Positions 1 through 64,000 of a stretch of DNA of 64,000 nt are shown here, piece after piece (position 1 is the first letter of the stretch; each line of letters starts with the position of its first letter). The DNA comes from Picochlorum sp. SENEW3 (taxonomy: Eukaryota). The DNA lies in NCBI GenBank assembly GCA_034226945.1, contig CP120453.1, positions 434,001 through 498,000 of the forward strand, in the 5' to 3' direction. Position numbers and translations under genes: made by a program. The notes beneath the pieces are model-generated. The model ran no database searches. It saw nothing but the letters and a program-made list of their open reading frames with translations, and was not told the DNA's origin.

Positions 1-1
1 G

Positions 2-808
2 TTGTTGACGACTGGAGACGATGGTTCAGTGCGAATGTGGAAGTGTGATCAAGGGAATCAAGATCTGTTGGCTCACTTGACAGGGCACGAATCGACAGTG
101 GAATCCTGTGCTGTGCGGCCTGATGGTGAGCGATGTGCCACAGCAGGATGGGATACAAACATCCTTATTTGGAGATCAGGGGAAAGTTTAGAAACGCACG
201 TGTCTGAGAACCCAGCAAAAAAACAGCCAGGAAAAAAAACGATGAAGAGCTCGTCGGCGGAAGTAGAGTCTGTAGGTGCCCTGGAGGCACACTCCCAATG
301 TGTGTCGGATATGGTGTGGAAGTCCCATGAAAATCTAATATCCTGCTCTTGGGATCATAGTATCAAGTTCTGGGACGTGGAAATGGAAACAGTAACTGAT
401 TCGTTCACACACAACAAGGTCTTGTACTGCCTAGACACTTCAAATAGCGATGATTCCAGCCACGTGGTTGCCTTTGGGGGGGCAGAAAAGGCCGTTCGAC
501 TCTGGGACAGGAGGGAAAAGCAGGGAACCTTTGCAAAATCCCTGCGTTCATTACAATCACATACGTCATGGGTGTCTGATCTTGAGTGGCACCCAACATC
601 AGAGTACCACATCATGACTGCTTCGTATGATGGCTCTGTCAAACTCTGGGACATTCGTGGTGAAATACCCCTCCACACAATCCACCCTACGACCGTGTCA
701 GGTGATGATAGATTGCTATGCTGTGCGTGGATTGGATCGTCTAGCATTGCGTTCGGTGGTACAAACAAGACCCTGTCCACCATGGTGTTGCAACCATCGA
801 CCTTCTGA
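2..808 (+). CDS. WDR12: WD40 ribosome biogenesis protein, WDR12/Ytm1-like (5' truncated by window edge)
   Basis: WD40 repeats (GH..SV, SWDHSIKFWD, ASYDGSVKLWDIR) with the arrangement typical of the Ytm1/WDR12 C-terminal half. Confidence 0.75.
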   Translation: MLTTGDDGSVRMWKCDQGNQDLLAHLTGHESTVESCAVRPDGERCATAGWDTNILIWRSGESLETHVSENPAKKQPGKKTMKSSSAEVESVGALEAHSQCVSDMVWKSHENLISCSWDHSIKFWDVEMETVTDSFTHNKVLYCLDTSNSDDSSHVVAFGGAEKAVRLWDRREKQGTFAKSLRSLQSHTSWVSDLEWHPTSEYHIMTASYDGSVKLWDIRGEIPLHTIHPTTVSGDDRLLCCAWIGSSSIAFGGTNKTLSTMVLQPSTF

Positions 809-918
809 TGACATGTGGCATCTGCCACAGGGAGATGATCAAAACCACCGACCCTCCCTATAGCTCAGCATTCGGAAATTATCATAGATAATTCGTGTAA
901 TAGAAAATGTTGTATCAG

Positions 919-3119
919 ATGAATACTCCAAGGACGATGGGGGGCATTTCGTTGCCTGCTCCAGCAGGACATCGTGTGGCCCTCAGAACGAGGATGGTAG
1001 TGACCGCACAGGTACGATCACCGCAGCCTTTAGTACCGATTTTGTGGTTTATTTATATAACTAGATAGAATGGGTGGTGACGATGTGAGGAATGTGTGTG
1101 CAGAAGGGGGATAAGGATCAGAAATCCTACGTTCCATCTCTCGCTGCCTTTGCGGCCATGACCGGGCTCTTGGGCAATGTGAACCCTTCTTTGGCTGCAG
1201 ATTTTGTTCCTCCTGCTACAGAAGGTAACACTGCGACAATTGAGAGTAACAAAGCGGCCAATGAATTTGGTGGTATGGCTGCCGCTCCAGCAGTGCAGAG
1301 CTCGACCTCGGAACTTCCAGAGGGAAACCAATGGAGGTATTCCGACTTTATTGGCGCTGTTCAGAACGGAAAGGTCGAGCGCGTGAGATTCTCCAAGGAT
1401 GGATCGCAGCTTCAGTTGACTGCTGTGGATGGACGCAGAGCTTTGGTTGTTCTTCCAAATGACCCAGAATTGGTGGACATCTTGGCAAAGAATGGGGTGG
1501 ATATCTCCGTGGCTGAGGCAGAGCAGCAAGGAAATTACGTATCATTGCTCGGAAATCTTCTGTTCCCATTGGTGGCGTTCGCTGGACTGTTCTTGCTCTT
1601 CCGCCGTTCTGGAGACCAGCAGGGTGGGGGCCCAATGGGCCCCATGGGTGGGCCAATGGATTTCGGTCGCTCAAAGTCAAAGTTCCAAGAGATTCCAGAA
1701 ACTGGAGTGAAGTTTGCTGACGTCGCTGGATGCGACAATGCGAAATTGGAACTCCAGGAATTGGTTGACTTTTTGAAGAATCCAGAAAAGTACACCAAGT
1801 TGGGTGCCAAGATTCCAAAGGGAGCTCTCTTGGTCGGTCCACCAGGAACAGGTAAGACGTTGATCGCCAAGGCTGTGGCTGGCGAGGCTGGAACTCCATT
1901 CTTCTCCTGTGCTGCATCAGAATTCGTAGAGCTGTTTGTGGGTGTGGGAGCATCCCGTGTCCGTGACCTGTTCGAAAAGGCCAAGGCCAAGGCGCCATGC
2001 ATCATTTTCATCGATGAGATCGATGCCGTAGGTAGACAGCGTGGTGCTGGAATGGGAGGAGGTAATGATGAGAGAGAGCAGACCATCAATCAGCTGTTGA
2101 CAGAGATGGACGGATTTGAAGGCAACACAGGTGTCATTGTGCTTGCTGCCACAAACAGACCAGATGTCTTGGATTCCGCCTTGCTTCGCCCAGGGCGATT
2201 TGATCGTCAGGTGACTGTCGATCGTCCAGATGTTCAAGGCCGTGTGGCGATTCTGAAGGTGCACTCTGCAGGAAAGACGCTGGCAAAAGATGTTGACTTT
2301 GACAAAGTGGCACGCAGAACCCCAGGTTTCACAGGAGCTGATCTTGCCAACCTCATGAACGAAGCTGCTATTCTCGCGGCTCGTCGTAATCTTACTGAGA
2401 TCACAAACGAAGAAATTGCTGATGCCCTCGAGCGCATTATTGCTGGACCAGAGAAGAAGGGAGCTGTCATGTCTGAGGCAAAGAAGAGACTTGTGGCATA
2501 CCACGAAGCAGGCCATGCAGTCGTTGGTGCATTGATGCCAGAGTACGACCCAGTGACAAAGATTTCTATCGTTCCAAGAGGAGCAGCAGGAGGGCTTACC
2601 TTCTTTGCCCCATCTGAGGAGCGCCTGGAGTCTGGACTCTACAGCAGATCTTACCTGGAGAACCAAATGGCTGTCGCTATGGGTGGACGAGTAGCTGAAG
2701 AATTGATCTTTGGTCCAGAGGACGTGACCACCGGTGCCTCTGGAGACTTCCAGCAGGTATCACGTGTTGCCAGAATGATGGTTTCCCAGATGGGATTCTC
2801 AAAAGAGCTGGGACAGGTGGCCTGGAGCGGCAGTGGGGGAAACCAGTTCCTGGGAGCCCAGATGGCGCAGCCAGCAGATTGCTCTGCCGCCACAGCTGAT
2901 AAAATTGATGGCGAAGTGAACAAGATTGTTGATGTTGCCTACCGTAGAGCCAAGGACCTTCTCCAGCAAAACATGGACGTCCTCCACAAATGTGCGGATC
3001 TCCTGATGGAGAGAGAGACCATTGATGGAGAGGATTTGCAAGCATTGCTGGTGGAGGCCCAATCAAGGCAGTATTTGAAAGAAGATGAACCATCTGTCAG
3101 CATCCCATACAGAGGATAA
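919..3119 (+). CDS. ftsH: Chloroplast ATP-dependent zinc metalloprotease FtsH (FtsH1/5 type); exons 919-1011, 1104-3119
   Basis: Walker A GPPGTGKT, Walker [17 protein letters not shown] zinc motif. Transit-peptide-like exon 1 joins in frame through a GT..AG intron at 1012-1103. Confidence 0.95.
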
Positions 3120-3465
3120 GTTGATCCATCTATGATTGATTTTCGTACACATATTTTTTTCTTGGATGTAACAACAAAAAAAAAAAGACCTTGTTACTCG
3201 ACCATGAGCAATTCAATGCATGCTTTTGCCGATGGTGGAATCATTCTCCAGCACAGAATGATGCATGCACAGCCAATGAAGGGCACATCATGATGAGAGC
3301 ACGAATACCCCACAATCTGGTCATATGAAATACATTTAATGATAAAATGACCATACTGAGTCGGTATTTGGGGTTATTATAATGGTCATGGCCCTTCTCC
3401 AGGACGCCTCAGCCAGACCACGCATTTGTCACACACAAGATTGATATCGATTTCCACCGGATACA

Positions 3466-4533
3466 ATGGTAATTCTAACACCAAAATACCCTAGAATACA
3501 TGAATTCAATGGGAAAAGGCGGAATGCTCTACGCATTGGGGGCGTAGCATGTGTTGCTCTTGCTGGAACCGCGGGGTTGCTGTCTGTTCAGCAGCAGAGG
3601 TCAAGCAAGAAGGTGGGCGGAAGCGGGCGCATGACTCTCAATGAGACGGCAATTGACTGCATAAGTGGGGCACTTGGTGAAGTTGCAGCGCTGTATTCCT
3701 TGTTTCCGCTGGATACACTCAAAGTGCAGTGTCAGGCAAAGTCAGTAAGTCTTTCAACAGCCTTGAAGCACATTGTGCAACAGGGACCTCGTACTGCTGT
3801 CCGACTCCTTTACGCAGGAGCTGGAACGGCTGCATTTGGGGGAACAATAGTGGGGGCCTTACATCTCTCGGTTTATTATTATTGGAAACGCATCGGTGAT
3901 AAGATTCAGGCGCAGGAGTCCTCCTCAGATGGGATGAGCAAGGGTGGCTTTGCTCTCTTTGGAGCACTCATGAGTTCCATTTGCGTCGGAGCTGTCGAGG
4001 CACCTTTCGATCAAGTTAAAATGAGGGCGCAGGCGAATGCAATCAGGGGTCCTCCCATGAAGCATCTCATAGAGACCCTGACAAGCTCTGGGGCCCGTGC
4101 AGTCATGAGCACTTCATTTGTCCCATTCATCATGAAAGCCATTCCGCATGATGTAGGGGAATTGATTACTTTTTCAGCTCTTAGCGAGACAGATTCCATT
4201 GCGGAAGCACTGGGACCATTTCCAGAATCTGCCAGAGATGCTGTGTTGGGTGCTGCCGCGGCAGTGACTGCTGCAGTCCTGAGCACTCCCTTTGATGTCG
4301 TTTGTACGAAGACCAACGTGTCTGGCGCCGCCCGCGCTCATGGAACCATGTTTGATTCCTTGAAATCATTTGGGAAGACTGCACGAACAGAATTCCAAAA
4401 AGGGGGTGTAAGGGCGTTTTATTCAGGCTTCCTACCACGACTCCTTCAAATGGTCCCAGCAGGGGTCATTTACTGGGCTGTGGTAGAATCGAGTCGTCGA
4501 GCTCTTTCTCCCAAGCCGGTTACAATTTCATGA
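3466..4533 (+). CDS. Mitochondrial carrier family (SLC25) protein, SAM-carrier-like
   Basis: Three PX[DE]XX[KR]-like signatures (PLDTLK, PFDQVK, PFDVVCTK) and C-terminal FYSGFLPRLL. Confidence 0.85.
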   Translation: MVILTPKYPRIHEFNGKRRNALRIGGVACVALAGTAGLLSVQQQRSSKKVGGSGRMTLNETAIDCISGALGEVAALYSLFPLDTLKVQCQAKSVSLSTALKHIVQQGPRTAVRLLYAGAGTAAFGGTIVGALHLSVYYYWKRIGDKIQAQESSSDGMSKGGFALFGALMSSICVGAVEAPFDQVKMRAQANAIRGPPMKHLIETLTSSGARAVMSTSFVPFIMKAIPHDVGELITFSALSETDSIAEALGPFPESARDAVLGAAAAVTAAVLSTPFDVVCTKTNVSGAARAHGTMFDSLKSFGKTARTEFQKGGVRAFYSGFLPRLLQMVPAGVIYWAVVESSRRALSPKPVTIS

Positions 4534-4552
4534 TTATTGCTCATTTTATTTC

Positions 4553-5860
4553 TCACTGAAAATACATATTTCCATATTTTTGCAACGCTCCATACCAATA
4601 GCAACTGAGAGCATCCTCAGTCAAATTGTATTGCACAAAATTCTGTCCTCCTTTTGCGACGCGAGACTGTTGCTTTTTATTCTCTTGCACGGCAGATTTG
4701 ATTTTTGGGGCTGATATATTGAAAAATTGCCCCTCATCCACGCCGTCATCCGTAGCATCCACTTGAATCACATGAACACCATCCTTGAGAGCTGGTTCAT
4801 AAAACTCCTCAAATTTGGACGTGAATTTTATGACTAATGAACCGCATGCTAACTTATACTTCAAACCTGCAGAATATGTGAGTCCAGCAGTATGAATTTG
4901 GCTGTTATACTTGCACTGCTCATGCAAAGGAACAAACCGCTCCATATTGGCTGTGGCAAACCCAGTATCTTTGATATCCAGGTTCGTTCCCAGTACATCG
5001 ATATCCTTCTTCTCCTTATGGAGCTTTTCCAATAGAGGCATCAGGCCTCTCCTTGGCCCAACACCCCAATTCGATCTGTGAAACAAAGCATCAACTCTGT
5101 CACTCCATGCCATCTTGGAGGATGAATCCAACAACAAATTCCTCACATCAAGCCACGAATCCTTGTCATAATGCGTCTCTGGATAACATCCAAATGTAAA
5201 GTCAGGGACAGGGACATCGACGTGGTCCCTATCAGTCGACATGGCGAACGCAGGAAGTTTGGAATTCACATGCCGAAACACAATGCCAAAGTCCTCTGTC
5301 GTCACCACAAAGCGCATCGATTTCCCACCAAACTCTTCCGCCAAAGCCTTCCCATGAACCTCGATAGCCTTCCTCAAAGCTATCCGGATGCATCGCGACT
5401 TGTGCTCCACATTCGCCGGAAACCTCTCGGTAATATTGAGGTCGTACGCCTGTGTCTTCTCGCTGTACACCAACTCTACCAAATCCTGCCCAGGACTATA
5501 CTCACCCCATTTAATATCTTTCATAGCATCTATAGATTCCTCTGAAGTCTGCGTAGAAGCAGCTTTGCTTTCCTCTGCTCGTTTAAAATGGTGATCTAAC
5601 GCATCCCGAACCCATGGATTCTGCTCGAAACAGTCCATTTTCGAGACATCCTCAGACTTTGAGAACGGAAATCTGCCTTCATATGTCTCTGATAACACAC
5701 CAAGATCCCCTCTATTCTGAATCCCCAGAATCAACAGGGCTAAAACCACCAAACCGGACACGAGCACCGGCAAACTTGGAATTCGAAATTTCCTCTGTGT
5801 CACCACGGCACTAGATCGAAGTCTCTTCATAAAGGCAGGTATTAGGTGCATTAAAACCAT
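4553..5860 (-). CDS. Glycosyltransferase family 90 (CAP10/POGLUT-like), type II membrane protein
   Basis: N-terminal TM anchor; DVPVPDFTF, EQCKY..IHTAG..YSAGLKYKLACGSLV and EEFYEPALK motifs. Confidence 0.8.
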   Translation of the reverse strand: MVLMHLIPAFMKRLRSSAVVTQRKFRIPSLPVLVSGLVVLALLILGIQNRGDLGVLSETYEGRFPFSKSEDVSKMDCFEQNPWVRDALDHHFKRAEESKAASTQTSEESIDAMKDIKWGEYSPGQDLVELVYSEKTQAYDLNITERFPANVEHKSRCIRIALRKAIEVHGKALAEEFGGKSMRFVVTTEDFGIVFRHVNSKLPAFAMSTDRDHVDVPVPDFTFGCYPETHYDKDSWLDVRNLLLDSSSKMAWSDRVDALFHRSNWGVGPRRGLMPLLEKLHKEKKDIDVLGTNLDIKDTGFATANMERFVPLHEQCKYNSQIHTAGLTYSAGLKYKLACGSLVIKFTSKFEEFYEPALKDGVHVIQVDATDDGVDEGQFFNISAPKIKSAVQENKKQQSRVAKGGQNFVQYNLTEDALSCYWYGALQKYGNMYFQ

Positions 5861-5889
5861 GGTATAAATAATGTATTAGCATTTCATGA

Positions 5890-6618
5890 TCAGTCCCTTT
5901 TGGTTGCTGACTTCAAAGACGAGTTCTTCAGCCCACGAACAACTGTCAAGAGCACAATGATGGCTACTGCAATAGATATGTAGGAATAATATGCAATCTG
6001 CTGCTGGGTGAACTGCATGGACGATAGGCCAGCCAGAATGTCATGATACCATGATGGCTCTGGTGGCACATCCACTGGAGAGGAGGCAGTCTCCCATCCT
6101 GTGGTGATCCACGTCCTCATTTCCTGGAACACTCGTTCATCATCATACGTTCCCATACCCTTTGGAAGAATCCAATCTTTCACATACATGTTACGGTGTT
6201 GTCGAAACATGATCACGACAGGATGCCTCTTCAAAACCCGGCCCTCACCACCACCATTGTGGGGAACTACAAACTGCTCTTCAAATCTCTTCAATAGCCC
6301 CTTTTCCTTCTCCACTCGAGCATCAGCCACTATAATATTCTCTGATTCCAGCAAATCAGCTGCCAAACGCTTCCATACGGTGTCCGTTTGTGAGCAAGAA
6401 CTCAGAATGTCCTGTTGGCCTGCCTGGGCTTGTCCACCCGAACAAAAGCGTATCGCCCAAATGCCAGTCGTCTGCCCTGTCGATGCCTGTGTATCATGTT
6501 CAAATGTCTCATCTGTCAAGACGATGGGTTCAATATCGGATGCATCACTGGAACTCGCAAGAAGACAGGAAAAGAGCAGCAGTATGAGAGTGCAGTTGAA
6601 CAGCTCCATCAGTCCCAT
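5890..6618 (-). CDS. Membrane-anchored thioredoxin-fold protein lacking the canonical CXXC
   Basis: Signal peptide, LTDETFEHDTQASTGQTTGIW (TMX/PDI-like start), C-terminal TM and basic tail. Confidence 0.65.
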   Translation of the reverse strand: MGLMELFNCTLILLLFSCLLASSSDASDIEPIVLTDETFEHDTQASTGQTTGIWAIRFCSGGQAQAGQQDILSSCSQTDTVWKRLAADLLESENIIVADARVEKEKGLLKRFEEQFVVPHNGGGEGRVLKRHPVVIMFRQHRNMYVKDWILPKGMGTYDDERVFQEMRTWITTGWETASSPVDVPPEPSWYHDILAGLSSMQFTQQQIAYYSYISIAVAIIVLLTVVRGLKNSSLKSATKRD

Positions 6619-6810
6619 GGGTTGATCGATGTATATATATTGGTATCGTATGAATTAAGTAATGATTTAGATCCATCCCAAGGCAAAGAAAACCCATCTC
6701 CAGTTGCCATCATGGCATACGTTGCGAAGAAAAGAAGAATGTTGTATTTCAAATTTGAATTCAAAACTATTTGTTCCGAGACCAATCCGCGGTTGATCGC
6801 AGGATTGATC

Positions 6811-7623
6811 ATGGCACATTATTGGTATTGTGGCAAGCAGTACACGTATCAGCGCAATGCAGCCACAGATCATTCATCCATGACACGAATGTCTCGAAGG
6901 GAATTTTCAACGATGGTTGGTGCGGTGGGAAGGAAAGAGAGTATTAGATACTCTATAATTGATACGAAGGGCGACTTGGGGGTATTGAGACAGCGGATGG
7001 GGGCAGGCATGCCAAGAGCTGAGCAGGTGTATGAGCTCTCCATGGCATGTTTTGAGTGCGATGGGCGCTTGGATGGGGTCTTTGGTGGTCTAACTCCTTC
7101 TTTTTCTCTCAAGTATACCGTTGAGGAGGAACTACCATCGCCCATGGGGACCAGTGAGGTATTGAATGATAATCACATGCATCATCAAAGAGGCTATTTT
7201 GCGTGGACAAGAGAGCAGGTATTGGGCAAGATTGACCTGTCCATGAAGAACAGCATGGTCATTTGTGCAGCGTATGCAGAGGATGGTGATGAGAATGCAC
7301 TGCGGAGATGGGTGCGTGGACTCCATGGGGAGAGGCGTCTCGTTGGGTTTGGGAGAGCTGTGGGAGACACTGCGCTGGTTGCCACAGTCTGTGATGTCAT
7401 GGTGCACCCCTCCTATCGGCGGCGCGGGATTGGGAGTAGAATTCTAAGGAATATGACGAGGCACTTGGATACAGTGTGGGATATTATCGATGTAGGGGCT
7501 CCCGTGCATCCCGAGGCCATGCCGTTCTTTGAGAGTGACAAGGCACATTTTGGCCTCGACGATGAGGGGTCAATCGCCCTTCAATTACAGGTTCCTGCGT
7601 GCTTGGTCGATCATGCACCGTAA
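6811..7623 (+). CDS. GNAT-family N-acetyltransferase (start codon uncertain, 6811 or 6880)
   Basis: LVGFGRAVGD..LVATVCDVMVHPSYRRRGIG acetyl-CoA-binding motif A. Confidence 0.8.
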   Translation: MAHYWYCGKQYTYQRNAATDHSSMTRMSRREFSTMVGAVGRKESIRYSIIDTKGDLGVLRQRMGAGMPRAEQVYELSMACFECDGRLDGVFGGLTPSFSLKYTVEEELPSPMGTSEVLNDNHMHHQRGYFAWTREQVLGKIDLSMKNSMVICAAYAEDGDENALRRWVRGLHGERRLVGFGRAVGDTALVATVCDVMVHPSYRRRGIGSRILRNMTRHLDTVWDIIDVGAPVHPEAMPFFESDKAHFGLDDEGSIALQLQVPACLVDHAP

Positions 7624-7727
7624 TTCAAAAACCATACACGGAAAGAAATTGATTGATATCGAATGTATGGGATGCAGAGTTCGCCAGTGTCATAACAGAG
7701 CTTTCCGGAATACCTGAGGAGATTCAC

Positions 7728-8819
7728 ATGGCTGTTCGCTTACGACAGAGTGATAGGGTTCAAGGCCACAAAATCAAATCATTGGTGTGCACGAGGTTGG
7801 GGGATCCGTCGACGAGCATTAACTTGGTTGTGAAGTATTCGAATTCTGCGAGGGACGCACATGTTCCTCTTCCTCCCAATTGCGTGCGGATAAAAGTTAT
7901 CGCTGCTGCTCTCAATTTTGCAGATAGTCTTCAAATACAGGGTGTGTATCAGGAGAAGAAGAAGTGTCCGTTCATTCCGGGGAATGAGTGTAGCGGTGTT
8001 GTGTTGGAGGTTGGAAAGGATGTGGATCCAGAGCAGTCCACCATACATGTGGGCGATCATGTGTGTGCTGTGACAGATGGGGGTGCTTTCAGTGAGGAGG
8101 CTATAGCTCCCGCGATATCGGTAATCAAGGTCCCCAAAAGCTCAGATGTAGAAGCTGCAGCTGGCCTTCCAGTAGCATTTGGAACAGCATACATGGGTTT
8201 GTGTATGAGGGCAAAGGTGCAGCGTGGGCAGGTGGTACTGGTTCTTGGAGCTGCTGGCGGCGTAGGAATGGCTGCAGTCCAGATTAGTAAGCATTATCAG
8301 GCCAAGGTGATTGCTGTCGTCAGGGGTTCGGATAAAGCAGCCCTTGTCAGGGAGCTGGGGGCCGATGTGTGCATTGATACGTCGGGGGCATCGCATCCAG
8401 AGCATCTTGTGAGAAGTGAGGTAAAAAAGATTCTATCAAATAGCGGGGTAGATATTGTGTTTGATCCTGTGGGTGGCTCGCTGGGGTCCATGGCCTTCAA
8501 TCATCTTGTGCGTTTTGGGGGACAGGTCATTGTGGTTGGCTTTGCAAGCGGCTCTGTTCAAGAGTACAAATCAAACATAGCGCTTGTCAAAAATATTAGC
8601 ATCCATGGATTGTACTGGGGGGCCCACATGCATCACAAGCCTCAAGAGTTCAGAGAGAGTCTTTCAAAGGTTGGCAAGCTATTTGCCAATGGAGACATTC
8701 GAGTTCCAGTCAGCCACCAATATGCTTTAGAGCAGGCACAAGAGGCTTTTCAAGTGCTGAAAAATCGATCCGTGTCGGGCAAGTTGCTGTTTTTGCCAAC
8801 AAGGAAATCCATGCTGTGA
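7728..8819 (+). CDS. NADPH:quinone oxidoreductase-like, MDR superfamily
   Basis: ALNFAD, PFIPGNECSG, VLVLGAAGGVG Rossmann motif, DIVFDPVGG. Confidence 0.9.
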   Translation: MAVRLRQSDRVQGHKIKSLVCTRLGDPSTSINLVVKYSNSARDAHVPLPPNCVRIKVIAAALNFADSLQIQGVYQEKKKCPFIPGNECSGVVLEVGKDVDPEQSTIHVGDHVCAVTDGGAFSEEAIAPAISVIKVPKSSDVEAAAGLPVAFGTAYMGLCMRAKVQRGQVVLVLGAAGGVGMAAVQISKHYQAKVIAVVRGSDKAALVRELGADVCIDTSGASHPEHLVRSEVKKILSNSGVDIVFDPVGGSLGSMAFNHLVRFGGQVIVVGFASGSVQEYKSNIALVKNISIHGLYWGAHMHHKPQEFRESLSKVGKLFANGDIRVPVSHQYALEQAQEAFQVLKNRSVSGKLLFLPTRKSML

Positions 8820-9123
8820 TGAAAAAAAGGGTTGCATGCATGCAATGCCATCCGGTGGTGCATATTGATATCTGCAAGCCTTGTCTATGCATGGCCATGT
8901 AAACAGTATTATTATATTTACATACAACTATTATTGGTATTGCCATAGCATGCTGGGGCAGTGACTGTACCATATCGCGATACATGTGGACAGCGTGTTC
9001 AGGTTTACAGCGCTTCTCAACGATCGATTTTCTTATATGAATGAATATATTTAATTATGTGCATCTGAATTGAAGATTGTGAAGAACAGACTACGTGTTA
9101 TTAGTTTTTGGTGAAGAAAAGGC

Positions 9124-11948
9124 ATGCCAAAGAGTCATAAACGCAAGAAAAACCCAGGTGTGGGGATTGATTTTAAAAGGGCGAAGCACAAGGTTGGAAA
9201 AAAGTTGCCAAAAGCTCAAAATGAGACTGACACAACGGTGAGGGCCTCGAGGCTTGTACTGGCAGAGCAGAGTGTGGCAGTGGACAAGAGTGGCGTGGCA
9301 ACTACTTCTCGCAACGTATCTCTCAAGGTACGCGGTGCTTACCTTCAGCATCGATTCGTATGTATTATGAGGGATGTGTGGTTGACAGATTGTGGAACAT
9401 GCAGGAATTGTTGGGTCAATGCCGGCATTATAGTGAAAAGGTACGCTTGAAGGCACTCCATGGTCTCACAGAGTTGCTGCGGGAGCATCCGTCCGAGGGG
9501 AAGATTCACGGTTCTGAGATTGTTGCCATGACAGCGGATAGAGCTGGAGACTCAGACGTATCTTGTAGGGAAGCGTATTGTACGTTTCTCAAGACTGCAT
9601 TGTTTCCAGTTCTTGGTGAGCATGCTTTGCAGCCCTTTTTGCCCTTGATGATGGGGCACATTTGCAGTGCAATGACTCATCTGAATCACGCCATTCGATC
9701 ATCTGGCATTGACATGATGAACATTGTCCTCGAATGGAGGCCGGATATCGTGGCTCAGAGGTATTTTTGTGAGATTTGCAAACATTTTATTGATTCACTG
9801 GGGAGATCTTCGCGGGGCAGGTCTCTGAGTGCTGGCTCCTTGAAGACACTTCTCAGCCTGGCAGAAGGGTGTCTGAAATTTTTGAAATCAACTCTGCCGC
9901 ATGTTCCGGGAGTATTTCATGTACAAAATGAAAATGTCATTCCACATGACAATGCTAATAATGTGGACTCTGCCAAGAAGGCTAGAAACAATAAGGAGAG
10001 TCGCAGCAAATGCATTGGGATGTCTGGGACGGTTTTGCTGAATGCCTCAAAGGGACAATGGGATTCTGCTAGAAATACAACGTTTGGTACGGCTACAAGC
10101 GAGGGGGAAGGGGATTCATATGTTCAGCATGCCGCCAAACTTGTAGTATTATTACTGGACTGCTGGGAGGAGTGTGGGTTGACTTCTCCAGATGGGGACA
10201 TTGGGAAGAGCGAGCGGGGCACATCCCCAGATGCATGTGGTTGTAGAATTCTAGAATGTTGCTCGCTTCTGATGGCCAGGTATAAGGCTCCAATTCTCAG
10301 GGATCCGTTGTATGTATCAACCATTTCCAACGGTATTCTGTCCAGAGTGTTTCCTTGTTTCCCGAATATTGGGTCCTCGAAAGGTGGCATTGGCGAGATT
10401 GATGCGGTAGCGGCGGACTTGATTGCACATATTATTTTACAATCTCGCGAGCAACCTGACGATTTTGAACATGAATTGATTGAGCAGGCAACAGAGAGAT
10501 TATTTGGGTGGTCCAAGTTTTGTCTGGATCAAAGTCATCATGACACAAGGGCATTCTCGGTTGGGATCAAGCTTGGTGGTCAATTGATCTATTGCTTGAA
10601 GGAAGATTCCAGAAACGAAATTTTGAGGTCGATCATGCATGCGTGGAAGGGATCGGATATTCACAGCAATGAAAGAAATCAAGGCCTCAGGTTTCTTGGT
10701 GCCATCCTTCGACCAGTCCTGACAGATCAAAGTGCAGATCGTGGCCTTTGGGATGGTTCTAGACAAGATTGTACCACAAAATCCATCGTCAATTCTAGAT
10801 CGGATGGAATTTTTGCAGAGTGGCTGTCTGATATCCCATCCTTCTTGTGGAAGCTTGGTACTAGTTCCTCACAGGCTTACACGTATGGCCTGGGACTGAC
10901 GGCCTTGTTGAACGCTTCAAGATTTTTTGACAATGGAGAATCAGTGCGTCTTCCAAACCTCAAATGTGAACTAGAATCACTGACGATGAAGATTGTGCCC
11001 CTGTTTGGGCTGAAAATGAAGAACAAATTGGTTCCTGGGCCCTTGGTACAGCTGCCTGTCCACGTGCAAAAGATGGCAGTTGATGTCCTGTATCATCTCC
11101 CAGGTCTGCACAAAAACGTGGTGCAGATGATATCACTCTGCATCGAATACAGAAATATGTATTCTTTCGATCTAATGGAGAGGTTGTTTGAAGTGATATA
11201 TTTTAAATCCCAGTATGGTGACCCAGAGCAAGTGTGGAGTTTCATTTATGGAGCTTTGAGGGGACCGAGCGTCTCAGATGCTTCCGTGAAGAACGGCAAA
11301 AAGAGCGCTTGTAATGATTGGAAGACTGACGTGTTCATCGTGGAGAGAGTCAGTCAAGTTGCATTGCATTGTAGCTCGCCAGCCATGGCTCTTCAAGCTG
11401 TTCTGCCTGCTCTCCTTGCCGAGCAATCACATTTGTCTTCAGTGACACAAAAGGCCAGGGCTGCATATGGAACGCTATTTTTCTGGAACAAGGCACTATG
11501 TATATGCCACCCTGTCGACATGAAGATTTCATCGACCGAGTTGATGACATTGCTCGATTTGAGCAGTAGCTTATCTTGTAGGCTTCCTGGCAATATCATT
11601 GACCAGGAGATGAGTGACCACCTGGAGAAGGCTTCTCGGCATGCAACAAGAAGTATGATGGAACATTTTCCTGATCAAAGTCTTCAGTGCATTGCAGAAT
11701 ACATAAATTCCTGGCACGAAGAGAGATTGCAATCAGTTGTTGCAATTTTGCAGAATCTTCAGTGGGTTCTAGATGGTGATCTTGAGGCCAGTTTTTTGGC
11801 TTCCCTCCAATCAGCGCCATCCAAGCACAAGGTGCAAATTGCTTTAGAAAATCTAATGTCGAGAAAAGATACGTCTGAAGAAGAGAATAACATTCTCATT
11901 GAACAGGTTTTACATATGTATAGGTTAATTATTATTGCTCCTCGATAA
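9124..11948 (+). CDS. TEX10: TEX10/Ipi1-like pre-60S Rix1-complex protein; exons 9124-9327, 9405-11948
   Basis: N-terminal DFKRAKHKVGKKLPKAQNETDT and 'ELLGQCRHYSEKVR' Ipi1_N signature; in-frame GT..AG intron 9328-9404. Confidence 0.85.
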
Positions 11949-14031
11949 CACCATCCCAAAGTTTACTGGCATGCCCTGTCTTGGCGTAGTGATTCCATCC
12001 TGGGATCTTTTCCGTTGCTTCATTGAATGCATTAATCAAATGGCGTACAAGATCGTTTTGAACACCATCAGGGGGAGGTTCAAGATTTCTTGGAAGAGGT
12101 GTCGTACTGTATGAGCGCTTGTCAAACCTCCATTCACCATATTTCCCTGCAAATATCATCAGATGTCATTTCATGTACACATTGACTTTTTCTGTATACC
12201 GACAAAGTATGTTCGTACCTGGTGTAAATGTACCATTTTTGGCGTAATCCATTCCGTATGTATAGTGCAAAATATAATATCTTTCCTTCTGGGAATCCCA
12301 CGGTGGCTGTGCCATCATGTCAAGGAAGAGGCCGCACTCTTTAATCCCTGCTAAATACATTGAAATGGTGAATGCATACATTTCCTGCACCCATCCCCAT
12401 TCTTTAACTGCTTCGTCATCCTCATGAACTGCAAGTGAGACATTGTACCATATGGGTGCAATCTTTTTCATGTCCTTTACAGACAATAAAGTAGGAGAAC
12501 TGCCAATAGGGAAAAGGCGAGCCTTCTGTTCTGGAGTATCAATTTTGCCCACAAACTTTTCCGTAATATGAATATACTTTGGACTCGTAGGTTCGATATA
12601 GAAAAATGGAAACGCAGCGGGATTCTCCCCATCCATCAAATTTGGCATGGGCTTCAACCAAAGGTGATCAGGTTCTCCCATGAGGATGTACTTTTCCTTA
12701 ATGGTAGCTTTTTCCATCCACTGCAAAAAGGCGTATGGCCTATTCAAAACAATATATCCATGATGTGGGTGCTCAGGAGGAAGTTCCTTGGCGACAAATG
12801 TGGGTATTTCATCCATGAGATCATCAGGCTTCCCAGAGTGCAAAAGACGAGTGAAGTCTCCCATATCACAATGTCCCTCTGCCTCGCATTGTTTCTTGAT
12901 CTTCTTATACCAATAATAATGGATTCGCGACTGCCAATGCGTTGCTGTTCCCTGCGCAGATACGACAATGTGATATGTCCTGTCCTCCCCATGGTGCTGT
13001 GATGCAACAGAGGCCCTCGGCTTTTTCATAATACCCGTCGTCCATCCTACCATCGGTCCTTCTGCAGCAGGCATAGCCCCATCTGGGTGCGTCAAATGCT
13101 TCAACCAGCATTGCCTATAGTTGGCACGGCAAAGATTCTCCACACCGCAGTACACCCAAACATTACACGCAGGCCCACCCTTCTTGGGCTTGTGCTCGGC
13201 ACACATCTTGCAGCACTCATCCTCAGAATCGACAAGATTCTCCGTCCCCCATACTAATGGATCTCCCCAGAAATCAGTATTCTTCTTCACAATGATATCC
13301 TTGCAATCTAAGGATTCTTCTTCGTTTTCTCTGCTGTCATCATGGCCAGCAGTGTCCTTATCCTGGGATTCCTCCTGGTCCTCATCATGCTCTACACCCG
13401 AATCATCATCTCTTTCTTCTTCTTCGTGCTCCATTCCATCTGCATCCCCTTTAGATCTCTTGTAACGCTCCTCTCCCTCCTCTGCTTCCTGATCCTCATT
13501 CTCCTCATCCTTCTTGGAAGTAGTAACAGTCGTCCCAGAAGTAGAAGCAGAACTGGCCGGCGCGTTATCATCGTCCGAATCCACGTCCCCTTCAGATCTA
13601 CGTTGCTGCTTCTCTTCCGCCCGCCCTTCATCCTCACCAACAAGACCATCACTAGTGTCATCAGTATTGGCATCCCCTGCCACCTCCCCACCAATCGCAG
13701 TAGCCTTCTTCTCTTCACCAAGACCTTCATCTTTCGTGTCTCCATGTTCAGTCTCCTTGTGTTCCTCTTCCATGGCTCCACCCATGTCCTCCTGTGCCCC
13801 TTCCAAACCCCCAATACCCCCTCCGTCCAGGTGACCATCATCTCCACGGCGCTCTTCAAATCCATGAAAATGATCCATCACCCCACCACCATGCTCATAC
13901 TCCACCATTCCATGGAGTTCCCGCAGAGACTTGTACGATACCCCAATCCCAACCAGAACACCCAACAACAGAATCCAGCGCTTCCTCCCATACGACGACT
14001 GAACTTTATGAGAAGAAAATAAAGGGCTCAT
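11932..14031 (-). CDS. Hydroxyproline O-arabinosyltransferase (HPAT/GT95-like) with acidic stem and PAN/apple-like Cys domain; intron 12147-12218
   Basis: WQSRIHYYWY, FTRLLHSGKPDDLMDEIPT, YIVLNRPYAF, EPDH, WGWVQEMY, HYTYG; the last exon GKYGEWRFDKRSY restores the family C-terminus. Confidence 0.88.
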
Positions 14032-14668
14032 CTTGCTATGCGTCAATCCTCTCTACATGAAATTCGGATGTCAAAATTGATCCAAACGATCATTCACTAA
14101 AGCGATTCCTTTGATAAATTCCTAGATCCTATTGATAACCTGGAGTGATATTAGTATTTTAAACTACTACAATTATTACACACAATGGTCCATCAGGGCA
14201 TGGGCTGATACATCTGAATACAGTGGCCACCATGATCCTTCTTGGGTAGTCATGGCCATGGCCATATCATGATACCATGTCATATTAGAAGAAGATACCT
14301 ACATCGATGCGTCTACAGTACCATACAGATATCTTCTATACTACATGTGCGACATGCTCCCATCTGTGCATGCAGGTATTCATGCATCCACATTCTGCCC
14401 CTCCCATGGACACACAGAGGAACCCGTACATGCAGCCTCCTGCAGGGATGAGGGCATTTTCTTGGATAGTCCAATTTCCGAAGATTCGCAAAGTTCGGAT
14501 CACATTATCTTCTCTCGCATGTATCGCTTTGTACATATCGGTTGTATATATATTTACTGCTTTTTCCCTTGTACATACAATAGGGAGAGCAGTGGTCCGA
14601 TACGGCTGGATACGTCACGCTCCCCGAATACTGTATGCTGACGGGACGTCTTCGTATCCATATGCATA

Positions 14669-15700
14669 ATGGAATGTGGCAATGGAAACGAATCATTGCC
14701 AGATTTGTCTCCTACATATCATGTGTTGAGAGAAATAGGTAGAGGGAATTTCGGAAACGTGGTCCTGGCCAGGGATGTGGAACAGGATATGCTGGTGGCC
14801 ATTAAATTACTGCAGCGTGGTCCTCGATTGGCAGCGAATAGAATTTATGTGGGGCGAGAGATCTTGCATCACGGTTCTCTTCTGCATCCGTTTGTGATCA
14901 CTCTGTACGGTGTGTTTCTGACTCGGGACTATGTTTGTATTGTCATGGAGTTGGCAGATCACGGGGATGTCTTTACACTGATGCGACGGAAAACCTCTTC
15001 TTTTTCTTCTTCTTCTGCTTCTCCATTAGGGATTGGTGAGGAGGGGGCGAGGTATCTGTTTCAACAGCTGATTATAGGTCTGGACTATGTCCATCGCAGT
15101 GGGGTGGCCAACAGGGATTTGAAATTAGAAAACCTTCTGCTTGCGCGGGCAACTGACCCAAGGCAGGCGTCCATGTTGAAGATTTGTGACTTTGGGTTTT
15201 CGAAACATGAGCAGAATAGCAGTGCGCGTTCTGGGGTGGGAACTCCCATGTACATGTCACCAGAGATCGTCATGGGAGGGTGTGGATACGATGCCAAAAA
15301 AGCAGACGTGTGGTCTGCTGGAGTGGTCTTGTACACGATGCTCGCTGGTTCCTACCCTTTTGATACAAAATCTCCGACGCAAGCTCAGGATGTCGTGCTG
15401 GGTCGATATATACCCCTGGGTGACTCAATCTCGTCAGAGGCACAGGACCTGGTTCGAATGATGTTGACACCCTCTCCAAAAGAACGGGCATCTGTTTCCG
15501 ACATCATGCAGCATGAGTGGTTCAAAAAGGGCTTGCCCGAGAATACAGATCAAATAAATTCAGTCTATTTGGCACGAAATAAAGCCATCCCTGACGATGT
15601 TATTGAAAAAGTTGAAAAGCTCATGGATGTCATTGGACGACCGGGACAATGCAATGACGACACTGAGAATAGTCTTGCATGTGTGTTTCATACACCATAG
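14669..15700 (+). CDS. SnRK2-like Ser/Thr protein kinase
   Basis: GRGNFG, VAIK, NRDLKLEN, LKICDFGFSK, VGTPMYMSPE, YDAKKADVWS. Confidence 0.9.
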   Translation: MECGNGNESLPDLSPTYHVLREIGRGNFGNVVLARDVEQDMLVAIKLLQRGPRLAANRIYVGREILHHGSLLHPFVITLYGVFLTRDYVCIVMELADHGDVFTLMRRKTSSFSSSSASPLGIGEEGARYLFQQLIIGLDYVHRSGVANRDLKLENLLLARATDPRQASMLKICDFGFSKHEQNSSARSGVGTPMYMSPEIVMGGCGYDAKKADVWSAGVVLYTMLAGSYPFDTKSPTQAQDVVLGRYIPLGDSISSEAQDLVRMMLTPSPKERASVSDIMQHEWFKKGLPENTDQINSVYLARNKAIPDDVIEKVEKLMDVIGRPGQCNDDTENSLACVFHTP

Positions 15701-15807
15701 CCATCCTACTGCTACTACTACGATTGATTGATTGATTCATGTTTACGTTTTTACATCAGTTTTAATATTAGAGGAGACAATATATTTTCTGTCGTACAGC
15801 ACCAGCA

Positions 15808-16630
15808 TTAGGAAAGGCTCAGTCCAAGATATCCGAGAATGGCAACCCCAACGAGTCCTCCAATCACGGTGGCCAAAGTTCCCACATCCAGACCCGCTCC
15901 CTCCGTCTTTCCAGTGTCTGCGTTGAACTTGACAAACCTTCTCTTTGGAGCATTGCACTGTGGGCACCTGTAATCTCCTGGGAGTTCATTGAATGGTGTC
16001 TCATCGCAGTAGATGTATCCGCAGTCGATGCAGAGATGGGTGGCCCTCGCCTTCTGGGCTGCTGACAGTCGGCGACCAAACCTCGCTGGTGCTGGCTTCT
16101 TTGGAAGCCTCTTGACGTCCACTGACGTGTTGTCTCCCTTGACAACCACAAACGTCACTGGAGATGGAGCAGCTTGGATGGCAGATCTGGTGAATCCTAG
16201 CTTATCGGATGGCCAAAGCTCATCTCCAAAGAATGAAGACGTGTAGATGACTGTGTCTCCCGCCTGGATACCAGCCTTTGCGGCATTGCCAGATGCTGAC
16301 TTGACTTTGAGTCCACTCTTTCCCTGGCTCAGCTGAAGTCCGAGTGGCTTATCGACATCCACCTGCAGACAACAGTATGATGCATCTGTAAATACATCAC
16401 ATATAAGAAAATCAGACATCACGCACCTGAATCTGCTTCGCTGCAGCCTTCTTGGCAGTGACAGTCACTGCGCGACGAGCACTCATTGCTGCGACACGAG
16501 GTGACCTTTTAATGGAGGTATCAAGGGAAGTTCCAGCCATGAATGAAGAACTTGGTGATTTCTGGGGCATGCATTGCCTCGTAGATGACACATTCTGTGC
16601 AGCCACTATGCGAGTGGTTCTCGTAGCCAT
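15808..16630 (-). CDS. Plastid PDZ-like + rubredoxin protein (ENH1-like); exons 16630-16427, 16362-15808
   Basis: Transit-peptide exon, VDVDKPLGL, two CXXC pairs ([12 protein letters not shown]), C-terminal TM. Confidence 0.85.
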
Positions 16631-16726
16631 TGCCAAGTCGGTACGCGTGTCTTTTCGATATCGCTGTGGATATATGATTTTCAATAAATATATTTCAATA
16701 ATTGACGATGTAACGGACCCACGTCC

Positions 16727-17704
16727 CTAATGATCGTGATCTTCCATGCCGAATTCATCAGAGATATCCGGGTCATCATCCTCATCGGCAATTTTGACAT
16801 CCTGGTCCTCTCCGTACTGAACGGACATATCCACCTGAAGCATACACATTTCGATACTGTCTTCATCGGTGATATCTAGAGGGACAAATGCTACCATACT
16901 ATAATCCTCCAGGAGACTGGCAACGGCTGCATTGAGTTTTTGAAACTTGTGACTGGATGTGGCATCCAGGCTGTCCAGCAATGACCTTCCATCTGGAATC
17001 ACCAGCCCATCTTCATACATGGTTGCCTGTGCACCGAGTAGGTCAATCTTGGTGAGGACATTCACATGTGGTAGTTCCAGTTGCACCATGGAAGACAAGG
17101 CAGTCAGGCACCCAGCAATGTACTTTGATGCATCTTCTGTGAACTGCGCATCCAGACAGTAGACGCACCCAACATGCCACCCATCGGCTCGAAGCTCTCG
17201 TATGATTGACTGAAATACAGACAAATGCGAGTACAGCTCTATTTGGCCGGGGCAGTCGAAAAATATGTAATCATCATCCCCGTATGCAGAGAGTTGCTCG
17301 TGCAGCCATTCCTGCAAATTCTCCTCGAGATACTCCATGCAATACAACAGGCCCCTGTATACGCATAGATAAATAGGATTAAGATATAGACATGGTGACG
17401 AAACGGAAAAAGAAACACGCACCCATTGGGCCCGAGGTCCAATTCATCCATGGCCTCGTCTAGAGAAATAAGCTCTTTCACATCTATGGACACTGGGTAG
17501 TTGAATACCTCAGCAGCAGGATCTACACACACGCAGTCCACTCACAGTCAGTCTATACGTTGATATGCATCAATAGGTATCATACGCACCAAGGTTGGCG
17601 AGGTGAAGCGACCTTCCAGAAGAGTCACAAAACTGCTTCATAGTCTCACAAAACGTGGACTTTCCACTCCCTGCTGGCCCTATCACCAGCTGTGCGAATT
17701 TCAT
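16727..17704 (-). CDS. GPN3: GPN-loop GTPase 3; exons 17704-17590, 17522-17423, 17354-16727
   Basis: MKFAQLVIGPAGSGKST, NLDPAAE, LGPNGGL, DCPGQIELY, QYGED; spliced length 843 nt keeps frame. Confidence 0.9.
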
Positions 17705-18017
17705 GGTACTACCACACAAATTATTCCATTTTGTATCCAGTCATCCCATTGCATGCGCCTTTATTGTAATGCATTGCTTCTTCTCGTTTGGAGATCTCCA
17801 TGTTTGGAGATCCAGACACATCGAAGTTATCGGAAACCACAGATCAGGCAATGACTGCATTAATTCAGTTAATCAGTATTTGCGTGTCGTTATCTGTAAA
17901 TGACACGGCGGGATAGTATTCACTGATTCGTTTGCTGACGAATGTGTGGTAAATCCGAACACCATGTTATCCTCACAGGTGAAAGAAACGGGGAAGAGAT
18001 GTATAGGAACTAGATCC

Positions 18018-19673
18018 ATGTCTTTGGTGGCGTGGGGTGTGAATAGGTGGGGGGAGTGTGGGGTGTCTTCGATGAAGCCGGTATTGGAGGTACCCGAGGA
18101 AGTTGGGGGTGTGAGGGGGGAAGGCATTGCGGATATGTGCACAGGGGTGTCTCATAGCCTGGTTGTTAGCGAGGAAGGACATGTGTATTCGTTCGGGAAA
18201 GGGTCTTGTGGAGAGCTCGGTACTGGAAGATTGGACCCTGTGTTTACAGCAGCACGGGTGGAGCATTTGGTGGGGAGTCATCGGATTGTGTCTGCGAGCG
18301 TGGGGCCCACGCATTCTTTTTACCTGAATGAAAAAGGTCGTATATTGGCGGCAGGCAAATACATGCGATCGAATCATTCTGTATGGAGTCATCAGCAGGA
18401 TGAGGATGGGCAGCCTGGAGATGGTATGGGGGATGAGGAGGATTTGGCTCAGATGTTGTTGCAGGACGAGGGGAATAGGGTACGAGGCTCTTTGTTCGAA
18501 GCACATCATCATGTAAGGAATGAGGGGTCACGTTTGCGCGTGGATGCGTACGGGAATTTTGTCAAGGAGGGTAGGGGGAGGGCACATTCTACCCCGGTTG
18601 CTGCAGCTCAGGAGCCGAACTGGGGATCTATGCATTTTGTGCCGTTTATTGATCATCGGAGTCGTTCGTTAGAGATTCAGAATTCAAAATATATGCTATC
18701 AGAGCCCTTGAAGAAGATGTCAGATGCACTCAGTGCGAGTAAATTGTGGGATGATCACATGTCTGGCGAGAATGCTACAGACTCTGTTAGTCTGCCGACG
18801 TTATTAGGAGGGGGAGCTGGTCTGATGGGGAGTATTGTGAGTGCTGGATCGAGGCAGATATTTGCTTCGTGGATGAAGGGAATAGCATCCTGTTCGGTGA
18901 GTGGGCAGTCCATTGCTATTGATGAGAGCAATATGCCAGTGATGATTGAGCCTTTGAGAATAGGTTTGCATGCATTCGAAAAGACGGGCGTGCCTGCGTC
19001 CTGGGCGCAGGGGTCATACCCTAGTTCGATTGTTTTGGATGCGGTCAGGGATAATGGCGGGGCTGTCAAGGCTGGCATAGGAGAACATTACGGCTGTGTG
19101 CTGACATTGAATGGCCGGGTGGTCGTGTGGTGGAATAACGTGGTTCATTCGAACAGCAAGCAAGATGATTCTATAATAGTTAGAAAAGGATCCCGGGCGT
19201 TTTACGTGAAAGGGAAAACGATGGTTACTGTAGTGGATAGCCTCCCTCCCTTGGTTGACATGTCTGCATCGAATGGGAGCATATGCATGAGTGATGGGAC
19301 ATCAGTGTGGAGGTTGAACATTCCTTCTACATCTCCAATAGACTCACTTGAAGATCCGGTTCGAGAAATGACAACAAAAGACGTAGGGATTGCAAAAATG
19401 GTTGCTGGACCTCGTTCCACAGCAGTGATCACGGGTAATGGAAAGCTGTGGCTGTGGGGAACTATTCTTTCTCCTCAGGAACTTGTAAAGGAAAAGCATG
19501 CCGCTGAAACACAAGGATATGGCCACTGGAGCTTTAGCAGCACGGATGATTCGAGTCGAGAGTCATCGTGGGCTGGACTGGGAGGGAGCCCCACACCAAC
19601 CGAGGTCCCAGGATTGCATGGTGTGTCCGATGTCTCATTGGGAACGAAACACGCCCTTGCAGTTGTTGTGTGA
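18018..19673 (+). CDS. RCC1-repeat protein
   Basis: AWGVNRWGECG, HSLVVSEEGHVYSFGKGSCGELG, VSLGTKHALAV repeats with a long central insertion. Confidence 0.75.
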   Translation: MSLVAWGVNRWGECGVSSMKPVLEVPEEVGGVRGEGIADMCTGVSHSLVVSEEGHVYSFGKGSCGELGTGRLDPVFTAARVEHLVGSHRIVSASVGPTHSFYLNEKGRILAAGKYMRSNHSVWSHQQDEDGQPGDGMGDEEDLAQMLLQDEGNRVRGSLFEAHHHVRNEGSRLRVDAYGNFVKEGRGRAHSTPVAAAQEPNWGSMHFVPFIDHRSRSLEIQNSKYMLSEPLKKMSDALSASKLWDDHMSGENATDSVSLPTLLGGGAGLMGSIVSAGSRQIFASWMKGIASCSVSGQSIAIDESNMPVMIEPLRIGLHAFEKTGVPASWAQGSYPSSIVLDAVRDNGGAVKAGIGEHYGCVLTLNGRVVVWWNNVVHSNSKQDDSIIVRKGSRAFYVKGKTMVTVVDSLPPLVDMSASNGSICMSDGTSVWRLNIPSTSPIDSLEDPVREMTTKDVGIAKMVAGPRSTAVITGNGKLWLWGTILSPQELVKEKHAAETQGYGHWSFSSTDDSSRESSWAGLGGSPTPTEVPGLHGVSDVSLGTKHALAVVV

Positions 19674-19770
19674 TTGATTAAACATGTATATTACATATTG
19701 TACAGTATCATCAAAAGATTCATCACTTTCATAGAATTCATTGTCGATTCTTCATCACCAAAAACATGAA

Positions 19771-20481
19771 TTACTCCTCAGATCGCATGATATTCTTCAG
19801 AGCTGATACCTGATTCAAGATACCATTCGCCTTCATGGAAAGAGAATCTATATCAGATGTATTCTTCTCGTAATCTTCAGCCAAGGTTGCAGTCTCACGC
19901 TCGATAGTCTGCAACTGCTCCTCAACTCCTTGGCGGTTCTCATCAGTCTTGATCTTGGAAACATCGGTTTGAAGCAGAGGTATTTCCGCATTCTCGAGCT
20001 CATTGATCACATCAGACACATTCGATGCGTCACAGACAATGTCGATCGACTCTTGTGGCCCAGAATAGGCATGGGCATCCCCTGCAAAACATACCACCGC
20101 GGTGAGCCGTGTCGGAGACAAAGCGTAGTAGGGTTTACAATGCACCGCGCGGAATCACTCTAGTACAACAATAAAAGTAGTTATAAAGATAATTTACTGC
20201 CGACGCACCTGCCATATACGTCACTGGAGACGCAAACAAGGCTACCGAAGCCAGAGCTGCTCCAACCTTGGACAGGACCGTCTGCATCCAACACGCAGGC
20301 ATCAGTCCCCCTGTATCACCATACGAAGATAGTTTGGACTCATAAGAAGACATACCTTGCCATCCAGGGCTTCTTGCTTGGATGCATACACTCGCACAGC
20401 CCGCTGTGGAGTCGTGTTGACTCTGCTGGCAACACGAGACCAACGAGCACCGTTGGTGGACATGGATACTGTTTGCATCAT
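19771..20481 (-). CDS. Small plastid/thylakoid-lumen-targeted protein (169 aa); exons 20481-20356, 20281-20209, 20081-19771
   Basis: Canonical splice sites give 510 nt in frame; transit peptide, hydrophobic stretch and AHA cleavage motif. Confidence 0.6.
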
Positions 20482-20626
20482 TGGTATCACGCGTATCTTT
20501 CTTGTTTCCCTTGATTGATTGATAGATGGTGTGCTTGACAAATTTGTATGCTATAATTTTTCTACTACTTCGGCATGATGTCTCGAGAAAGATCTACTAC
20601 CCGCCCACCGGGTTTCTAGAAAGGGT

Positions 20627-20640
20627 GCCACGTGGATTGG
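20627..20640 (-). promoter_or_regulatory. G-box (CCACGTGG) next to a CCAAT box, ~150 nt upstream of the plastid-targeted gene
   Basis: Minus strand reads CCAATCCACGTGGC; motif match only. Confidence 0.3.
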
Positions 20641-20927
20641 GCGCCCCTCAGGCAATATTGCCCCACCAAGGAAGATTAATCTCCTTCTTGTCAGAATCAT
20701 CGTCCAAACGCATATATAACTGAATAAGAGTTTGCATACACAGGGCAAACTCTGCTGAGCATTCGATGCATGCCTTCCCACCTGTCAAACAGCGAATGGC
20801 CACAACTGTGTCCTTGATACTCGCTTCAAAGGGATCTTTCATATAATATGAAAATATAAATTGAACAGGAATACTCATGGGCGAAGCAGATGATCGAGTG
20901 ACGGCAGGGGGCGTTCAGTAATAACGA

Positions 20928-22139
20928 ATGAAGAAGAGACCGCATCCTCGGGAATTGGAGGTTCATTTTCAAAGGAAGCGGAGGGAAGAGTATCTAAGTA
21001 AGCAGAGTGAGCGACGGAGTACCTTGTTGGATGTGCTGCGAGAGTCAAGGAGCCATGTGCCAGCTACGGTAGGGGGCCATCATCCTACGGCTGCTGCCAC
21101 AGATGTTTCATCAGGAAGGAGGAATGCATCTGAAGCGATGCGAGAGTTTTGGGCCTCTCAGTTCATGGTTCCAGAGTGGATGGTGGATGTCCCACTGGAT
21201 ATTGGGACCCACTGGTTTGTCATGGCGAGGCCAGAGGGGCAACGGTGCCTTGTTGTCCTCTCTCAAGGACGCATCACCATCAGAAATAAAGCTGGGGCGG
21301 TTGTTGAAACGCTTGATGCGCATGATGTAGGGTGGGCTCGTCTCATGCCCCAGAAGGAATCCATCCTTGACTGCATATTGCAAAAGAAGGTCTTGTATGT
21401 GGTTGATGTGCTGTGTTGGGGAGGACACGAGCTTTTCGACTGTACTGCAGAATTTAGAATGTATTGGAAATTATCAACAATGTCTCAGGTGCTTCAGGAC
21501 GTTCAGTCTGATGTGAACGCCCAGTATGGCATTATGCTGCTTGAGCATCATATGGCAGATCCCACTGGGATACGGTGTGCATGGGGCAAAGAGAACGTGC
21601 CTTTTATGCGTGATGGTCTGATCTTTCTACACAAGAGTTCCTGCTACCAAGGAGGGCAGTGCCCTTTAATGCTCACATGGAAGGATGGGCATACAAGCAG
21701 GTATTGCATAGATACTGATTCATCTGGGATCCCCTTGGAAGAGCAGCATGTCATCCTTTCATACGGGGGTGATAGTGCGCTGCAAACAGGGGACGACGTT
21801 CCAATGACGGTGGCATCCTTGCCATCTTCTTTTGAGCAGGCGAATGCGCATCTTCTGAAACCTGGCCAGCTCTTCAGATGCACGCTCCAGCCCAATGGCA
21901 TTCACCTGACCCCACGGGGTGATGTTTGGTTATCATTAGAATTCCACGGTACAGCAAACCGACGGAGGAAGCGGGCAGATACAATATCCAAGATAATATT
22001 TCAGAACATGGCTCGCCATACACCTTTGACCATTGACACAATTCTGCAAATCTCCCGGCAGTCAACTGAGCATGCCATGGAGGATGCCAACGATACTGGT
22101 TTGCAGAGTATAGGGACCACTCGTGGCGTGAACCCATAA
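20928..22139 (+). CDS. SNUPN: Snurportin-1 (m3G-cap snRNP import adaptor)
   Basis: Arg-rich IBB-like N-terminus; FMVPEWMVDVP, RPEGQRCLVV, DCTAEFR.YW, DGLIFLHK, PL.L.WKD. Confidence 0.85.
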   Translation: MKKRPHPRELEVHFQRKRREEYLSKQSERRSTLLDVLRESRSHVPATVGGHHPTAAATDVSSGRRNASEAMREFWASQFMVPEWMVDVPLDIGTHWFVMARPEGQRCLVVLSQGRITIRNKAGAVVETLDAHDVGWARLMPQKESILDCILQKKVLYVVDVLCWGGHELFDCTAEFRMYWKLSTMSQVLQDVQSDVNAQYGIMLLEHHMADPTGIRCAWGKENVPFMRDGLIFLHKSSCYQGGQCPLMLTWKDGHTSRYCIDTDSSGIPLEEQHVILSYGGDSALQTGDDVPMTVASLPSSFEQANAHLLKPGQLFRCTLQPNGIHLTPRGDVWLSLEFHGTANRRRKRADTISKIIFQNMARHTPLTIDTILQISRQSTEHAMEDANDTGLQSIGTTRGVNP

Positions 22140-22685
22140 CAAGGTATGTATGCATATGCAACATTCTGGTTCAATATCTGAATGATAAAAACAAGTCGTT
22201 TTCACAACCACACTGAGGTTAGTATCTTTGTGATGAGAAACCACTATACCCAGCTCTTTGACAGATATTGCATTCTTGTTGGCATTTTCTATGAACTACC
22301 ACAATGTATGACAACTATCTAGCGTTCTATGTTTGTGATCTGCAGGCCCCTGGGGCCATTAATTAATTTTGACAATATTGGCACAACACCAAGTACTTGA
22401 GAGAATTCTAATGCTGCTGGGCTCCATGCATGGACATGAAGAATGGTTTGATCAGCCGGTCAACGGCTGTATAGTCCAATAATAATAAAGTAAGTATTTG
22501 GTATTTGTATATTATTACGACATACCCTGTAAGACGACGGATAGAGGTGGATTACAAAGATTGTAATTCAAGTCTTTGAGTTTTAGCGACAGTGCATTGT
22601 TTTTGAAAGAGAACAGGCGCACGATGCATTTTTGTTGATTAAATTGTATTCAAAAGATCGTATACAGTAGCGTTTCATGGTCAGA

Positions 22686-25600
22686 ATGTCTTCTTCTGAA
22701 GCGAGAAAGCCAACTGTGACGAGAACGCTGGAGCCTGGTCTGACCTTCTTTAGCGCCGCAGAGATTGATGTGGTGCGTTTTTTTTCAGTTTAATCTACAT
22801 TATGGTCGTGAGTTGTATCTGAATACGTCGAAATGCCTCATTGTTCAGGTTCTGGTGCCAGTTGGCAACATATCTCCAGCTCTGTTTGATCATTATGTGA
22901 CGCTGGTGATGCAGCATCGTCAAGTATGTGCATTGTGAATCGATATATTTGGCATATTTGATAGTCATGTGTTGTGTGTAGGTGGAATTGACGAATGTGA
23001 GGTCGTTTTACAGGGCTGCTCAGAAGAGTCCTTTCAATCATTTTCCTTGGAAGACAGGGACGATGAACTTTCGATTTCTTCCCGAGGATGTCGCTTTCCG
23101 TGCACGACCTCTTGGCTGCCTTCATGCGAGCAGGAATGTACAGGCTGCCATTGGCATCATATCGTGCTCTGAGGAGGAGGGGGATTTGATAGAGTTGTAT
23201 GATGAATTTGAGAAGAAAATAAAGTCCATCTCTGACACAAACATTATCATGCGTACTCTTGCATTTGATCCGAATGATGCTCAAACACTCCAAGATGTGA
23301 AGGCACGGCCTGATCTTGTTCTGTTTCCTCCTGGGCAGGGGAGCCATTTGCTGAGTCACATGGAGGTTGTGATGCATGACTTTGCCGCATGCATGCTGGA
23401 TGACTTGGAGCAGAGAATGCTCACAGTCTCGCCTCAAAATATATCTCTGTCGTCGTATATAGATAGTCGTGACTTTTTGGGACCTGCATTGAGCTCCGTT
23501 GCGTTTGCATCGGAGGATGAATCTCAGCGGACAAAGCGCAAGTATGCAAGGGTCCAAAAGGCCATGGGAGATTATGCATTGCTATCTGGGTCTCCTATGG
23601 ATGCGGCAGAGCACTATGCAACGGCAGTAGATTTAGCTAGGGTGTCTCAGGACTGGGTATATGTAGCTGCTGCGTCCGAGGGTCTGATATCTGCAAAGCT
23701 GTTGAGTGAAGCCATGTCTCACAATGGTTTTGTCCCAAGCGAGTTTAGTGTGTTTCATAACGAAGATCAGTGGAGAGCCCCAATGTCAGATATAGAAGTT
23801 CTTGAGTCGAAGAGATCATCATTGTCACCAAGGGATGGCACCGTGAACGGGGAATTGTCTGAGAAACTGGATGACCAGACTCTAGAAACAGGAGTCTCTG
23901 AGAATACTTCAAGCCAGCATGTCAAAACCAAGTTGACAGGGGACAGTATTGAACACGAAGATGTAGATCGCGATGATCCATTCTCTCAGAATCACTTCTG
24001 GCAGGCACTGCGATCATGTGAGAATCTGCAGGAAGAAGTCGTGAAGATGATGGAAGAATGTAAATCTGCGATACGGAAACGGGGTGCTCTCTCTCTCCTT
24101 GTTGAATCAGAGTTACGATATGCAAGACTTCTAGTAGGTCTACAGGTACGATGGATGTTTAATATATTCTTGTATTTCATGCAATTGTTAATGACGCTCG
24201 TACGCTTTTTCAGGGAAAAAAAGCACGTGGAAAAGTGTGTTCACTGGTATCATCAATTCAGCTCGCTGCTGAACTGCTCCCCTTGCCAGAAGATCGAATC
24301 ATAGCACTCACGGAGGCTGCATCTGTGTTGGGATCAGTAGGTGCATCGAGAAAACGGGTTCTCTTGCTCTGGCAGGCTGTTGAATTGAGCAAGTATTTTG
24401 GCTTCCCTGATGAAAAGACACTTGCTGTAGCCCGTCATGCACTGGAGCCATTTGCTCATACAGCTGATAGTCATGACGAGTGGTCGGTATTCAAACGCCC
24501 TCTATCGCAAGATACTAGCATTCCTGAATCATGGAGCACTGTCAAGGCTGGGATATTAGAGGCAACCCTGGGTCTGGCAATCTACGCCAGCAGGCATGCT
24601 GATGTCTGGGATGCAGCAGCAGCTTTATTGCGCGAGCACAGCCATGAGCTGTCTGAGCACCGAATTCGTTCTCTGTATGACAATTTGAAAACTGCATCGT
24701 CAAATATGGCTGCAAAGGATAAGTTCCGCCCAGGGAAAGGACCTCCTCCCGTCTTGTATCTTGTCAAGCCTCAAGCATTGGAGGGAGAAAGGACACTGCA
24801 TCTGTTCGACTCTAACGTTTTGAGAAAAGCAATCACATCTCCTATAACGTCACCAACAAGCTCTCAAACACCGTTTTTGTATGATGCCTTTGCAGCAAAA
24901 CGGCAGGAGAGAAGACAGAATTCTGCTGGGAGATCTCCAAGTGCTGTTGATTGGATTTGTGGAGAGCCGGGAATTGTTGAGGTCGAGATAGCAAACCCTT
25001 GCTCGATGACAATGAGAATTGCTCGTTTGACGCTAGAGGCCAATTGTAATGGTGCTCCCGCCACCAAAGATGAATGGAAACCAAAAGTGGTGTCTCTGAG
25101 TGTACCACCAGGGGTGAAGCCATCTAAAGTTTGTTTAGAAGGGACTCCGCTGGTTGAAGGGGAATTCATCCTTACAGGTTGTAGAATGACATCGCTTGAA
25201 GGAGTTTCATGGTTTGCTCCGTGGAGCATCAAACCTCTTGACACATGGCAGTGCCTTGCACAGGATTGTAGGCTCGCATGCAAGGATATTTTAAACTTGC
25301 CCTTCTCGAACGAGTTTAGGGCGTTGATGCCACAGCCCAAGGCGAGAATATTTTTTAAAGAAGACGTCGTCCATTTCGACGGAAAAAATGACAAGGAGCT
25401 TCGCTTGACTCTACTTCAAGGCCAGAGGACACATGGCATTCTCACGTTTGAAAATGAAGGGCCTGTTCCCATTGACTATGCGTCTTTGAATGTGCTTTGC
25501 ACAGACGAAGATCTCTCCAAAGCGTCAAAAATAAGTATTGAAATGGTCGAGCCCAGTATTTTGTCAGAGAATCTACCGATACAGCCAGGAACATCCATTG

Positions 25601-26757
25601 ATATTCCTGTTCTATTCTCCACTGAAATCTTGCCATCACTCGTGGGCCAGATGCTTTCGAACGATGATATTTTGCATCATTTTGTGATTGAGTACGCTAC
25701 AGAAAACAATGGATCAATGGAAGGTGGTAAAAGAGTCGTTGGAAGGCGGACCTGGTGTGATTTGAACATCAGAGTAAAACCTTCCATTGGTTTTACAGAA
25801 CTTGGCATAGAAGAGGTCTGGTGCCAAAGTCCTGGGAACAGTGATTGGGAGTTGAAGTGCCTAATGCTTGCAGGAGTTGTTAACAGAGGAAAAGAGAGCA
25901 TGAAGATAAGCTACGAGATCGAAGAAGCTGCAAAAGGAGACTTTGGCACATTTGACCTTGTAGGTCAAACAATTGAGGTCAACCCAGAAGAACGTGGTGT
26001 AGTACCCCTTTTCCTCCCTAATCTGGCGCAAGTAAACCTAGAAGAATTATTGACAAGTGAAATTATTGATAGACTAGATAAGAAGACTGTGTCCGCTGCG
26101 GAATTCGAGAGGCAACTCTCTGCTGCCTGGCTCTCAAACTCTGTCGTGATGAAATTCATTGGGGATGGAGTTGTTGGACAGTTGCCCCTCGCCCGAGGGG
26201 AACTCTATCATGCTCTCGCGCCACAGATAATATCACACATTCGAAGGCACGGTGTCCATTGTTGTTTACACGTGGATGGCGAGAACGTGGAGCGGAAGCA
26301 CGCAACATGTATTGCTGGGGGGGAAACATGCTTTTCTGAATCAGGCGGCGTGCCAGTTTTGTGCGCCACGATGGGCGAATCTCTAACAATCACAGTATCA
26401 CTTCAAAATACCCAGAACTTACCAATCTATGCCCAATATAGTATCAGTTCGTGTTGTGTCGCGCTCAGTCCCGTTCTGGTGGAGGATGGGAATGCATCAG
26501 CAATTGTTGCCACCACCCAAGCCACCGAAACAAATCCCATGGACTTGGGAATAGCTTGGAGCGGCATGATACAGAATGTGACTACTCATGTGCCCGGGAA
26601 TTCATCACATGATCAGAAGCTGACTGCCGTGTTTTGCTTGCCAGGTTGGTACATGATTACATTATCCAACACGAGTGTTCAGTTGATAGATGAGGAACAT
26701 CACAATTCTTTCATGCACACAACTCCTGCTTTTGTTCATATCTCTCAACCTAAATGA
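22686..26757 (+). CDS. TRAPPC9: TRAPP II subunit TRS120/TRAPPC9; exons 22686-22772, 22849-22923, 22982-24145, 24214-26757
   Basis: KSPFNHFPWKTG, RVQKAMGDYALLSGSPMDA.EHY, PFLY, WICGEP..V.VE.ANP; all introns GT..AG and frame-consistent. Confidence 0.85.
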
Positions 26758-26790
26758 TCTGTATTGCTATATAATGACTGTATAACAAGT

Positions 26791-29361
26791 TTAGTCCTTT
26801 TTCCTCGCGAATGGATTTGCCCGTTTTGCAATTTTCGCAAATGGATTTCCTCCAGAAGGGGCAGTAGGTTCCACACTCATGTTTGGCTCTCCATTCTCCG
26901 GTTGGGTTTGACCTCCCTGTGCGAGCTCCGTATCCAAAGCGGTGGTGCCTAATTGGGTTTGACTGTCATATATAGGTTTGTCCATCCAATCAAGCTGCTG
27001 ATCATCCATGCGTTGCTCTTCTTGCAGCAACTCAATCTTTTCAATCAAAGCACCAATATTAAAGTGGTTTGCAAGTCTCAGTGCTCCCTCCAAAGCGTTT
27101 GTCGAAAGCATTCTACGCGCTACTTCCAATGCCCTGGACGCTCTATCTTGCTCCAAAAGGCTCTTGAACAAACTCAGAGATGCCCTATCATACGCAGATT
27201 CAGATTCTGCCAGAATATCCGAATCTTGGAAAGATGTGGGATCCAATTGCGACAACAGGAGTTTCGCTCTCATCATGTTCGCTTCGCTCTGCGCCGTTTT
27301 GGTATCTCCGGGAACGAGAGGAAGTTGCAAAGGTGCTGCGGTGATGACTGGTCGAGCAGATCCTGATGGAACAACAGGCTCTACTGTATCAGCACAGACA
27401 ATACATTGCACCTCATTTGCTGCTAAACTTACAGAAAACAGCCAGAAGATCTCTGATCCCTTCCGTTCTTTCGATGCATCAAATATAGGAGTCCATGAGC
27501 CGCCGAAATTGGGAGAAAATACTCTCAGAATCCCCTCAGAATCATACGTTGCTAGTGCTCGTTCATCAGTAAATCCAATCCAGGCAAGTTGCGCAGCAGA
27601 AGACAAGCATATCCGAGTTTCAATCTCTCTCTTTCCTGATGAAAATTGATATGTTTGTACATCTAAAATTTGATCGCCTTCTGTGGTCGGATTTCCAGCA
27701 TGATAGACAACACCAAATGCATCATCCTGTGCAAACACACATACAATATCCCCTGGGGTAGATATCACGTTTGTCTGAAGGCCAGCGAGGGTGAACAAAC
27801 GAATCATTCGTAGATTATTTGCAACGACGCAGAATGAATCACCCACAGCGACGCTGCATGCTTCTTCGCCCTGTGGGAGTCCCACAGTCCAGTCTGTGTT
27901 TGCTGACCATGGTTCAAATGGGCGGAACACTACTGTAGAGGGACTATGGTCACTGGAAGGACTCGCGTAAAGGGCCCCTTCAGTGCCTAGAGTTCCCATA
28001 GTAAACCCATAAAAGTCATTCAGCAAGGGGATCCGCCGTCTATGTATTGCGGTGTCGTGAAAATTCACTTCCACAATGTTATGATCAGATTCTGACCTCA
28101 GGGTAATACAGCCAAGGGAATTGTACGAGAGGTAGCGACGGCCCATGACCAAATCAGTGGAGCTAGGCTGAAAGGGTTGCTGCGGGGGAGCAGTTGAACT
28201 GTGGAAGCGCTTCATGTGCCTCTCCACACCGGGGTCCTCCACATGGACTCTCTTCTTTTTTGGTACTGCCAGCATGCCATCATCATCGTCAACCACAAAC
28301 GTGTCATCATTCCTATCCAAGTCTGATCCGTACTCATTGTCCTTCAAACCCTCATACGGACCATTTTCTGCTATTCCACCATCATCCACAGCATCGCCTG
28401 GCCCGAGAAGCCCATCAGAAATCACCTGGTCCCACTCCACCAAATCCCCTCCCTCTGTAACACACACAAGGCAATTGTCTTTTGGATGCCAGGCCAAACC
28501 ACACGCATTCCCAGGAAGCTCACAAACCTCAAGGATCCGCTTTTCATTCACATCCCATACCACCACTTTGGAATCTTCAGCAGAGGATGCCAGGTACAAT
28601 CCATTTGGGCAAAATGCAACACAATGCACTGGCCCATCATGTCCACCTGCAAGCTCATCGGTCTCTTCCCAGCTCAATCGTTCGTACAAAGAAATCGAAC
28701 CATCTCCCTTTGGCACGGCAACCAACTGTCCTCCGTCAGGATGCCAAGACGGAACGACTCTATTCGGAGCAGTTGGATCCATTCGCGTAGACCCCTTCTT
28801 CTTTTTCATCATCACCTTGCCTGATGCAATCTCATACACCGCGAACGTTCCATCCGCACAAGTCACAGCAAGAAACTGCGACTCTGGATCGTATGAAATA
28901 CCCCTCACGTATGCTCCCGACTGAATCGATTTAAACACCTTTTTTGCTCCCACGTCAATCATTTTGATCATGTCATCATCCCCTCCAGCAGCCAGATGCA
29001 TCCCACTGGGACTAAAACTCAAACATCGAGGTGGTAGCACAAACTTGGTCACCACATCCTGAAACTGACCATCAGGGAGGGAGTAGACCTTTACATAATT
29101 CGACGCATCAGCCACACAAAACCTGTCCCCCAGGGGTGAAACAGCAACACCCGTCAGCGCATCTTTTGCATCCACAGACCCCACTGCTTCTTCCATATTC
29201 TTCGAAAGTCGAATAGTAATCTTTGCATCAGCACCGCATGTCACAGCATGCCATCCACCCTCCTCCAGAGGGAGACATGTAGAAAAGGAAACATCGCAGA
29301 ATCCAGCAGCTCCGTGGGCATGGTGGACTTTTCCACGTCGCTTTTGAATTGTTGAGTCCAT
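26791..29361 (-). CDS. WDHD1: WDHD1/CTF4/AND-1 replisome hub protein
   Basis: N-terminal WD40 propeller; QQPFQPSST, RRYLSYNSLG, VEVNFHD SepB domain; C-terminal NPF motifs. Confidence 0.9.
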   Translation of the reverse strand: MDSTIQKRRGKVHHAHGAAGFCDVSFSTCLPLEEGGWHAVTCGADAKITIRLSKNMEEAVGSVDAKDALTGVAVSPLGDRFCVADASNYVKVYSLPDGQFQDVVTKFVLPPRCLSFSPSGMHLAAGGDDDMIKMIDVGAKKVFKSIQSGAYVRGISYDPESQFLAVTCADGTFAVYEIASGKVMMKKKKGSTRMDPTAPNRVVPSWHPDGGQLVAVPKGDGSISLYERLSWEETDELAGGHDGPVHCVAFCPNGLYLASSAEDSKVVVWDVNEKRILEVCELPGNACGLAWHPKDNCLVCVTEGGDLVEWDQVISDGLLGPGDAVDDGGIAENGPYEGLKDNEYGSDLDRNDDTFVVDDDDGMLAVPKKKRVHVEDPGVERHMKRFHSSTAPPQQPFQPSSTDLVMGRRYLSYNSLGCITLRSESDHNIVEVNFHDTAIHRRRIPLLNDFYGFTMGTLGTEGALYASPSSDHSPSTVVFRPFEPWSANTDWTVGLPQGEEACSVAVGDSFCVVANNLRMIRLFTLAGLQTNVISTPGDIVCVFAQDDAFGVVYHAGNPTTEGDQILDVQTYQFSSGKREIETRICLSSAAQLAWIGFTDERALATYDSEGILRVFSPNFGGSWTPIFDASKERKGSEIFWLFSVSLAANEVQCIVCADTVEPVVPSGSARPVITAAPLQLPLVPGDTKTAQSEANMMRAKLLLSQLDPTSFQDSDILAESESAYDRASLSLFKSLLEQDRASRALEVARRMLSTNALEGALRLANHFNIGALIEKIELLQEEQRMDDQQLDWMDKPIYDSQTQLGTTALDTELAQGGQTQPENGEPNMSVEPTAPSGGNPFAKIAKRANPFARKKD

Positions 29362-29590
29362 CGAATTATATGGTATCGTATTGAATACTGATTAAAACAA
29401 TGAGACCGTTGTTGATGCCAGGGTCTTGTAACGACGATTTCAAAATTTCAAATTCATATTTTTAATTTTATTCTTCGGAAGGCAACTCACCCAATCATTC
29501 CTTCTTCGTCTTCTGTACCCATCAATGTCTACTTATTCGGCATGAGATGCACGCAACGAATACTAGTATGCATCTTGCACTGCAGAATAG

Positions 29591-30127
29591 CTACTTGTGC
29601 AAGGCCTGGCACCAAAACTGCAGATGGATGGCCATTCTTCTAGAACTGATGACACTTCCACAATGCGTGCACTCCACGGTAGACCCATCAGATTCCATGA
29701 TATCCTCCATCTCATGTTCTTCTCCATACTCAAACGTCCCCGAGGGATCTTGCGTGTCCTCATCGTGGGTAACGAGGGACATGTCTTCAAGCTGTGACAA
29801 CACGTGTGCCAGTTCACTGGAAGGCATGCTATCGCCCTCTTCAGTCGAATGCTCCATGAATGACTCTATTTCAGAACGTAACCTAGAGCACACATAATGT
29901 TTCAACGGTGCATTGCCCATGGGTATCTGTGTGATGTACTGAATAAGGTCCACAATAGCCTTGAGAGCTCCAGCAGGTTGATGCATCCTGAGGCAACCTG
30001 AGACCTGTTCAAGGCTCTGTTCGATAATACAATCTACCCTCGTGTCATTCATAATCCCTTGGAGTGTCCGGTGTCCAATGGAATGCGACGAAGACGAACC
30101 GTCGTCTCTGAACCGACCCTGTTCCAT
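29591..30127 (-). CDS. Hypothetical protein with C-terminal C2HC zinc finger
   Basis: 178-aa ORF ending CTHCG..ISSRRMAIHLQFWC. Confidence 0.55.
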   Translation of the reverse strand: MEQGRFRDDGSSSSHSIGHRTLQGIMNDTRVDCIIEQSLEQVSGCLRMHQPAGALKAIVDLIQYITQIPMGNAPLKHYVCSRLRSEIESFMEHSTEEGDSMPSSELAHVLSQLEDMSLVTHDEDTQDPSGTFEYGEEHEMEDIMESDGSTVECTHCGSVISSRRMAIHLQFWCQALHK

Positions 30128-30480
30128 GTCTCTCCTCCTCTGGTTCTTCTTCTTCCTCTAGTCCTTCTTCACGACATCATGGATCTTTTCTATTTCTTTA
30201 TCATTGATTGATAACCGTCTATGTAGCGGTACAGATTGCTAGTATGAGAACGCCAGCTCCTTTTTGGTCCATGGGATTCCTAACAGTCGTGGCGGGGAGT
30301 GTGGTCACGATTTTTTATTGTGCGGTCTTCGGAATATGAATATCTCGCGATTCCATTATCGATATCCAAAGTATGCCTCAGCGGCCTGATGCTGTTGGTA
30401 GTATATCCAAAAAATACATTGAACGTGTTTGTGGCATTTATAGCGTAGGTATCCGAGAGGCGTGCGTGTCCGAACATCTC

Positions 30481-30496
30481 AACGGTTTGCCAACGG
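30481..30496 (+). promoter_or_regulatory. Tandem MSA-like AACGG cores upstream of kinesin-14
   Basis: CAACGG twice, 11 nt apart, 44-59 nt before ATG 30540. Confidence 0.4.
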
Positions 30497-30539
30497 ACTC
30501 GATTACAACTGGTCGATATTGTGTCCTGAACGTACGCCA

Positions 30540-33005
30540 ATGTCTTCAACAAAGACTAGAATACCTCGTCCTGGGGTTTCTGTGGAGGGACATGCGTGTG
30601 ATAAAGAGAATGCCGGGGTGACAACGCTGCAGAAGACCAAGGGGTCAACAACACCTTCTCGCAACGTCTTGAGCGATTGTCGCAATACCGAGGTATCTGT
30701 CAGAAAGAATAAGAGAGGCAAGGGAGATGAGCAGGACGTATCACAGGAGCAACAGGAGAAGAAGGGTCGTTGGGAGGATGTTTCAGATTCTGACTCTGGC
30801 AAGATGCATGACGTACCCGAGGAGGAGCTGGTTATGTGGGCTGATGTGTTGAAAGAGACTGGTTGGGAGGAGAGAGACTGCCTGCTTCACAAGTTGAGTC
30901 TTCCAAAGCGAGGGGATCCGGCAAAGAAGGTGTCAACATTGGGGCAGCATGTGAAGAGGCTGCGGTCGCTTGGGTGGCATTTGTATGCTGACAGGAAGGA
31001 AGCGTTGATAGAGTGTAATGGGTTGCGAAAGAGCGAGACAGCGGCTCGAGGCGAGTTGGACAGTGTCAAGGAACACCTTGAGAGGGTGCAGTCAGAACTT
31101 GATGAAGAGGTGGCAGCATCACGGCGGGCTCTGTCCCAGCAGAAGGAAGAGATGAAGGCATTGACAGATAAAATCAATGAAATAGATGCCAAATTGAAGG
31201 AAGTGACGGAGGAGAGGAACAGTTTGGAGGATGAACTTGAGTCCTATCACATGACAAAAGCAAGCTTGGAAAAGAAGTTGCAGGATGCAGAAGCTGCTCA
31301 GCTGGAGAGCCAGAAGTATTCCATGAACCTTCAGGAATACAATTCAAAGCTTCAGGGGGAGGTACAGAGTCTGACTCAGCAGATGGATGATCTCAGGGAG
31401 GAGAAGGCCCGTTTGACTGAGGACAAGGCTAGCCTGACAGGGAGGGTACAAGCCCTTGGCGATGCTTTAGAAGCGTTACAAGCGTCTTCGTCGTCAACAG
31501 AAAAAGCACGAAAAGATGCCGTTGCAGAGCTGTCTAGGTTGCGAGGGGAGTTGGCATCTATTTCTGCTGAAAAGTCATCCCTGAGTGCAGAACTCTCCAC
31601 TCTGAAGGGTGTGTGCAACGAGCAAAGGTCTGATCTCGAACGATACAGGGCTGCGACAGGAAAGGATTTGGCTGCTCTGGAAGAAGAGAAGGCAAATAGT
31701 CACATGCTAACTCAGAGGACAAAGGCTCAGGCTGAGACGGTGGCAGCTCTCCAGGACCAATTGACAATGATGAAGGAACAGCGGACAGCTGCAGAAGCAC
31801 AGACTGAGAGATTCTCGGAAGAAAATAGGGGGCTGAAGGCAAAGATTGCCGAGTTTGAGGTGCTACTGCCGGCCATGGAGGAGCGATTGAGGGATTCTGA
31901 GGCAATCCGCAGAAGGTTACATAACACCGTGCTGGAGCTGAAAGGAAATGTGCGTGTATTCTGTCGGGTCAGGCCATTGTCACAAGAAGAAAAAGATACC
32001 AAAGAGGAAACTGCTTTGGTCCCTGTCTCGACAGGAGATCTCTCTGGAAGAGGACTGGAGTTGGAGAATGCCAATTCCAGCACAAAGCCTAGTGTCAGCA
32101 AAGACAATCAGCAACAGAAACATTTGTTCACATTTGATAGGACATTTGGACCGACCTCCACCCAAGAAGATGTATTTGAAGAAGTTTCCATGTTGGTACA
32201 AAGTGCTCTGGATGGGTACAGGGTCTGTATTTTTGCATATGGGCAAACTGGCTCTGGTAAAACACACACCATGCTCGGTAACCCAGACAATGAAGGTATC
32301 ATTCCAAGGAGTGTGCGCCAAATTTTCACCACTGCTGAAAAAGATTCCGAGCGTGGATGGAAGTATGTCATGAAAGCATCGATGCTTGAGATCTACAACG
32401 AAGAGATTAAGGATTTGCTTGGCCCTGGCCCACCAGAAGGCAAAAAGCACATCATTTCCAGCACAGATACTGGCGAAGCAGCAGGCGTCGAAGTCAGTTA
32501 TCTCGAATGGAAACAAGTGAGATGCTCAGATGATGTATCATCTCTGCTGAAGAGGGCTATGAAAGAAAGATCAGTGGGTGCAACAGCATGTAATGCTCAG
32601 TCTTCAAGATCCCACATGGTGTTCATGCTTGCAGTGGAAGGGACGAATGAGGCCACCGGCCAAAGACTCTCTGGTGCCCTCAATCTGGTTGATTTAGCTG
32701 GAAGTGAACGTGTGGGCAAGAGCGAGGTCACAGGCGACCGGTTGAAAGAGACCCAAGCCATCAACAAAAGCCTGTCTGCACTTGGGGACGTCATTTCTGC
32801 ATTGGGTACAAAAGAACATGTGCCGTACAGAAACTCCAAGCTCACGTTTTTGCTTCAAAACAGTTTGAGTGGATCTGGAAAGGCGCTCATGCTTTGCAAT
32901 GTTGGTCCATCATCATCAGCGTCCAACGAAACACTCTGCACGTTGAGGTTTGCATCAAAAGTCAATGTAACCAACATTGGAACAGCTCGCAGAAACATTC
33001 GGTAA
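30540..33005 (+). CDS. Kinesin-14 (Kar3/ATK/KIFC1-like), C-terminal motor
   Basis: Coiled-coil stalk, ELKGNVRVFCRVRP neck, GQTGSGKT, SSRSH, LVDLAGSER, HVPYRNSKLT. Confidence 0.95.
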   Translation: MSSTKTRIPRPGVSVEGHACDKENAGVTTLQKTKGSTTPSRNVLSDCRNTEVSVRKNKRGKGDEQDVSQEQQEKKGRWEDVSDSDSGKMHDVPEEELVMWADVLKETGWEERDCLLHKLSLPKRGDPAKKVSTLGQHVKRLRSLGWHLYADRKEALIECNGLRKSETAARGELDSVKEHLERVQSELDEEVAASRRALSQQKEEMKALTDKINEIDAKLKEVTEERNSLEDELESYHMTKASLEKKLQDAEAAQLESQKYSMNLQEYNSKLQGEVQSLTQQMDDLREEKARLTEDKASLTGRVQALGDALEALQASSSSTEKARKDAVAELSRLRGELASISAEKSSLSAELSTLKGVCNEQRSDLERYRAATGKDLAALEEEKANSHMLTQRTKAQAETVAALQDQLTMMKEQRTAAEAQTERFSEENRGLKAKIAEFEVLLPAMEERLRDSEAIRRRLHNTVLELKGNVRVFCRVRPLSQEEKDTKEETALVPVSTGDLSGRGLELENANSSTKPSVSKDNQQQKHLFTFDRTFGPTSTQEDVFEEVSMLVQSALDGYRVCIFAYGQTGSGKTHTMLGNPDNEGIIPRSVRQIFTTAEKDSERGWKYVMKASMLEIYNEEIKDLLGPGPPEGKKHIISSTDTGEAAGVEVSYLEWKQVRCSDDVSSLLKRAMKERSVGATACNAQSSRSHMVFMLAVEGTNEATGQRLSGALNLVDLAGSERVGKSEVTGDRLKETQAINKSLSALGDVISALGTKEHVPYRNSKLTFLLQNSLSGSGKALMLCNVGPSSSASNETLCTLRFASKVNVTNIGTARRNIR

Positions 33006-33046
33006 TTATACCTTTACATGTACACGTTAGACATATAGAAATATAA

Positions 33047-33703
33047 TTAATATCCAATGCTCTTCCATCCCTTCTTCTGCAACTCTTGTCGAAGGGCTTT
33101 GATTCTTTTGCGATTGATATCACCATCAGATTCACCTATCCTTGATGCCGACCTATATTCAACGATGCCTGACTTGTCTTTTGGGAAATATGCCTCAAAA
33201 TCATCAATAAATCCAAATGTAGGACTTTCGTACTCTACATGAAGATAATCATCTGTTCGTTCGACAATTTTTGGCGCGAATCCATCAGGACTTGTGTTCT
33301 CCACCACCTCAATAAGTTCATTCATAGCCTGCTCTTGTGTGGCAGGGTTCTTCCTTCCACGTCCTTCCTCTGGATTATATGTCCACTGTGGGACATAATG
33401 TGTCATATCATTTGCCTCCTCAGCCGTTGAAATGCAATTTGGCGATGCCGGGCAAAGCTGGAGGGATTTGAAACTTCCATAATCCTTGAGGCCAATGTTC
33501 TTGGGCGTCGGGGCTGCTCCCCAGGTAAACAAGGCTCCCAAAACAGCTACATTCACACTGTTCATCACCAATTCTCTTCGAGATGATTCCTTCTGTCCAT
33601 CGGAGGAAGAAGAGGAAGAGGTTCGAACCACAAACTTCCTGCCGCAAGCAGGCGCAGAGCTGCAAGGTCGCTGAAATCTAAGAGTAGCTCGATGCTGGAA
33701 CAT
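33047..33703 (-). CDS. DUF1499-family plastid protein
   Basis: LCPASPNCIST, FGFIDDFE, YRSASRIGESDGDINRKR; transit-like N-terminus. Confidence 0.8.
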   Translation of the reverse strand: MFQHRATLRFQRPCSSAPACGRKFVVRTSSSSSSDGQKESSRRELVMNSVNVAVLGALFTWGAAPTPKNIGLKDYGSFKSLQLCPASPNCISTAEEANDMTHYVPQWTYNPEEGRGRKNPATQEQAMNELIEVVENTSPDGFAPKIVERTDDYLHVEYESPTFGFIDDFEAYFPKDKSGIVEYRSASRIGESDGDINRKRIKALRQELQKKGWKSIGY

Positions 33704-33819
33704 TTTGATCTGCTTTAATTTCGACAGAATTTCAATGGATGAAACTGGTGGTAGGAGGAGGTTTGATGGAACATCTGATCCAGTTTCTTAATTGGAACTA
33801 TACGATGATCGCGAATTAG

Positions 33820-34845
33820 ATGCATTTGTACGATGTATTGCGTGTAGCAACTGGATCTTCTCACAATGAAAATGAACGTGTCATGGAAGAACAGCAGACA
33901 GCAAGGAATGAGGATGACTTTGCCCGGTTGGCAACAGAGAAGTTGTTTCACTCGAAAAAAGTGAAACATCCTGGCCTGGCGTCGCACCGGCAGTATTATG
34001 AAGCGAAAAGCTCATGGAATAAATTTATTGGGGAAGATTTTGCATCTAGACGGCCAGCTGGCATGACTGGGTGGCAGACCCCTCCCGTGGAGTTTTTGCC
34101 GAAAAGTCATACCCGGCCGGGCCGTACGCAGACAAGCGCAGTCGCAAGATTATATGAATTGAAGATGCAACGTGTAAGCATGCAGCGGAACCTGGGGAGT
34201 CAGGAGGAGGAGCAGAATGACGTAGGCTCTGTGTCCAATATGAGCACAGGGACATTTTCTCGCCCTCCTAGTATACTGTCGGATGCTTCGACAAAAATAC
34301 TGGAGGGCCCAATAGCAAAGTCTGCGTGGAAGCCTTTACGGTCGAGTAAAGGGGTGGTGGGGAGGAAGGCCAAGGGCGTGGGCCTTCTTCATGTGGATGG
34401 AGATGCATCCGACTTTGTACCACTGCGGGATACATATGGGGAGCAGAAGCAGGAGCCTATGAATGACAGGAGTGATGAAACAGCTGCATTTAGATGTGCA
34501 GACGCAGGGGAGCTGAGAAGCCGTATGAAATCGGAGATGCATTTGTTCCCTGGCTTGGAAATGTTCCAAGATGCCCAGAGTGTCGCATTTCACTTTTCCA
34601 AAAGATTGAGCTCTCTGGAACGAACGGACGCATTTTCAAGACTCCATATGTTGGAAAAAGAAGCTAATAGTCGGCTTGCTGACGAGATGGTAGATGTAGA
34701 CGAGGGGGACATGAATAGAACGATATCGTATCCATTGAGCAGTGCCCCTTGTAGGTTGCGCCCTGAAGTCATAGAGCGCTTGGAAAGAATCAGAAAGTTA
34801 TCGGAGCACGCGGAAAAGTTGTATATGGTGGGAAATTGTACATAA
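33820..34845 (+). CDS. Hypothetical protein (341 aa)
   Basis: Long ORF filling the gap between flanking genes; no recognised domain. Confidence 0.55.
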   Translation: MHLYDVLRVATGSSHNENERVMEEQQTARNEDDFARLATEKLFHSKKVKHPGLASHRQYYEAKSSWNKFIGEDFASRRPAGMTGWQTPPVEFLPKSHTRPGRTQTSAVARLYELKMQRVSMQRNLGSQEEEQNDVGSVSNMSTGTFSRPPSILSDASTKILEGPIAKSAWKPLRSSKGVVGRKAKGVGLLHVDGDASDFVPLRDTYGEQKQEPMNDRSDETAAFRCADAGELRSRMKSEMHLFPGLEMFQDAQSVAFHFSKRLSSLERTDAFSRLHMLEKEANSRLADEMVDVDEGDMNRTISYPLSSAPCRLRPEVIERLERIRKLSEHAEKLYMVGNCT

Positions 34846-34876
34846 ATGAAGCGTAAATTTATTAATTTATTCAAGT

Positions 34877-37093
34877 TTAACGGAGCTGGTTCTCAAGCCG
34901 CTCTATGCTGTCAGAATACTTTTCGAAGATGTTGGGACGGCGAGGCTTCATGGTTCTTGTCAATGTCCCATCCTCGAATGAGAATTCGGTATCTAACACT
35001 TCGATTGCTTGTACTCGCTCCCAAGGCTGGCGTCCAGGTGCTTGGGAGTTACGGACGGCTTCCAAGACAGACTGATAGATGTCCTCTTTTGAGAGATTCT
35101 CATTCTGCAGTTCAGCAGAAATATGGTCCACATCAGGCACGATGAGGGCCCCCAGTGATCTCTTGCCATTCCCGATCAAAATAGCAAATTTAATGAGTGG
35201 AGAACGGCAGATTTCATCCTCGATTGGAGATGGCTCCACATTCTCTCCATTTGTCAAGACAATGGTGTCCTTTGCTCTACAGACACGTGACACAAGTTAT
35301 GCATGTTTTCAGGATACCAACATGAAGCACACATACACTCACCTCCCTTGTACAACGATGCATCCGGACATTTTTGAAGACGGAGATGATGGGATTTTCC
35401 ATCCAATATCTCCTGTGATGAAATAGTCCCCATAAAAGGCATCTGAGGTTGCTCTATCATTGTTGTCATAGCCATTGAAAATTCCTGGGCCTTTTGCCAA
35501 TATAATGCCTTTTTCACCATCAGGCACGTCTTCAAATGTATCAATATCTACAATACGAAGATCTGTTCCTCGAATAGCCCTTCCAGCTGTCCCTCTAATA
35601 TTTCCATCATCCTGAGTTTCACTTCTGCATGTTAGTACGGGTGATGTTTCACTCAATCCGTAACCGTTGATGATGCCCAGTCCAACAGCTTCATAAAAAT
35701 CATCCAGATACGGGGATAAGGAGCCACCTCCTGAAATGACGGTTTTTCGAATCCCAAGGGCAGCGCGAATCTTTTTCGCGACCAACACTCGGAACAGGAT
35801 GAAAGGAAACGAGAGCAAAGCAGCCCCAATGGCAGCCTGTATGACCTCAAAGAATGATGGTCGTCGCACAGCATATCTTACGTCTGTACCATTCAATAGC
35901 CTTCTATTCTTGGTAAATTCTATTGCAGCGTGAAGAAGAGTTGTGGCAATGAGACGTCGAATTACTGAAACATTCTTTGTCATTGTTGCTAGGATCCTAG
36001 AGTACAGTGTATCCAGGATCAGAGGCACGCACACAAAATGATCGAGCGTGTACTTTTGCAAGTCTTTCTTCATATTTCTTATGTTTGTAAAGACGAGGCA
36101 ACCTCCAGAGCTGCTAATGTAGTACATGCTTGTGCGTTGGTACATGTGCCAAGCAGGTAGTATGGATAAAACCTTCTCCCCTGGGGCAATATCCACAAAC
36201 TCTGGAAAGTGATCAATTTGATACTGAATATTGCCATGAGTCAATTTCACCCCTTTTGGAGCTCCTGTAGTCCCAGACGTATAAACAATGGTTGCCAGGT
36301 CGGTCTCGCTGGTTGTCGGAATATGATCGTAGTCCATTTCAAAGCATGAGACAATGTTGTCAAATGTCTTCACCTTTGCTCCAACAGACTCAGGCAATCC
36401 ATCCACTGTAGCATCACCCCAAAGCACAACAATAAACTTCAATCTGGAGACCTCCTCCGCACTCAATTCCATTTTCTGAAGCGTCTCAACATCCTGGACA
36501 ATAAGAGCACTGGACTGGGAGCTCTCCATTATGTAATGCAGTTCCTCTTTGGAGGACGAAATGCCCCTAACAGCACTCACCCCACCACATCGCATGATAC
36601 CTTGATCTACAATCAACCATCTGTGCGAGTTCTCTGCAAATAGACTCACCCGCTCTCCCTTTGAGAGCCCAAGTTTTCGAAGGCCAGCACTGCACCGAGC
36701 AATGAGATCCTCCACCTCTTGAAATGAGAATTCTCTCTTCGCAGATGGAGCGTGTGGGTCCATCAAAGCAATCTCATCTCCATACGTCTTTGAAAGCCTC
36801 CCCCACATACCGTCAACAGACCCGAAGGCCCCAGTATCCGTGGTTACGCAACGATGGTCATCCACCGAGGCGCTTCCGCCCACAACAGCAGTACCAGGCT
36901 TGCGATGCTGGAATCTCGTATCACTTCCATACCCCTGAAAAGATGAATGATGTGGTATCTTATAGTTTGGGTTTCCGCGACTGTTCCTCGTTCTCGCGCC
37001 TCGTGGCGTCGTCTTCGAGTGACAAGGCAACGTCCAAGGACAACCTTGAGAGACAGTCACCATAGCCCCCCCAGGATTGTACAATGAGTACAT
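34877..37093 (-). CDS. Plastid long-chain acyl-CoA/acyl-ACP synthetase (AAE15/16-like); intron 35277-35342
   Basis: YTSGTTGAPKG, NGYGLSET, TGDIG, GR|AKDTIVLTNGENVEP across the splice junction. Confidence 0.9.
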
Positions 37094-37413
37094 TTCAGCT
37101 TATATACTACATGAAATGGAATTTAAAAATTATTTAATGCCAAAGAGGGCCATACGCGCCTCCATCATGTATGATGATGTACATGGTTGCAAGACGGAAA
37201 CATGGTCATTCTGCAATGAGGCAATTGCCTCCACAGGATTTCACTATTCCTTGTGATGCATCGCCAAACACGTAGTCTTCACAATAGAATTACATATGTA
37301 TATACAATAGGGTGACTTTCTCCAAGCATATCCGTGAGTATATGCTTGTATCCCAGCAAATTTCATGTGACAGCACAATCACCACATTAATCCACACGAT
37401 AGGTGTTGATGGG

Positions 37414-38324
37414 TTAATACCTATCGTCATATCTGGAACCTCCTCTGCGGTCATCATACCGAGGTCTATCATCATATCGATCCCTTCTTCTACCTCGGTC
37501 GTTGTATGAACGCCCTCTTCCAGATCTATGATCTCGATACCCCCCTCCTCTTCGGTGACCACCTCTTTGACCCTGTCCCGGCCTAGGTGGCATCATCCTT
37601 TTGACAATTCCCATGAAAAATCCTTGCTTTGAACGAATGGTGTCATCGAATGAAGACTCGTATCGTTCCAAAGCAATATACCTGTCGTCCTCGCTCAACC
37701 GTCTCATACAGTGAACCACTCTGTGGTCAATGTCAGTTCTCTCGAATTTACCCTCGCCAATCAGTTCCTCTAGCTTTTGCTGAATCTTTTCACCCAAAAC
37801 TGAAAAATCAGGATCGCCCTCTTCCACTCCATATTCTTTAACGCGACGAATGATTCCTCTGCAGAATGCAGAAACGTTTCTCACCTTGTCAAACTCAGTA
37901 CCCTTGATGCGTTCAATGGCATGCGCCGCCTCTTTATCACCGAGGCTCTTGAGATCCTCAATGACATCATCTTCCAAATCCCCCTTTTTCAGGATACCAT
38001 TGTCGTATAGTTCGTCAAAAGAAGACTCCCACACTCGTTTCTCCTCCTCCTCTCCTCTCGCAACAGGAGATCGTGATCGTTCTGTATCACACCATAAACC
38101 CATTAAGTGTGTGTAAAATATTCATATATAAATACAGACAAACCCGTACCCCTTGGATCACCCGTTCCTTCGATATCGAGTGGGGCCTCCTCCTCAGCCT
38201 TACTGCATGCAGTTGAACCGATGTAAGCTCATAATACCGCACGATATAAGATACTAGGCATCTTGAAATGGAATAAAATTGAGATCAAGTCGTACTTTGG
38301 GTCGCGGGTATCGTCCTCTGCCAT
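37414..38324 (-). CDS. Protein with two hnRNP-Q acidic-domain-like repeats and an RG/RD-rich tail; exons 38324-38296, 38202-38150, 38081-37414
   Basis: Repeats VRNVSAFCRGIIRR and IRSKQGFFMGIVKR; RGG/RD tail; spliced 750 nt in frame. Confidence 0.65.
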
Positions 38325-38683
38325 GGCTACTGTCACTGTCGAAAACTGTGCCTGCTGAACCGCCGAGTCCTTGATCCCTGATCGATTGAGAACAAACTCG
38401 CGTAGTTTTACTATTAAATTGTACTGCTTTATCAAGTGTGCCCTCGAGCGCTGGGATCTGGCATCTGTATGCCGTACTGTTTGACCATGTCATTGATGAC
38501 CTGTTGGGTGGGTCGACCCATCCGCAAGTCAATCATTGAATGTGATGATACCGAGGGTTCCGATGGTGGTCTCGATGGTCTCGACAAGGATATCAGTGAC
38601 TGAATAGGCTCATGTGAGAGACAGGTTGAGGTTGAAAGGGCGTGTGTATGTGTCGTTGACTTTTTGTAAAACAGAGGTGTGTG

Positions 38684-40588
38684 ATGAGTGATTGGAGAGG
38701 ATCACTGGGGGGCGTTCTGCCCAAAGTGCACACGCTCGATGCTCTGATTGAGGTACGACTGTCATGTTTTTTTGTATGAAAGCATGGTATCTGACAGTTG
38801 ACAGACTGTATTGTGAACAGGTTTTGCCAGAATTGGAAAAATATGTCAAAAATGGAGGGGTGGGACAGCGACAGGAGTCTTCGAGTCAGGGGGCTGAGGG
38901 CGGGTTGGAACGAACAGAGAGTGAAGAGAAAGAGTATGAATATACTCTTTCGGTTGAGTTGATGAGGAAAGAGAAGCAGGAGAATCGAGTCCTGCTGGAT
39001 TCTCTCAAGAAGGCCAAGGAGTCTGACACAGGTTCCTTGTACGAGAATGAGATTTCGTTATTGAGGCATTCCATACATGAGAAACAAGAACTCATCAATC
39101 GAATGCATGAAAAATGCATCAGTTTGGCTGCAAAGTATGTGCTCTAGAGTATTGATGACAATCTTTCTGCATGTCATGCTTCTTCTTGTTACATCTCTGC
39201 AGGAATGATGAGCTGGAGCTCAAGGTGAAAGATCAACAGGATCATACCAAAGAGGCACGAGAAAGGCTGTTTTCGGAAGCAAAGTCTATCGAGGAAGACA
39301 TCATGAATATTCAAGAGGACAAGATGTGTGCTCTGCAACGTCTCCACCAGTATCAATTACTATACACAAGGACAAAAGAGGACAGAGATGACGCCGAGCT
39401 GAAAATGCAAAAGACAAAAGATTTGGTAGAAAAAGGTCGAGAAGACTTGTTTACGATGAAGGAGTTTCAGAATAAAGCTCAGCATGCCGAGGAGCAAGCC
39501 CAAAAAGAGTTGAATTTGGCTGTGGCCAAGTTGGAGGCCTCCAGGAAGTTTTGGAGATCGTCTTTAGAGAAGAAGAAGCGACAGGTGTGTATGCATTTGT
39601 ATTGTGTACATTGAATAGAGTACTGCCTTGATAGCACAAATAATATCAAAAATGCATCACATTGTAGGTCGCATCCTTAATATCCCGCTATGAGAGGTCA
39701 AAGGCTGAAAGACTGAGGCGAGCAGAGGATGAGGACAAGCGTGCCGCGGCGGAGCGAGCAGTGCAAGAAAGTGAACGAAGGATCATCTCTTCTCAGAAAA
39801 AGGCTTTGAAAGAAACTGCACAGAAGAGAAAGATACGTCGAGAACAATGGAGGCTTGTCTGTGCTGCAGCAGGCCTGAATGGAGAGGCCTCTGTGGCTGA
39901 CGTCATAAAAGCTTACCACGCATTGCAGGAGCTACACGCCAGTTTGAAGCAAAAGTCAGAGCAAAATGTAGTTCCAGAGAGCAAAGATGACGGTGAAGTG
40001 TCATCTATAGCGGAAACGAAAAGTCCTCAGGCAGATACTGATGGGTACGAGAACTCTCCAATGGTATCACAGAGTTGCAGTGACACAGAAGAAAATATAG
40101 GAGAGGTTCAGATCCCCAAAGAGTCTTCCCAGGTGCCAAATCAAAATACATCAAATGTGCTGCACCATGACCAGGTTTCCAATACATGCCAAAGAGGAAC
40201 ATCCTCAGTCAATATGTGGCAGAGACACAAGGCCACTCAGTCCTCTATTGCGGGTGACCGCGGCAACGTGCTTTGCGTCATTGATCAGAATCAATTTTCG
40301 GAACAATTTGAAAGGCTTGCGCAGCTCATCAAAGTTACAGATACAAAAGAAGCATCTACAAGTCAAATACCCACTGCAGAATCATCACCCAAGAGCAAGT
40401 GGCACAATAGTCATGCTGCAGAACTACTAGAAGGGAAAGATATCATGGAGCAGAATGCAGGCATTCGCAAGGAGGTTAATACTGATTACGAAGAGAGCAA
40501 GCCAGTCCTGCAGAGGGAAGATATCAAATCCCGCTCGGCAAAACTGAAGGCAAAGTTGGACAAGCAACGTTGGATGAGACAACTTTGA
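38684..40588 (+). CDS. Coiled-coil hypothetical protein; exons 38684-38752, 38821-39134, 39203-39584, 39668-40588
   Basis: E/K/Q-rich ORF segments joined in frame by three GT..AG introns. Confidence 0.6.
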
Positions 40589-40848
40589 ACATAATTTCCA
40601 CATTTACATGCAATTGTAAACAACTCATGGAGGAAAAATTCATTGGATAATACATGTAATAATAATAATTTAGTTGCCGGGCTTCCTATTTTGAATGGCC
40701 AAAATATGCACAAAATATTTTTGTTTTTTTAATTTTGTTTTCCAAATGGCAACGCTTGCTGCGGCAAGATAAGTATGCTTACTAGCCGCAGCATGGATAG
40801 TAACGAGAAGATGCAAACATGAAAAGAGCGCATGTCCTGTTATGCGCC

Positions 40849-42105
40849 TTAATGAGATGTTTCCATAGCCTTGGCACCTTTGTCATGCCACTCATCAGCT
40901 TCGCTTGCAGAAGAGTTATCTGATCCACCTACACTTGGTAACAAGCAGACGTTTGACTTTTCTGTAATGACAACCTCTTCAAGTACCTCGTGATTCCTTT
41001 CAAGGAGTCCGGCAAGATCCTTGTAGGATGCCTGGCACAATGCCTTTCCAATTTCCTTGCCAGACTCATCGATGAAAGCGACAGCTTCTCCGGATTCAAA
41101 GTTTCCTTCGATCCCGTCAATGTGTGCAGCACTCACCGTGCCATCCTCCCTGAGTTCTTCCAAAGCTTCTGCAGAGACTTGCACAGTACCTCGGACGGGA
41201 TTCGAGAGGACCCATCTCTGCCCACCAACAACGGGCTCATTGGCTGGGAGGAACAAAGTACCAATCTCCTTTCTCTCCAAGACAACTTGCGGTACAACAT
41301 CTGGGTCAGCCTGGCATATTACCATTTTGGTGCCACCCGCAGTGGCCATGTTGGCTGCGGACAGCTTGGTACCCATGCCACCTGTACCCCACTCTGATCC
41401 GGCATCTGTGTCTCCTGGTGTCTCAGTTTTCACTTGCAATGATTGCACATCCTCGACAACCCTGATTGGTTCTGCTTTGGGATCCACGGATGGGTTTGCT
41501 GTATACAGAGCATCGACATCCGTGAGCAAGAACAACCAGTCTGCGTGCACCAGGGTGGCAACCTGGGCAGAAAGGGTGTCATTGTCCCCAATCTTGAGCT
41601 GCTCAATAGCAACTGTATCGTTCTCATTCACAACAGGCACAACTCCATACTCGAGCAGTTCCTGAAATGTATTGACAGCATTCGTATACTGTTGCTTATC
41701 AGACAAATTGTCCAATGTAAGCAACACCTGGGAGCATGTCAGACCGACAGCAGAAAACAAGTCCTCATAGAATCTCATGAGGTGAACTTGCCCAACTGCG
41801 GCCAGAGCCTGTCTCTTCGACAAGTCCTTGGGCTTTTTCTCAAGTCCAAGTCTCTGGCATCCGACACCGACAGCTCCGCTTGAAATCAAGATAACATGGC
41901 ATCCGTTGTCCTTTAGCGTTCTCACAGACTCTGCCAACCCCGCCAATGCACTGAGATTCAGAGAAGAGTACTCGCTGTTGATCAAGGAAGTCGTACCAAT
42001 CTTGATCACGACTACCTGCATGTTGTCATGCCTATCGCCAACGCGTTCGGGTTTTGGGGTGGAGGAATCAGCGCGCAGCTGCTTCAGTTCGTCAATATTC
42101 ATCAT
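40849..42105 (-). CDS. proB: Glutamate 5-kinase with C-terminal PUA domain
   Basis: VVIKIGT, SSGAVGVG, QALAAVGQ, NENDTVA, GDNDTLSA, GTGGMGTK. Confidence 0.93.
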   Translation of the reverse strand: MMNIDELKQLRADSSTPKPERVGDRHDNMQVVVIKIGTTSLINSEYSSLNLSALAGLAESVRTLKDNGCHVILISSGAVGVGCQRLGLEKKPKDLSKRQALAAVGQVHLMRFYEDLFSAVGLTCSQVLLTLDNLSDKQQYTNAVNTFQELLEYGVVPVVNENDTVAIEQLKIGDNDTLSAQVATLVHADWLFLLTDVDALYTANPSVDPKAEPIRVVEDVQSLQVKTETPGDTDAGSEWGTGGMGTKLSAANMATAGGTKMVICQADPDVVPQVVLERKEIGTLFLPANEPVVGGQRWVLSNPVRGTVQVSAEALEELREDGTVSAAHIDGIEGNFESGEAVAFIDESGKEIGKALCQASYKDLAGLLERNHEVLEEVVITEKSNVCLLPSVGGSDNSSASEADEWHDKGAKAMETSH

Positions 42106-42738
42106 CTCTTCGCAACCAAAATTGTTTGAAAAATGACACTCAAATGAACTCTTTATTCAGAGACAGACAAAAGCCTCTTAATTATTATAGAATCTGAAAT
42201 TATGGGTGCTTTAGTTAATGAACTCCTTGATTCATTCAACAAAGCAATATGTAGTTGATTATTCTGACCGTTTCACTCGAGCAATAGCCCTCTTGTGTTC
42301 ACCAGTGCAACAGTAGGTCCATAAATTTTCAACCCTAGCCGATACCTAAGTATTCTAATTTAGTGTAATAATAGTATTCTGCAATGTATATGACAGTATA
42401 GTGAGAAATTATGCCATGCATGCATGCGTGGTACAAAAACTGCCTCCAGAACAGAAAGGACAATGCCTTCCCATCATGGCAGGCCTTCGACCGTCAGATT
42501 GAGCCAACTCACGTGGCGACGTACCTCGATATTACCATCGAATACTGACACGATATTTGCTACGAATACCACTTCAGTAATAATAACGAATGAAATTCAA
42601 ACGAGATTCGGAGCCGTTGGTACAAAAGGCTTTCAGCACACCAACAGACGTCGCTCGTTGTTTCGTCAAATCAAGCCACACACAGACAATACTACGCTGT
42701 CTGTCGTGAATATAAATATATTAAATCTAGGAATGAGT

Positions 42739-43348
42739 TCAATAGAATTTTTTAATTATCACAATGGTGAAACAGTAATGGTTTCGAGATTTATCCTCTG
42801 ATAACGTGGCGCGTTCAAACAGGACCACCGTGTCCGTTTTGGAGGCCGTCGGTCAGACAATTGTCGGACCGTTGGTCTGACGACTTCCTTTTTCGTTGGA
42901 GGTGGAGTCCGTAATCCTTGTCCCCCCACCGCAGAGTCTACGATGTCGAAAAAACCGTGAATTTTAGGTATATCTACATATCTAACATGCTTCGGAGCGC
43001 TGAAAACGTTTCCGGGAGGGTGGATCCGATGATTGTAACCGTACACGTGCGTGTCAAGGGTACCCTGGATGCTTCATCTTCTTCTGGCTGCCGTGCTCCA
43101 TCTGCTGCATCAAATGAGCTACGTTTCAAATGGTTCAAGGCTTCATACATCTGTTCATGCGTTAGAGATGTTGTCACCGCAGCTATATGGCCAATTCCTG
43201 CCGCTGCTGCTGCATGAATGCCATGGATGGAATCCTCAATCACGATAGCATCCTGTCCACAGCCTTGGCAGTCTAGAATGCTCAGTGCCTCGACATAGAC
43301 ATCAGGGTGAGGTTTTCCACGTGCTACTTGCTGAGCGCTGACAATACT
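42739..43348. repeat. Direct duplicate of 45574-46195 (3' end and downstream region of the DSP-HAD gene)
   Basis: Near-identical over ~610 nt; this copy is 12 nt shorter at ~43060 (offset changes from 2835 to 2847). Confidence 0.97.
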
Positions 43349-44285
43349 GCTGCGGATGCTGCATTGTACTACACATACGCTGCTTATTGCATCATCCCCA
43401 GGAGTCATTTTAACAGTGGCAACATTGTTAGAGGTCTCTACGAGATCATCCATGGCGTGAATATTCTAGATGATACCATGTGAAAGGCTGAGGAGCATCG
43501 TTGTCAACGCTTCGATGTCTTGCTCTGCAAGCACAGTGTGGCTCTGCAGTGCTGCAGCAGTCAACTCAAACGCAATCTCAGGCTCCCTGGAACAGAATTC
43601 CTTGAGATACTCTTGATTCCATTCTTCCAACTTTGCTTTAATACTCGTTGCGTGGGAATCGGTCAGCTGCAGCGTCAGTGTTGCCTCTCGTGGCAAGGTA
43701 TTTCTCTTGTCCCCACCGGTGAGACTGCACACCCTCACATGTGGGAGCATGGCGTGAATACGATCCAGAAGATCCGCAGCAATCTTCACCGCGTTAGCTC
43801 TGCCATCTGAAATATTCAGGCCCGAATGTCCTCCGGCCAATCCAGATATTTTCAGTGCATATGTCTTTGAGTCCTTGGGGATATGCTCCTGCTTCATGTC
43901 AAGGGTCAGCAAGGAGTCTCCCCCTCCTGCACAGCCGATGAAAATATCTGGCCAATCTTCTGTATCAAGATTAAGCAATGTCTTGCCGGTCAACATTGAT
44001 TCATCCTGCTCAAAAGCCGCCACCAACCCAGTCTCCTCGGCTACTGTGAAAGGAGCTTCGATTGGCGGCAACAGAACATCTTTGCTATCTTTGGGTGTGT
44101 CAAGAACAGCCAATGCCGTCACATCTTCCAAGCCATTATCAGCGCCGAGCGTAGTGCCATCTGCTGTGATCCAGTCCCCATCCCGAATTAGCTTGATGGG
44201 ATCTGACATGAAATCGGGGACACTCCCTTCGTCCTTCTCAGTCACCATGTCGACATGTCCCTAAATAATGACGGTGGGCGCCTTC
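43349..44285 (-). pseudogene. pepD: Aminoacyl-histidine dipeptidase (PepD, M20C) pseudogene fragment
   Basis: PTVII*GHVDMV, TTLGADNG, EETG, LNLDTED, GGHSG, VETSNN; in-frame TAG at ~44261-44263 and at 43466-43468; C-terminus replaced by the duplicated HAD segment. Confidence 0.85.
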
Positions 44286-44760
44286 ACGCCCAACGTGCGT
44301 TGTGAGAATCAGTTGACAGAGTCTCACAAAATTCAGGACAATAACCCAGTGAACACAATTCACATTGTTGTACTCCTTTCGCAACCCTATGCCAAGGACT
44401 CTGTCGCCCAAATATGGCACATTCTTCTTCTTTTTGTTTTTCCATCCGATGCACCATCATTTTTCTGTCCTCCGCGCGCATGACGTAATCGTGAAAAAAT
44501 GTCACAATTTGTCAAATTACGCCTCTGACTAGTGCCGTGATAAGGGCCGTTTCGATATGGCTATGAGTCCAGCCAGTTGCCGCTGCAACTCTGCCAGCAT
44601 CGGTAGTCGACGATAACGCGTAACGTAATGCAGGGGCAAGAAGGCATATGCCTTCTCATGTACCGTTCCCCATTTTTACGCATCGCGATATGAATTATTT
44701 TGATCCATAGTTTAATGGTGACTGACTGACTGAACGTTGCAAATTCTCAAACTAAATAGT

Positions 44761-45444
44761 ATGATGCAGACGAACCTTCTGATATGCCTTACAGCGGTCC
44801 TCATGTTGCCAAGTTGCCATTTGGTCACTTTGGCTCATGGAAACGACTCTCGTGAGGGGGATTACTTTACGGCTTGTGTAAGGTACCTGGAAGGTGCCAT
44901 AGAATCCATTCAGTCTGGAGGGTTGTCCCAACTGGTTTCTGATGGATACAAGACGTATCTGGAGTACCCATCCGGCCCATACATGTTTTGCTTCAATCAA
45001 GATGGATTATCTGAGGATGCAGTTCGTCAAAGTGTTATGGTGCTGCACCCTTTCACGCCAAGAAAAACAATGGAGGAGCTGCTGGATTTCAGTCAGGAGG
45101 GGAGCCTAACTTTGCTCAAGGACAAGGAAGAATTTATTTCTAGTGCAGTGAATGATGGAAGGTTGGGTAAACTATTCAATTATACGGAGCCATATTCCCT
45201 GAATAAATCGATGTCTGATGGAGGTATTAACGTTGACGGCGATGAGAAAAAGGTGGTTGGAGTTGTTGTCAGCTTGGAAGATGGCACTCTGGTGCAGTGT
45301 GGGTGTCGGTACACTGGAGTTCCAGATGGTGAAAGAGATAACACAAATGCAATACAGGGTGGAGGAGAGGCTCCGTCGTCTACGAGTACACGTGCTTTTT
45401 CTTTTTTCTCTCTTGTACTCCTCTTCATTTTACACCAAAGGTGA
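44761..45444 (+). CDS. Secreted, possibly GPI-anchored protein with a single Cache (sCache_2)-like domain
   Basis: Signal peptide, AIESIQSGG..YMFCFNQDG..VLHP..FNY..K..VQCGCRY pattern, Ser/Gly linker and hydrophobic C-terminus. Confidence 0.6.
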   Translation: MMQTNLLICLTAVLMLPSCHLVTLAHGNDSREGDYFTACVRYLEGAIESIQSGGLSQLVSDGYKTYLEYPSGPYMFCFNQDGLSEDAVRQSVMVLHPFTPRKTMEELLDFSQEGSLTLLKDKEEFISSAVNDGRLGKLFNYTEPYSLNKSMSDGGINVDGDEKKVVGVVVSLEDGTLVQCGCRYTGVPDGERDNTNAIQGGGEAPSSTSTRAFSFFSLVLLFILHQR

Positions 45445-45453
45445 TGGATCAGT

Positions 45454-45568
45454 GTGTCATTGTCCCCAATCTTGAGCTACTCAATGGCAACTGTATCGTT
45501 CCCCTTCACAACAGGCACAACTCCATACTCGAGCAGTTCCTGAAATGTCTTGACAGCATTCGCATACT
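45454..45568 (-). pseudogene. 115-nt duplicated internal fragment of proB (copy of 41576-41690)
   Basis: Colinear, ungapped, about 6 mismatches counted by eye. Confidence 0.95.
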
Positions 45569-45808
45569 ATAGATCAATAGAATTTTTTAATTATCACAAT
45601 GGTGAAACAGTAATGGTTTCGAGATTTATCCTCTGATAACGTGGCGCGTTCAAACAGGACCACCGTGTCCGTTTTGGAGGCCGTCGGTCAGACAATTGTC
45701 GGACCGTTGGTCTGACGACTTCCTTTTTCGTTGGAGGTGGAGTCCGTAATCCTTGTCCCCCCACCGCAGAGTCTACGATGTCGAAAAAACCGTGAATTTT
45801 AGGTATAT

Positions 45809-47787
45809 CTACATATCTAACATGCTTCGGAGCGCTGAAAACGTTTCCGGGAGGGTGGATCCGATGATTGTAACCGTACACGTGCGTGTCAAGAGCACCC
45901 TGTTTGGGTCCCTGGATGCTTCATCTTCTTCTGGCTGCCGTGCTCCATCTGCTGCATCAAATGAGCTACGTTTCAAATGGTTCAAGGCTTCATACATCTG
46001 TTCATGCGTCAGAGATGTTGTCACCGCAGCTATATGGCCAATTCCTGCCGCTGCTGCTGCATGAATGCCATGGATGGAATCCTCAATCACGATAGCATCC
46101 TGTCCACAGCCTTGGCAGTCTAGAATGCTCAGTGCCTCGACATAGACATCAGGGTGAGGTTTTCCACGTGCTACTTGCTGAGCGCTGACAATACTTTGGG
46201 GTTCTATGATGCCCCATATCTTGGCAGATTCTAGATTGTGCCGGATTTTTGCATGGCTTCCAGAAGAGGCGATGCCAACGAGGGGCAATGCATGGTCAGG
46301 TCGACGGCAAGCCCGGCATGCATCTTTCATCAGAGATGCTGCACCTGATATAGGATCTATTCCGGAGGATGTGATGGACGTGTAGCATTGGGTTTTTGCA
46401 GCAGATACCATGTCTACAAGGTGCTCCATCCACTGTGTTTCATCCCCAACATCTTCCACCAGGGCTACACGCTTGAACATATCTTCCAGGTTATAGGTTC
46501 TCATATAGTATTCCAAGCAAGATCGAATATCCATACCAAACACGGGAACGAAATCCTGAGGAAATATGTGAGGAATGTCAAAGGATGTCACTTGTTGTAT
46601 ACCTTGTCTCAAAGCTTCACAACTCGCCCTCTCAGAATCGACCAGTACTCCATCGCAATCAAATATAAGACAAATCTGTTTCGCACGGGTCGCTTTCTTT
46701 CCCAGAAGTTTTGGCTGCCTAATGGCAGGCATGGAGACATGGTGGCTTCTTTGCATGTCATTAATATCGAGCTTTGACATGTGTAGCTGAAAAGCTGGGG
46801 TTATCCACTCGGCATCTTCATTTTGCATACCAGACCAATTGTAGCTTCCTAGCCTGGATGAGCATTGATAGCAATAAATCTTACCTTGGGTATCCTCTGT
46901 GATGGCCTTCATCCACCGAAGAGGTTCAACAAAAATGCTCCCTGTGGTAGATTCCCCATGTGAGTCGGCCTGCCTACTGTTTTTATAGTCTTTTGATTTC
47001 TTCTTCCAAGAAAATCCATTCTTACAGGATCCCACAGACACGTCCACCATGATATTTGCTGCTGTTGCCAACACAGCTCTACAACTTCTACAACTGTACA
47101 GAATAGAACTCCGCGACGTATCATTGCGTGGATCTCGAAACTCCTTAACATTGAATGCATCTCCTTGGCTTTGGACATTTTTTGCAGTTTGCCTCGCTCT
47201 CAGGGACCTGTATGCACTATGCGTCATCTCATATGAAAACTTCATCTCATGCCACACATCCAACTGATTCAGAAAACCTTGGTTTGGCGAGGCCTGTGGG
47301 TATATACGATGTAAATCCTCAAGGCACTGCGACGATGTGGCATCTCTGTTCACATACTCCATCATGTATGCCAATACCAGTGTGCAACTTCTTGAGACAC
47401 CTTGTGCACAAACAACCACCACATGCCCTCCTTGTTTTACTGCATTGTGTATGAATCGCGACGATTCTTCAAAGTACTCTATAACCAAAGACTCGTCGTC
47501 ATCTTCGATTTCAATATGCATGCGATGGTCTTCAGCAAAATCGTCGTATCTGCAGGCACGAGGGACTGGGCCCTGAACTGCCACCTGCACAGTGACATGT
47601 TTGCCGTAATTCATACTCAGGCCAATGCATTGTGCACATGGTAATGTAAAAATGACTTGATCACAGAAAGACGTACAAGTATGTGAGTAAAATGGCCTTT
47701 TTCCAAAGCACGCTCTAAAGCTGGGTTCGACGACCCACTAATGGAAACACCATCCAGTACTCGATCAACCTCAAATTCATCAGCCAT
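45809..47787 (-). CDS. DUSP12/Yvh1-like dual-specificity phosphatase with Zn-binding domain, fused to a HAD (CbbY/BPGM-like) hydrolase; exons 47787-47677, 47584-45809
   Basis: CAQGVSRS, SPNQGFLNQL, YSCRSCR..LA, FVEPLRWM, GKIYC..C..RLGSYNWSG, WITPAFQ; then FDCDGVLVDSE, ASS, GKPHPDVY, IEDS..G in the same ORF. Confidence 0.85.
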
Positions 47788-48131
47788 TGCATCATCTATA
47801 CGATTTAAGATATCTGCTCGAGTGACTCTCTCTCTCTTCTCAAATATCGAAGTATTGAGGGGATGAAATTGAATGATGATTGATCTGCCTGTGCAGGATC
47901 CTGCAAAAAAGATGCAGGAGGGAGATTCAAAATTGATAACCAGATATCCACAATGAACCCATTCATTTGATATGAAAATGATTTATATGCCTTCTGCATA
48001 CATATCAAAGGAATAGATCGGTCTTTGGTCGAATTGTGAGAACTAGTCTGCATCGCATGCGAGTGCATCCTCCTCAGATACAACTCTGCGCAGTATAGTC
48101 GTGGTGGATCCCATTGTAAAGACACAGTAAT

Positions 48132-50700
48132 ATGAATGAAGTAGAATCAAGTGCATCAGAAGGTGATGGGGTGGAGGGTGCCGTAGAGTTTGGGTGGGAG
48201 GAGCCAGAAAAGAAAGTTTCTGGTCGGCGTAAAAAGACTCAAAAGAAGGCCAAGCTGGGGACATTTGGTGCGTTTCCATCATTGTATGATGCTGTGTGAC
48301 TGGATGGTGTCCAATGTGGCATTGTGTTTGAATGCAGAGGCTATGGGGCTCTCTCCACTTGTTATGAAAGGAGTTCGGAGGAAAGGTTTTCGTTTACCAA
48401 CGCCTATACAACGGAAAACGATACCTTTGATTCTTCAAGGTCTAGATATAGTGGGAATGGCGAGGACTGGGTCGGGTAAGACTGCGGCTTTTGTGATTCC
48501 CCTGCTGGAGAGGCTCAAGGGGCACTCTGCAACTGCAACAGGAGCAAGGGCATGCATCTTGTCACCGACGCGTGAGTTGGCGCTTCAAACGTACAAAGTT
48601 GTACAAGATCTGGGTCGACATATGGATTTAAGGACTGCGGTGTTGGTTGGAGGAGATTCCATGGAGGCACAGTTTACAGAGTTGGCAGCATCCCCTGACA
48701 TCATTGTTGCTACGCCAGGGCGCTTGGTGCACCATATAGCCGAAGTTGATGCGTTTAATTTGAAGGCTGTTGAACTGGTGATTTTTGATGAGGCAGATAG
48801 GTTATTTGAGATGGGTTTTGCGGAGCAATTGGCCGAGATTCTTTCTGGGATGTCTAACGCTCGACAGACATTGTTGTTCTCTGCTACAATGCCACGAATC
48901 CTTGCCGAGTTTGCTCGAGCTGGATTGAAGGATCCAGAGCTGATTCGACTTGATGCAGATACTAAAATCTCTCCGGATCTAAAAATGTATTTCTTTCGAG
49001 TCCGGGAAGAGGAAAAGGTCGCAGCATTGGTTTTTCTCTTGAGGGAGGTGATTGAAAAGGGTCAATCAACGATACTATTCGTGTCAACCAGGCATCATGT
49101 GGAGTTTTTATGTCTACTACTGGATCAAGAACATATATCTGCAGTGCCGGTTCATGGTAATATGGATCAGACAGCGAGAAAAATCAACATGGCCAAATTT
49201 AAGGCAAAAAAGGCAGAAGTTCTTGTCGTCACAGATGTTGCAGCGAGAGGGCTTGATATTCCGCTTCTGGACAATGTCATTAATTATGACTTCCCTCCTA
49301 GACCGAAATTATTTGTCCATAGATCTGGTCGCGTTGCTCGTGCAGGTAGACCTGGAACATCCTATAATTTTGTCACCTCTGATGAGCTGGGATATTTAGT
49401 TGACTTGCACCTCTTTCTTGGGCGTAAACTGAATCCTGCTCCCATCCGAAATCTAGCTCAAGCAGCGGAGAAGGTTGAGGCAATGGTTGCGGATCCGAAT
49501 GCTTCACCACCCTCGGAATTTGGCAGATTTCCTCAAACAGTCTTAGATCCTCTTGTTGGTCACATAGCAGATGTGATTAACAACGTTCCTGATTTGCTTA
49601 TACAACAGCGATCCTTAAAGAATGCAAAGGCATTGTATATCAAAACGAGGCCACCAGCATCTGCAGAAAGTGCTAGGAGAGCGAAAACGTTCGAGAAGGA
49701 AGGCATTCACCCCGTATTGGCAGCTGCAGTCCCATCTGTTGCACTGGGAGGATTGGAAGCACAGGAATCTCTCGCCTCAATTACAGCCTCGCTCCGCTCA
49801 TATAGGCCATCACAAACTGTGTTTGAGGCACAAGTAGCGTCTGCTAGAGCAGGCCAAGGTGCAGGGATGGCCGCTACACCAGGGATATTGGCTGCTGCAC
49901 CGCATGAGAGAAATCTCGAGGTAATGAAGATGAAACGAGATGCACACTCCGTCGCGATTGAATCTAGAAAGAAGCAAAAATCTTTGGAAAATAGTGACAA
50001 GGTTGCGGAAGACGAGAATAAACACCTCGCTGATACTGCAGCCCCACTCAACAGTGGGCGATTTAGAGATGATTCATTTTATTTGTCTCATGAGCCATCT
50101 GCTGGCGGCAGGACAGCTGAGCAGTTCCTCGCCGTTGGATCTGGTGATCAGTTTAAAGACGCTGTCATTGATCTAGGTGGAGAGGATATGGAGGGAGAAG
50201 CTCAGCGAAAATCAGCGTCATGGCATTGGGATAACAAGTCAAAGCGCTATGTCAAATTGCAGAAAGGAGAGATCATGAAGGCAGGCACAAGAGCCAAGAG
50301 CAAATCACAGAGCGGCCCATCAAAGATGAATAGAGAAAAGGAAGGAAGCCTTTATAAAAAATGGACTAAAAAGACTAAAATGTCGATTGGCAAGTCAAAC
50401 GCAGACTCGAGGATTGCACAAGCAATGGGTGGTAGATTCAAGAGAGGTGGACGTGGCTGGGAGAATCCTCTCAAGCCTGTTGCTGATGATCCAGATGTGC
50501 ACAAGAGAGCTAGAAACGAAATGAAAACTGCGGATCAAGTTAGAAAACAGAGGAAAGAAGAGCAGAAGAAACGTGAACGGAATATGCCCAAAAAGGCACG
50601 GGCACAAACATCTCTTCCAGGAGGCAGGAAGAAGAACAGTCACAAGGCAATTCCTAATAGGGGTGTCAAAGGCATGCGTGTTAGTAAAAAACGCAAATAA
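48132..50700 (+). CDS. DDX54: DEAD-box RNA helicase DDX54/Dbp10 (RH29); exons 48132-48267, 48338-50700
   Basis: PTPIQRKTIP, MARTGSGKT, DEAD, SAT, HRSGRVARAGR, DBP10CT-like WDNKSKRYV. Confidence 0.92.
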
Positions 50701-50737
50701 TTTTACAAATGTAAAAAGCTCTATGTGCTAATTCTAT

Positions 50738-52126
50738 CTATTTTCTTCGCCTATTTGTTGCAACATGCTTTCGTTCATTTGGATTCTTCTTCCACCCACT
50801 GTTTAGCAACGTAGCCATGCTTGGTGGTCCTCCAGCGACAGCAGCAACCTGGTGCCACGTCTCATCCGTGTACTCTGGTGCAAAAGGATCGAGCTGAGCA
50901 TTCTTTGAAGCCTTCTTAGACCTCAGTAAATGCTTCTTGGTCAACAATTGATCCTCGCGGAGGATGGGGTCATGATTTCTACCGCCCTTGGGTTTTGGGA
51001 GACTATACTTTGTTCCTTTCAGGATATGCTTCTTCCTCACTCCATACTGCTCAGCTCCTTCAGGGGAAATTGTCATTTTTACCTTGTCCAGCGTCGCATT
51101 CCCGCAACGAGGGCAAAATAATCTACCAACCTCCTTTGTCACCTGGTTACATGCCGTGCAGCGGAGAACCCATCGCGTCACAGACTGAATCTGCATACCA
51201 TCAGGCGCAGCAAGCCTGAGACCCATTTGAAGAATTACATTTTGCATCGCAAAATCAGCTGTCATGGAAATCACAGCACTTGTCCCTGCTGGATGGTCAG
51301 CAGCAAGGTCCTCCTCCTCGATATCACCATCATCTTGGTCACCCAAACTCAAAGGCTGCGCATCGTCTTCTTGGGCTTCAGCCTCTTCCCTCCTCTGTTC
51401 CTTCCTTCTCTCTTTCTTCTTCATTCTCCTAGCCTTGCCTTTATTCTTATACGCCGTCTCCCATGCCCCTTCGTCGTCTTCTTCTTCTTCATCTTCTTTC
51501 TCTTGCTCCTCTACTGCCGTGTGATCTCTTGCATCATCATGAGTGCTTCCCAGGTCCAACTGCTGCACATGTGCAGATACATGACTACCATCCTCACCTT
51601 GAATCAGAGCCTGTGCAGCCTCCTCCTCCTCCTCATTAATACGATCAATATCTGTCCAATCTCCTCCAGACACGCCCCACCCAGGAAGAGCCTTTTCATC
51701 AACAACAGGCTTTGTCAACATGGTAGGTGGAGCAGGGCGACTCCGTAAATGATCACTACCATAATAATCCACCTCAATCGTCCTTGCCAGCGCAATCAGA
51801 CCCATATCTATAGAGGAAAGAGCGTGCAAATCCCCCGTCTGTCGGGCGAATGCCACAACAGCCTTCATACTCTCCTCACTAGGCTCCCTTGTCTCTATAG
51901 TGAAGGGAAGGCTTGCCAGCGCCTGTCGAGACTCTGAATCCCGGATCTCATGAAGCACCTGAGGAATAGTAACGATAGTATCGTAATTCTGCTTCAAATT
52001 TAGCAACCCATTTCTCTGAATTATTGCATTCGCGTCGATAACTGCAACAGGCGACTGGTTGCATGTGCATGGGCCATCTTTCTCTTTGGCCGGCGGTTCC
52101 GCCTTTGCAATGGCAGCCCAATTCAT
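50738..52126 (-). CDS. NOB1: NOB1 PIN-domain 18S rRNA endonuclease
   Basis: VIDANAII, EIRD, FARQTGDLHALS, TADFAMQNV.LQMGL, zinc ribbon CTAC..FCPRCGN. Confidence 0.93.
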   Translation of the reverse strand: MNWAAIAKAEPPAKEKDGPCTCNQSPVAVIDANAIIQRNGLLNLKQNYDTIVTIPQVLHEIRDSESRQALASLPFTIETREPSEESMKAVVAFARQTGDLHALSSIDMGLIALARTIEVDYYGSDHLRSRPAPPTMLTKPVVDEKALPGWGVSGGDWTDIDRINEEEEEAAQALIQGEDGSHVSAHVQQLDLGSTHDDARDHTAVEEQEKEDEEEEDDEGAWETAYKNKGKARRMKKKERRKEQRREEAEAQEDDAQPLSLGDQDDGDIEEEDLAADHPAGTSAVISMTADFAMQNVILQMGLRLAAPDGMQIQSVTRWVLRCTACNQVTKEVGRLFCPRCGNATLDKVKMTISPEGAEQYGVRKKHILKGTKYSLPKPKGGRNHDPILREDQLLTKKHLLRSKKASKNAQLDPFAPEYTDETWHQVAAVAGGPPSMATLLNSGWKKNPNERKHVATNRRRK

Positions 52127-52325
52127 TGAGTATAAATGAATATTATACTTCAAAATACTACACTGCAGGATGGAATGGCAAACTGATGTGGGATTGTTGG
52201 TGATGGATTTCAATGCAGTCCTCATTTCTGGTTCCAGCTACTTGTGCCTCATTTCCATGGCATGGTTTTCTGTGAATGAGGGCAGCACCCCACACCTTTG
52301 ACGCATTAAATACAAATTTTACAAC

Positions 52326-54107
52326 ATGTCAGTCAATTTAGCCTCCAGGTCTACTCTTGTATCCCATTGTGGTGACAGGAAAGGGCAAGAGAAGAAATGT
52401 GTGGCAGTGGGAACGAGGAGAAAACAACAGCCACGTGGTACTACTCGGTCTGCCCGTGTGGATGAGTCGATCAATGTAGATACTAGAGAACCATCAGATA
52501 CGTTCCATATTCCAGAGTTGAATCAGGAGACATGGGAAAATTTTCTAAAGCCTTACAAGTCTTCATACGAGGAGCGAGCTTTCGTTATCGAGAAGGATAT
52601 GATTCAGGGAGAAATTCCAAAAGAGCTGCGAGGGTCATTGTTGAGAAATGGCCCAGGGCTCTTTGAGATTGGGGGAGAGCCCATTCCTCAGCCGTTTGAT
52701 GGAGATGGCAAGGTGGCCATGTTTTGCTTTCCAGGAGGGGAAGACAACAGACCCTTCTTCTCGACGAGATTTGTGAGGACCAAGGCGTTTGTGGAAGAGC
52801 AGACGGCAAATAAGATGATATACCGAGGGGCGTTTAGTGTGGGGAATCCAGCAGGAGGTTTGTTTTATAACCCATTTGACCTGAGCGTGAAGCAGATTGC
52901 CAATACTGGGGTGGTTCATTGGGCGGGCAAGATTCTCGCATTATATGAGCGGGACTTGCCGTATCATTTGAAGAACGAAGACCTCAAGACGTTGGGAACA
53001 ACCACGCTGGATGGAGCCATCGATGAACCATATTTTGCAGCACACAACCAGATTGTATCCATGCCAGATGGATCAAAAAGGCTGGTGACCTTTTCTGCAT
53101 CTGAGAGGGGATTAGACAATAGAATTGTTGTGTGGGAATTCGATGAAGATGGAAAACAAGTGGCTCGAATCGAAAAAACGCTCCCAAATGCTGCCTTTGG
53201 GTTTTTCCATGATATGGCAGTGACGGAAAAGCACTACATCTTTGTAGAGAATCCAATACGGCTGGACATGAAGAAATTCTTATTAGAATACATGTTTGGA
53301 AAAGCATGTATTGCCGAATGCCTGCAATTCGTCCCATCCATGGATACAAAGATTCATGTGATACCCAGACCCTGTGGAGAGGGTGAGGAGGAGTACAAGG
53401 TATACACCTGCCCCAGACCATTCTTTACATTCCATCACGTAAACTCATTCATCACAAGTACCGGTGACATTGTTTTGGACACGTGTGCATTGCATGAGGG
53501 AATGGACTTTAGCGCAAATTTGAAGACAACTGATGTGTCATATTACAATAAGAATGTTGGTAGGGGAGCATTTACTCGTTTGCATATCAATACTGCATCA
53601 GGGGTCGTGTCAGAGAAGAAAATGATGTATAGAGCATGTGATTTCCCTTGCGTGGCACAACAAGTAACAGGAAAGAAGCACAAACATGCATACGTGTATG
53701 GGTCAGCTGCTGATCAAGAGGATCTTTGGGGACCACCCCAGGTGATTAGCAAAGTCTCATTCACTTCTGATGATGAATCAGTTTCTCCCAGCGTCCAGCA
53801 GACTGTATTCCACCCAGGGAGAAATAAATGGGCCCAAGAACCAATCTTTGTTCCACGAGATGGTGCAACAGAAGAAGACGATGGATGGGTGCTTGTGCTT
53901 GTGTACGACTCGGACGCCGATACGACAGAACTGGCCATACTTGATGCAAAATCGATGAAGGCGGAGGCCACCATCAAGCTGCCATTCATGATACCTGCTG
54001 GTTTGCATGGATCATGGACACCAGAATACCTGGGCAGCAGACCAGAGGGTGACCCTGAGAATTCTCGATTCGAATACGACATCAGAAATGGCGTCGATTA
54101 TTTCTAG
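52326..54107 (+). CDS. Carotenoid cleavage dioxygenase (RPE65 family)
   Basis: LRNGPG, FDGDG, ANT, four Fe-ligand His (AAH, FHD, FHH, GLHG), EPIFVP, EDDGW. Confidence 0.92.
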   Translation: MSVNLASRSTLVSHCGDRKGQEKKCVAVGTRRKQQPRGTTRSARVDESINVDTREPSDTFHIPELNQETWENFLKPYKSSYEERAFVIEKDMIQGEIPKELRGSLLRNGPGLFEIGGEPIPQPFDGDGKVAMFCFPGGEDNRPFFSTRFVRTKAFVEEQTANKMIYRGAFSVGNPAGGLFYNPFDLSVKQIANTGVVHWAGKILALYERDLPYHLKNEDLKTLGTTTLDGAIDEPYFAAHNQIVSMPDGSKRLVTFSASERGLDNRIVVWEFDEDGKQVARIEKTLPNAAFGFFHDMAVTEKHYIFVENPIRLDMKKFLLEYMFGKACIAECLQFVPSMDTKIHVIPRPCGEGEEEYKVYTCPRPFFTFHHVNSFITSTGDIVLDTCALHEGMDFSANLKTTDVSYYNKNVGRGAFTRLHINTASGVVSEKKMMYRACDFPCVAQQVTGKKHKHAYVYGSAADQEDLWGPPQVISKVSFTSDDESVSPSVQQTVFHPGRNKWAQEPIFVPRDGATEEDDGWVLVLVYDSDADTTELAILDAKSMKAEATIKLPFMIPAGLHGSWTPEYLGSRPEGDPENSRFEYDIRNGVDYF

Positions 54108-54580
54108 TACATCATGATGAACTATCATTGTATTGTGACGAATCATTGAATGAATTAGTAATCCATTTTTAATGCATGTGAAACTCATTGCAAAACTTTT
54201 GCTGACAAAAGGAGAGAACAATCCCATAGAGGCCCCAGCATCTGATTCCTGGATGATGAGATGATACATCATCTTCAGTATGATGACCATCATGGTACTG
54301 TTTGGATGATACCAATACACCTCCTACCGTGCTGAGGGCATTCAGATTTTCATGGACCCCAATGTGGGTTGTTCACATTCATCATCACCTGCAGAAACAG
54401 TTGTAGATGGATGGCTTGAACGAATATTATCTCAGGATTCAAGCTCAATATCAGAGAGACGTGAATATATATTTTTCTTATATCGAACCTGTAAATTGTG
54501 ATACAGTAGTATGCACTGATGTTTGACAAGTCGGTAGAACCGGCAGCCCTCGTTCAAAGGTGATCGATGGATGCGGCTTT

Positions 54581-55438
54581 ATGACGAAAGATATCAGAGA
54601 TACAAGTAAGAAGAAAATAAAGATGGGTGAATCTGAGGCATCAGAGGCCGTGTCAACGTTTCTGGATCGGATAGAAGTTGCCAAACCTGGGACTTTGCAG
54701 AGTCTCGTCCTGACAAAGGAAATTAAACGAACAGATGAGCACGGTAGGGTTCTCTTTGCACAAAGAATGATTCGTGCTGAGAAATATGATGTCGACAAGG
54801 CCGTCAAGCGGGCTATTGATCATTCTGTCTGGAGAAAACAAGTGCTTGGTCCAGAGGGCAGCATACCTGATGACCATGTGCGAGAACAGTTGGAGGAGGG
54901 AAAGGTGTTTTTACAGATAGAAACGAGATCCAATAGACCATTGCTCTTCGTTCAGGTGAAGAAACACAGCCCTAATAAAACGGATCTGGAGGTTTTGAAG
55001 AAATTTGTGGTCTACTCATTGGAAACAGCCACCTATTTCCTTGACAGCCCCGAGTATGGGAATCCAGATGGAACCATGGATGTATTATTCGATATACGAG
55101 GAATGACGTGGGCAAATTTTGATGTGGCAGGGTTGAAGAGCAGTTTCACTGTGCTGGCTCAAGCATTTCCAGAACGAATACATAAAATTTACATGCTTGA
55201 CCCCCCGTATTTGTTTGATATGATTTGGAAGATTGTGAAACCATTTGTAGACCCTGTGAGCAGAGAAAAGGTGGAATTTCTTCACGGAGACAAGGGTGTG
55301 GAGACGCTCAAGGATGCCATTGGAGAAGAGTACCTGCCACAGGAGGTGACTGGGCTGGACACAAGGCCACTTCCCATTGACCAGGCCATGCGCAAAGTCA
55401 CGAGTGAGTCATGCGTTGTCCATTCTTCTCTCGAATGA
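54581..55438 (+). CDS. CRAL-TRIO/Sec14 lipid-binding protein
   Basis: RMIRAEKYDV.KA, W R, FPERIHKIY..DPP..F..IWKIVKPFVDPVSREKV. Confidence 0.88.
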   Translation: MTKDIRDTSKKKIKMGESEASEAVSTFLDRIEVAKPGTLQSLVLTKEIKRTDEHGRVLFAQRMIRAEKYDVDKAVKRAIDHSVWRKQVLGPEGSIPDDHVREQLEEGKVFLQIETRSNRPLLFVQVKKHSPNKTDLEVLKKFVVYSLETATYFLDSPEYGNPDGTMDVLFDIRGMTWANFDVAGLKSSFTVLAQAFPERIHKIYMLDPPYLFDMIWKIVKPFVDPVSREKVEFLHGDKGVETLKDAIGEEYLPQEVTGLDTRPLPIDQAMRKVTSESCVVHSSLE

Positions 55439-55754
55439 ATGGTACACCCTTACAGCGATCGATAATAATGTATCATCATCATCATGTATAGAGCATTCTG
55501 TGCATGGATTGCAGAGAAGAAGAACAGCGGTATCCCCGAGGGGCTGAATAGATCGAATTCTATGTAAGATATGTAATGTTAGATCTTGTTGAGATATCCA
55601 AATAGTACAAGGTGCTGAGTTTGAAGAGATCAGGGGCAAATCGTTCCAATCCAATTCGATCCAGCAACTGATCATACCAATCTTGCCTTGAAGCATCGAT
55701 TGATCTATATATTTGGTTCCATAGAAGCATATAGTTGACTCAGACAGCGATAGG

Positions 55755-56430
55755 ATGACGCCGCCGCCTCAACTGCCGAGTGTGTTGGTCATTGTCGGTC
55801 CCTCTGGCGTTGGGAAGGGTACCCTGGTGGACAAGCTATTGGAGGGAAATGGGGATAAATACGGATTTTCATGTAGTCATACGACTCGAAAGCCACGCGA
55901 GGGCGAGCAGGTTGGTTGAGCGGTGCTTTTGTCGTCCTGGAACATGAGTTTGAAAAGGTGTTGTGTCTCACATCCAGTATGTCTTGCAGGATGGCGTTCA
56001 TTATCACTTCACATCCAAGGAGGACTTTGAGCGTGGTATTGAAGAAGGAAAGTTCATAGAGTATGCCCATGTGCATAATAATATATACGGAACATCGTTT
56101 GATGCAGTCAAAGCTGTGCAACAGTCTGGGAAATGCTGCATACTGGATATTGATGTGCAAGGTGCTCGGCAGGTGCGCGCCTCGGACCTGTCAGCTATAG
56201 TGGTATTTATTGCACCCCCTTCCTTGGAAGAATTGGAGAAGCGTTTGCGTGGAAGAGGTACCGAGTCTGAAGAGCAGATTCAAGTGAGGTCGACACAGGC
56301 CAAGGTGGAGATGGATTCATTACAAGAAAAGGGGCTCTATGATGCTGTGATTGTGAATGATGCTGTGGATGATTGCTTTGAAAAATTGAAAGATATAGCC
56401 GAGATTGCATTGAATGGAGGCCACCAGTAA
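55755..56430 (+). CDS. Guanylate kinase; exons 55755-55910, 55990-56430
   Basis: [45 protein letters not shown]. Confidence 0.95.
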
Positions 56431-56784
56431 ATATCTGTTTCCACCCATCATCTCTTTCTTTCTTTTATTTTACCCGTGTGCCTCATTATTTAATAATAAT
56501 ACATTATTATTCCTGTGGTAATCATGAGGATTACAACTACACCCACCCAGTACCGCGCCGCGTCAGATTCGCCCAAAATCAAATTTCCACTCTCGCAGAC
56601 ATTTAGACATGAGCAAATTCACCCAAAATCTCAAATATTCGCAGATTTAGGATCAGTACAGCAATAAAATATATGATTGATCATGGTTCAATCCGTTAAT
56701 ATACAATATTACAATCAAAACATCGACATATATATGATGCATCATGGCATATGCCCGCATGGAGTGGAAAGAGAAGAAGAGATC

Positions 56785-59700
56785 TCATTCTGTCCAACCA
56801 CATCGCCTCTTGAATTCTGTTCTGCCTTCCGCACTCAAACCCATGTCATCCATGAGTTCCTCCATTTCTTCATTTGTTCTTTTTCCATGCTTGTATTGTT
56901 CTATCTCATAGATAAGCCACTTCCCTAGACCGAACTTCCGTGGTCCATTCCCATCGTTGAGATCATATTCAGCATTCCTTTCTGCCTCGGTTTGTTGGGG
57001 GGTTTCGCTGAAATCGACATCATTCTGATGCAGTCTCCTGCGCTCCCTGAGAGCTTGACGCTTCTCTTCGCGAACCTTGGAATTCACACCCCGTGTCCAA
57101 GTGCGAGATGAATACAAATCCCGAAGCACATACCTGCTTCCCTCTCCAATATGAGAGAACTCTTTTCTGATGACTTCTCTTCGCTTTTTCTTGTCGTACA
57201 TATGTGCCACATCGACAAATCGTGAGGAATCATCCAATTCTGACAAACCCAGCGTTTTCTTGATTCCTACAAGCATCCTTTCATTTCCCCAGTATGCCTG
57301 CTCATGAATCTCGCCAGTACCTTTGTCTTCAAATGTTCCCAAGAACCAGATGACGTTAGTTGGGAAAAATCGATCCTCATCAGCATTATCTTTTTGATCA
57401 TCCACATCTTGTATGACAATCTTGTCCTGTAGGCGTTTTGGGATTCGCCTCTTTGTTATCCATACTCGCCTGACCGTCTCTGGAGAAGGAATCTGCTCTT
57501 TTGGAAATTCCATCTCTCGCATTGTATTCACGATTTTTCCACCGAGTTCTCTAGTACTCTCTCCAGTGACAGTCTCTTCCTTGCCATTATTGGAAATGAT
57601 TGCTCTTCTTCGTTTCCCACGAGATAGGGCAGTATTCTCCCCATTGGTTACCACTCGAAGATTGTCTGATCGATTCAAACCAGTTTGGCCATTGATATGA
57701 TCGACATTTAGCTTCTCTATGGCACCGTCATCTCGCCTCCAGACAGTCTTGATCTGAACCCCATCTTCATCTGTGCGCCTGGCAATGTCTTCAAGTTGAA
57801 ACTTGTGGAGGAATTTTTTAGAGAGCTCGCGTTTCCCAAGTACTGCAGCGCACAACTTTGTGAATGCTATGGCACATGAAATATATATACTTTCTCCCGC
57901 AATGCGCATCCCTCTGTACCTATTCCTTTGTATAATGTCCATGACATCAGCCAGGAAATACCACCCATCACCATACTTCCTCCAGATGCATTGTTCCTCC
58001 TCAAAGAAAAGGACATTTGTGCATCTCACAACGTCAACCCACTTTTCAGATAAATTCGGATCATCTAATTTCCAGTTGTCTCCATCTTTTTCTAGGCGCA
58101 CCATTGGCAAACCAGTCTCCCCGAAACTGTCCTTGCATCTCTGAGCAATGGCCTTCCTCTCGTTAGACAGATGCTTGAATTGAGTGTAGCAAACCTCCAG
58201 ACTTTGCCCTCTAAAAGTCTCCCGAGAGCGTGGTCGTTTATTATTCGCCTGTTGCTTTGCATCAGCAATCCTCAAAAGGGAAGGTTGATTATAGGATGCT
58301 TGGATGGTGAGGTGGTCGGTACTCATCCCTGGCCCACATTTCTTAAGGAATTGAGATGGAGTCCACCCATATTTTGCCATGCCTACCACTTGATGTATTT
58401 TGAACAGCTTGCGTACTTTTTTTTTTTTGGATTTAGCAGCGATAAAAAATTTCGGGCGCAATTGCCCGGTGACGGGAATTCCCAAAGAGTCACCTTGTGA
58501 ATTGATGCACCGGCCCTCAGTAGACACAAACACGTGGGAATCATCTCCAATTGGCACACTACCGAAAAAAAAGTCTTGATGGAGCGTATAGCGCCATTGG
58601 ACACCACCATCTGTCGTATATTGCCTAGGCAAGAGCACATGACTAGCATACGTCCCCGTAGCGTTCAACTGTCGGGAGAACTTGATTGCCTCTGGAAATA
58701 CTAGCACTCCGAGCAACCTTTCTGTACTCATCTTCAGCCCCTCTTTAACAAATTCATACAGATGAATACTTTCGGGAAAGATGTGTTCATACTTTGACGG
58801 AATGACTTCATTCTCCTCGAAGTGGCGGATTCTCCATCCAGGGCCAATATGGGGTTGCAAAAAATCTTCCATGCACTGTGTGAAAGATTGCCTAATGTCT
58901 TCCAATGTCTTTTGCTCACTGCCTACCTTTTGCTCGATTGCTCTCTCAAGTGCATCGTAGAGCCCCTCGACGCCGTTTTCATACTCTGAAGCAAGTAGAG
59001 CAATCAAAGCCATTGAAAATTCCTGCAACTCGTCATCCAGACAAATCTCCTTTGTGATTTTGACCACCTCTGGAATGCCTTTCGAATCCACATATTCTTG
59101 ATTTTGGAGATATCCCTTTTGAAGTTTGTAATGCTCCATCAAAGGGATTTTGATGGCTTCATCAGCTGAAGCAAATATCTCATCTGACGCATCACTGGCT
59201 GAAATGACGGTATTCACATCAACCAGTCTCTGGACTGCAGCGCTTTGTCTCATCTTCCTCGAACATGCGATGAGACGGTCTTTAAAATTGTCTATTTTCC
59301 CAGAGCAGGTACGCCTAATAAAGTCTGATAAATAATCGAGATCATTCAGACCTTTCTCGATGATGCTTCTGTTTTCGCTATTTAATGTGCATAAATATGC
59401 CTCTTGAATGGATGCTGCTGTGTTTCCCTCTGATGATGGGTGAATATCCTTACTACCAGATGCCGAATCAGAGCCGACTACATCTACAACAGCATCAATA
59501 GTATGTGAATGAATGTGCCAAGAGAGATACACATCTCAATGTATGTACCGAAAACATACATCATAACAACAACATACCTTGTTCTCTATTGCCCCTACAG
59601 CCAAGGACAGGAGCTGTCTCCTTCTTCTTGGGCTTGGCAGATGGCTTCCTTTTCAATGGTCGCTGAGATGAATTCTCCTGTCGATTTGCTGAGGCCATTT

Positions 59701-60093
59701 GTGACCCAGCGTTCTGCACGATATTCTCCTCATCCAAATCTGAAGGCTGGGAGTCTGGAATCACAGTGGACCACGCGGGTGCCTCCTGTAAAGGTGCCTT
59801 CCTTTTCCTTGTCATATGGCCATGCTGCACATCACATATTTGATCGATCAGGCACATGTGTTCTACACAATGCAACATTTGCAAGAATCATCACAAGCAA
59901 TGAAACGCACCTTTTGCACTGCTGCTTTTGTCCCATTTGTACCAGACCTGTGTGCATCTACAGCTGCTGTAGACGCCCGCTTAACATTCCGGCTACGCCT
60001 GACATCCCTAACCCTCTTACCCTCCACAGTCCTGGGATTCAAAGGCTGGTTGGTAGCCTTTAGCTTGGCAGGTGGCTTCCTTTTCCTTGTCAT
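56785..60093 (-). CDS. Large (~1042 aa) NUMOD4/tandem-HNH endonuclease-like protein; predicted exons 60093-59911, 59824-59578, 59483-56785
   Basis: VDHINGQTGLNRSDNLRVVTNGEN (HNH_3-like); second degenerate IHQVV..TDHL..N..LR.AD..QQ..NK; VSTEGRCIN (NUMOD4-like); exon phases 0 and 1 give 3129 nt in frame. Confidence 0.7.
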
Positions 60094-60515
60094 GTGGATA
60101 GGCTGCACATCACATATTTGATTGATTATACATTATATATCTATATATGTTTTGCAACACAAGCAATCAAACGCACCTTTTCTCCACGATGTCTCTGGGC
60201 ACTATTGCAGTAGCACTATTTGAGCTTCCCAAGCATGCAATGCTGTTTGTACAGTACAATTCTCTATTACTGCACATATACACATATTCGGCGTGATACA
60301 ATTGAAAGATAGGTGCTTTTTAGACATGATCAAGAAAACAAGACAGTTTCGCGACGTAGCAATTCAACCATGACTCACCTGCTTATCCGTTCACCCTCAG
60401 GGTGATTGCAAACATAAAATAATACTAAATACATCCAATTTGACTGCGCAATACCCGCTGTAGCGATACTATACAAAATATCGCGATTGCGTCATCGCAG
60501 ATCTAAACCTAAATA

Positions 60516-60802
60516 GTAACCGGCAAGTAACCGGCAAGTAACCGGCAAGTATCCAGCAAGTAACCGGCAAGTAACCGGCAAGTATCCAGCAAGTAACCGG
60601 CAAGTAACCGGCAAGTATCCAGCAAGTAACCGGCAAGTAACCGGCAAGTATCCAGCAAGTAACCGGCAAGTAGCCGGCAAGTATCCAGCAAGTAACCGGC
60701 AAGTAGCCGGCAAGTATCCAGCAAGTAACCGGCAAGTAACCGGCAAGTATCCGGCAAGTAACCGGCAAGTAGCCGGCAAGTATCCGGCAAGTATCCCTGC
60801 AA
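60516..60802. repeat. Tandem 11-bp minisatellite GTA(A/T/G)CC(G/A)GCAA, 25 full copies plus one degenerate copy, with 33-bp higher-order period
   Basis: Directly read: A,(AAB)x4,(ACB)x2,AAD,ACD with A=GTAACCGGCAA, B=GTATCCAGCAA, C=GTAGCCGGCAA, D=GTATCCGGCAA. Confidence 0.98.
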
Positions 60803-61196
60803 ACTGCGTTGACTCGATGTCCAATAAAGGTGCCACCCATCCTCCAATATTTTCGGAAATAAAAACATGTTCAAAATCTCCTGTATATAATCGCGATGCC
60901 AAAGGCAACATTTTCGCCTTTTTCATCCTTCAGCGATGTGCCCAACGTGACCAGATATCGTCGAGCGAAGTGGAAGCCTTTCCGAGTCCATGTTACGCAT
61001 GTTTCCGGCCATAACAATATCTCCAAATTCACAAACACGGTCCACAATGCTACAAACCATGACATACAGAAGCAGACTCGTTGCGACCATGACATCGACG
61101 TGAATGTCACAGCCTACCCTCTTGGCCGAGAACGATCGAGTCAGTTTTGATATCATATCAACACATGCATCTCATAGTGAAGATTCGAGCGCATAT

Positions 61197-61272
61197 GGGG
61201 CTTTCTGACACTCTTTGCTGACGACAAATGTGACATCTCTCCTCGCTGCAGAATAGAGTGTCAGAAAGCCCC
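61197..61272. repeat. Perfect 18-bp inverted repeat with 40-nt spacer
   Basis: GGGGCTTTCTGACACTCT (61197-61214) / AGAGTGTCAGAAAGCCCC (61255-61272). Confidence 0.95.
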
Positions 61273-61489
61273 GCGAATTCTGATGCTTTTCCCCGCTCTC
61301 CCCGTTAAGTTTGTATTTTATTCTTTACAGAATTGAATGGAATAGCAAGGGATCGTGGGAAAAGACAAGAATGCATGAGATTTCTCACTCGGATGATGAT
61401 TATCACTACCATCTTGCAAGATTCTTGATCAAGAATGGTCATGACCAATTGATCAAGATCCATCATGACCATGATGGGTTTTCTCTCTC

Positions 61490-62551
61490 TCAGGGATCTT
61501 GGGACTTCTGGAGGTTCAGATCTGTAGTATCGAATCTATACAGCCCTGTTTCATCGGTTCTGAAATGTGGTGCATCCCCAAAATCTAGAGCATCAACATC
61601 TTGTGGCAAATCCACCACATCCTCCCAAAAAATATCATCATTATTACCCTCCATACGAGTAGGTACTCTCGTGTCGTGAGTAGGATCTGAATCTGTAGGA
61701 GGTGCATTCGCTCTGGTATCCACCGGTTGACTGTTGCCTTTGCATGGTGGATTTGTATTATCATCTATCTCCCTGACAGGCTCCTCCATCTTTGATCTCT
61801 TATCATTTGATTCCTCGATTGTTGGATCTTCAATCACACTAGAAGCTGTTAAAAGATCATACTGTGCATTTCTTGCCTCCTTTAGTTTCTCACATTTAAG
61901 TTCTTTGCCACTACGGATAGTCCTCAACATCTCTTGCAGCCCATCACTCCAGTGATACACCTTCCTGAGAGGTTCCCCTCTAGAGCTTGTATGGCGTTGG
62001 ATCGAGGCCATCAGCAGGACAAGGAGGCATACCCGTCGCAGCCTTTGACTTGGGCCTGTGGTACTGAGACATCTTTGCAGACACATGAGTGCGTTTGTAG
62101 CTTTCGCATTGTTTGCAAAATCTTCCCTCATCTCCTTGATGAGGCGACTCTTATGAATCGCATAAAGTATGACTGTGTCGCAGTTCTTCTGTGTCTTGGG
62201 CCTGTCTGCACAGATGTCGAGATCTGGACTCTCCTTTGCGACCGATCCGATGAATACTTGATTGACCCCTTGCACTGAGACTGGGACTGGACATTCAATT
62301 TTAAATGCCATATGTGGCGGAGTAGTCGTGCCTTTCTGAAATTGCCTCATATCCACGAGATTCTCGAAGTCATGCCCACACATAATTCGAATCTCATTCG
62401 GTTGCATGGAGGAATTCTCAGAAGATCTGTTGTCACAGATCTTCCCCCTCACATGTTCATCAAACTCACCGCAACATATCTTATCGTAAAGATCATCAGT
62501 AGCCCAAGCGTTTTCACTGTTTGAAGACTGATGCATGTCGATTTCAAGCAA
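61490..62551 (-). CDS. Orphan hypothetical protein (~350 aa; start uncertain)
   Basis: Uninterrupted ORF with an acidic low-complexity tail; no recognised domain. Confidence 0.55.
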   Translation of the reverse strand: MLEIDMHQSSNSENAWATDDLYDKICCGEFDEHVRGKICDNRSSENSSMQPNEIRIMCGHDFENLVDMRQFQKGTTTPPHMAFKIECPVPVSVQGVNQVFIGSVAKESPDLDICADRPKTQKNCDTVILYAIHKSRLIKEMREDFANNAKATNALMCLQRCLSTTGPSQRLRRVCLLVLLMASIQRHTSSRGEPLRKVYHWSDGLQEMLRTIRSGKELKCEKLKEARNAQYDLLTASSVIEDPTIEESNDKRSKMEEPVREIDDNTNPPCKGNSQPVDTRANAPPTDSDPTHDTRVPTRMEGNNDDIFWEDVVDLPQDVDALDFGDAPHFRTDETGLYRFDTTDLNLQKSQDP

Positions 62552-63405
62552 TCAGTGGCTTTGTGCTGGCTCGATACCAAACTTGCTCGTGCGTGTGAAC
62601 GAGTATACACTGCATTGGATACATGTTTAATTATCAACATAATATATTATTCAAAAGCAAAAGAATACTCTGTGAATAATGCATCATTTCCCAGCTTGTG
62701 GGAAGTTTCGCGAGAACCAGAGAGGTGCGTACCAGACTATCCTTATGGAAGCAGCAGTTGATTGTGATTGATATCTTCTATACATATAATTTTAAAGGGT
62801 ATTATTGCCTCTATGAAATGATTGATAGTATTATAGTAAAATAAAACACAAACCATCTTCTGGAGTGGATGATGGTGTAATAGATGCTCGTGTTGATTTG
62901 CTGCATGAATGTCATGCAAGGTGTCGGCCTTTGTTCAGAAGGACACATTATTCGGGAATCGATCAAATAGCATGGACAAGACTACAATACCACGCAGTAT
63001 GCGTGCCTCCAATTCATATATTAAACAATAATTCTCTCAAAATAGTAACTGTTTATCGTCATCTCCTTTCTTCTCGTCGAGAGTAGCAGAGGAGCATATC
63101 GAGAGCAGAATATTCAAACCCAGCGGAAGTCAACCTTCAACCGAAACTCATGTACGTGCGATCATATGTCATTAGTATCACATACATATGACATATTGGT
63201 GTATATATTTCGCTAGAATCTGTTTTATCACTACAAACGGTTTCAGCCGTACCGAACTGCGAGCGACATCTTGATCAGACTGAATTCTATCACAACCGTT
63301 CCGCGGCGTATTCCATCTGATTTCTGATAATTTACATGTATAATATTCTCAATATGTAGAGGAATATCAAGAAAGATTGATTGCAACACGTGCTACTCCT
63401 CCTTT

Positions 63406-63927
63406 TCATACTATATACCTCAGGAACATGTCATTCTGATGAATAGCTTCTGTAATGAGCGATTGCTCTCCTTCACTCCCGTATATAGTACCGCGAGAAA
63501 GAAGGGATGCATGCCGCTCTGACAACTTGCCAAGGTTTCTCTTCCACCGATTGTTTTCAAAGGATGCAATGAATGCATACTGCATCATTGCATGCGTAAT
63601 ACGCCCCAACGCCATACGCTCTTCTTCTTCTTCTCTCTGTATAGGTGTTTCATGTCGACTGTCTGAGGCGTGTTGTTGCGCATCCTTGTTGTTGTCACTG
63701 CCGTGTTGGTCTTCTTCTTCTTCTTCTTCTTCTAGTCCTGCGTCGTGGTGGTGGCGCTGTCGTTCGTGGCTGTCGTCCTCATTGCTAGGTATTGTTGGAT
63801 TTTCTTTTGCAAACGTCACTAAATGCTTCTTTTCTTCGTCTTCTGATGCCATGTATCCATGTAATAATGAAATCTCTTGCGCTACTAGTGATTCATGGAA
63901 TTCAAAGTTCGAATTCGAATGGCACAA
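63406..63927 (-). pseudogene. N-terminal fragment resembling carnosine N-methyltransferase (N2227-like); catalytic domain not found downstream
   Basis: EEERMALGRITHAMMQY..ENNRWKRNLGKLSERHASLL..AIHQNDMFLRYIV; no RDWS/VPGAGLGRL exon seen in 62550-63400. Confidence 0.5.
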
Positions 63928-64000
63928 ATACTCCCTCTGGGTACTGTTTCTACAATGTATATTATTTGCAATACTAATGATGATGCCGATATTGATTGTA

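Follow-up and report, generated by a model that had tools for sequence, protein, structure and literature searches.

An HNH gene, a repeat array, a hairpin and an orphan gene in one island

The window, by which we mean the whole 64,000-nt stretch of DNA analysed here, is nuclear DNA from the 1.58-Mb chromosome of Picochlorum sp. SENEW3. Its left 56 kb are densely coding, and the three left-flank ORFs that were scanned are host genes (RPE65, CRAL-TRIO and guanylate kinase). To their right lies an island of at least 7.3 kb with the following features.

56644..56708: where the repeated, variable region begins on the left, 77-140 bp past the HNH stop codon (contig ends)
56785..60434, minus strand: five-exon gene for a 1094-aa HNH protein, 100% identical to an annotated SENEW3 hypothetical protein
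60434-60381, 60271-60173, 60102-59911, 59824-59579 and 59478-56785 including the stop, minus strand: exons of the HNH gene (protein matched to the window)
57631..57744, minus strand: second HNH motif, HNH_3 / I-HmuI-like (Pfam HNH_3, alignment, profile)
58234..58323, minus strand: first, degenerate HNH-like beta-beta-alpha module (alignment, PHROG match, model)
58483..59385, minus strand: N-terminal domain conserved in the family, with a bundle of helices and a curved beta sheet (AlphaFold2)
59579..60181, minus strand: Lys/Arg-rich exons 3-4, a duplicated exon-plus-intron unit of about 278 bp (direct repeats D2, D7 and D8; exon map)
59581..59583: breakpoint between modules (loose ends 59581 and 59583 in runs X1 and X3 and RNA run X17)
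60515..60793: minisatellite, 11 bp x 25.4, with 33-bp higher-order units (tandem-repeat analysis)
61197..61272: hairpin, arms 61197-61220 and 61249-61272 (inverted repeat, RNA fold)
61349..62568: 1220-bp block holding the orphan ORF (joint 61348->62569 in X1)
61425..61471: palindrome-rich repeat, 24 bp x 2, 19 bp downstream of the stop codon of the orphan ORF
61490..62551, minus strand: orphan ORF, a lineage-specific gene of 353 aa; annotated start 62536 (348 aa)
62552..64000: right part of the raised-depth region (X1 depth 142-193 versus 62 in the left flank)

Most of the parts named by a sequence-only reading of this locus were recovered. Its spliced minus-strand HNH gene of about 1040 aa is the annotated five-exon gene, of which ORF 56785-59532 (915 aa) represents the last exon. 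The 25-copy higher-order array of 11-bp units reappeared with 25.4 copies and a 33-bp period, the 18-bp inverted repeat is the perfect portion of 24-nt hairpin arms that fold strongly, and palindromes are present in the 24-bp repeat. The orphan ORF is also there on the minus strand and has no Pfam or PHROG match. The reading had further described a sharp drop in gene density; the drop exists but is modest, with a stop-to-stop ORF cover of 0.55 for 60-64 kb and of 0.71-0.99 elsewhere in the window. The GC content of the island is mildly lower (0.39-0.49). What had been taken for a truncated host gene on the right is an ORF (63406-63999, minus strand) that continues past the window end and has a weak PIP5K match (E 0.028).

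In agreement with the earlier reading, no RT, transposase, HUH or recombinase Pfam domain was found in the 17 scanned of the 22 ORFs of at least 80 aa between 56.4 and 64.0 kb. The left edge carries no terminal inverted repeat, a result that covers one of the two ends, since the right one falls beyond the window. The other island ORFs that were scanned belong to no family in Pfam and PHROG. A class I or II transposable element was rejected on the lack of such a domain in the 17 scanned ORFs and of a left-edge terminal repeat. An endogenous giant-virus element was rejected as well, as no cluster of hallmark genes (such as capsid, PolB or packaging ATPase) turned up among the scanned ORFs of the island and left flank, and viral-like fold matches are limited to the HNH gene.

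The island is repeated at low copy number

In contigs from public runs, everything to the right of about 56.65 kb stands at about 2-3 times the single-copy depth up to the end of the window, with interruptions at variant sites; depth here is one figure per contig and sums all look-alikes at >=90% likeness. In run X1, the flank at 52000-56643 has a depth of 62-63 and no differences to the window, and depth bins from 56.4 kb to 64.0 kb sum to 108-449. The X1 island pieces listed (405-764 nt, depth 103-167) show 35 differences in 3118 nt, a count based on the eight X1 pieces among the 32 listed of 532 pieces from four runs. Because heterozygosity is very low, at 7 SNPs per 100 kb in the excerpted text of PMC11092101, these island variants are copies and not alleles. 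The island is common to at least one further chromosome. Its components are not single-copy.

On the left, the single-copy contig of X1 stops at 56643. Contigs of other strains or copies part from the window at 56661 and 56667 (loose ends in X3), which may hint at a cleavage or empty site, and at 56708 (in both X1 and X3, with identical letters). On the right, the stretch with ORF 63406-63999 is also at raised depth, so the island does not end at 63400 and its right end lies beyond the window. Between strains, the listed island pieces diverge less than the listed flank pieces: X3 differs from the window at 27/2991 positions in the island and 79/4470 in the flanks, and X15 at 38/2343 and 55/2201, respectively.

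Structure and copies of the HNH gene

The second HNH motif scores just below the Pfam HNH_3 cut-off here (24.2-24.6 versus 24.8 bits) and above it in five relatives (27.5-38.4 bits), and it has a profile match to I-HmuI 1u3e (E 0.0042). D790, H791, N799, N803 and N812 are invariant in an alignment of the three closest family members. The motif contains the D-H general base and Asn ligands of a beta-beta-alpha-metal nuclease, with a strand-strand-helix in the model, and this alignment suggests that no catalytic or metal-binding residue has been lost from the second module. In the first module, D585, H586 and N610 are kept and the middle Asn is not conserved. This module is modelled as strand-strand-helix (ORF residues 404-430) and has a faint match to phrog_3593 (E 0.0016). 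The tandem HNH arrangement proposed earlier is partly confirmed.

The AlphaFold2 model of the N-terminal domain has a pLDDT of 84.8 and a pTM of 0.85. It resembled no known fold in Foldseek searches of the PDB (best E 0.058) or in VIA-align comparisons with 48,161 chains (best Z 3.6). Exons 3-4 look like carriers of NLS-like runs, judging by their composition. RNA-library contigs cover the gene body (57135-59062) as well as the array and the hairpin, the latter spanned by one contig (61074-61297).

Some other copies match the HNH body as far as 59581 and others the upstream exons starting at 59583, and beyond these points they differ from the window. The exon 4 / intron 4 junction is 3-5 nt away from this breakpoint. 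As another HNH copy retains sequence across that junction (loose ends 59581), copying took place at the DNA level. In the annotation, the 90% cluster of the HNH protein has one member on one contig (proteins of 503-1602 aa), which means that the extra near-identical HNH body is unannotated, collapsed or outside the assembly.

Relics, family members and fold relatives

SENEW3 contains at least four further partial or whole copies of the HNH gene. C-terminal relics lie elsewhere in the genome (P0008, 205 aa, and P0009, 98 aa; 73% identical, with a shared stop), and one relic is on the same chromosome, about 430 genes away. N-terminal relics were found in Picochlorum renovo (309 and 497 aa) and in a related genome (L001, 408 aa). 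With C-terminal relics in SENEW3 and N-terminal ones in relatives, the polarity of truncation is inconsistent. The L001 relic is flanked by ordinary host genes.

The family is small, with 34 proteins at E<=1e-3 and nine at E<=1e-30 among 1.84 billion representatives. Long intron-free relatives are on contigs of 3.6-5 kb that look like transcripts of other eukaryotes; these would fit an ordinary conserved cellular gene equally well. The nuclease half has 28 BFVD matches at E<=1e-3, nearly all of them giant-virus or phage HNH endonucleases (best match 5.2e-7; PBCV-1 Q98474 1.3e-4; aligned columns 330-700), at low TM-scores of 0.08-0.17 of the query. No relatives of the HNH protein were found in 2.9 million viral contigs or in phage records, so a viral link would be one of fold alone, with low TM-scores.

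The array, the hairpin and the orphan gene are separable

The array has 25.4 copies at period 11 (88% matches) and 8.5 copies at period 33 (97%), and its two-unit pattern matched 24 times versus 0 in 100 shuffles. The annotated start codon of the HNH gene is 81 bp downstream of the array, whose units each span roughly one helical turn. No further occurrence of the 11-mer was found in the 64-kb window or in viral contigs. Most units contain CCGG. The array varies between copies and strains (joint 60485->60857; loose ends 60536, 60581, 60642, 60741 and 60972-60974), and a tandem 10-100-bp unit with variation in copy number or presence is what defines a minisatellite. It is best read as a hypervariable minisatellite in the upstream leader of the HNH gene.

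The 24-nt arms of the hairpin are 92% complementary, with the first 18 nt perfect, and enclose a 28-nt loop. The predicted RNA fold has an energy of -47.4 kcal/mol (z -5.9), and 0/200 shuffles fold as well. A microRNA precursor was considered and rejected, as the Rfam mir-3167 match reaches 33.8 bits versus a gathering score of 86 and reflects resemblance in shape alone. The orphan protein is predicted to be disordered. Its paralogue on the 1.13-Mb chromosome, PSENEW3_00002961, is 98% identical until a frameshift, and a full-length relative with 74% identity occurs elsewhere. In X1, the form without the orphan block is at single-copy depth (joint depth 62.6, side 49).

Contigs of a near-identical strain include one form that skips 60486-60856, containing the array, and another that skips 61349-62568, the orphan block. 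In further contigs, the array sequence continues into flanks unlike those of the window. The annotated orphan paralogue and the two annotated HNH relics have locus tags that are unrelated to one another and lie on separate chromosomes or at a large distance. At L001, which was the only paralogue locus read as DNA, neither array, hairpin nor orphan gene was found beside the HNH relic, an outcome that the sequence-only reading had named as counting against its own model. The array, hairpin and orphan gene behave as separable neighbours, not as one machine.

Evolution of the island

Our tentative preference, a little short of an even chance, is for a selfish, virus-like HNH gene that has adapted to the nucleus and sits in a low-copy, polymorphic duplicated segment, rather than one co-adapted system. 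This retains part of the selfish or virus-derived unit proposed earlier: the region is low-copy repeated and variable, pieces of it occur on other chromosomes and the fold is virus-like, but the parts are separable. The core gene would encode a large protein in which two HNH (beta-beta-alpha-metal) modules are joined to a new N-terminal domain. Its nuclease half would have the fold of free-standing HNH homing-type endonucleases, which are plentiful in the giant viruses that infect algae and amoebae. Adaptation to nuclear life may show in the spliceosomal introns of the gene and in its Lys/Arg-rich, NLS-like upstream exons. One copy is intact, at least one more has a near-identical body but another upstream exon, and old truncated relics occur at other loci and truncated ones in related species, all of which suggests the birth-and-death pattern of a selfish nuclease gene. 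The protein would nick or cut a cognate DNA site, and during repair the gene would be copied, at the DNA level, into new sites together with more or less of its flanks. The hairpin and orphan gene would be neighbours that were duplicated along with the HNH gene and can be lost separately. It counts against the selfish gene that neither a site of cleavage nor an empty site nor a target duplication could be defined. A bolder form, which we consider quite unlikely, is an undescribed green-algal nuclear selfish element whose NLS-bearing, intron-bearing tandem-HNH gene would still copy itself and its flanks between Picochlorum chromosomes by nick- or break-induced repair, with the phased 11-bp array as a docking or control site; in a variant of this, the shared blocks may mark or seed the short centromeres seen by Hi-C.

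Introns and NLS-like exons would also suit an ordinary host locus, where a domesticated cellular HNH factor for DNA processing or binding is accompanied by segmental duplications, pseudogenes, a neutral minisatellite and an unrelated hairpin and orphan gene. The separable modules point the same way, as do the 885-1464 aa relatives on transcript-sized contigs, which suggest expressed genes in other eukaryotes, and the failure to find a transposase, RT, terminal repeat or viral-contig relative. Yet few duplications and about 5% repeats are reported for this genome in the excerpted text of PMC11092101, and there are at least four further HNH copies. Moreover, two related genomes also contain HNH relics, a conserved cellular factor would hardly be expected to have so extremely sparse a family, and strains differ less in the island than in the flanking host genes (among the pieces listed). 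We consider this explanation unlikely, though not negligible.

The sequence-only reading suggested that all parts may belong to one selfish or virus-derived unit, with the HNH nuclease binding or nicking the array or hairpin (as an origin, iterons or a mobilisation site); the orphan ORF would then be an accessory gene. The parts are indeed adjacent, the HNH and orphan genes share their orientation, the entire stretch is at raised depth, RNA-library contigs lie over array, hairpin and gene body, and the array has helical phasing just 81 bp from the start codon. However, forms without the array or the orphan block, the array with other flanks, the orphan paralogue and HNH relics at different loci, the L001 relic without all other parts and the absence of the 11-mer elsewhere in the window and from viral contigs leave a nuclease acting on the array or hairpin in one functional unit unsupported, and we rate this as the least probable explanation. 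It is very unlikely, too, that the island is a chromosome-structural repeat with genes as passengers, either a short regional centromere of the largest chromosome or an inter-chromosomal repeat cluster. Its size, lower gene density and presence on at least one other chromosome would be compatible with this, as would its position at roughly 24-42% along the chromosome (by locus-tag arithmetic), the one Hi-C-defined centromeric 10-kb bin per chromosome, for which the excerpts of PMC11092101 describe no sequence, and the HNH-like sequence in subtelomeric Suber repeats of Chlamydomonas (excerpts of PMC8287924). But a depth of about 12x would be expected if it were at all centromeres, versus about 2-3x here, an HNH relic lies some 430 genes away on the same chromosome, and the GC content is just mildly lower.

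Comparison with known nucleases and repeats

The HNH gene, which we prefer to see as selfish and carried in a duplicated segment, shares features with several known systems. As in I-HmuI and other HNH_3 (PF13392) phage homing endonucleases, the Pfam and PHROG HNH matches fall on the second motif, which aligns with the catalytic core of these enzymes with D-H...N...N kept. Unlike them, the algal protein is five to eight times larger, nuclear and spliced, adds a degenerate HNH module and a new N-terminal domain of 300 aa, and has no Pfam-detected NUMOD or AP2 and no intron or intein context. The best structural matches of the nuclease half are the free-standing HNH endonucleases of giant viruses (PBCV-1 Q98474, EsV-1-119, pithovirus, marseillevirus and klosneuvirus), whose genes are multi-copy and selfish and occur in viruses that infect algae. 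In contrast to these, the algal protein has introns and additional N- and C-terminal regions, no other viral hallmark gene was seen in the island, and the 2.9 million viral contigs yielded no relative at the sequence level. Yeast HO, a LAGLIDADG, intein-derived homing endonuclease domesticated in a nuclear genome, is single-copy and has a known host role. The algal gene would resemble it in descending from a selfish nuclease, in residing in the nuclear genome and in having nuclear targeting, but it is of the HNH class and has several copies and relics.

The Suber repeats of Chlamydomonas reinhardtii are subtelomeric and some copies have HNH-like ORFs (excerpts of PMC8287924). By this description, the island is likewise a green-algal repeat with an HNH-like ORF; unlike Suber, which has tandem units of 1.5-2.5 kb at chromosome ends with telomere-like tracts, it is interspersed, at least 7 kb long and probably chromosome-internal. 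The array resembles higher-order minisatellites in its 11-bp unit, its 33-bp higher order and the way its length or presence varies from copy to copy and strain to strain, and differs from them solely in its position just upstream of the HNH start codon.

The island and its chromosomal setting

The island that extends from about 56.65 kb to the end of the window contains every feature that a sequence-only reading had listed there, namely an HNH gene, a tandem array, an inverted repeat, a palindromic doublet and an orphan ORF:

56785-59532, minus strand, 915-aa ORF of the HNH gene, matching at 100% identity a 'hypothetical protein' of 1094 aa from Picochlorum sp. SENEW3
60515-60793, 11-bp array, 25.4 units of 11 bp (88% matches) or 8.5 units of 33 bp (97%)
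61197-61272, inverted repeat with 24-nt arms (18 perfect), fold -47.4 kcal/mol, z -5.9
61425-61471, palindrome-rich 24-bp doublet
61490-62551, minus strand, orphan ORF (353 aa)

Mapping of the protein to the window revealed that the HNH gene has five exons, the last of which is the 915-aa ORF. The left 56 kb of the window is densely coding, has no similarity to the island, and the three ORFs scanned just before 56.4 kb belong to the host (guanylate kinase, CRAL-TRIO and an RPE65-type dioxygenase). The drop in gene density reported after guanylate kinase is present, but its size is modest. What had been taken for a truncated host gene on the right is an ORF that simply continues past the end of the window, within the region of raised sequencing depth. 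Inside this ORF, (TCT)n runs at 63620-63733 encode, on the minus strand, an acidic segment rich in Glu; reads at these positions were skipped as repeats in the read comparison. Within the guanylate kinase gene, a contig of the RNA run X17 lacks 79 nt bounded by GT..AG (55906-55986), which indicates a spliceosomal intron. This splice joint means that the 155-aa ORF is only the last exon of that gene.

The SENEW3 genome consists of 12 chromosomes of 0.77-1.58 Mb with about 5% repeats, and its heterozygosity is very low, at about 7 SNPs per 100 kb (PMC11092101). As the HNH gene is carried by a sequence of 1,577,656 bp and the chromosomes reach 1.58 Mb, the window is located on the largest chromosome.

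Copy number and structural variation

We compared positions 52000-64000 with contigs from four public sequencing runs (X1, X3, X15 and X17); such contigs cannot reveal strand, ends or continuity. In X1, two long contigs span the flank at 52000-56643 at a depth of 62-63 and show 0 differences, so X1 derives from this strain or from one nearly identical to it. Beyond about 56.65 kb and up to the end of the window, X1 cover was fragmented into pieces of 405-764 nt at a depth of 103-167, with 35 differences in 3118 nt among the 8 X1 pieces listed (32 pieces were listed for the four runs, and there were 500 further pieces). Bin sums across the island ranged from 108 to 449, with the maximum over the 3' end of the HNH gene (56812-57212). 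As heterozygosity is very low, we read the contig variants and the raised depth as extra copies, with most of the island present about 2-3 times and some parts more often.

These copies differ in structure. The left edge of the repeated region is marked by recurrent breakpoints at 56644-56708, and a module junction at 59581/59583, 3-5 nt from the boundary of exon 4 and intron 4, was found in X1, X3 and X17. One form skips 60486-60856 and thus has no array (depth 58, with only 27 letters on one side), and another skips 61349-62568, which removes the orphan block (depth 62.6, 49 letters). In several contigs from X1, X3 and X15, the array sequence continues into flanks unlike those in the window. 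Short direct repeats flank the left edge (56564-56580/56614-56630 and 56669-56686/56730-56747); these pairs are 17-18 nt long, 88-89% identical and spaced 50 and 61 nt apart. In the HNH gene, contigs of X1 and X3 also share an insertion of 16 nt behind 60157, within the intron that separates exons 2 and 3; it is either an indel particular to some copies or a mistake in the copy that was assembled.

Between strains, the listed pieces of the island differed less than the flanking host genes. Counting these pieces only, X3 showed 27 differences in 2991 nt of the island versus 79 in 4470 nt of the flanking host genes, and X15 showed 38 in 2343 nt versus 55 in 2201 nt. RNA contigs of X17 lie on 57135-59062 and 61074-61297, and there was also depth over the array; X17 had no contig on 61624-64000, where contig cover says nothing on absence.

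Array, hairpin and orphan ORF appear separable from the HNH gene

The array gave 24 pattern matches versus 0 in 100 shuffles, and its 11-mer occurs nowhere else in the 64-kb window; the array was also absent from the viral contigs. As its higher-order unit is 33 bp, it is open in all three minus-strand frames (60492-60926, with ORFs of 121-144 aa). A Pfam 'phage holin' hit on the array read-through ORF was rejected as a repeat artefact, with no single stretch passing. The Rfam scan returned only a sub-threshold match, to the hairpin, and the tRNA scan found no tRNA.

The orphan ORF matched no Pfam or PHROG family, and its family had no relative in the viral contigs. Its product is predicted to be disordered, and the Atlas model (pLDDT 0.32) had no usable neighbours. 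Its 90% cluster includes PSENEW3_00002961 on the 1,133,345-bp chromosome, which shares 98% identity up to a frameshift near residue 312, as well as a 98% copy on an environmental contig, and a full-length relative with 74% identity was found elsewhere. Together, these relatives identify the orphan as a real, conserved, multi-locus gene.

The gene, array, hairpin and orphan ORF had been proposed to form one selfish or virus-derived unit. Much of this claim does not hold up, as the array and the orphan block are each missing in some forms of the island, the array also occurs with other flanks, and the annotated relic loci of the orphan and of the HNH gene do not coincide. Moreover, L001, a locus in a related genome and the sole paralogue locus read as DNA, is without the other parts: a tandem array is lacking there, and no non-HNH part of the island has similarity to it. 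In agreement with the sequence-only reading, no transposase, reverse transcriptase or HUH domain was found in the 17 of 22 island ORFs scanned, and no terminal repeat was found, with the right end of the island lying outside the window.

The HNH protein and its relics

HNH_3 was the sole Pfam family seen in the protein, at the second motif, with 24.2-24.6 bits, just short of the cut-off of 24.8; the scores of five relatives were 27.5-38.4 bits. Residues D790, H791, N799, N803 and N812 of this motif are invariant among the three closest members in the alignment, and the family profile aligned this segment with I-HmuI, a nicking endonuclease of phage (1u3e, E 0.0042). The 'tandem HNH' described previously is only partly confirmed: the first HNH-like module keeps D585, H586 and N610 but is degenerate. 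The family is very small: among 1.84 billion representatives, 34 hits reached E<=1e-3 and 9 reached E<=1e-30. Long members of the family (885-1464 aa) are found on contigs of 3.6-5 kb that look like transcripts.

The AlphaFold2 model of the 915-aa ORF (pLDDT 64.8) matched no solved structure in the PDB at E<=1e-3 with Foldseek. It matched 28 predicted viral structures at that threshold (best 5.2e-7), nearly all of them HNH endonucleases from giant viruses or, in some cases, phages, including PBCV-1 Q98474 and EsV-1-119. When modelled alone, the N-terminal 300 residues gave a confident structure (pLDDT 84.8, pTM 0.85) with no known fold: Foldseek against the PDB and VIA-align returned only weak NTF2/cystatin-like rows (Z <=3.6), and the Atlas search gave no result. 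The upstream exons contain a duplicated exon-plus-intron unit of about 278 bp and Lys/Arg-rich runs that we read as putative nuclear localisation signals.

Two HNH relics are annotated in SENEW3 (205 and 98 aa), both 73% identical and with the same C-terminal stop. One lies about 430 locus tags from the HNH gene on its own chromosome, and the other on the chr09-10_n2 sequence. N-terminal relics are also found in Picochlorum renovo (309 and 497 aa) and at L001 (408 aa, 41% identity), where the relic is flanked by ordinary host genes. Two ORFs flanking the L001 relic, at 6306-8114 (602 aa) and 10144-10956 (270 aa), have no Pfam family and are unlike the island.

Origin of the HNH gene

On balance, the evidence points to an HNH gene that is or was selfish, adapted to the nucleus, in a duplicated and unstable segment. 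Homing endonuclease genes pass through a cycle of invasion and decay. Here, a single copy is intact, a second body is nearly identical to it but follows a different upstream exon, and there are old relics in this genome and others in sister species. This pattern, with the lower divergence of the listed island pieces between strains, fits such a cycle. Another copy keeps the sequence across the junction of exon 4 and intron 4, which points to copying at the DNA level, and the gene may have spread by DNA cleavage followed by repair-mediated copying. LINE-like 5' truncation and retrocopying were both rejected, because the relics in relatives are N-terminal, the other copy spans the same junction and the shared 3' edge is not followed by an A-rich tail.

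It is quite possible that this is instead a host gene, plainly domesticated, whose duplications are ordinary ones. The gene is spliced, relatives of it seem to be expressed, and neither the viral contigs nor a tblastn search of the phage records yielded a relative by sequence. There is only a slim chance that the island is a centromeric or other structural repeat. One Hi-C centromere bin has been defined per chromosome (PMC11092101), and locus-tag arithmetic would place the HNH gene roughly 24-42% along its chromosome, which makes a subtelomeric location unlikely. A repeat common to all 12 centromeres is at odds with a depth of only about 2-3x and with the HNH relic far off on the same chromosome. 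The subtelomeric Suber repeats of Chlamydomonas, which are described as containing HNH-like sequence (PMC8287924), offer a distant precedent for the island.

We regard the locus as a homing-type HNH nuclease gene whose setting is unusual, being nuclear, spliced and accompanied by several relics, and whose N-terminal domain is new, and not as a new system. Neither the family nor the locus is described in the accessible portions of the literature on HNH in Picochlorum, in Trebouxiophyceae nuclear genomes and in giant viruses/Nucleocytoviricota. To our knowledge, homing-type nucleases in eukaryotic nuclei are almost exclusively found within inteins, within introns of rDNA or as domesticated genes that occur singly. 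A spliced, putatively nuclear-targeted HNH gene with multi-locus relics in a repeat-poor alga of 13.75 Mb would be a compact case in which to study the entry, spread and decay of virus-type nuclease genes in eukaryotes, and its family adds a confidently modelled N-terminal domain that matches no known fold. Picochlorum is under development as a production strain; a native site-specific nuclease, if it is such, and a map of unstable duplicated segments or centromeres would be useful for strain engineering. At least half of the sampled words from 56400-63400 are present in 13 of the 24 public runs listed, which come from several studies (marine, 'gut' and other metagenomes), so near-identical Picochlorum DNA with the island is widespread in environmental data.

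Follow-up and report, generated by a model that had tools for sequence, protein, structure and literature searches.

The closest described systems to the gene analysed here are the phage homing endonucleases of the I-HmuI type, which belong to the HNH_3 class and to His-Me finger group 2 (PMC5714182; PDB 1u3e). In those parts of PMC3384342 that deal with I-HmuI, the enzyme is described as monomeric, with the active-site histidine acting as general base and an asparagine serving as metal ligand. Nucleases of this type are overwhelmingly viral and bacterial, since Table 1 of PMC5714182 counts 795 viral and 3,288 bacterial sequences in group 2, along with 13 archaeal and 28 eukaryotic ones. A spliced and expressed nuclear gene with tandem HNH_3-type modules that differs between near-identical strains would help to show by which route selfish nucleases become established in the nuclei of eukaryotes, i.e. 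how introns, a leader for nuclear import and host codon usage are gained, and whether such genes then remain selfish or become co-opted.

A candidate for such a gene is found in the green alga Picochlorum sp. SENEW3. The minus strand of the window (the whole stretch of 64,000 nucleotides that was analysed) carries at 56785-59535 a stop-free frame of 916 codons, a run that is not expected by chance at about 45% G+C. All motifs that a first-pass annotation of this DNA had pointed out lie in this single frame, each where that annotation had placed it: VSTEGRCIN (58527-58501), IHQVV (58398-58384), TDHL (58320-58309), QQANNK (58254-58237), VDHING (57705-57688), GENTAL (57642-57625), GESTRELGGKI (57564-57532) and SPETVRR (57486-57466). 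The frame constitutes the last exon of the NCBI 'hypothetical protein PSENEW3_00002397' (P0002), to residues 198-1094 of which it is 100% identical. In the annotated model this exon comprises 897 codons (56788-59477); in RNA its acceptor lies at 59483, exactly the end coordinate given by the first-pass annotation. As delimited by the open frame and the spliced contigs, the last exon (56785-59483) thus contains the entire nuclease body and the stop codon (56785-56787).

Four shorter exons lie upstream on the same strand. Exon 4 (59578-59824), which starts with an MTRKRK motif and is bordered by GT..AG joints on both sides, encodes a Lys/Arg-rich leader, and the equally Lys/Arg-rich exon 3 (59911-60102) is its tandem duplicate, as documented by direct repeats (D2 and D4) with a spacing of 266-278 nt. 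Exon 3 is absent from one spliced contig, such that a skipping joint (59824>60177) occurs besides the joint 59824>59911. Exon 2 (60173-60269) has its annotated donor at 60172/60173 and its donor in RNA 4 nt upstream, at 60176/60177; the joint 60269>60379 connects it to exon 1 (60379-60434), where the annotated model begins translation at 60434. The annotated exon model could be reproduced exactly from the window DNA, and spliced contigs of runs X3 and X7, with GT..AG joints on the minus strand, confirm two of the four annotated introns exactly and match the remaining two at one boundary each. The predicted product has approximately 1,050-1,100 residues. The gene is thus 'intron-containing' as initially proposed, but its introns are confined to the 5' leader and the nuclease body is a single exon. 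Likewise, the 'NLS-like exons' exist as spliced, Lys/Arg-rich 5' exons, and the leader they encode (approximately 145-197 amino acids), which is the sole N-terminal part specific to the SENEW3 gene, would act as a nuclear localization signal.

Contigs of four runs map on the last exon without any joint inside the nuclease modules; the sole joint within this exon, seen in runs X3 and X7, is C-terminal and goes back by 281 (57073 to 56793). Pieces of the nuclease body are also present in the metatranscriptome run X9. Overall, our data show that this is a genuine, expressed and spliced nuclear gene of Picochlorum sp. SENEW3. Its neighbours are ordinary nuclear genes (encoding a DEAD helicase, NOB1, an RPE65-type dioxygenase, a CRAL-TRIO protein and guanylate kinase), no viral genes adjoin it, and a search for flanking terminal repeats found none. 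With a GC3 of 0.449 (neighbours 0.41-0.52) and a codon adaptation index of 0.731 (neighbours 0.715-0.778), it resembles the genes around it, i.e. its codon usage is ameliorated to the host.

The second and better conserved of two nuclease-like modules (module 2, residues 488-650; 57586-58074, minus strand) had been described as an intact-looking HNH, and the sequence profiles bear this out. The HMMER comparison with Pfam HNH_3 (PF13392) that the first-pass annotation had suggested yields a match at residues 598-635 (57631-57744), which with the whole frame scores 24.6 bits (E=1.9e-5), just below the cut-off of 24.8, and with residues 488-650 alone 27.3 bits (E=2.8e-6), above this gathering score. 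The same Pfam domain is found in eight of 12 members of the protein family described below (best E=9.5e-10), HNH profiles of the PHROGs collection match in all five relatives that span module 2, and hhalign against a reference profile of 13 HNH_3 sequences gives E=3.2e-11 with a probability of 97%. In this alignment, the Asp-His and Asn positions are in register with the HNH_3 references, and D612, H613, N615, N621, N625 and N634 are invariant in six of six aligned family members. PADLOC returns a weak 'HEase' (homing endonuclease) match on module 2 and nothing else, and the NCBIfam profiles contain nothing relevant for this protein. By its sequence signature, module 2 is a bona fide HNH_3 domain of the I-HmuI type, and, like I-HmuI, it would use a single divalent metal ion for DNA cleavage.

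Module 1 (residues 300-452; 58180-58638, minus strand) is of the same layout as module 2, with which it stands in tandem, i.e. beta-hairpins, here with a VSxEGRCI motif, are followed by a 'DH...' motif. This motif is HNH-like but degenerate: Asp-His is retained (D407 and H408, 58312-58317), whereas other residues occupy the two Asn positions; Q429, A430, N432 and P435 are invariant columns. Pfam reports no match at E≤10. In hhalign, module 1 aligns in the correct register with HNH_3 references at E=0.0031 and 0.0029, with a probability of about 10% (reversed control 0.7); phrog_3593 reaches E 0.0014 with no stretch passing; and in the ESM Atlas (0.94) 22 of 30 matches belong to the HNH_3 set. 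Neither does P0006, a relative that has module 1 only, match any HNH PHROG, nor is an internal duplication of modules 1 and 2 significant by hhalign (E=0.2). Thus, the 'degenerate HNH' of the first-pass annotation holds as a motif on which hhalign, PHROG and ESM Atlas weakly agree, but not as a Pfam domain, and this weak but concordant evidence suggests that a second, degenerate HNH-like module is present upstream. The NUMOD4 module proposed for the same region did not hold up: neither the frame nor residues 295-460 alone match the Pfam profile PF07463 at E≤10, and across 12 family members there is no match at E≤0.1, which reduces the likeness to the VSxEGRCI motif and to six of the 30 ESM Atlas matches, which fall in NUMOD4-rich viral clusters (0.93-0.94). 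Module 1 would bind DNA as a pseudo-nuclease, or it may provide a second, weak active site.

The modules are embedded between further domains. At the N-terminal side lies a mostly helical, family-specific domain (frame residues about 55-300; 58636-59373, minus strand), delimited by family conservation and AlphaFold2, with mean pLDDT per 10-residue block mostly at 68-94 and a dip to 47 at residues 141-160; it has no Pfam match and no structural match with Foldseek against the PDB or with VIA-align. Conservation of about 270 residues (roughly 60-330) extends to all long family members covering this part, single-ORF homologues from metagenomes among them; these residues are therefore ancestral to the family rather than part of a 'gained' N-terminal region of approximately 450 residues as previously assumed. 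Downstream of module 2, AlphaFold2 predicts a beta-hairpin and two helices at residues 641-700 (57436-57615, minus strand; strands 643-649 and 652-658, helices 661-674 and 685-695, block means of pLDDT 54-82). No Pfam match to NUMOD1/IENR1 at E≤10 was obtained on residues 640-720, and the NUMOD1/IENR1 helix-turn-helix read into this stretch is thus without profile support, with the predicted hairpin and helices compatible but not diagnostic; on this model the stretch is a possible helix-turn-helix DNA-binding element. It is followed by a conserved beta-beta-alpha region (residues 717-812; 57100-57387, minus strand; pLDDT 66-84) and a C-terminal module of about 100 amino acids (residues 812-916; 56788-57102, minus strand), which together also occur as small stand-alone proteins, P0007 (205 aa) and P0010 (214 aa). 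An AP2-like reading of residues 715-812 was discarded, as hhalign against an AP2-bearing reference profile gave E=0.3 and the reversed control 0.21, and Pfam detects no AP2 domain across 12 family members. By phmmer, the C-terminal module recurs in tandem in P0008, P0012 and P0022, where it adjoins Pfam-significant helicase-associated (HA) domains. In the SENEW3 protein itself, PF03457 (HA) has no Pfam match and the module shows only a sub-threshold DUF7039 (0.0069), such that the possible link to HA domains is a lead from sequence. Together with the hairpin-plus-two-helix element, this HA-like module would extend the contact to DNA.

Fold comparison brought no confirmation of the HNH reading. 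Both HNH motifs have a pLDDT below 50 and are modelled as disordered in the AlphaFold2 model of the whole protein (mean pLDDT 59.8; 39.4 for a crop of residues 230-480, too low to be of use). Foldseek with the whole model finds zero PDB matches at E≤0.001, and none of the 48,161 chains compared by VIA-align reaches Z≥5, its best hits (Z 4.4) being helical hairpins only. PDB searches gave zero matches with the single sequence and three, at E 0.09-0.68 and none meaningful, with a profile. These null results of Foldseek and VIA-align, as well as that of the BFVD search described below, do not count against an HNH fold.

Could the protein have lost catalysis and serve in transcription or chromatin as a factor in which just the DNA-recognition scaffold of an HNH homing endonuclease survives? 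The loss of both Asn positions from module 1, the nuclear-type leader and the several putative DNA-binding modules would fit, as would the fact that the nearest relatives outside the family are often HNH_3-AP2 proteins (13 of 28); AP2/ERF factors have reportedly been proposed to originate from HNH-AP2 endonucleases. However, module 2 retains every expected catalytic residue in all six aligned members and an AP2 domain is not detectable, which makes a catalytically dead DNA-binding protein improbable.

The family to which the SENEW3 protein belongs is tiny: a search of 1.84 billion representatives gave 15 proteins at E≤1e-3, all from Picochlorum and unassigned contigs. Members that are only 24-44% identical nonetheless conserve the motifs, as seen in the six-sequence alignment from which the invariant residues were called. 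One family member, P0007, is encoded by a second SENEW3 gene on another contig and is a paralogue of the C-terminal part (73% identical); it was also the only hit of residues 480-810 in a search for shorter proteins. The nearest protein outside the family among the 1.84 billion representatives is P0016, a small double-HNH_3 protein (E=7.8e-5). Thus, the best homologues are few, patchy and very divergent and do not make up a conserved, vertically inherited eukaryotic family; had they done so, the viral interpretation would have been refuted by the first-pass annotation's own standard. A literature search on Picochlorum HNH proteins, algal NUMOD4 and endogenous or giant viruses of Picochlorum gave, as judged at the level of search results, no publication that deals with these proteins.

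Chlorella viruses infect algae of Picochlorum's class, and an endogenised viral homing endonuclease was what the first-pass annotation had proposed. No relative of the nuclease was found by tblastn in 50,697 phage records; in IMG/VR, a single-protein scan gave no pattern match, and a scan with the six-sequence alignment matched 179 stretches, none of them a relative. Among GTDB genome contigs, none of the 73 pattern matches was a relative, and a metagenome scan with 506 pattern matches contained a single one (L001). A BFVD structure search had no match at E≤0.001; below threshold, phage and giant-virus HNH endonucleases make up 10 of 50 among the matches listed, the best being a phage homing endonuclease. 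Since neither BFVD at this threshold nor the sequence searches of phages and IMG/VR yield a match, descent from giant viruses or phages is not shown, and the neighbouring genes are cellular; an ultimate phage or giant-virus origin is plausible. A related idea would be that the gene is the decaying relic of a recent insertion of a giant virus or mobile element, which is open by chance and incidentally transcribed. The patchy distribution and the enrichment of phage and giant-virus HNH endonucleases among the weak BFVD matches listed could be taken in its favour, but a relic should hardly show a stop-free run of this length, motifs conserved across such divergent members and ameliorated codon usage, with neither viral genes next to it nor viral relatives, and we consider this explanation very improbable.

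In contrast to its surroundings, the gene does not seem to be shared by close strains. Two neighbouring genes are 97.8-99.7% identical to those of Picochlorum sp. BPE23 and P. renovo, whereas the only P. renovo relatives of the nuclease protein are 24.7-26.5% identical, an absence of orthologues that refers to the annotated or predicted proteins of one collection rather than to the genomes themselves. In 90% clusters, the nuclease protein is the one member of its cluster, compared with 11 and 12 members for the two neighbouring genes. The gene thus behaves as an accessory element and not as a core gene, and since close strains seem to be without it, it looks selfish or recently tamed rather than housekeeping. 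Among the 40 strain differences listed (146 further ones exist), 33 are exonic, with eight synonymous and 25 non-synonymous changes and 13, 10 and 10 at codon positions 1, 2 and 3; these listed differences, which pool several strains without a control gene, give no indication that purifying selection acts among close strains. Such numbers look neutral, as would suit a decaying relic, and the non-synonymous proportion of the listed differences would also suit diversifying selection.

The latter would fit a fully domesticated host nuclease, operating for instance in replication-coupled DNA repair or recombination or cutting invading viral DNA, whose rapid change would stem from an arms race or a new target instead of selfishness. 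Expression and splicing, an intact frame with invariant catalytic residues, host-like codon usage amid housekeeping neighbours and the lack of flanking terminal repeats all agree with domestication, and two relatives have a PCNA-box-like motif near their start (QGNIRSYF, residues 12-19 of the L001 ORF; IPSYF, residues 4-8 of P0006). This motif, however, is missing from the SENEW3 protein itself, PADLOC recognizes just a weak homing endonuclease, the family is very small with some copies being fragments, and Picochlorum genomes with 98-99.7% identical neighbouring genes gave no orthologue of comparable identity. Full domestication is a less likely reading; the intact frame, invariant catalytic residues, splicing, ameliorated codons and absence of terminal repeats fit a domesticated gene as well as a selfish one.

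Taken together, the protein is most likely, judging from its domains, a nuclear-targeted monomeric DNA endonuclease or nickase of the HNH_3 class. As the family is tiny, very divergent and patchy and includes fragmentary paralogues, and as the listed differences among close strains show no sign of purifying selection, we read the gene as a selfish or recently co-opted homing-type gene. This overall reading, i.e. a site-specific enzyme of the I-HmuI class encoded by a free-standing homing-type gene that has long resided in the nuclear genomes of algae, either selfish to this day or a recent co-option, is given a probability of about 0.6.

A more far-reaching version would be an active nuclear homing endonuclease in a 3.9-kb cassette (about 56560-60485), which cuts cassette-free chromosomes in diploid Picochlorum and is then copied into them. 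It would represent a gene drive that arose naturally in a nuclear genome, and with two HNH modules in tandem, one of them remodelled, a single polypeptide could deal with both strands. Contigs of other strains diverge sharply at 56558/56560 and 60485, and the three diverging 30-mers that were searched are absent from the entire window; an empty site did not turn up. These loose contig ends could also be fast-evolving intergenic DNA or assembly breaks, and we regard an active drive as unlikely. The observation 'contigs = 1' was not taken as presence/absence polymorphism between haplotypes, because neighbouring control genes show one contig too. Picochlorum grows fast and is used as a production alga; a nuclease or nickase of its own that is targeted to the nucleus and has a long site could be of practical use in genome engineering.

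How does the SENEW3 protein then compare with the known systems? With the I-HmuI type it has in common the HNH_3 motif with its Asp-His general base and Asn metal ligand and an extended multi-module layout in which DNA-binding beta-hairpins precede the motif and helices follow it (PMC3384342, PMC5714182); by analogy, it is probably monomeric too. In contrast, the SENEW3 protein is five to six times as large as I-HmuI and comes from a spliced nuclear gene of a eukaryote rather than from within a group I intron. Of its two modules in tandem the first is degenerate, and the protein carries in addition an N-terminal domain of approximately 270 amino acids without known relative and an HA-like C-terminal module, whereas NUMOD4 and NUMOD1 profiles as well as the sequences of PDB chains remain unmatched. 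Giant viruses, including chlorella viruses (group 33 in the classification of PMC5714182), and jumbo phages likewise have large multi-domain HNH_3 endonucleases. The metagenomic P0016 shares two tandem HNH_3 motifs in a common register with modules 1 and 2, but both of its motifs are intact, unlike that of module 1. Such small double-HNH_3 and HNH_3-AP2 proteins (150-390 aa) lack the N-terminal domain and the nuclear leader, and the AP2 domain of the 13 relatives mentioned above is in turn missing from the SENEW3 family. A precedent for a homing endonuclease that has turned into a regulated nuclear gene with a nuclear import signal is yeast HO, a LAGLIDADG/intein derivative that serves its host in mating-type switching. 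The SENEW3 protein, by contrast, belongs to the HNH_3 rather than the LAGLIDADG class, and it is HO for which the host function is known.

The gene lies on the minus strand as a frame of 916 codons without stops (window 56785-59535), whose final 897 codons match, at 100% identity, residues 198-1094 of P0002, the 1,094-aa NCBI protein for the whole gene ('hypothetical protein PSENEW3_00002397 [Picochlorum sp. SENEW3]'). The annotated model could be rebuilt exactly from the window sequence and comprises five minus-strand exons (60434-60379, 60269-60173, 60102-59911, 59824-59578 and, as the last, 59477-56788); all HNH- and NUMOD-like motifs quoted in the first-pass annotation were found where it had placed them. 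Neighbouring genes are typical of a nuclear genome and encode a dual-specificity phosphatase/HAD protein, a DEAD-box helicase, NOB1, an RPE65-type dioxygenase, a CRAL-TRIO protein and guanylate kinase. With such neighbours, and with GC3 (0.449; neighbours 0.41-0.52) and codon adaptation index (0.731; neighbours 0.715-0.778) both inside the neighbours' ranges, this is a resident nuclear gene, neither a contaminant nor a fresh insertion. The upstream neighbour (61493-62536, minus strand), a 348-aa protein without Pfam family, has a paralogue of 97.7% identity (PSENEW3_00002961) on another SENEW3 contig, and a metagenome contig carries a further copy at 98%; this neighbour is a second lineage-specific, duplicated gene, adjoining the nuclease gene. 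The intergenic DNA contains a perfect-looking tandem array (60515-60793, ~80 nt upstream of annotated exon 1), in which an 11-bp unit recurs 25 times or a 33-bp unit 8.5 times (97% match), and, upstream of it, an inverted repeat (61197-61272) whose 24-nt arms are 92% complementary and separated by 28 nt.

The second of two modules spans residues 488-650 of the frame. Scanned against the whole frame, Pfam HNH_3 scores 24.6 bits at residues 598-635 versus a cut-off of 24.8, and on residues 488-650 alone it reaches 27.3 bits (E=2.8e-6); among 12 family members it finds 8 (best E=9.5e-10), and eight members span the HNH_3 region in alignment A1. HNH-endonuclease PHROGs match the same site in P0001, the frame's protein, and in all five scanned relatives that contain it, D612, H613, N615, N621, N625 and N634 are invariant in a six-member alignment, and hhalign aligns the module to a 13-sequence profile of small HNH_3 proteins at E=3.2e-11 (probability 97%). 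The HNH described as intact in the first-pass annotation is thus borne out, and as judged from these residues module 2 is presumably an active nuclease.

The first module (residues 300-452), previously called a degenerate HNH with a NUMOD4-like motif, shares the layout of module 2, i.e. beta-hairpins, a helix and then G-x-(S/T)-x-D-H, and has its own invariant residues (G341, R342, I344, D407, H408, Q429, A430, N432 and P435). In the hhalign register the Asp-His pair is retained, the Asn of the 'NLR' position has become Leu and the metal-binding Asn is replaced by the invariant Gln429. Several weak signals agree: hhalign gives E=0.0031 against P0016, a small metagenomic protein outside the family, and 0.0029 against the 13-sequence HNH_3 profile (probability about 10%; reversed control 0.7), and phrog_3593 gives E=0.0014, with no single stretch passing alone. 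An ESM Atlas feature search with residues 295-460, which leaves out the Pfam HNH_3 match, reaches 0.94 to HNH_3-bearing clusters on a background where shuffled proteins attain 0.9 in 4-10 of 100 cases, with 22 of 30 matches in the HNH_3 set and six of 30 in viral clusters in which 86% of members carry NUMOD4. However, module 1 has no Pfam match at E<=10, so that NUMOD4 membership in the strict sense falls away, and its direct comparison with module 2 gives E=0.2; P0006, a relative containing module 1 only, has no PHROG match at E<=0.05. On balance, module 1 is probably a diverged copy of a NUMOD4/HNH_3-type module. Its replaced residues would fit a catalytically dead DNA-binding factor, an unlikely rival reading for the whole protein that has to be set against the invariant residues of module 2.

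Parts of the stretch are present in 18 of the 19 public runs listed (6 studies), and contigs of four runs were aligned to the window at >=90% likeness. The contigs with splice joints come from related strains (90-99% alike), not from SENEW3 itself. In contigs of runs X3 and X7 the skipped parts read CT...AC on the plus strand, i.e. GT..AG on the minus strand: 59483>59578 (94 nt; X7), 59824>59911 (86 nt; two X3 contigs), 60102>60177 (74 nt; X3), 60269>60379 (109 nt; X3) and 59824>60177 (352 nt, omitting exon 3; X3). Two annotated introns are matched exactly. On the coding strand, the acceptor of intron 4 sits 6 nt upstream of the annotated one (exon start 59483 vs 59477), in frame, and the donor of intron 2 is at 60176 rather than the annotated 60172, 4 nt apart. 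Applied to the window sequence, this related-strain donor puts exons 1-2 out of frame; translation would then begin at the Met of the MTRKRK motif in exon 3, so exons 1-2 would not be translated and the protein would lose about 50 residues. Since the contigs are from related strains, this start and the annotated one are both candidates for SENEW3. A tandem duplication (59578-60181; repeats D2 and D4, spaced 266-278 nt and 89-93% alike) comprises exons 3 and 4 together with the adjoining intron borders. MTRKRK opens both exons, so that with exon 3 skipped in one spliced contig both isoforms would start with the same basic motif. In the last exon the sole joint 'goes back 281' near the 3' end, and metatranscriptome run X9 has pieces covering the nuclease body. 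The gene is thus genuinely spliced, as had been claimed, but its introns are all confined to the Lys/Arg-rich leader and none interrupts the nuclease modules.

Outside these modules, the body's N-terminal ~270 residues have no match in Pfam, PDB or BFVD, with block-mean pLDDT mostly 68-94 and a dip to 47 at residues 141-160. They are kept in all long relatives; rather than having been gained in this alga, as first proposed, this region is ancestral to the family. Near their starts two relatives carry short motifs, QGNIRSYF (residues 12-19 of the ORF of metagenomic L001; L001 34-57) and IPSYF (residues 4-8 of P0006), which fit the PCNA-interacting box pattern; the window's protein and 13 other family proteins checked lack such a motif. 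The stretch likened to NUMOD1 (residues 641-700) is predicted to form a beta-hairpin and two helices (pLDDT 54-82) and is matched by no profile. Residues 717-916 also occur as stand-alone small proteins, P0010 and P0007, the latter encoded by another SENEW3 gene and sharing 73% identity across 198 residues. The last ~100 residues recur as tandem repeats beside Pfam-significant helicase-associated (HA) domains in the related proteins P0008, P0012 and P0022, a tie to be taken as a lead only. An AP2-like reading of residues 715-812 was rejected. The backward step in X3 and X7 contigs covers 56793-57073, with 31 other letters between, which suggests that related strains have the C-terminal HA-like module twice in tandem (about 104 codons).

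Relatives are few: 15 proteins at E<=1e-3, five at 1e-30, among 1.84 billion representatives. Those that are long (885-1,497 aa) share 24-44% identity with the frame, as judged by alignment and search, and sit on ENA, JGI and Logan contigs 3.6-8.3 kb in length; a single ORF fills one of them, the 4,581-bp contig L001. Two truncated P. renovo proteins are also members. P0006 and P0009 are fragments that jointly span the protein and break inside module 2; for both, the longest contig measures 8,262 bp, and it may be one and the same, which would suggest an intron or frameshift. The nearest protein outside the family, P0016 (224 aa, E=7.8e-5), has two intact HNH_3 motifs in tandem, so this arrangement also occurs beyond the algal family; AP2 accompanies HNH_3 in 13 of the 28 relatives of P0016. 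The architecture is indeed of phage and giant-virus style, but descent from a virus is not supported: no relative was found in 50,697 phage records, IMG/VR or GTDB genomes, and a BFVD structure search returned nothing at E<=0.001, its best row being 'Homing endonuclease [Myoviridae sp.]' (4.6e-3), with HNH, homing or NUMOD1 proteins of phages or giant viruses in 10 of 50 rows among those listed.

The distribution among strains differs from that of the surroundings. Picochlorum sp. BPE23 (both haplotypes), P. renovo and an MMETSP transcript are among the 11 and 12 members of the 90%-identity clusters to which two neighbouring genes belong, whereas the HNH protein stands alone in its cluster. 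BLASTP puts these neighbours at 97.8-99.7% identity to the BPE23 and P. renovo genomes, and the sole P. renovo relatives of the HNH protein at 24.7-26.5%. Strain differences, too, point to accessory behaviour: of the 33 that fall in the exon among 40 listed (146 further exist), 8 are synonymous and 25 non-synonymous (codon positions 1/2/3: 13/10/10; several strains pooled, without control gene). Full domestication, a less likely rival with which the neighbour-like codon usage would agree, has to accommodate the patchiness. A decaying relic, an unlikely further rival, could also be read from the exon differences and has to be reconciled with the long stop-free frame. Other-strain contigs cease matching at 56558/56560 (X1, X7) and at 60485 (X3, X9), the latter at the edge of the tandem array, and three of the diverging 30-mers are absent throughout the 64-kb window. 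The pattern hints that a cassette of about 3.9 kb may sit in other surroundings elsewhere; divergence of the intergenic DNA, or assembly breaks next to the tandem repeat, would explain it equally well.

Overall, the evidence best supports an HNH_3 nuclease of the I-HmuI kind, targeted to the nucleus and bearing a second HNH module that has been remodelled, encoded by a gene that behaves as an accessory gene, either selfish or recently co-opted. A literature search, judged at the level of search results, found no paper on the family, though supplements of Picochlorum genome papers may include the gene as a candidate for horizontal transfer. In Table 1 of one survey, the I-HmuI group of HNH_3 proteins (group 2) comprises 795 viral, 3,288 bacterial, 13 archaeal and 28 eukaryotic sequences, and 125 chlorella-virus sequences form a separate HNH_3 group (PMC5714182). 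I-HmuI is described as an extended monomer that uses a His of the active site as general base and binds its single metal ion through an Asn at the helix start (PMC3384342), and module 2 of the algal protein contains the full set of these mechanism residues.

Follow-up and report, generated by a model that had tools for sequence, protein, structure and literature searches.

A lineage-specific hairpin locus with evidence of transcription between two tandem genes of Picochlorum sp. SENEW3

Genomic setting

The stretch of DNA that was analysed, in the following referred to as the window, comprises 64 kb of the genome of Picochlorum sp. SENEW3. Its long open reading frames (ORFs) encode a kinesin, Ctf4/Mcl1, NOB1, an RPE65-type oxygenase, FtsH, a hydroxyproline arabinosyltransferase and similar proteins, and the presence of the kinesin, Ctf4/Mcl1, NOB1 and the like identifies the window as eukaryotic nuclear DNA. 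According to PMC11092101, the SENEW3 genome measures 13.75 Mb, has a G+C content of 46.3% and a low heterozygosity, and consists for 4.99% of transposable elements, with DNA transposons at 0.35%. The hairpin under study spans 76 bases and lies within a spacer of 1055 nt that separates two tandem minus-strand genes. The features of the locus, in the order in which they are met along the minus strand, are:

61490-62536, minus strand: orphan ORF, the upstream gene (348 aa; stop codon UGA)
61325-61329, minus strand: UGUAA, which probably serves the orphan gene as poly(A) signal (161 nt past the stop codon)
61255-61272, no strand: right arm of the inverted repeat (18 bp, perfect; exact reverse complement of the left arm)
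61215-61254, no strand: interior of the hairpin (40 nt), an imperfect palindrome in its own right
61197-61214, no strand: left arm of the inverted repeat (18 bp, perfect), with the sequence GGGGCTTTCTGACACTCT
60515-60793, no strand: tandem array with an 11-nt unit (AGTAACCGGCA; 25 copies) and a 33-nt higher-order unit (at 97%), situated past the hairpin and ahead of the HNH gene's ATG
56788-60434, minus strand: HNH-domain gene, the downstream gene, annotated as a 1094-aa hypothetical protein (PSENEW3_00002397)

The order on the minus strand thus runs from the orphan stop codon (61492-61490) through UGUAA (61329-61325), the hairpin (61272-61197), about 400 nt of spacer and the array (60793-60515) to the ATG of the HNH gene (60434), which confirms the location between the orphan ORF and the array that had been given in the initial annotation. 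The array ends 81 nt upstream of the annotated ATG, and the ATG itself is found 763 nt downstream of the hairpin.

The protein encoded by the orphan ORF was not connected to any Pfam family in a profile search and has one homologue, which shares 74% identity and is likewise 348 aa long; the protein atlas gave no usable match, and the pLDDT of the Atlas model was 0.32. The ORF ends in UGA, and a selenocysteine insertion element (SECIS) was considered and rejected: no Rfam SECIS match was obtained between 56000 and 64000 at E-values up to 1. The HNH gene, for which a protein search recovered the annotated record at 100% identity, is made up of five coding pieces, with four introns in the coding part, from 60434 down to 56788. 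The sole Pfam domain in its 1094-aa protein is a borderline HNH_3 domain (24.6 bits versus a cut-off of 24.8), a RuvC or TnpB-like domain was not found by Pfam, and the nearest feature clusters in the atlas score 0.76-0.78. The protein looks like a relative of the homing-type endonucleases. The HNH gene also contains an internal duplication (59792-59915 versus 60070-60181; 74%) that covers an intron end and an exon start, and both copies encode a basic stretch HMTRKRK..., preceded by ...TGTGATGTGCAG.

Structure of the hairpin and its rarity against chance

The two perfect arms of 18 bp around a 40-nt spacer, as well as the imperfect pairing within that spacer, were both part of the initial annotation: the former can be read directly at 61197-61214 and 61255-61272, and the latter was reproduced in the minimum free energy (MFE) fold. 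In a repeat search the arms could be extended to 24 nt at 92% complementarity. The inner pairing of TGCTGACGA with TCGCTGCA involves positions 61215-61218 with 61248-61251, 61220 with 61246 and 61222-61224 with 61243-61245. The interior contributes some 14 pairs, arranged as 4+1+3 in the fold of the window sequence and as 4+3+2+5 if position 61227 is a G, and it further includes a 3-nt bulge (61252-61254) and a 3-nt apical loop (61231-61233) in the folds. With the G at 61227, as found in other strains, the complete fold consists of 18+4+3+2+5 pairs and a 3-nt loop. The interior is therefore a decayed palindrome and not a loop. The uninterrupted part of the stem together with the 4 bp that follow the 3-nt bulge amounts to 22 bp, and below the arms the stem was not found to extend by more than 3 bp.

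The RNA of a 91-nt stretch around the repeat has an MFE of -42.1 kcal/mol on the plus strand and -46.2 kcal/mol on the minus strand (z-scores of -7.0 and -7.2, respectively), and none of 200 shuffles was as stable. When folded as DNA, the hairpin reaches -25 kcal/mol (z = -6.75). Among 4261 sliding windows of 90 nt, the hairpin ranks first in stability on the minus strand and second on the plus strand. Nine perfect inverted repeats with a stem of at least 10 bp and a loop of at most 100 nt occur in the window, of which the 18-bp hairpin is the longest, the next having 13 bp. Stems in 100 simulations of the window under a first-order Markov model peaked at 15 bp, and none reached 18 bp. Sequences that match the arm with three mismatches or fewer are present at only two places in the 64 kb, and two such matches were recovered in none of 100 shuffles. 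Extrapolated arithmetically to the complete genome of 13.75 Mb (PMC11092101), about 0.02 such repeats would be expected by chance. The hairpin is real and not a product of chance, in agreement with what had been supposed from its length in the initial annotation.

A probable poly(A) signal ahead of the hairpin

UGUAA is the poly(A) signal of the chlorophytes, trebouxiophytes included, and peaks at position -17 from the cleavage site (PMC1868727). The motif at 61329-61325 is the sole minus-strand TGTAA between 59132 and 63331 in the motif list, and the hairpin starts 53 nt past its last base. In the window as a whole, 14 of the 34 long ORFs have a TGTAA on the same strand within 200 nt after the stop codon, as compared to 15% of random positions. 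Cleavage of the orphan mRNA is thus predicted near 61312, which would place its end some 40 nt short of the hairpin. On the plus strand no TGTAA is found past the hairpin until position 62876, and because both neighbouring genes also lie on the minus strand, the minus-strand RNA is the likelier carrier of the hairpin. Two tandem 24-nt units of small palindromes (TTGATCAA, TCATGA) at 61425-61471 fall within what is predicted to be the orphan gene's 3' UTR.

A strong fold behind the poly(A) signal is not a general rule in the window, as only one of the 18 ORFs with a nearby TGTAA is followed within the next 130 nt by a fold below -32 kcal/mol; the folds at the other 17 candidate 3' ends range from -9 to -31.7 kcal/mol. 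A genome-wide habit of placing hairpins after poly(A) signals was rejected on these grounds. A bicistronic transcript of the orphan and HNH genes was also set aside, since the spacer of 1055 nt contrasts with the spacing of green-algal polycistronic gene pairs, which are described in PMC7896298 as lying much closer together than monocistronic ones.

RNA evidence across the hairpin

Sequencing runs that hold part of the region 59000-64000 were recovered in 20 rows from 10 studies, mostly of marine, gut or culture samples. Four of the 24 runs listed (X2, X15, X17 and X20) were compared, all in the form of assembled contigs, which carry neither strand information nor true ends. A contig of run X17 joins 60269 to 60379 and 60097 to 60177, and these joints match two introns of the HNH gene exactly (GTGAGT...TGCAG and GTGCGT...TGCAG, minus strand), with five diverged exon letters counted as lying in between at the second joint. 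Run X17 therefore contains spliced RNA. The spliced contig extends into the tandem array, up to 60544, and further contigs of this run (60745-61068, 61039-61226, 61197-61330 and 61301-61612) extend over the hairpin and across the predicted cleavage site. In X20, a metatranscriptome by its record, one contig of 224 nt (61074-61297) runs across the hairpin. Contigs end near 61297-61303. The hairpin is thus present in the RNA-derived assemblies of two studies, in which carry-over of DNA is possible and the contigs do not give the strand. In X17 the contig depth is 76-90 in the bins over the hairpin versus about 25 in those over the introns, a measure that cannot rank the parts of one locus.

Variation between strains

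The X20 contig that spans the hairpin differs from the window at six positions (61168, 61174, 61175, 61183, 61227 and 61254), all of which are outside the arms, and its left arm is identical; that none of six differences falls within 36 arm nucleotides out of 224 has a probability of about 37% by chance. Among the differences listed for the four runs between 61142 and 61303 there are 11 sites, none of them in an arm, although this invariance of the arms is established for X20 only, as the differences of the diverged contigs of X2 and X15 could be placed only in part. Five of the listed differences are inside the hairpin, all in its interior (61217, 61218, 61227, 61253 and 61254). The diverged contigs show 12 differences in 96 nt for X2, and 15 in 162 nt and 17 in 152 nt for X15 (some 10%). 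Two X15 contigs align over 61142-61348 only and are then unlike the window on both sides. This may be a weak hint that the block 61142-61348 is better kept than its surroundings; alternatively, the X15 contigs may represent other copies.

The strains that were compared are closely related. For the haplotypes observed, the folds on the plus and minus strands amount to, respectively: -42.1 and -46.2 kcal/mol for the window; -46.6 and -48.8 for haplotype H1 (61227G, 61254C); -44.5 and -47.8 for H2, which in addition has 61217A, 61218T and 61253G; and -38.5 and -45.2 for H2b, which is H2 with an A at 61227. Haplotypes with 61227G are as stable as the window sequence or more so. With G in place of A at 61227, an A·C mismatch becomes a G-C pair in the plus-strand fold and U·G becomes C-G in the minus-strand fold, and the changes at 61217 and 61218 each preserve a pair on one strand only. 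In a control, pairs of random transitions in the interior equalled the stability of H1 in 5% of cases and that of H2 in 14-29%, a marginal outcome. The initial annotation had named a lack of transcription, of other copies and of compensatory changes in relatives as what would together refute its interpretation. This combination does not apply, since the contigs of two RNA libraries span the hairpin; a second copy was not found in the sequences searched (see below), nor a compensatory double change among the haplotypes observed.

Several variants occur elsewhere in the locus. In X17 the segment 61414-61452 has been swapped for three letters (a replacement of 39 nt). At 60485, contigs of X20 and X15 depart from the window sequence, one of those of X15 continuing directly at 60857, from which it follows that the tandem array differs between strains. 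Within the orphan ORF, contigs of X15 and X17 diverge from the window at 61727-61730, with the X17 contig continuing for 583 unlike letters, and X17 and X20 are without cover over 61919-62929, which includes most of the ORF. The structure of the orphan gene may vary among strains.

Possible origin and function

The hairpin is a one-off inverted duplication with perfect outer arms of 18 bp and the interior of a decayed palindrome, which is present in RNA-derived contigs. Our preferred reading, held tentatively and with a confidence well short of even, is that this inverted duplication was born locally, is transcribed from the minus strand and acts in cis, either as a barrier to read-through in the 3' flank or as an entry site for RNase III. 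An RNA polymerase II that transcribes the orphan gene would pass UGUAA at 61329-61325, with cleavage expected near 61312, and would reach the repeat some 40 nt further on, at which point the nascent minus-strand RNA could form a stem-loop of about 32 bp (-46 kcal/mol). On read-through RNA, such a stem-loop might cause the polymerase to pause or might offer an entry site to an enzyme of the RNase III type. Pausing or cleavage would lead to less read-through into the downstream HNH gene, and ribosomes would have difficulty in scanning a long leader that retained the hairpin. The repeat itself could have arisen by local template-switch or fold-back copying in a repeat-prone spacer, rather than by transposition. 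The X17 contig that covers 61197-61330 crosses the predicted cleavage site, so that RNA (or contaminating DNA) continues past it, and this counts against a role as a barrier in cis.

The hairpin could instead be a neutral by-product, i.e. a young inverted duplication in a repeat-prone spacer, produced by a template switch or fold-back at replication or repair, that would lack any function and be included passively in read-through or leader RNA. We consider this possible though somewhat unlikely, and a neutral palindrome accounts for the same facts and fits them almost as well as a barrier in cis does. It is in line with the unstable repeats in which the spacer is rich (the 11-nt array at 60515-60793 and the 24-nt palindromic units at 61425-61471), with the strain-specific break points at 60485, 60974, 61142 and 61727-61730, with the absence of compensatory change among the observed haplotypes and the marginal outcome of the stability controls, and with the lack of both an RNA family match and a general hairpin rule (one of 18); identical arms weigh little in strains as close as those compared. 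It agrees less well with the uneven decay of the repeat, in which 18 of 18 outer pairs are perfect and about a third of the interior is unpaired (at the inner mismatch rate the expectation would be about 0.7^18 = 0.002), with the alignment of the block 61142-61348 in contigs that have diverged by some 10% and whose flanks do not align, and with the streamlining of a 13.75-Mb genome (PMC11092101), which leaves less space for idle sequence. The other proposal on origin, put forward in the initial annotation, was a remnant of a miniature inverted-repeat transposable element (MITE) of which the arms would be the terminal inverted repeats. This proposal now appears improbable. Like a MITE, the locus has perfect terminal inverted repeats (18 of 18 bp) that flank a short, non-coding and less symmetric interior; the X2 and X15 versions of the block, which are diverged and have unlike flanks, could be further copies and would then speak for mobility, or they may be orthologues; and the 8-nt flanks agree at 5 of 8 positions. 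Against this, the flanks GCGCATAT and GCGAATTC show no clean target-site duplication, with agreement at 0 of 2, 0 of 3 and 5 of 8 positions, the last of which is weak after several lengths had been tried. A second copy of the hairpin was not found in the 64-kb window, either with up to three mismatches in the arm or by self-BLAST of 59001-64000 and of the whole window. In the JGI metagenome contigs, eight loci match the 18-mer of the arm, each with a single arm and none with a second copy; BLAST of these loci against the window returned only a seed of 20-26 nt for three and nothing for the other five, and their sequences identify the matches as chance. IMG/VR gave no arm matches among its viral contigs. 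The depth of X2 shows no excess over the hairpin bins, in contrast to those of the array, and the diverged contigs can equally be orthologues from other strains, as the same runs differ from the window elsewhere. Moreover, 76 bp is very short for a MITE, and the genome is one with only 0.35% DNA transposons (PMC11092101).

Another possibility is a small-RNA precursor (miRNA-like or a hairpin siRNA) from which a Dicer-like cut would release one duplex of about 21 nt. We regard it as doubtful. The shape of the stem is compatible with this suggestion of the initial annotation, as 22 bp suffice for one duplex; contigs of two RNA libraries span the hairpin; and the precursors of Chlamydomonas miRNAs are often near-perfect hairpins. 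These share with the present locus a transcribed, near-perfect stem that is sufficient for a duplex of some 21 nt, in a non-coding RNA beside a gene. Unlike them, the Picochlorum stem is short (about 22 bp to the first larger interruption), its lower part extends by no more than 3 bp, it belongs to no Rfam family, and it is known here from sequence and contigs. In an Rfam search of 56000-64000 with E-values up to 1, the sole match across these 8 kb was indeed a miRNA model (mir-3167; E = 0.0036), yet its score of 33.8 bits is far under the gathering score of 86, which denies membership; tRNA and tmRNA genes were absent. Target-like complements of all 21-mers of the hairpin were no more frequent in the window than by chance (five matches, each at 4 mismatches in 21 nt), the hairpin shows no visible descent from, or targeting of, a neighbouring gene at the level of sequence, and our literature searches returned no paper on miRNAs or RNAi in Picochlorum. 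A long shot would be the combination of both activities in one element: a substrate of RNase III or Dicer about 40 nt past the poly(A) site, of which the cleavage would end read-through into the HNH-endonuclease-like gene and at the same time free a miRNA-like RNA. Least probable, to a degree that makes it remote, is an element that acts at the level of the DNA, as a palindromic binding site or a cruciform recognised or nicked by a protein (perhaps the HNH protein), or that serves as the RNA partner of that nuclease. The repeat is symmetric and stable as single-stranded DNA (-25 kcal/mol; z = -6.75), and an HNH_3-type gene lies 763 nt away. Proximity is all that ties the two together, however: a 40-nt imperfect spacer disfavours the extrusion of a cruciform, the borderline HNH_3 match is of the homing-endonuclease type and not RNA-guided, and the feature clusters at 0.76-0.78 are leads at most. 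The partnership with a nuclease that the initial annotation had suggested is not borne out, as the neighbour is an ordinary intron-bearing gene in which nothing points to RNA guidance; as to guide RNAs of the IscB/TnpB/Fanzor type, the locus offers only the borderline domain, no RuvC or TnpB-like domain, and a hairpin that is separated from the ATG by 763 nt with the array in between.

The preferred reading, a locally born barrier to read-through or RNase III entry site, has parallels in the Rnt1 (RNase III)-dependent fail-safe terminators of budding yeast and in the 'hairpin rule' for transcript 3' ends of Mimivirus. What they share with the locus is a compact genome in which a strong stem-loop comes right after a 3'-end signal and is followed by a tandem gene. 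In Picochlorum, by contrast, the hairpin is specific to one gene (1 of 18), an RNA contig bridges the predicted cleavage site, and the element is known here from sequence. As to its origin, template-switch (quasi-palindrome) mutations create or perfect inverted repeats, and their products resemble the locus in being perfect inverted repeats at a single site in repeat-prone DNA, without the hallmarks of a transposon; this comparison bears on the origin of the hairpin only. Altogether, the hairpin represents a known general kind of locus, is specific to its lineage and shows evidence of transcription.

Picochlorum is a fast-growing alga with a genome of 13.75 Mb that is under development for biotechnology, and how compact genomes avoid interference between tandem genes, or whether small-RNA pathways persist in them, is little documented. 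If the hairpin is processed or stops read-through, it would be a convenient natural part for insulation or termination and would open a first way to study RNase III or Dicer activity within the genus. Should the combined reading hold, with cleavage by RNase III or Dicer both ending read-through and freeing a small RNA, Picochlorum would gain its first described small-RNA locus, and the hairpin would exemplify hairpin-coupled termination in a streamlined green alga; as a neutral palindrome it would be ordinary.

Other repeats and folds in the window

Various other repeats and palindromes were encountered. A local segmental duplication consists of 625 nt at 97.4% (42736-43348 and 45571-46195) and of 118 nt at 94% (41573-41690 and 45451-45568), and it places the same 36-nt palindrome (AGGCCGTCGGTCAGACAATTG...) in two spacers that are 2.8 kb apart. 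An AT-rich imperfect palindrome (33003-33049; arms of 19 nt, 79%) occupies the 41 nt that separate two convergent ORFs and holds a minus-strand TGTAA, so that the 3' ends of the two convergent genes may overlap. The second strongest 90-nt fold of the window (34036-34140; -41.6 kcal/mol on the plus and -44.9 kcal/mol on the minus strand) is located within the ORF 33820-34845, where the G+C fraction is 0.60-0.64.
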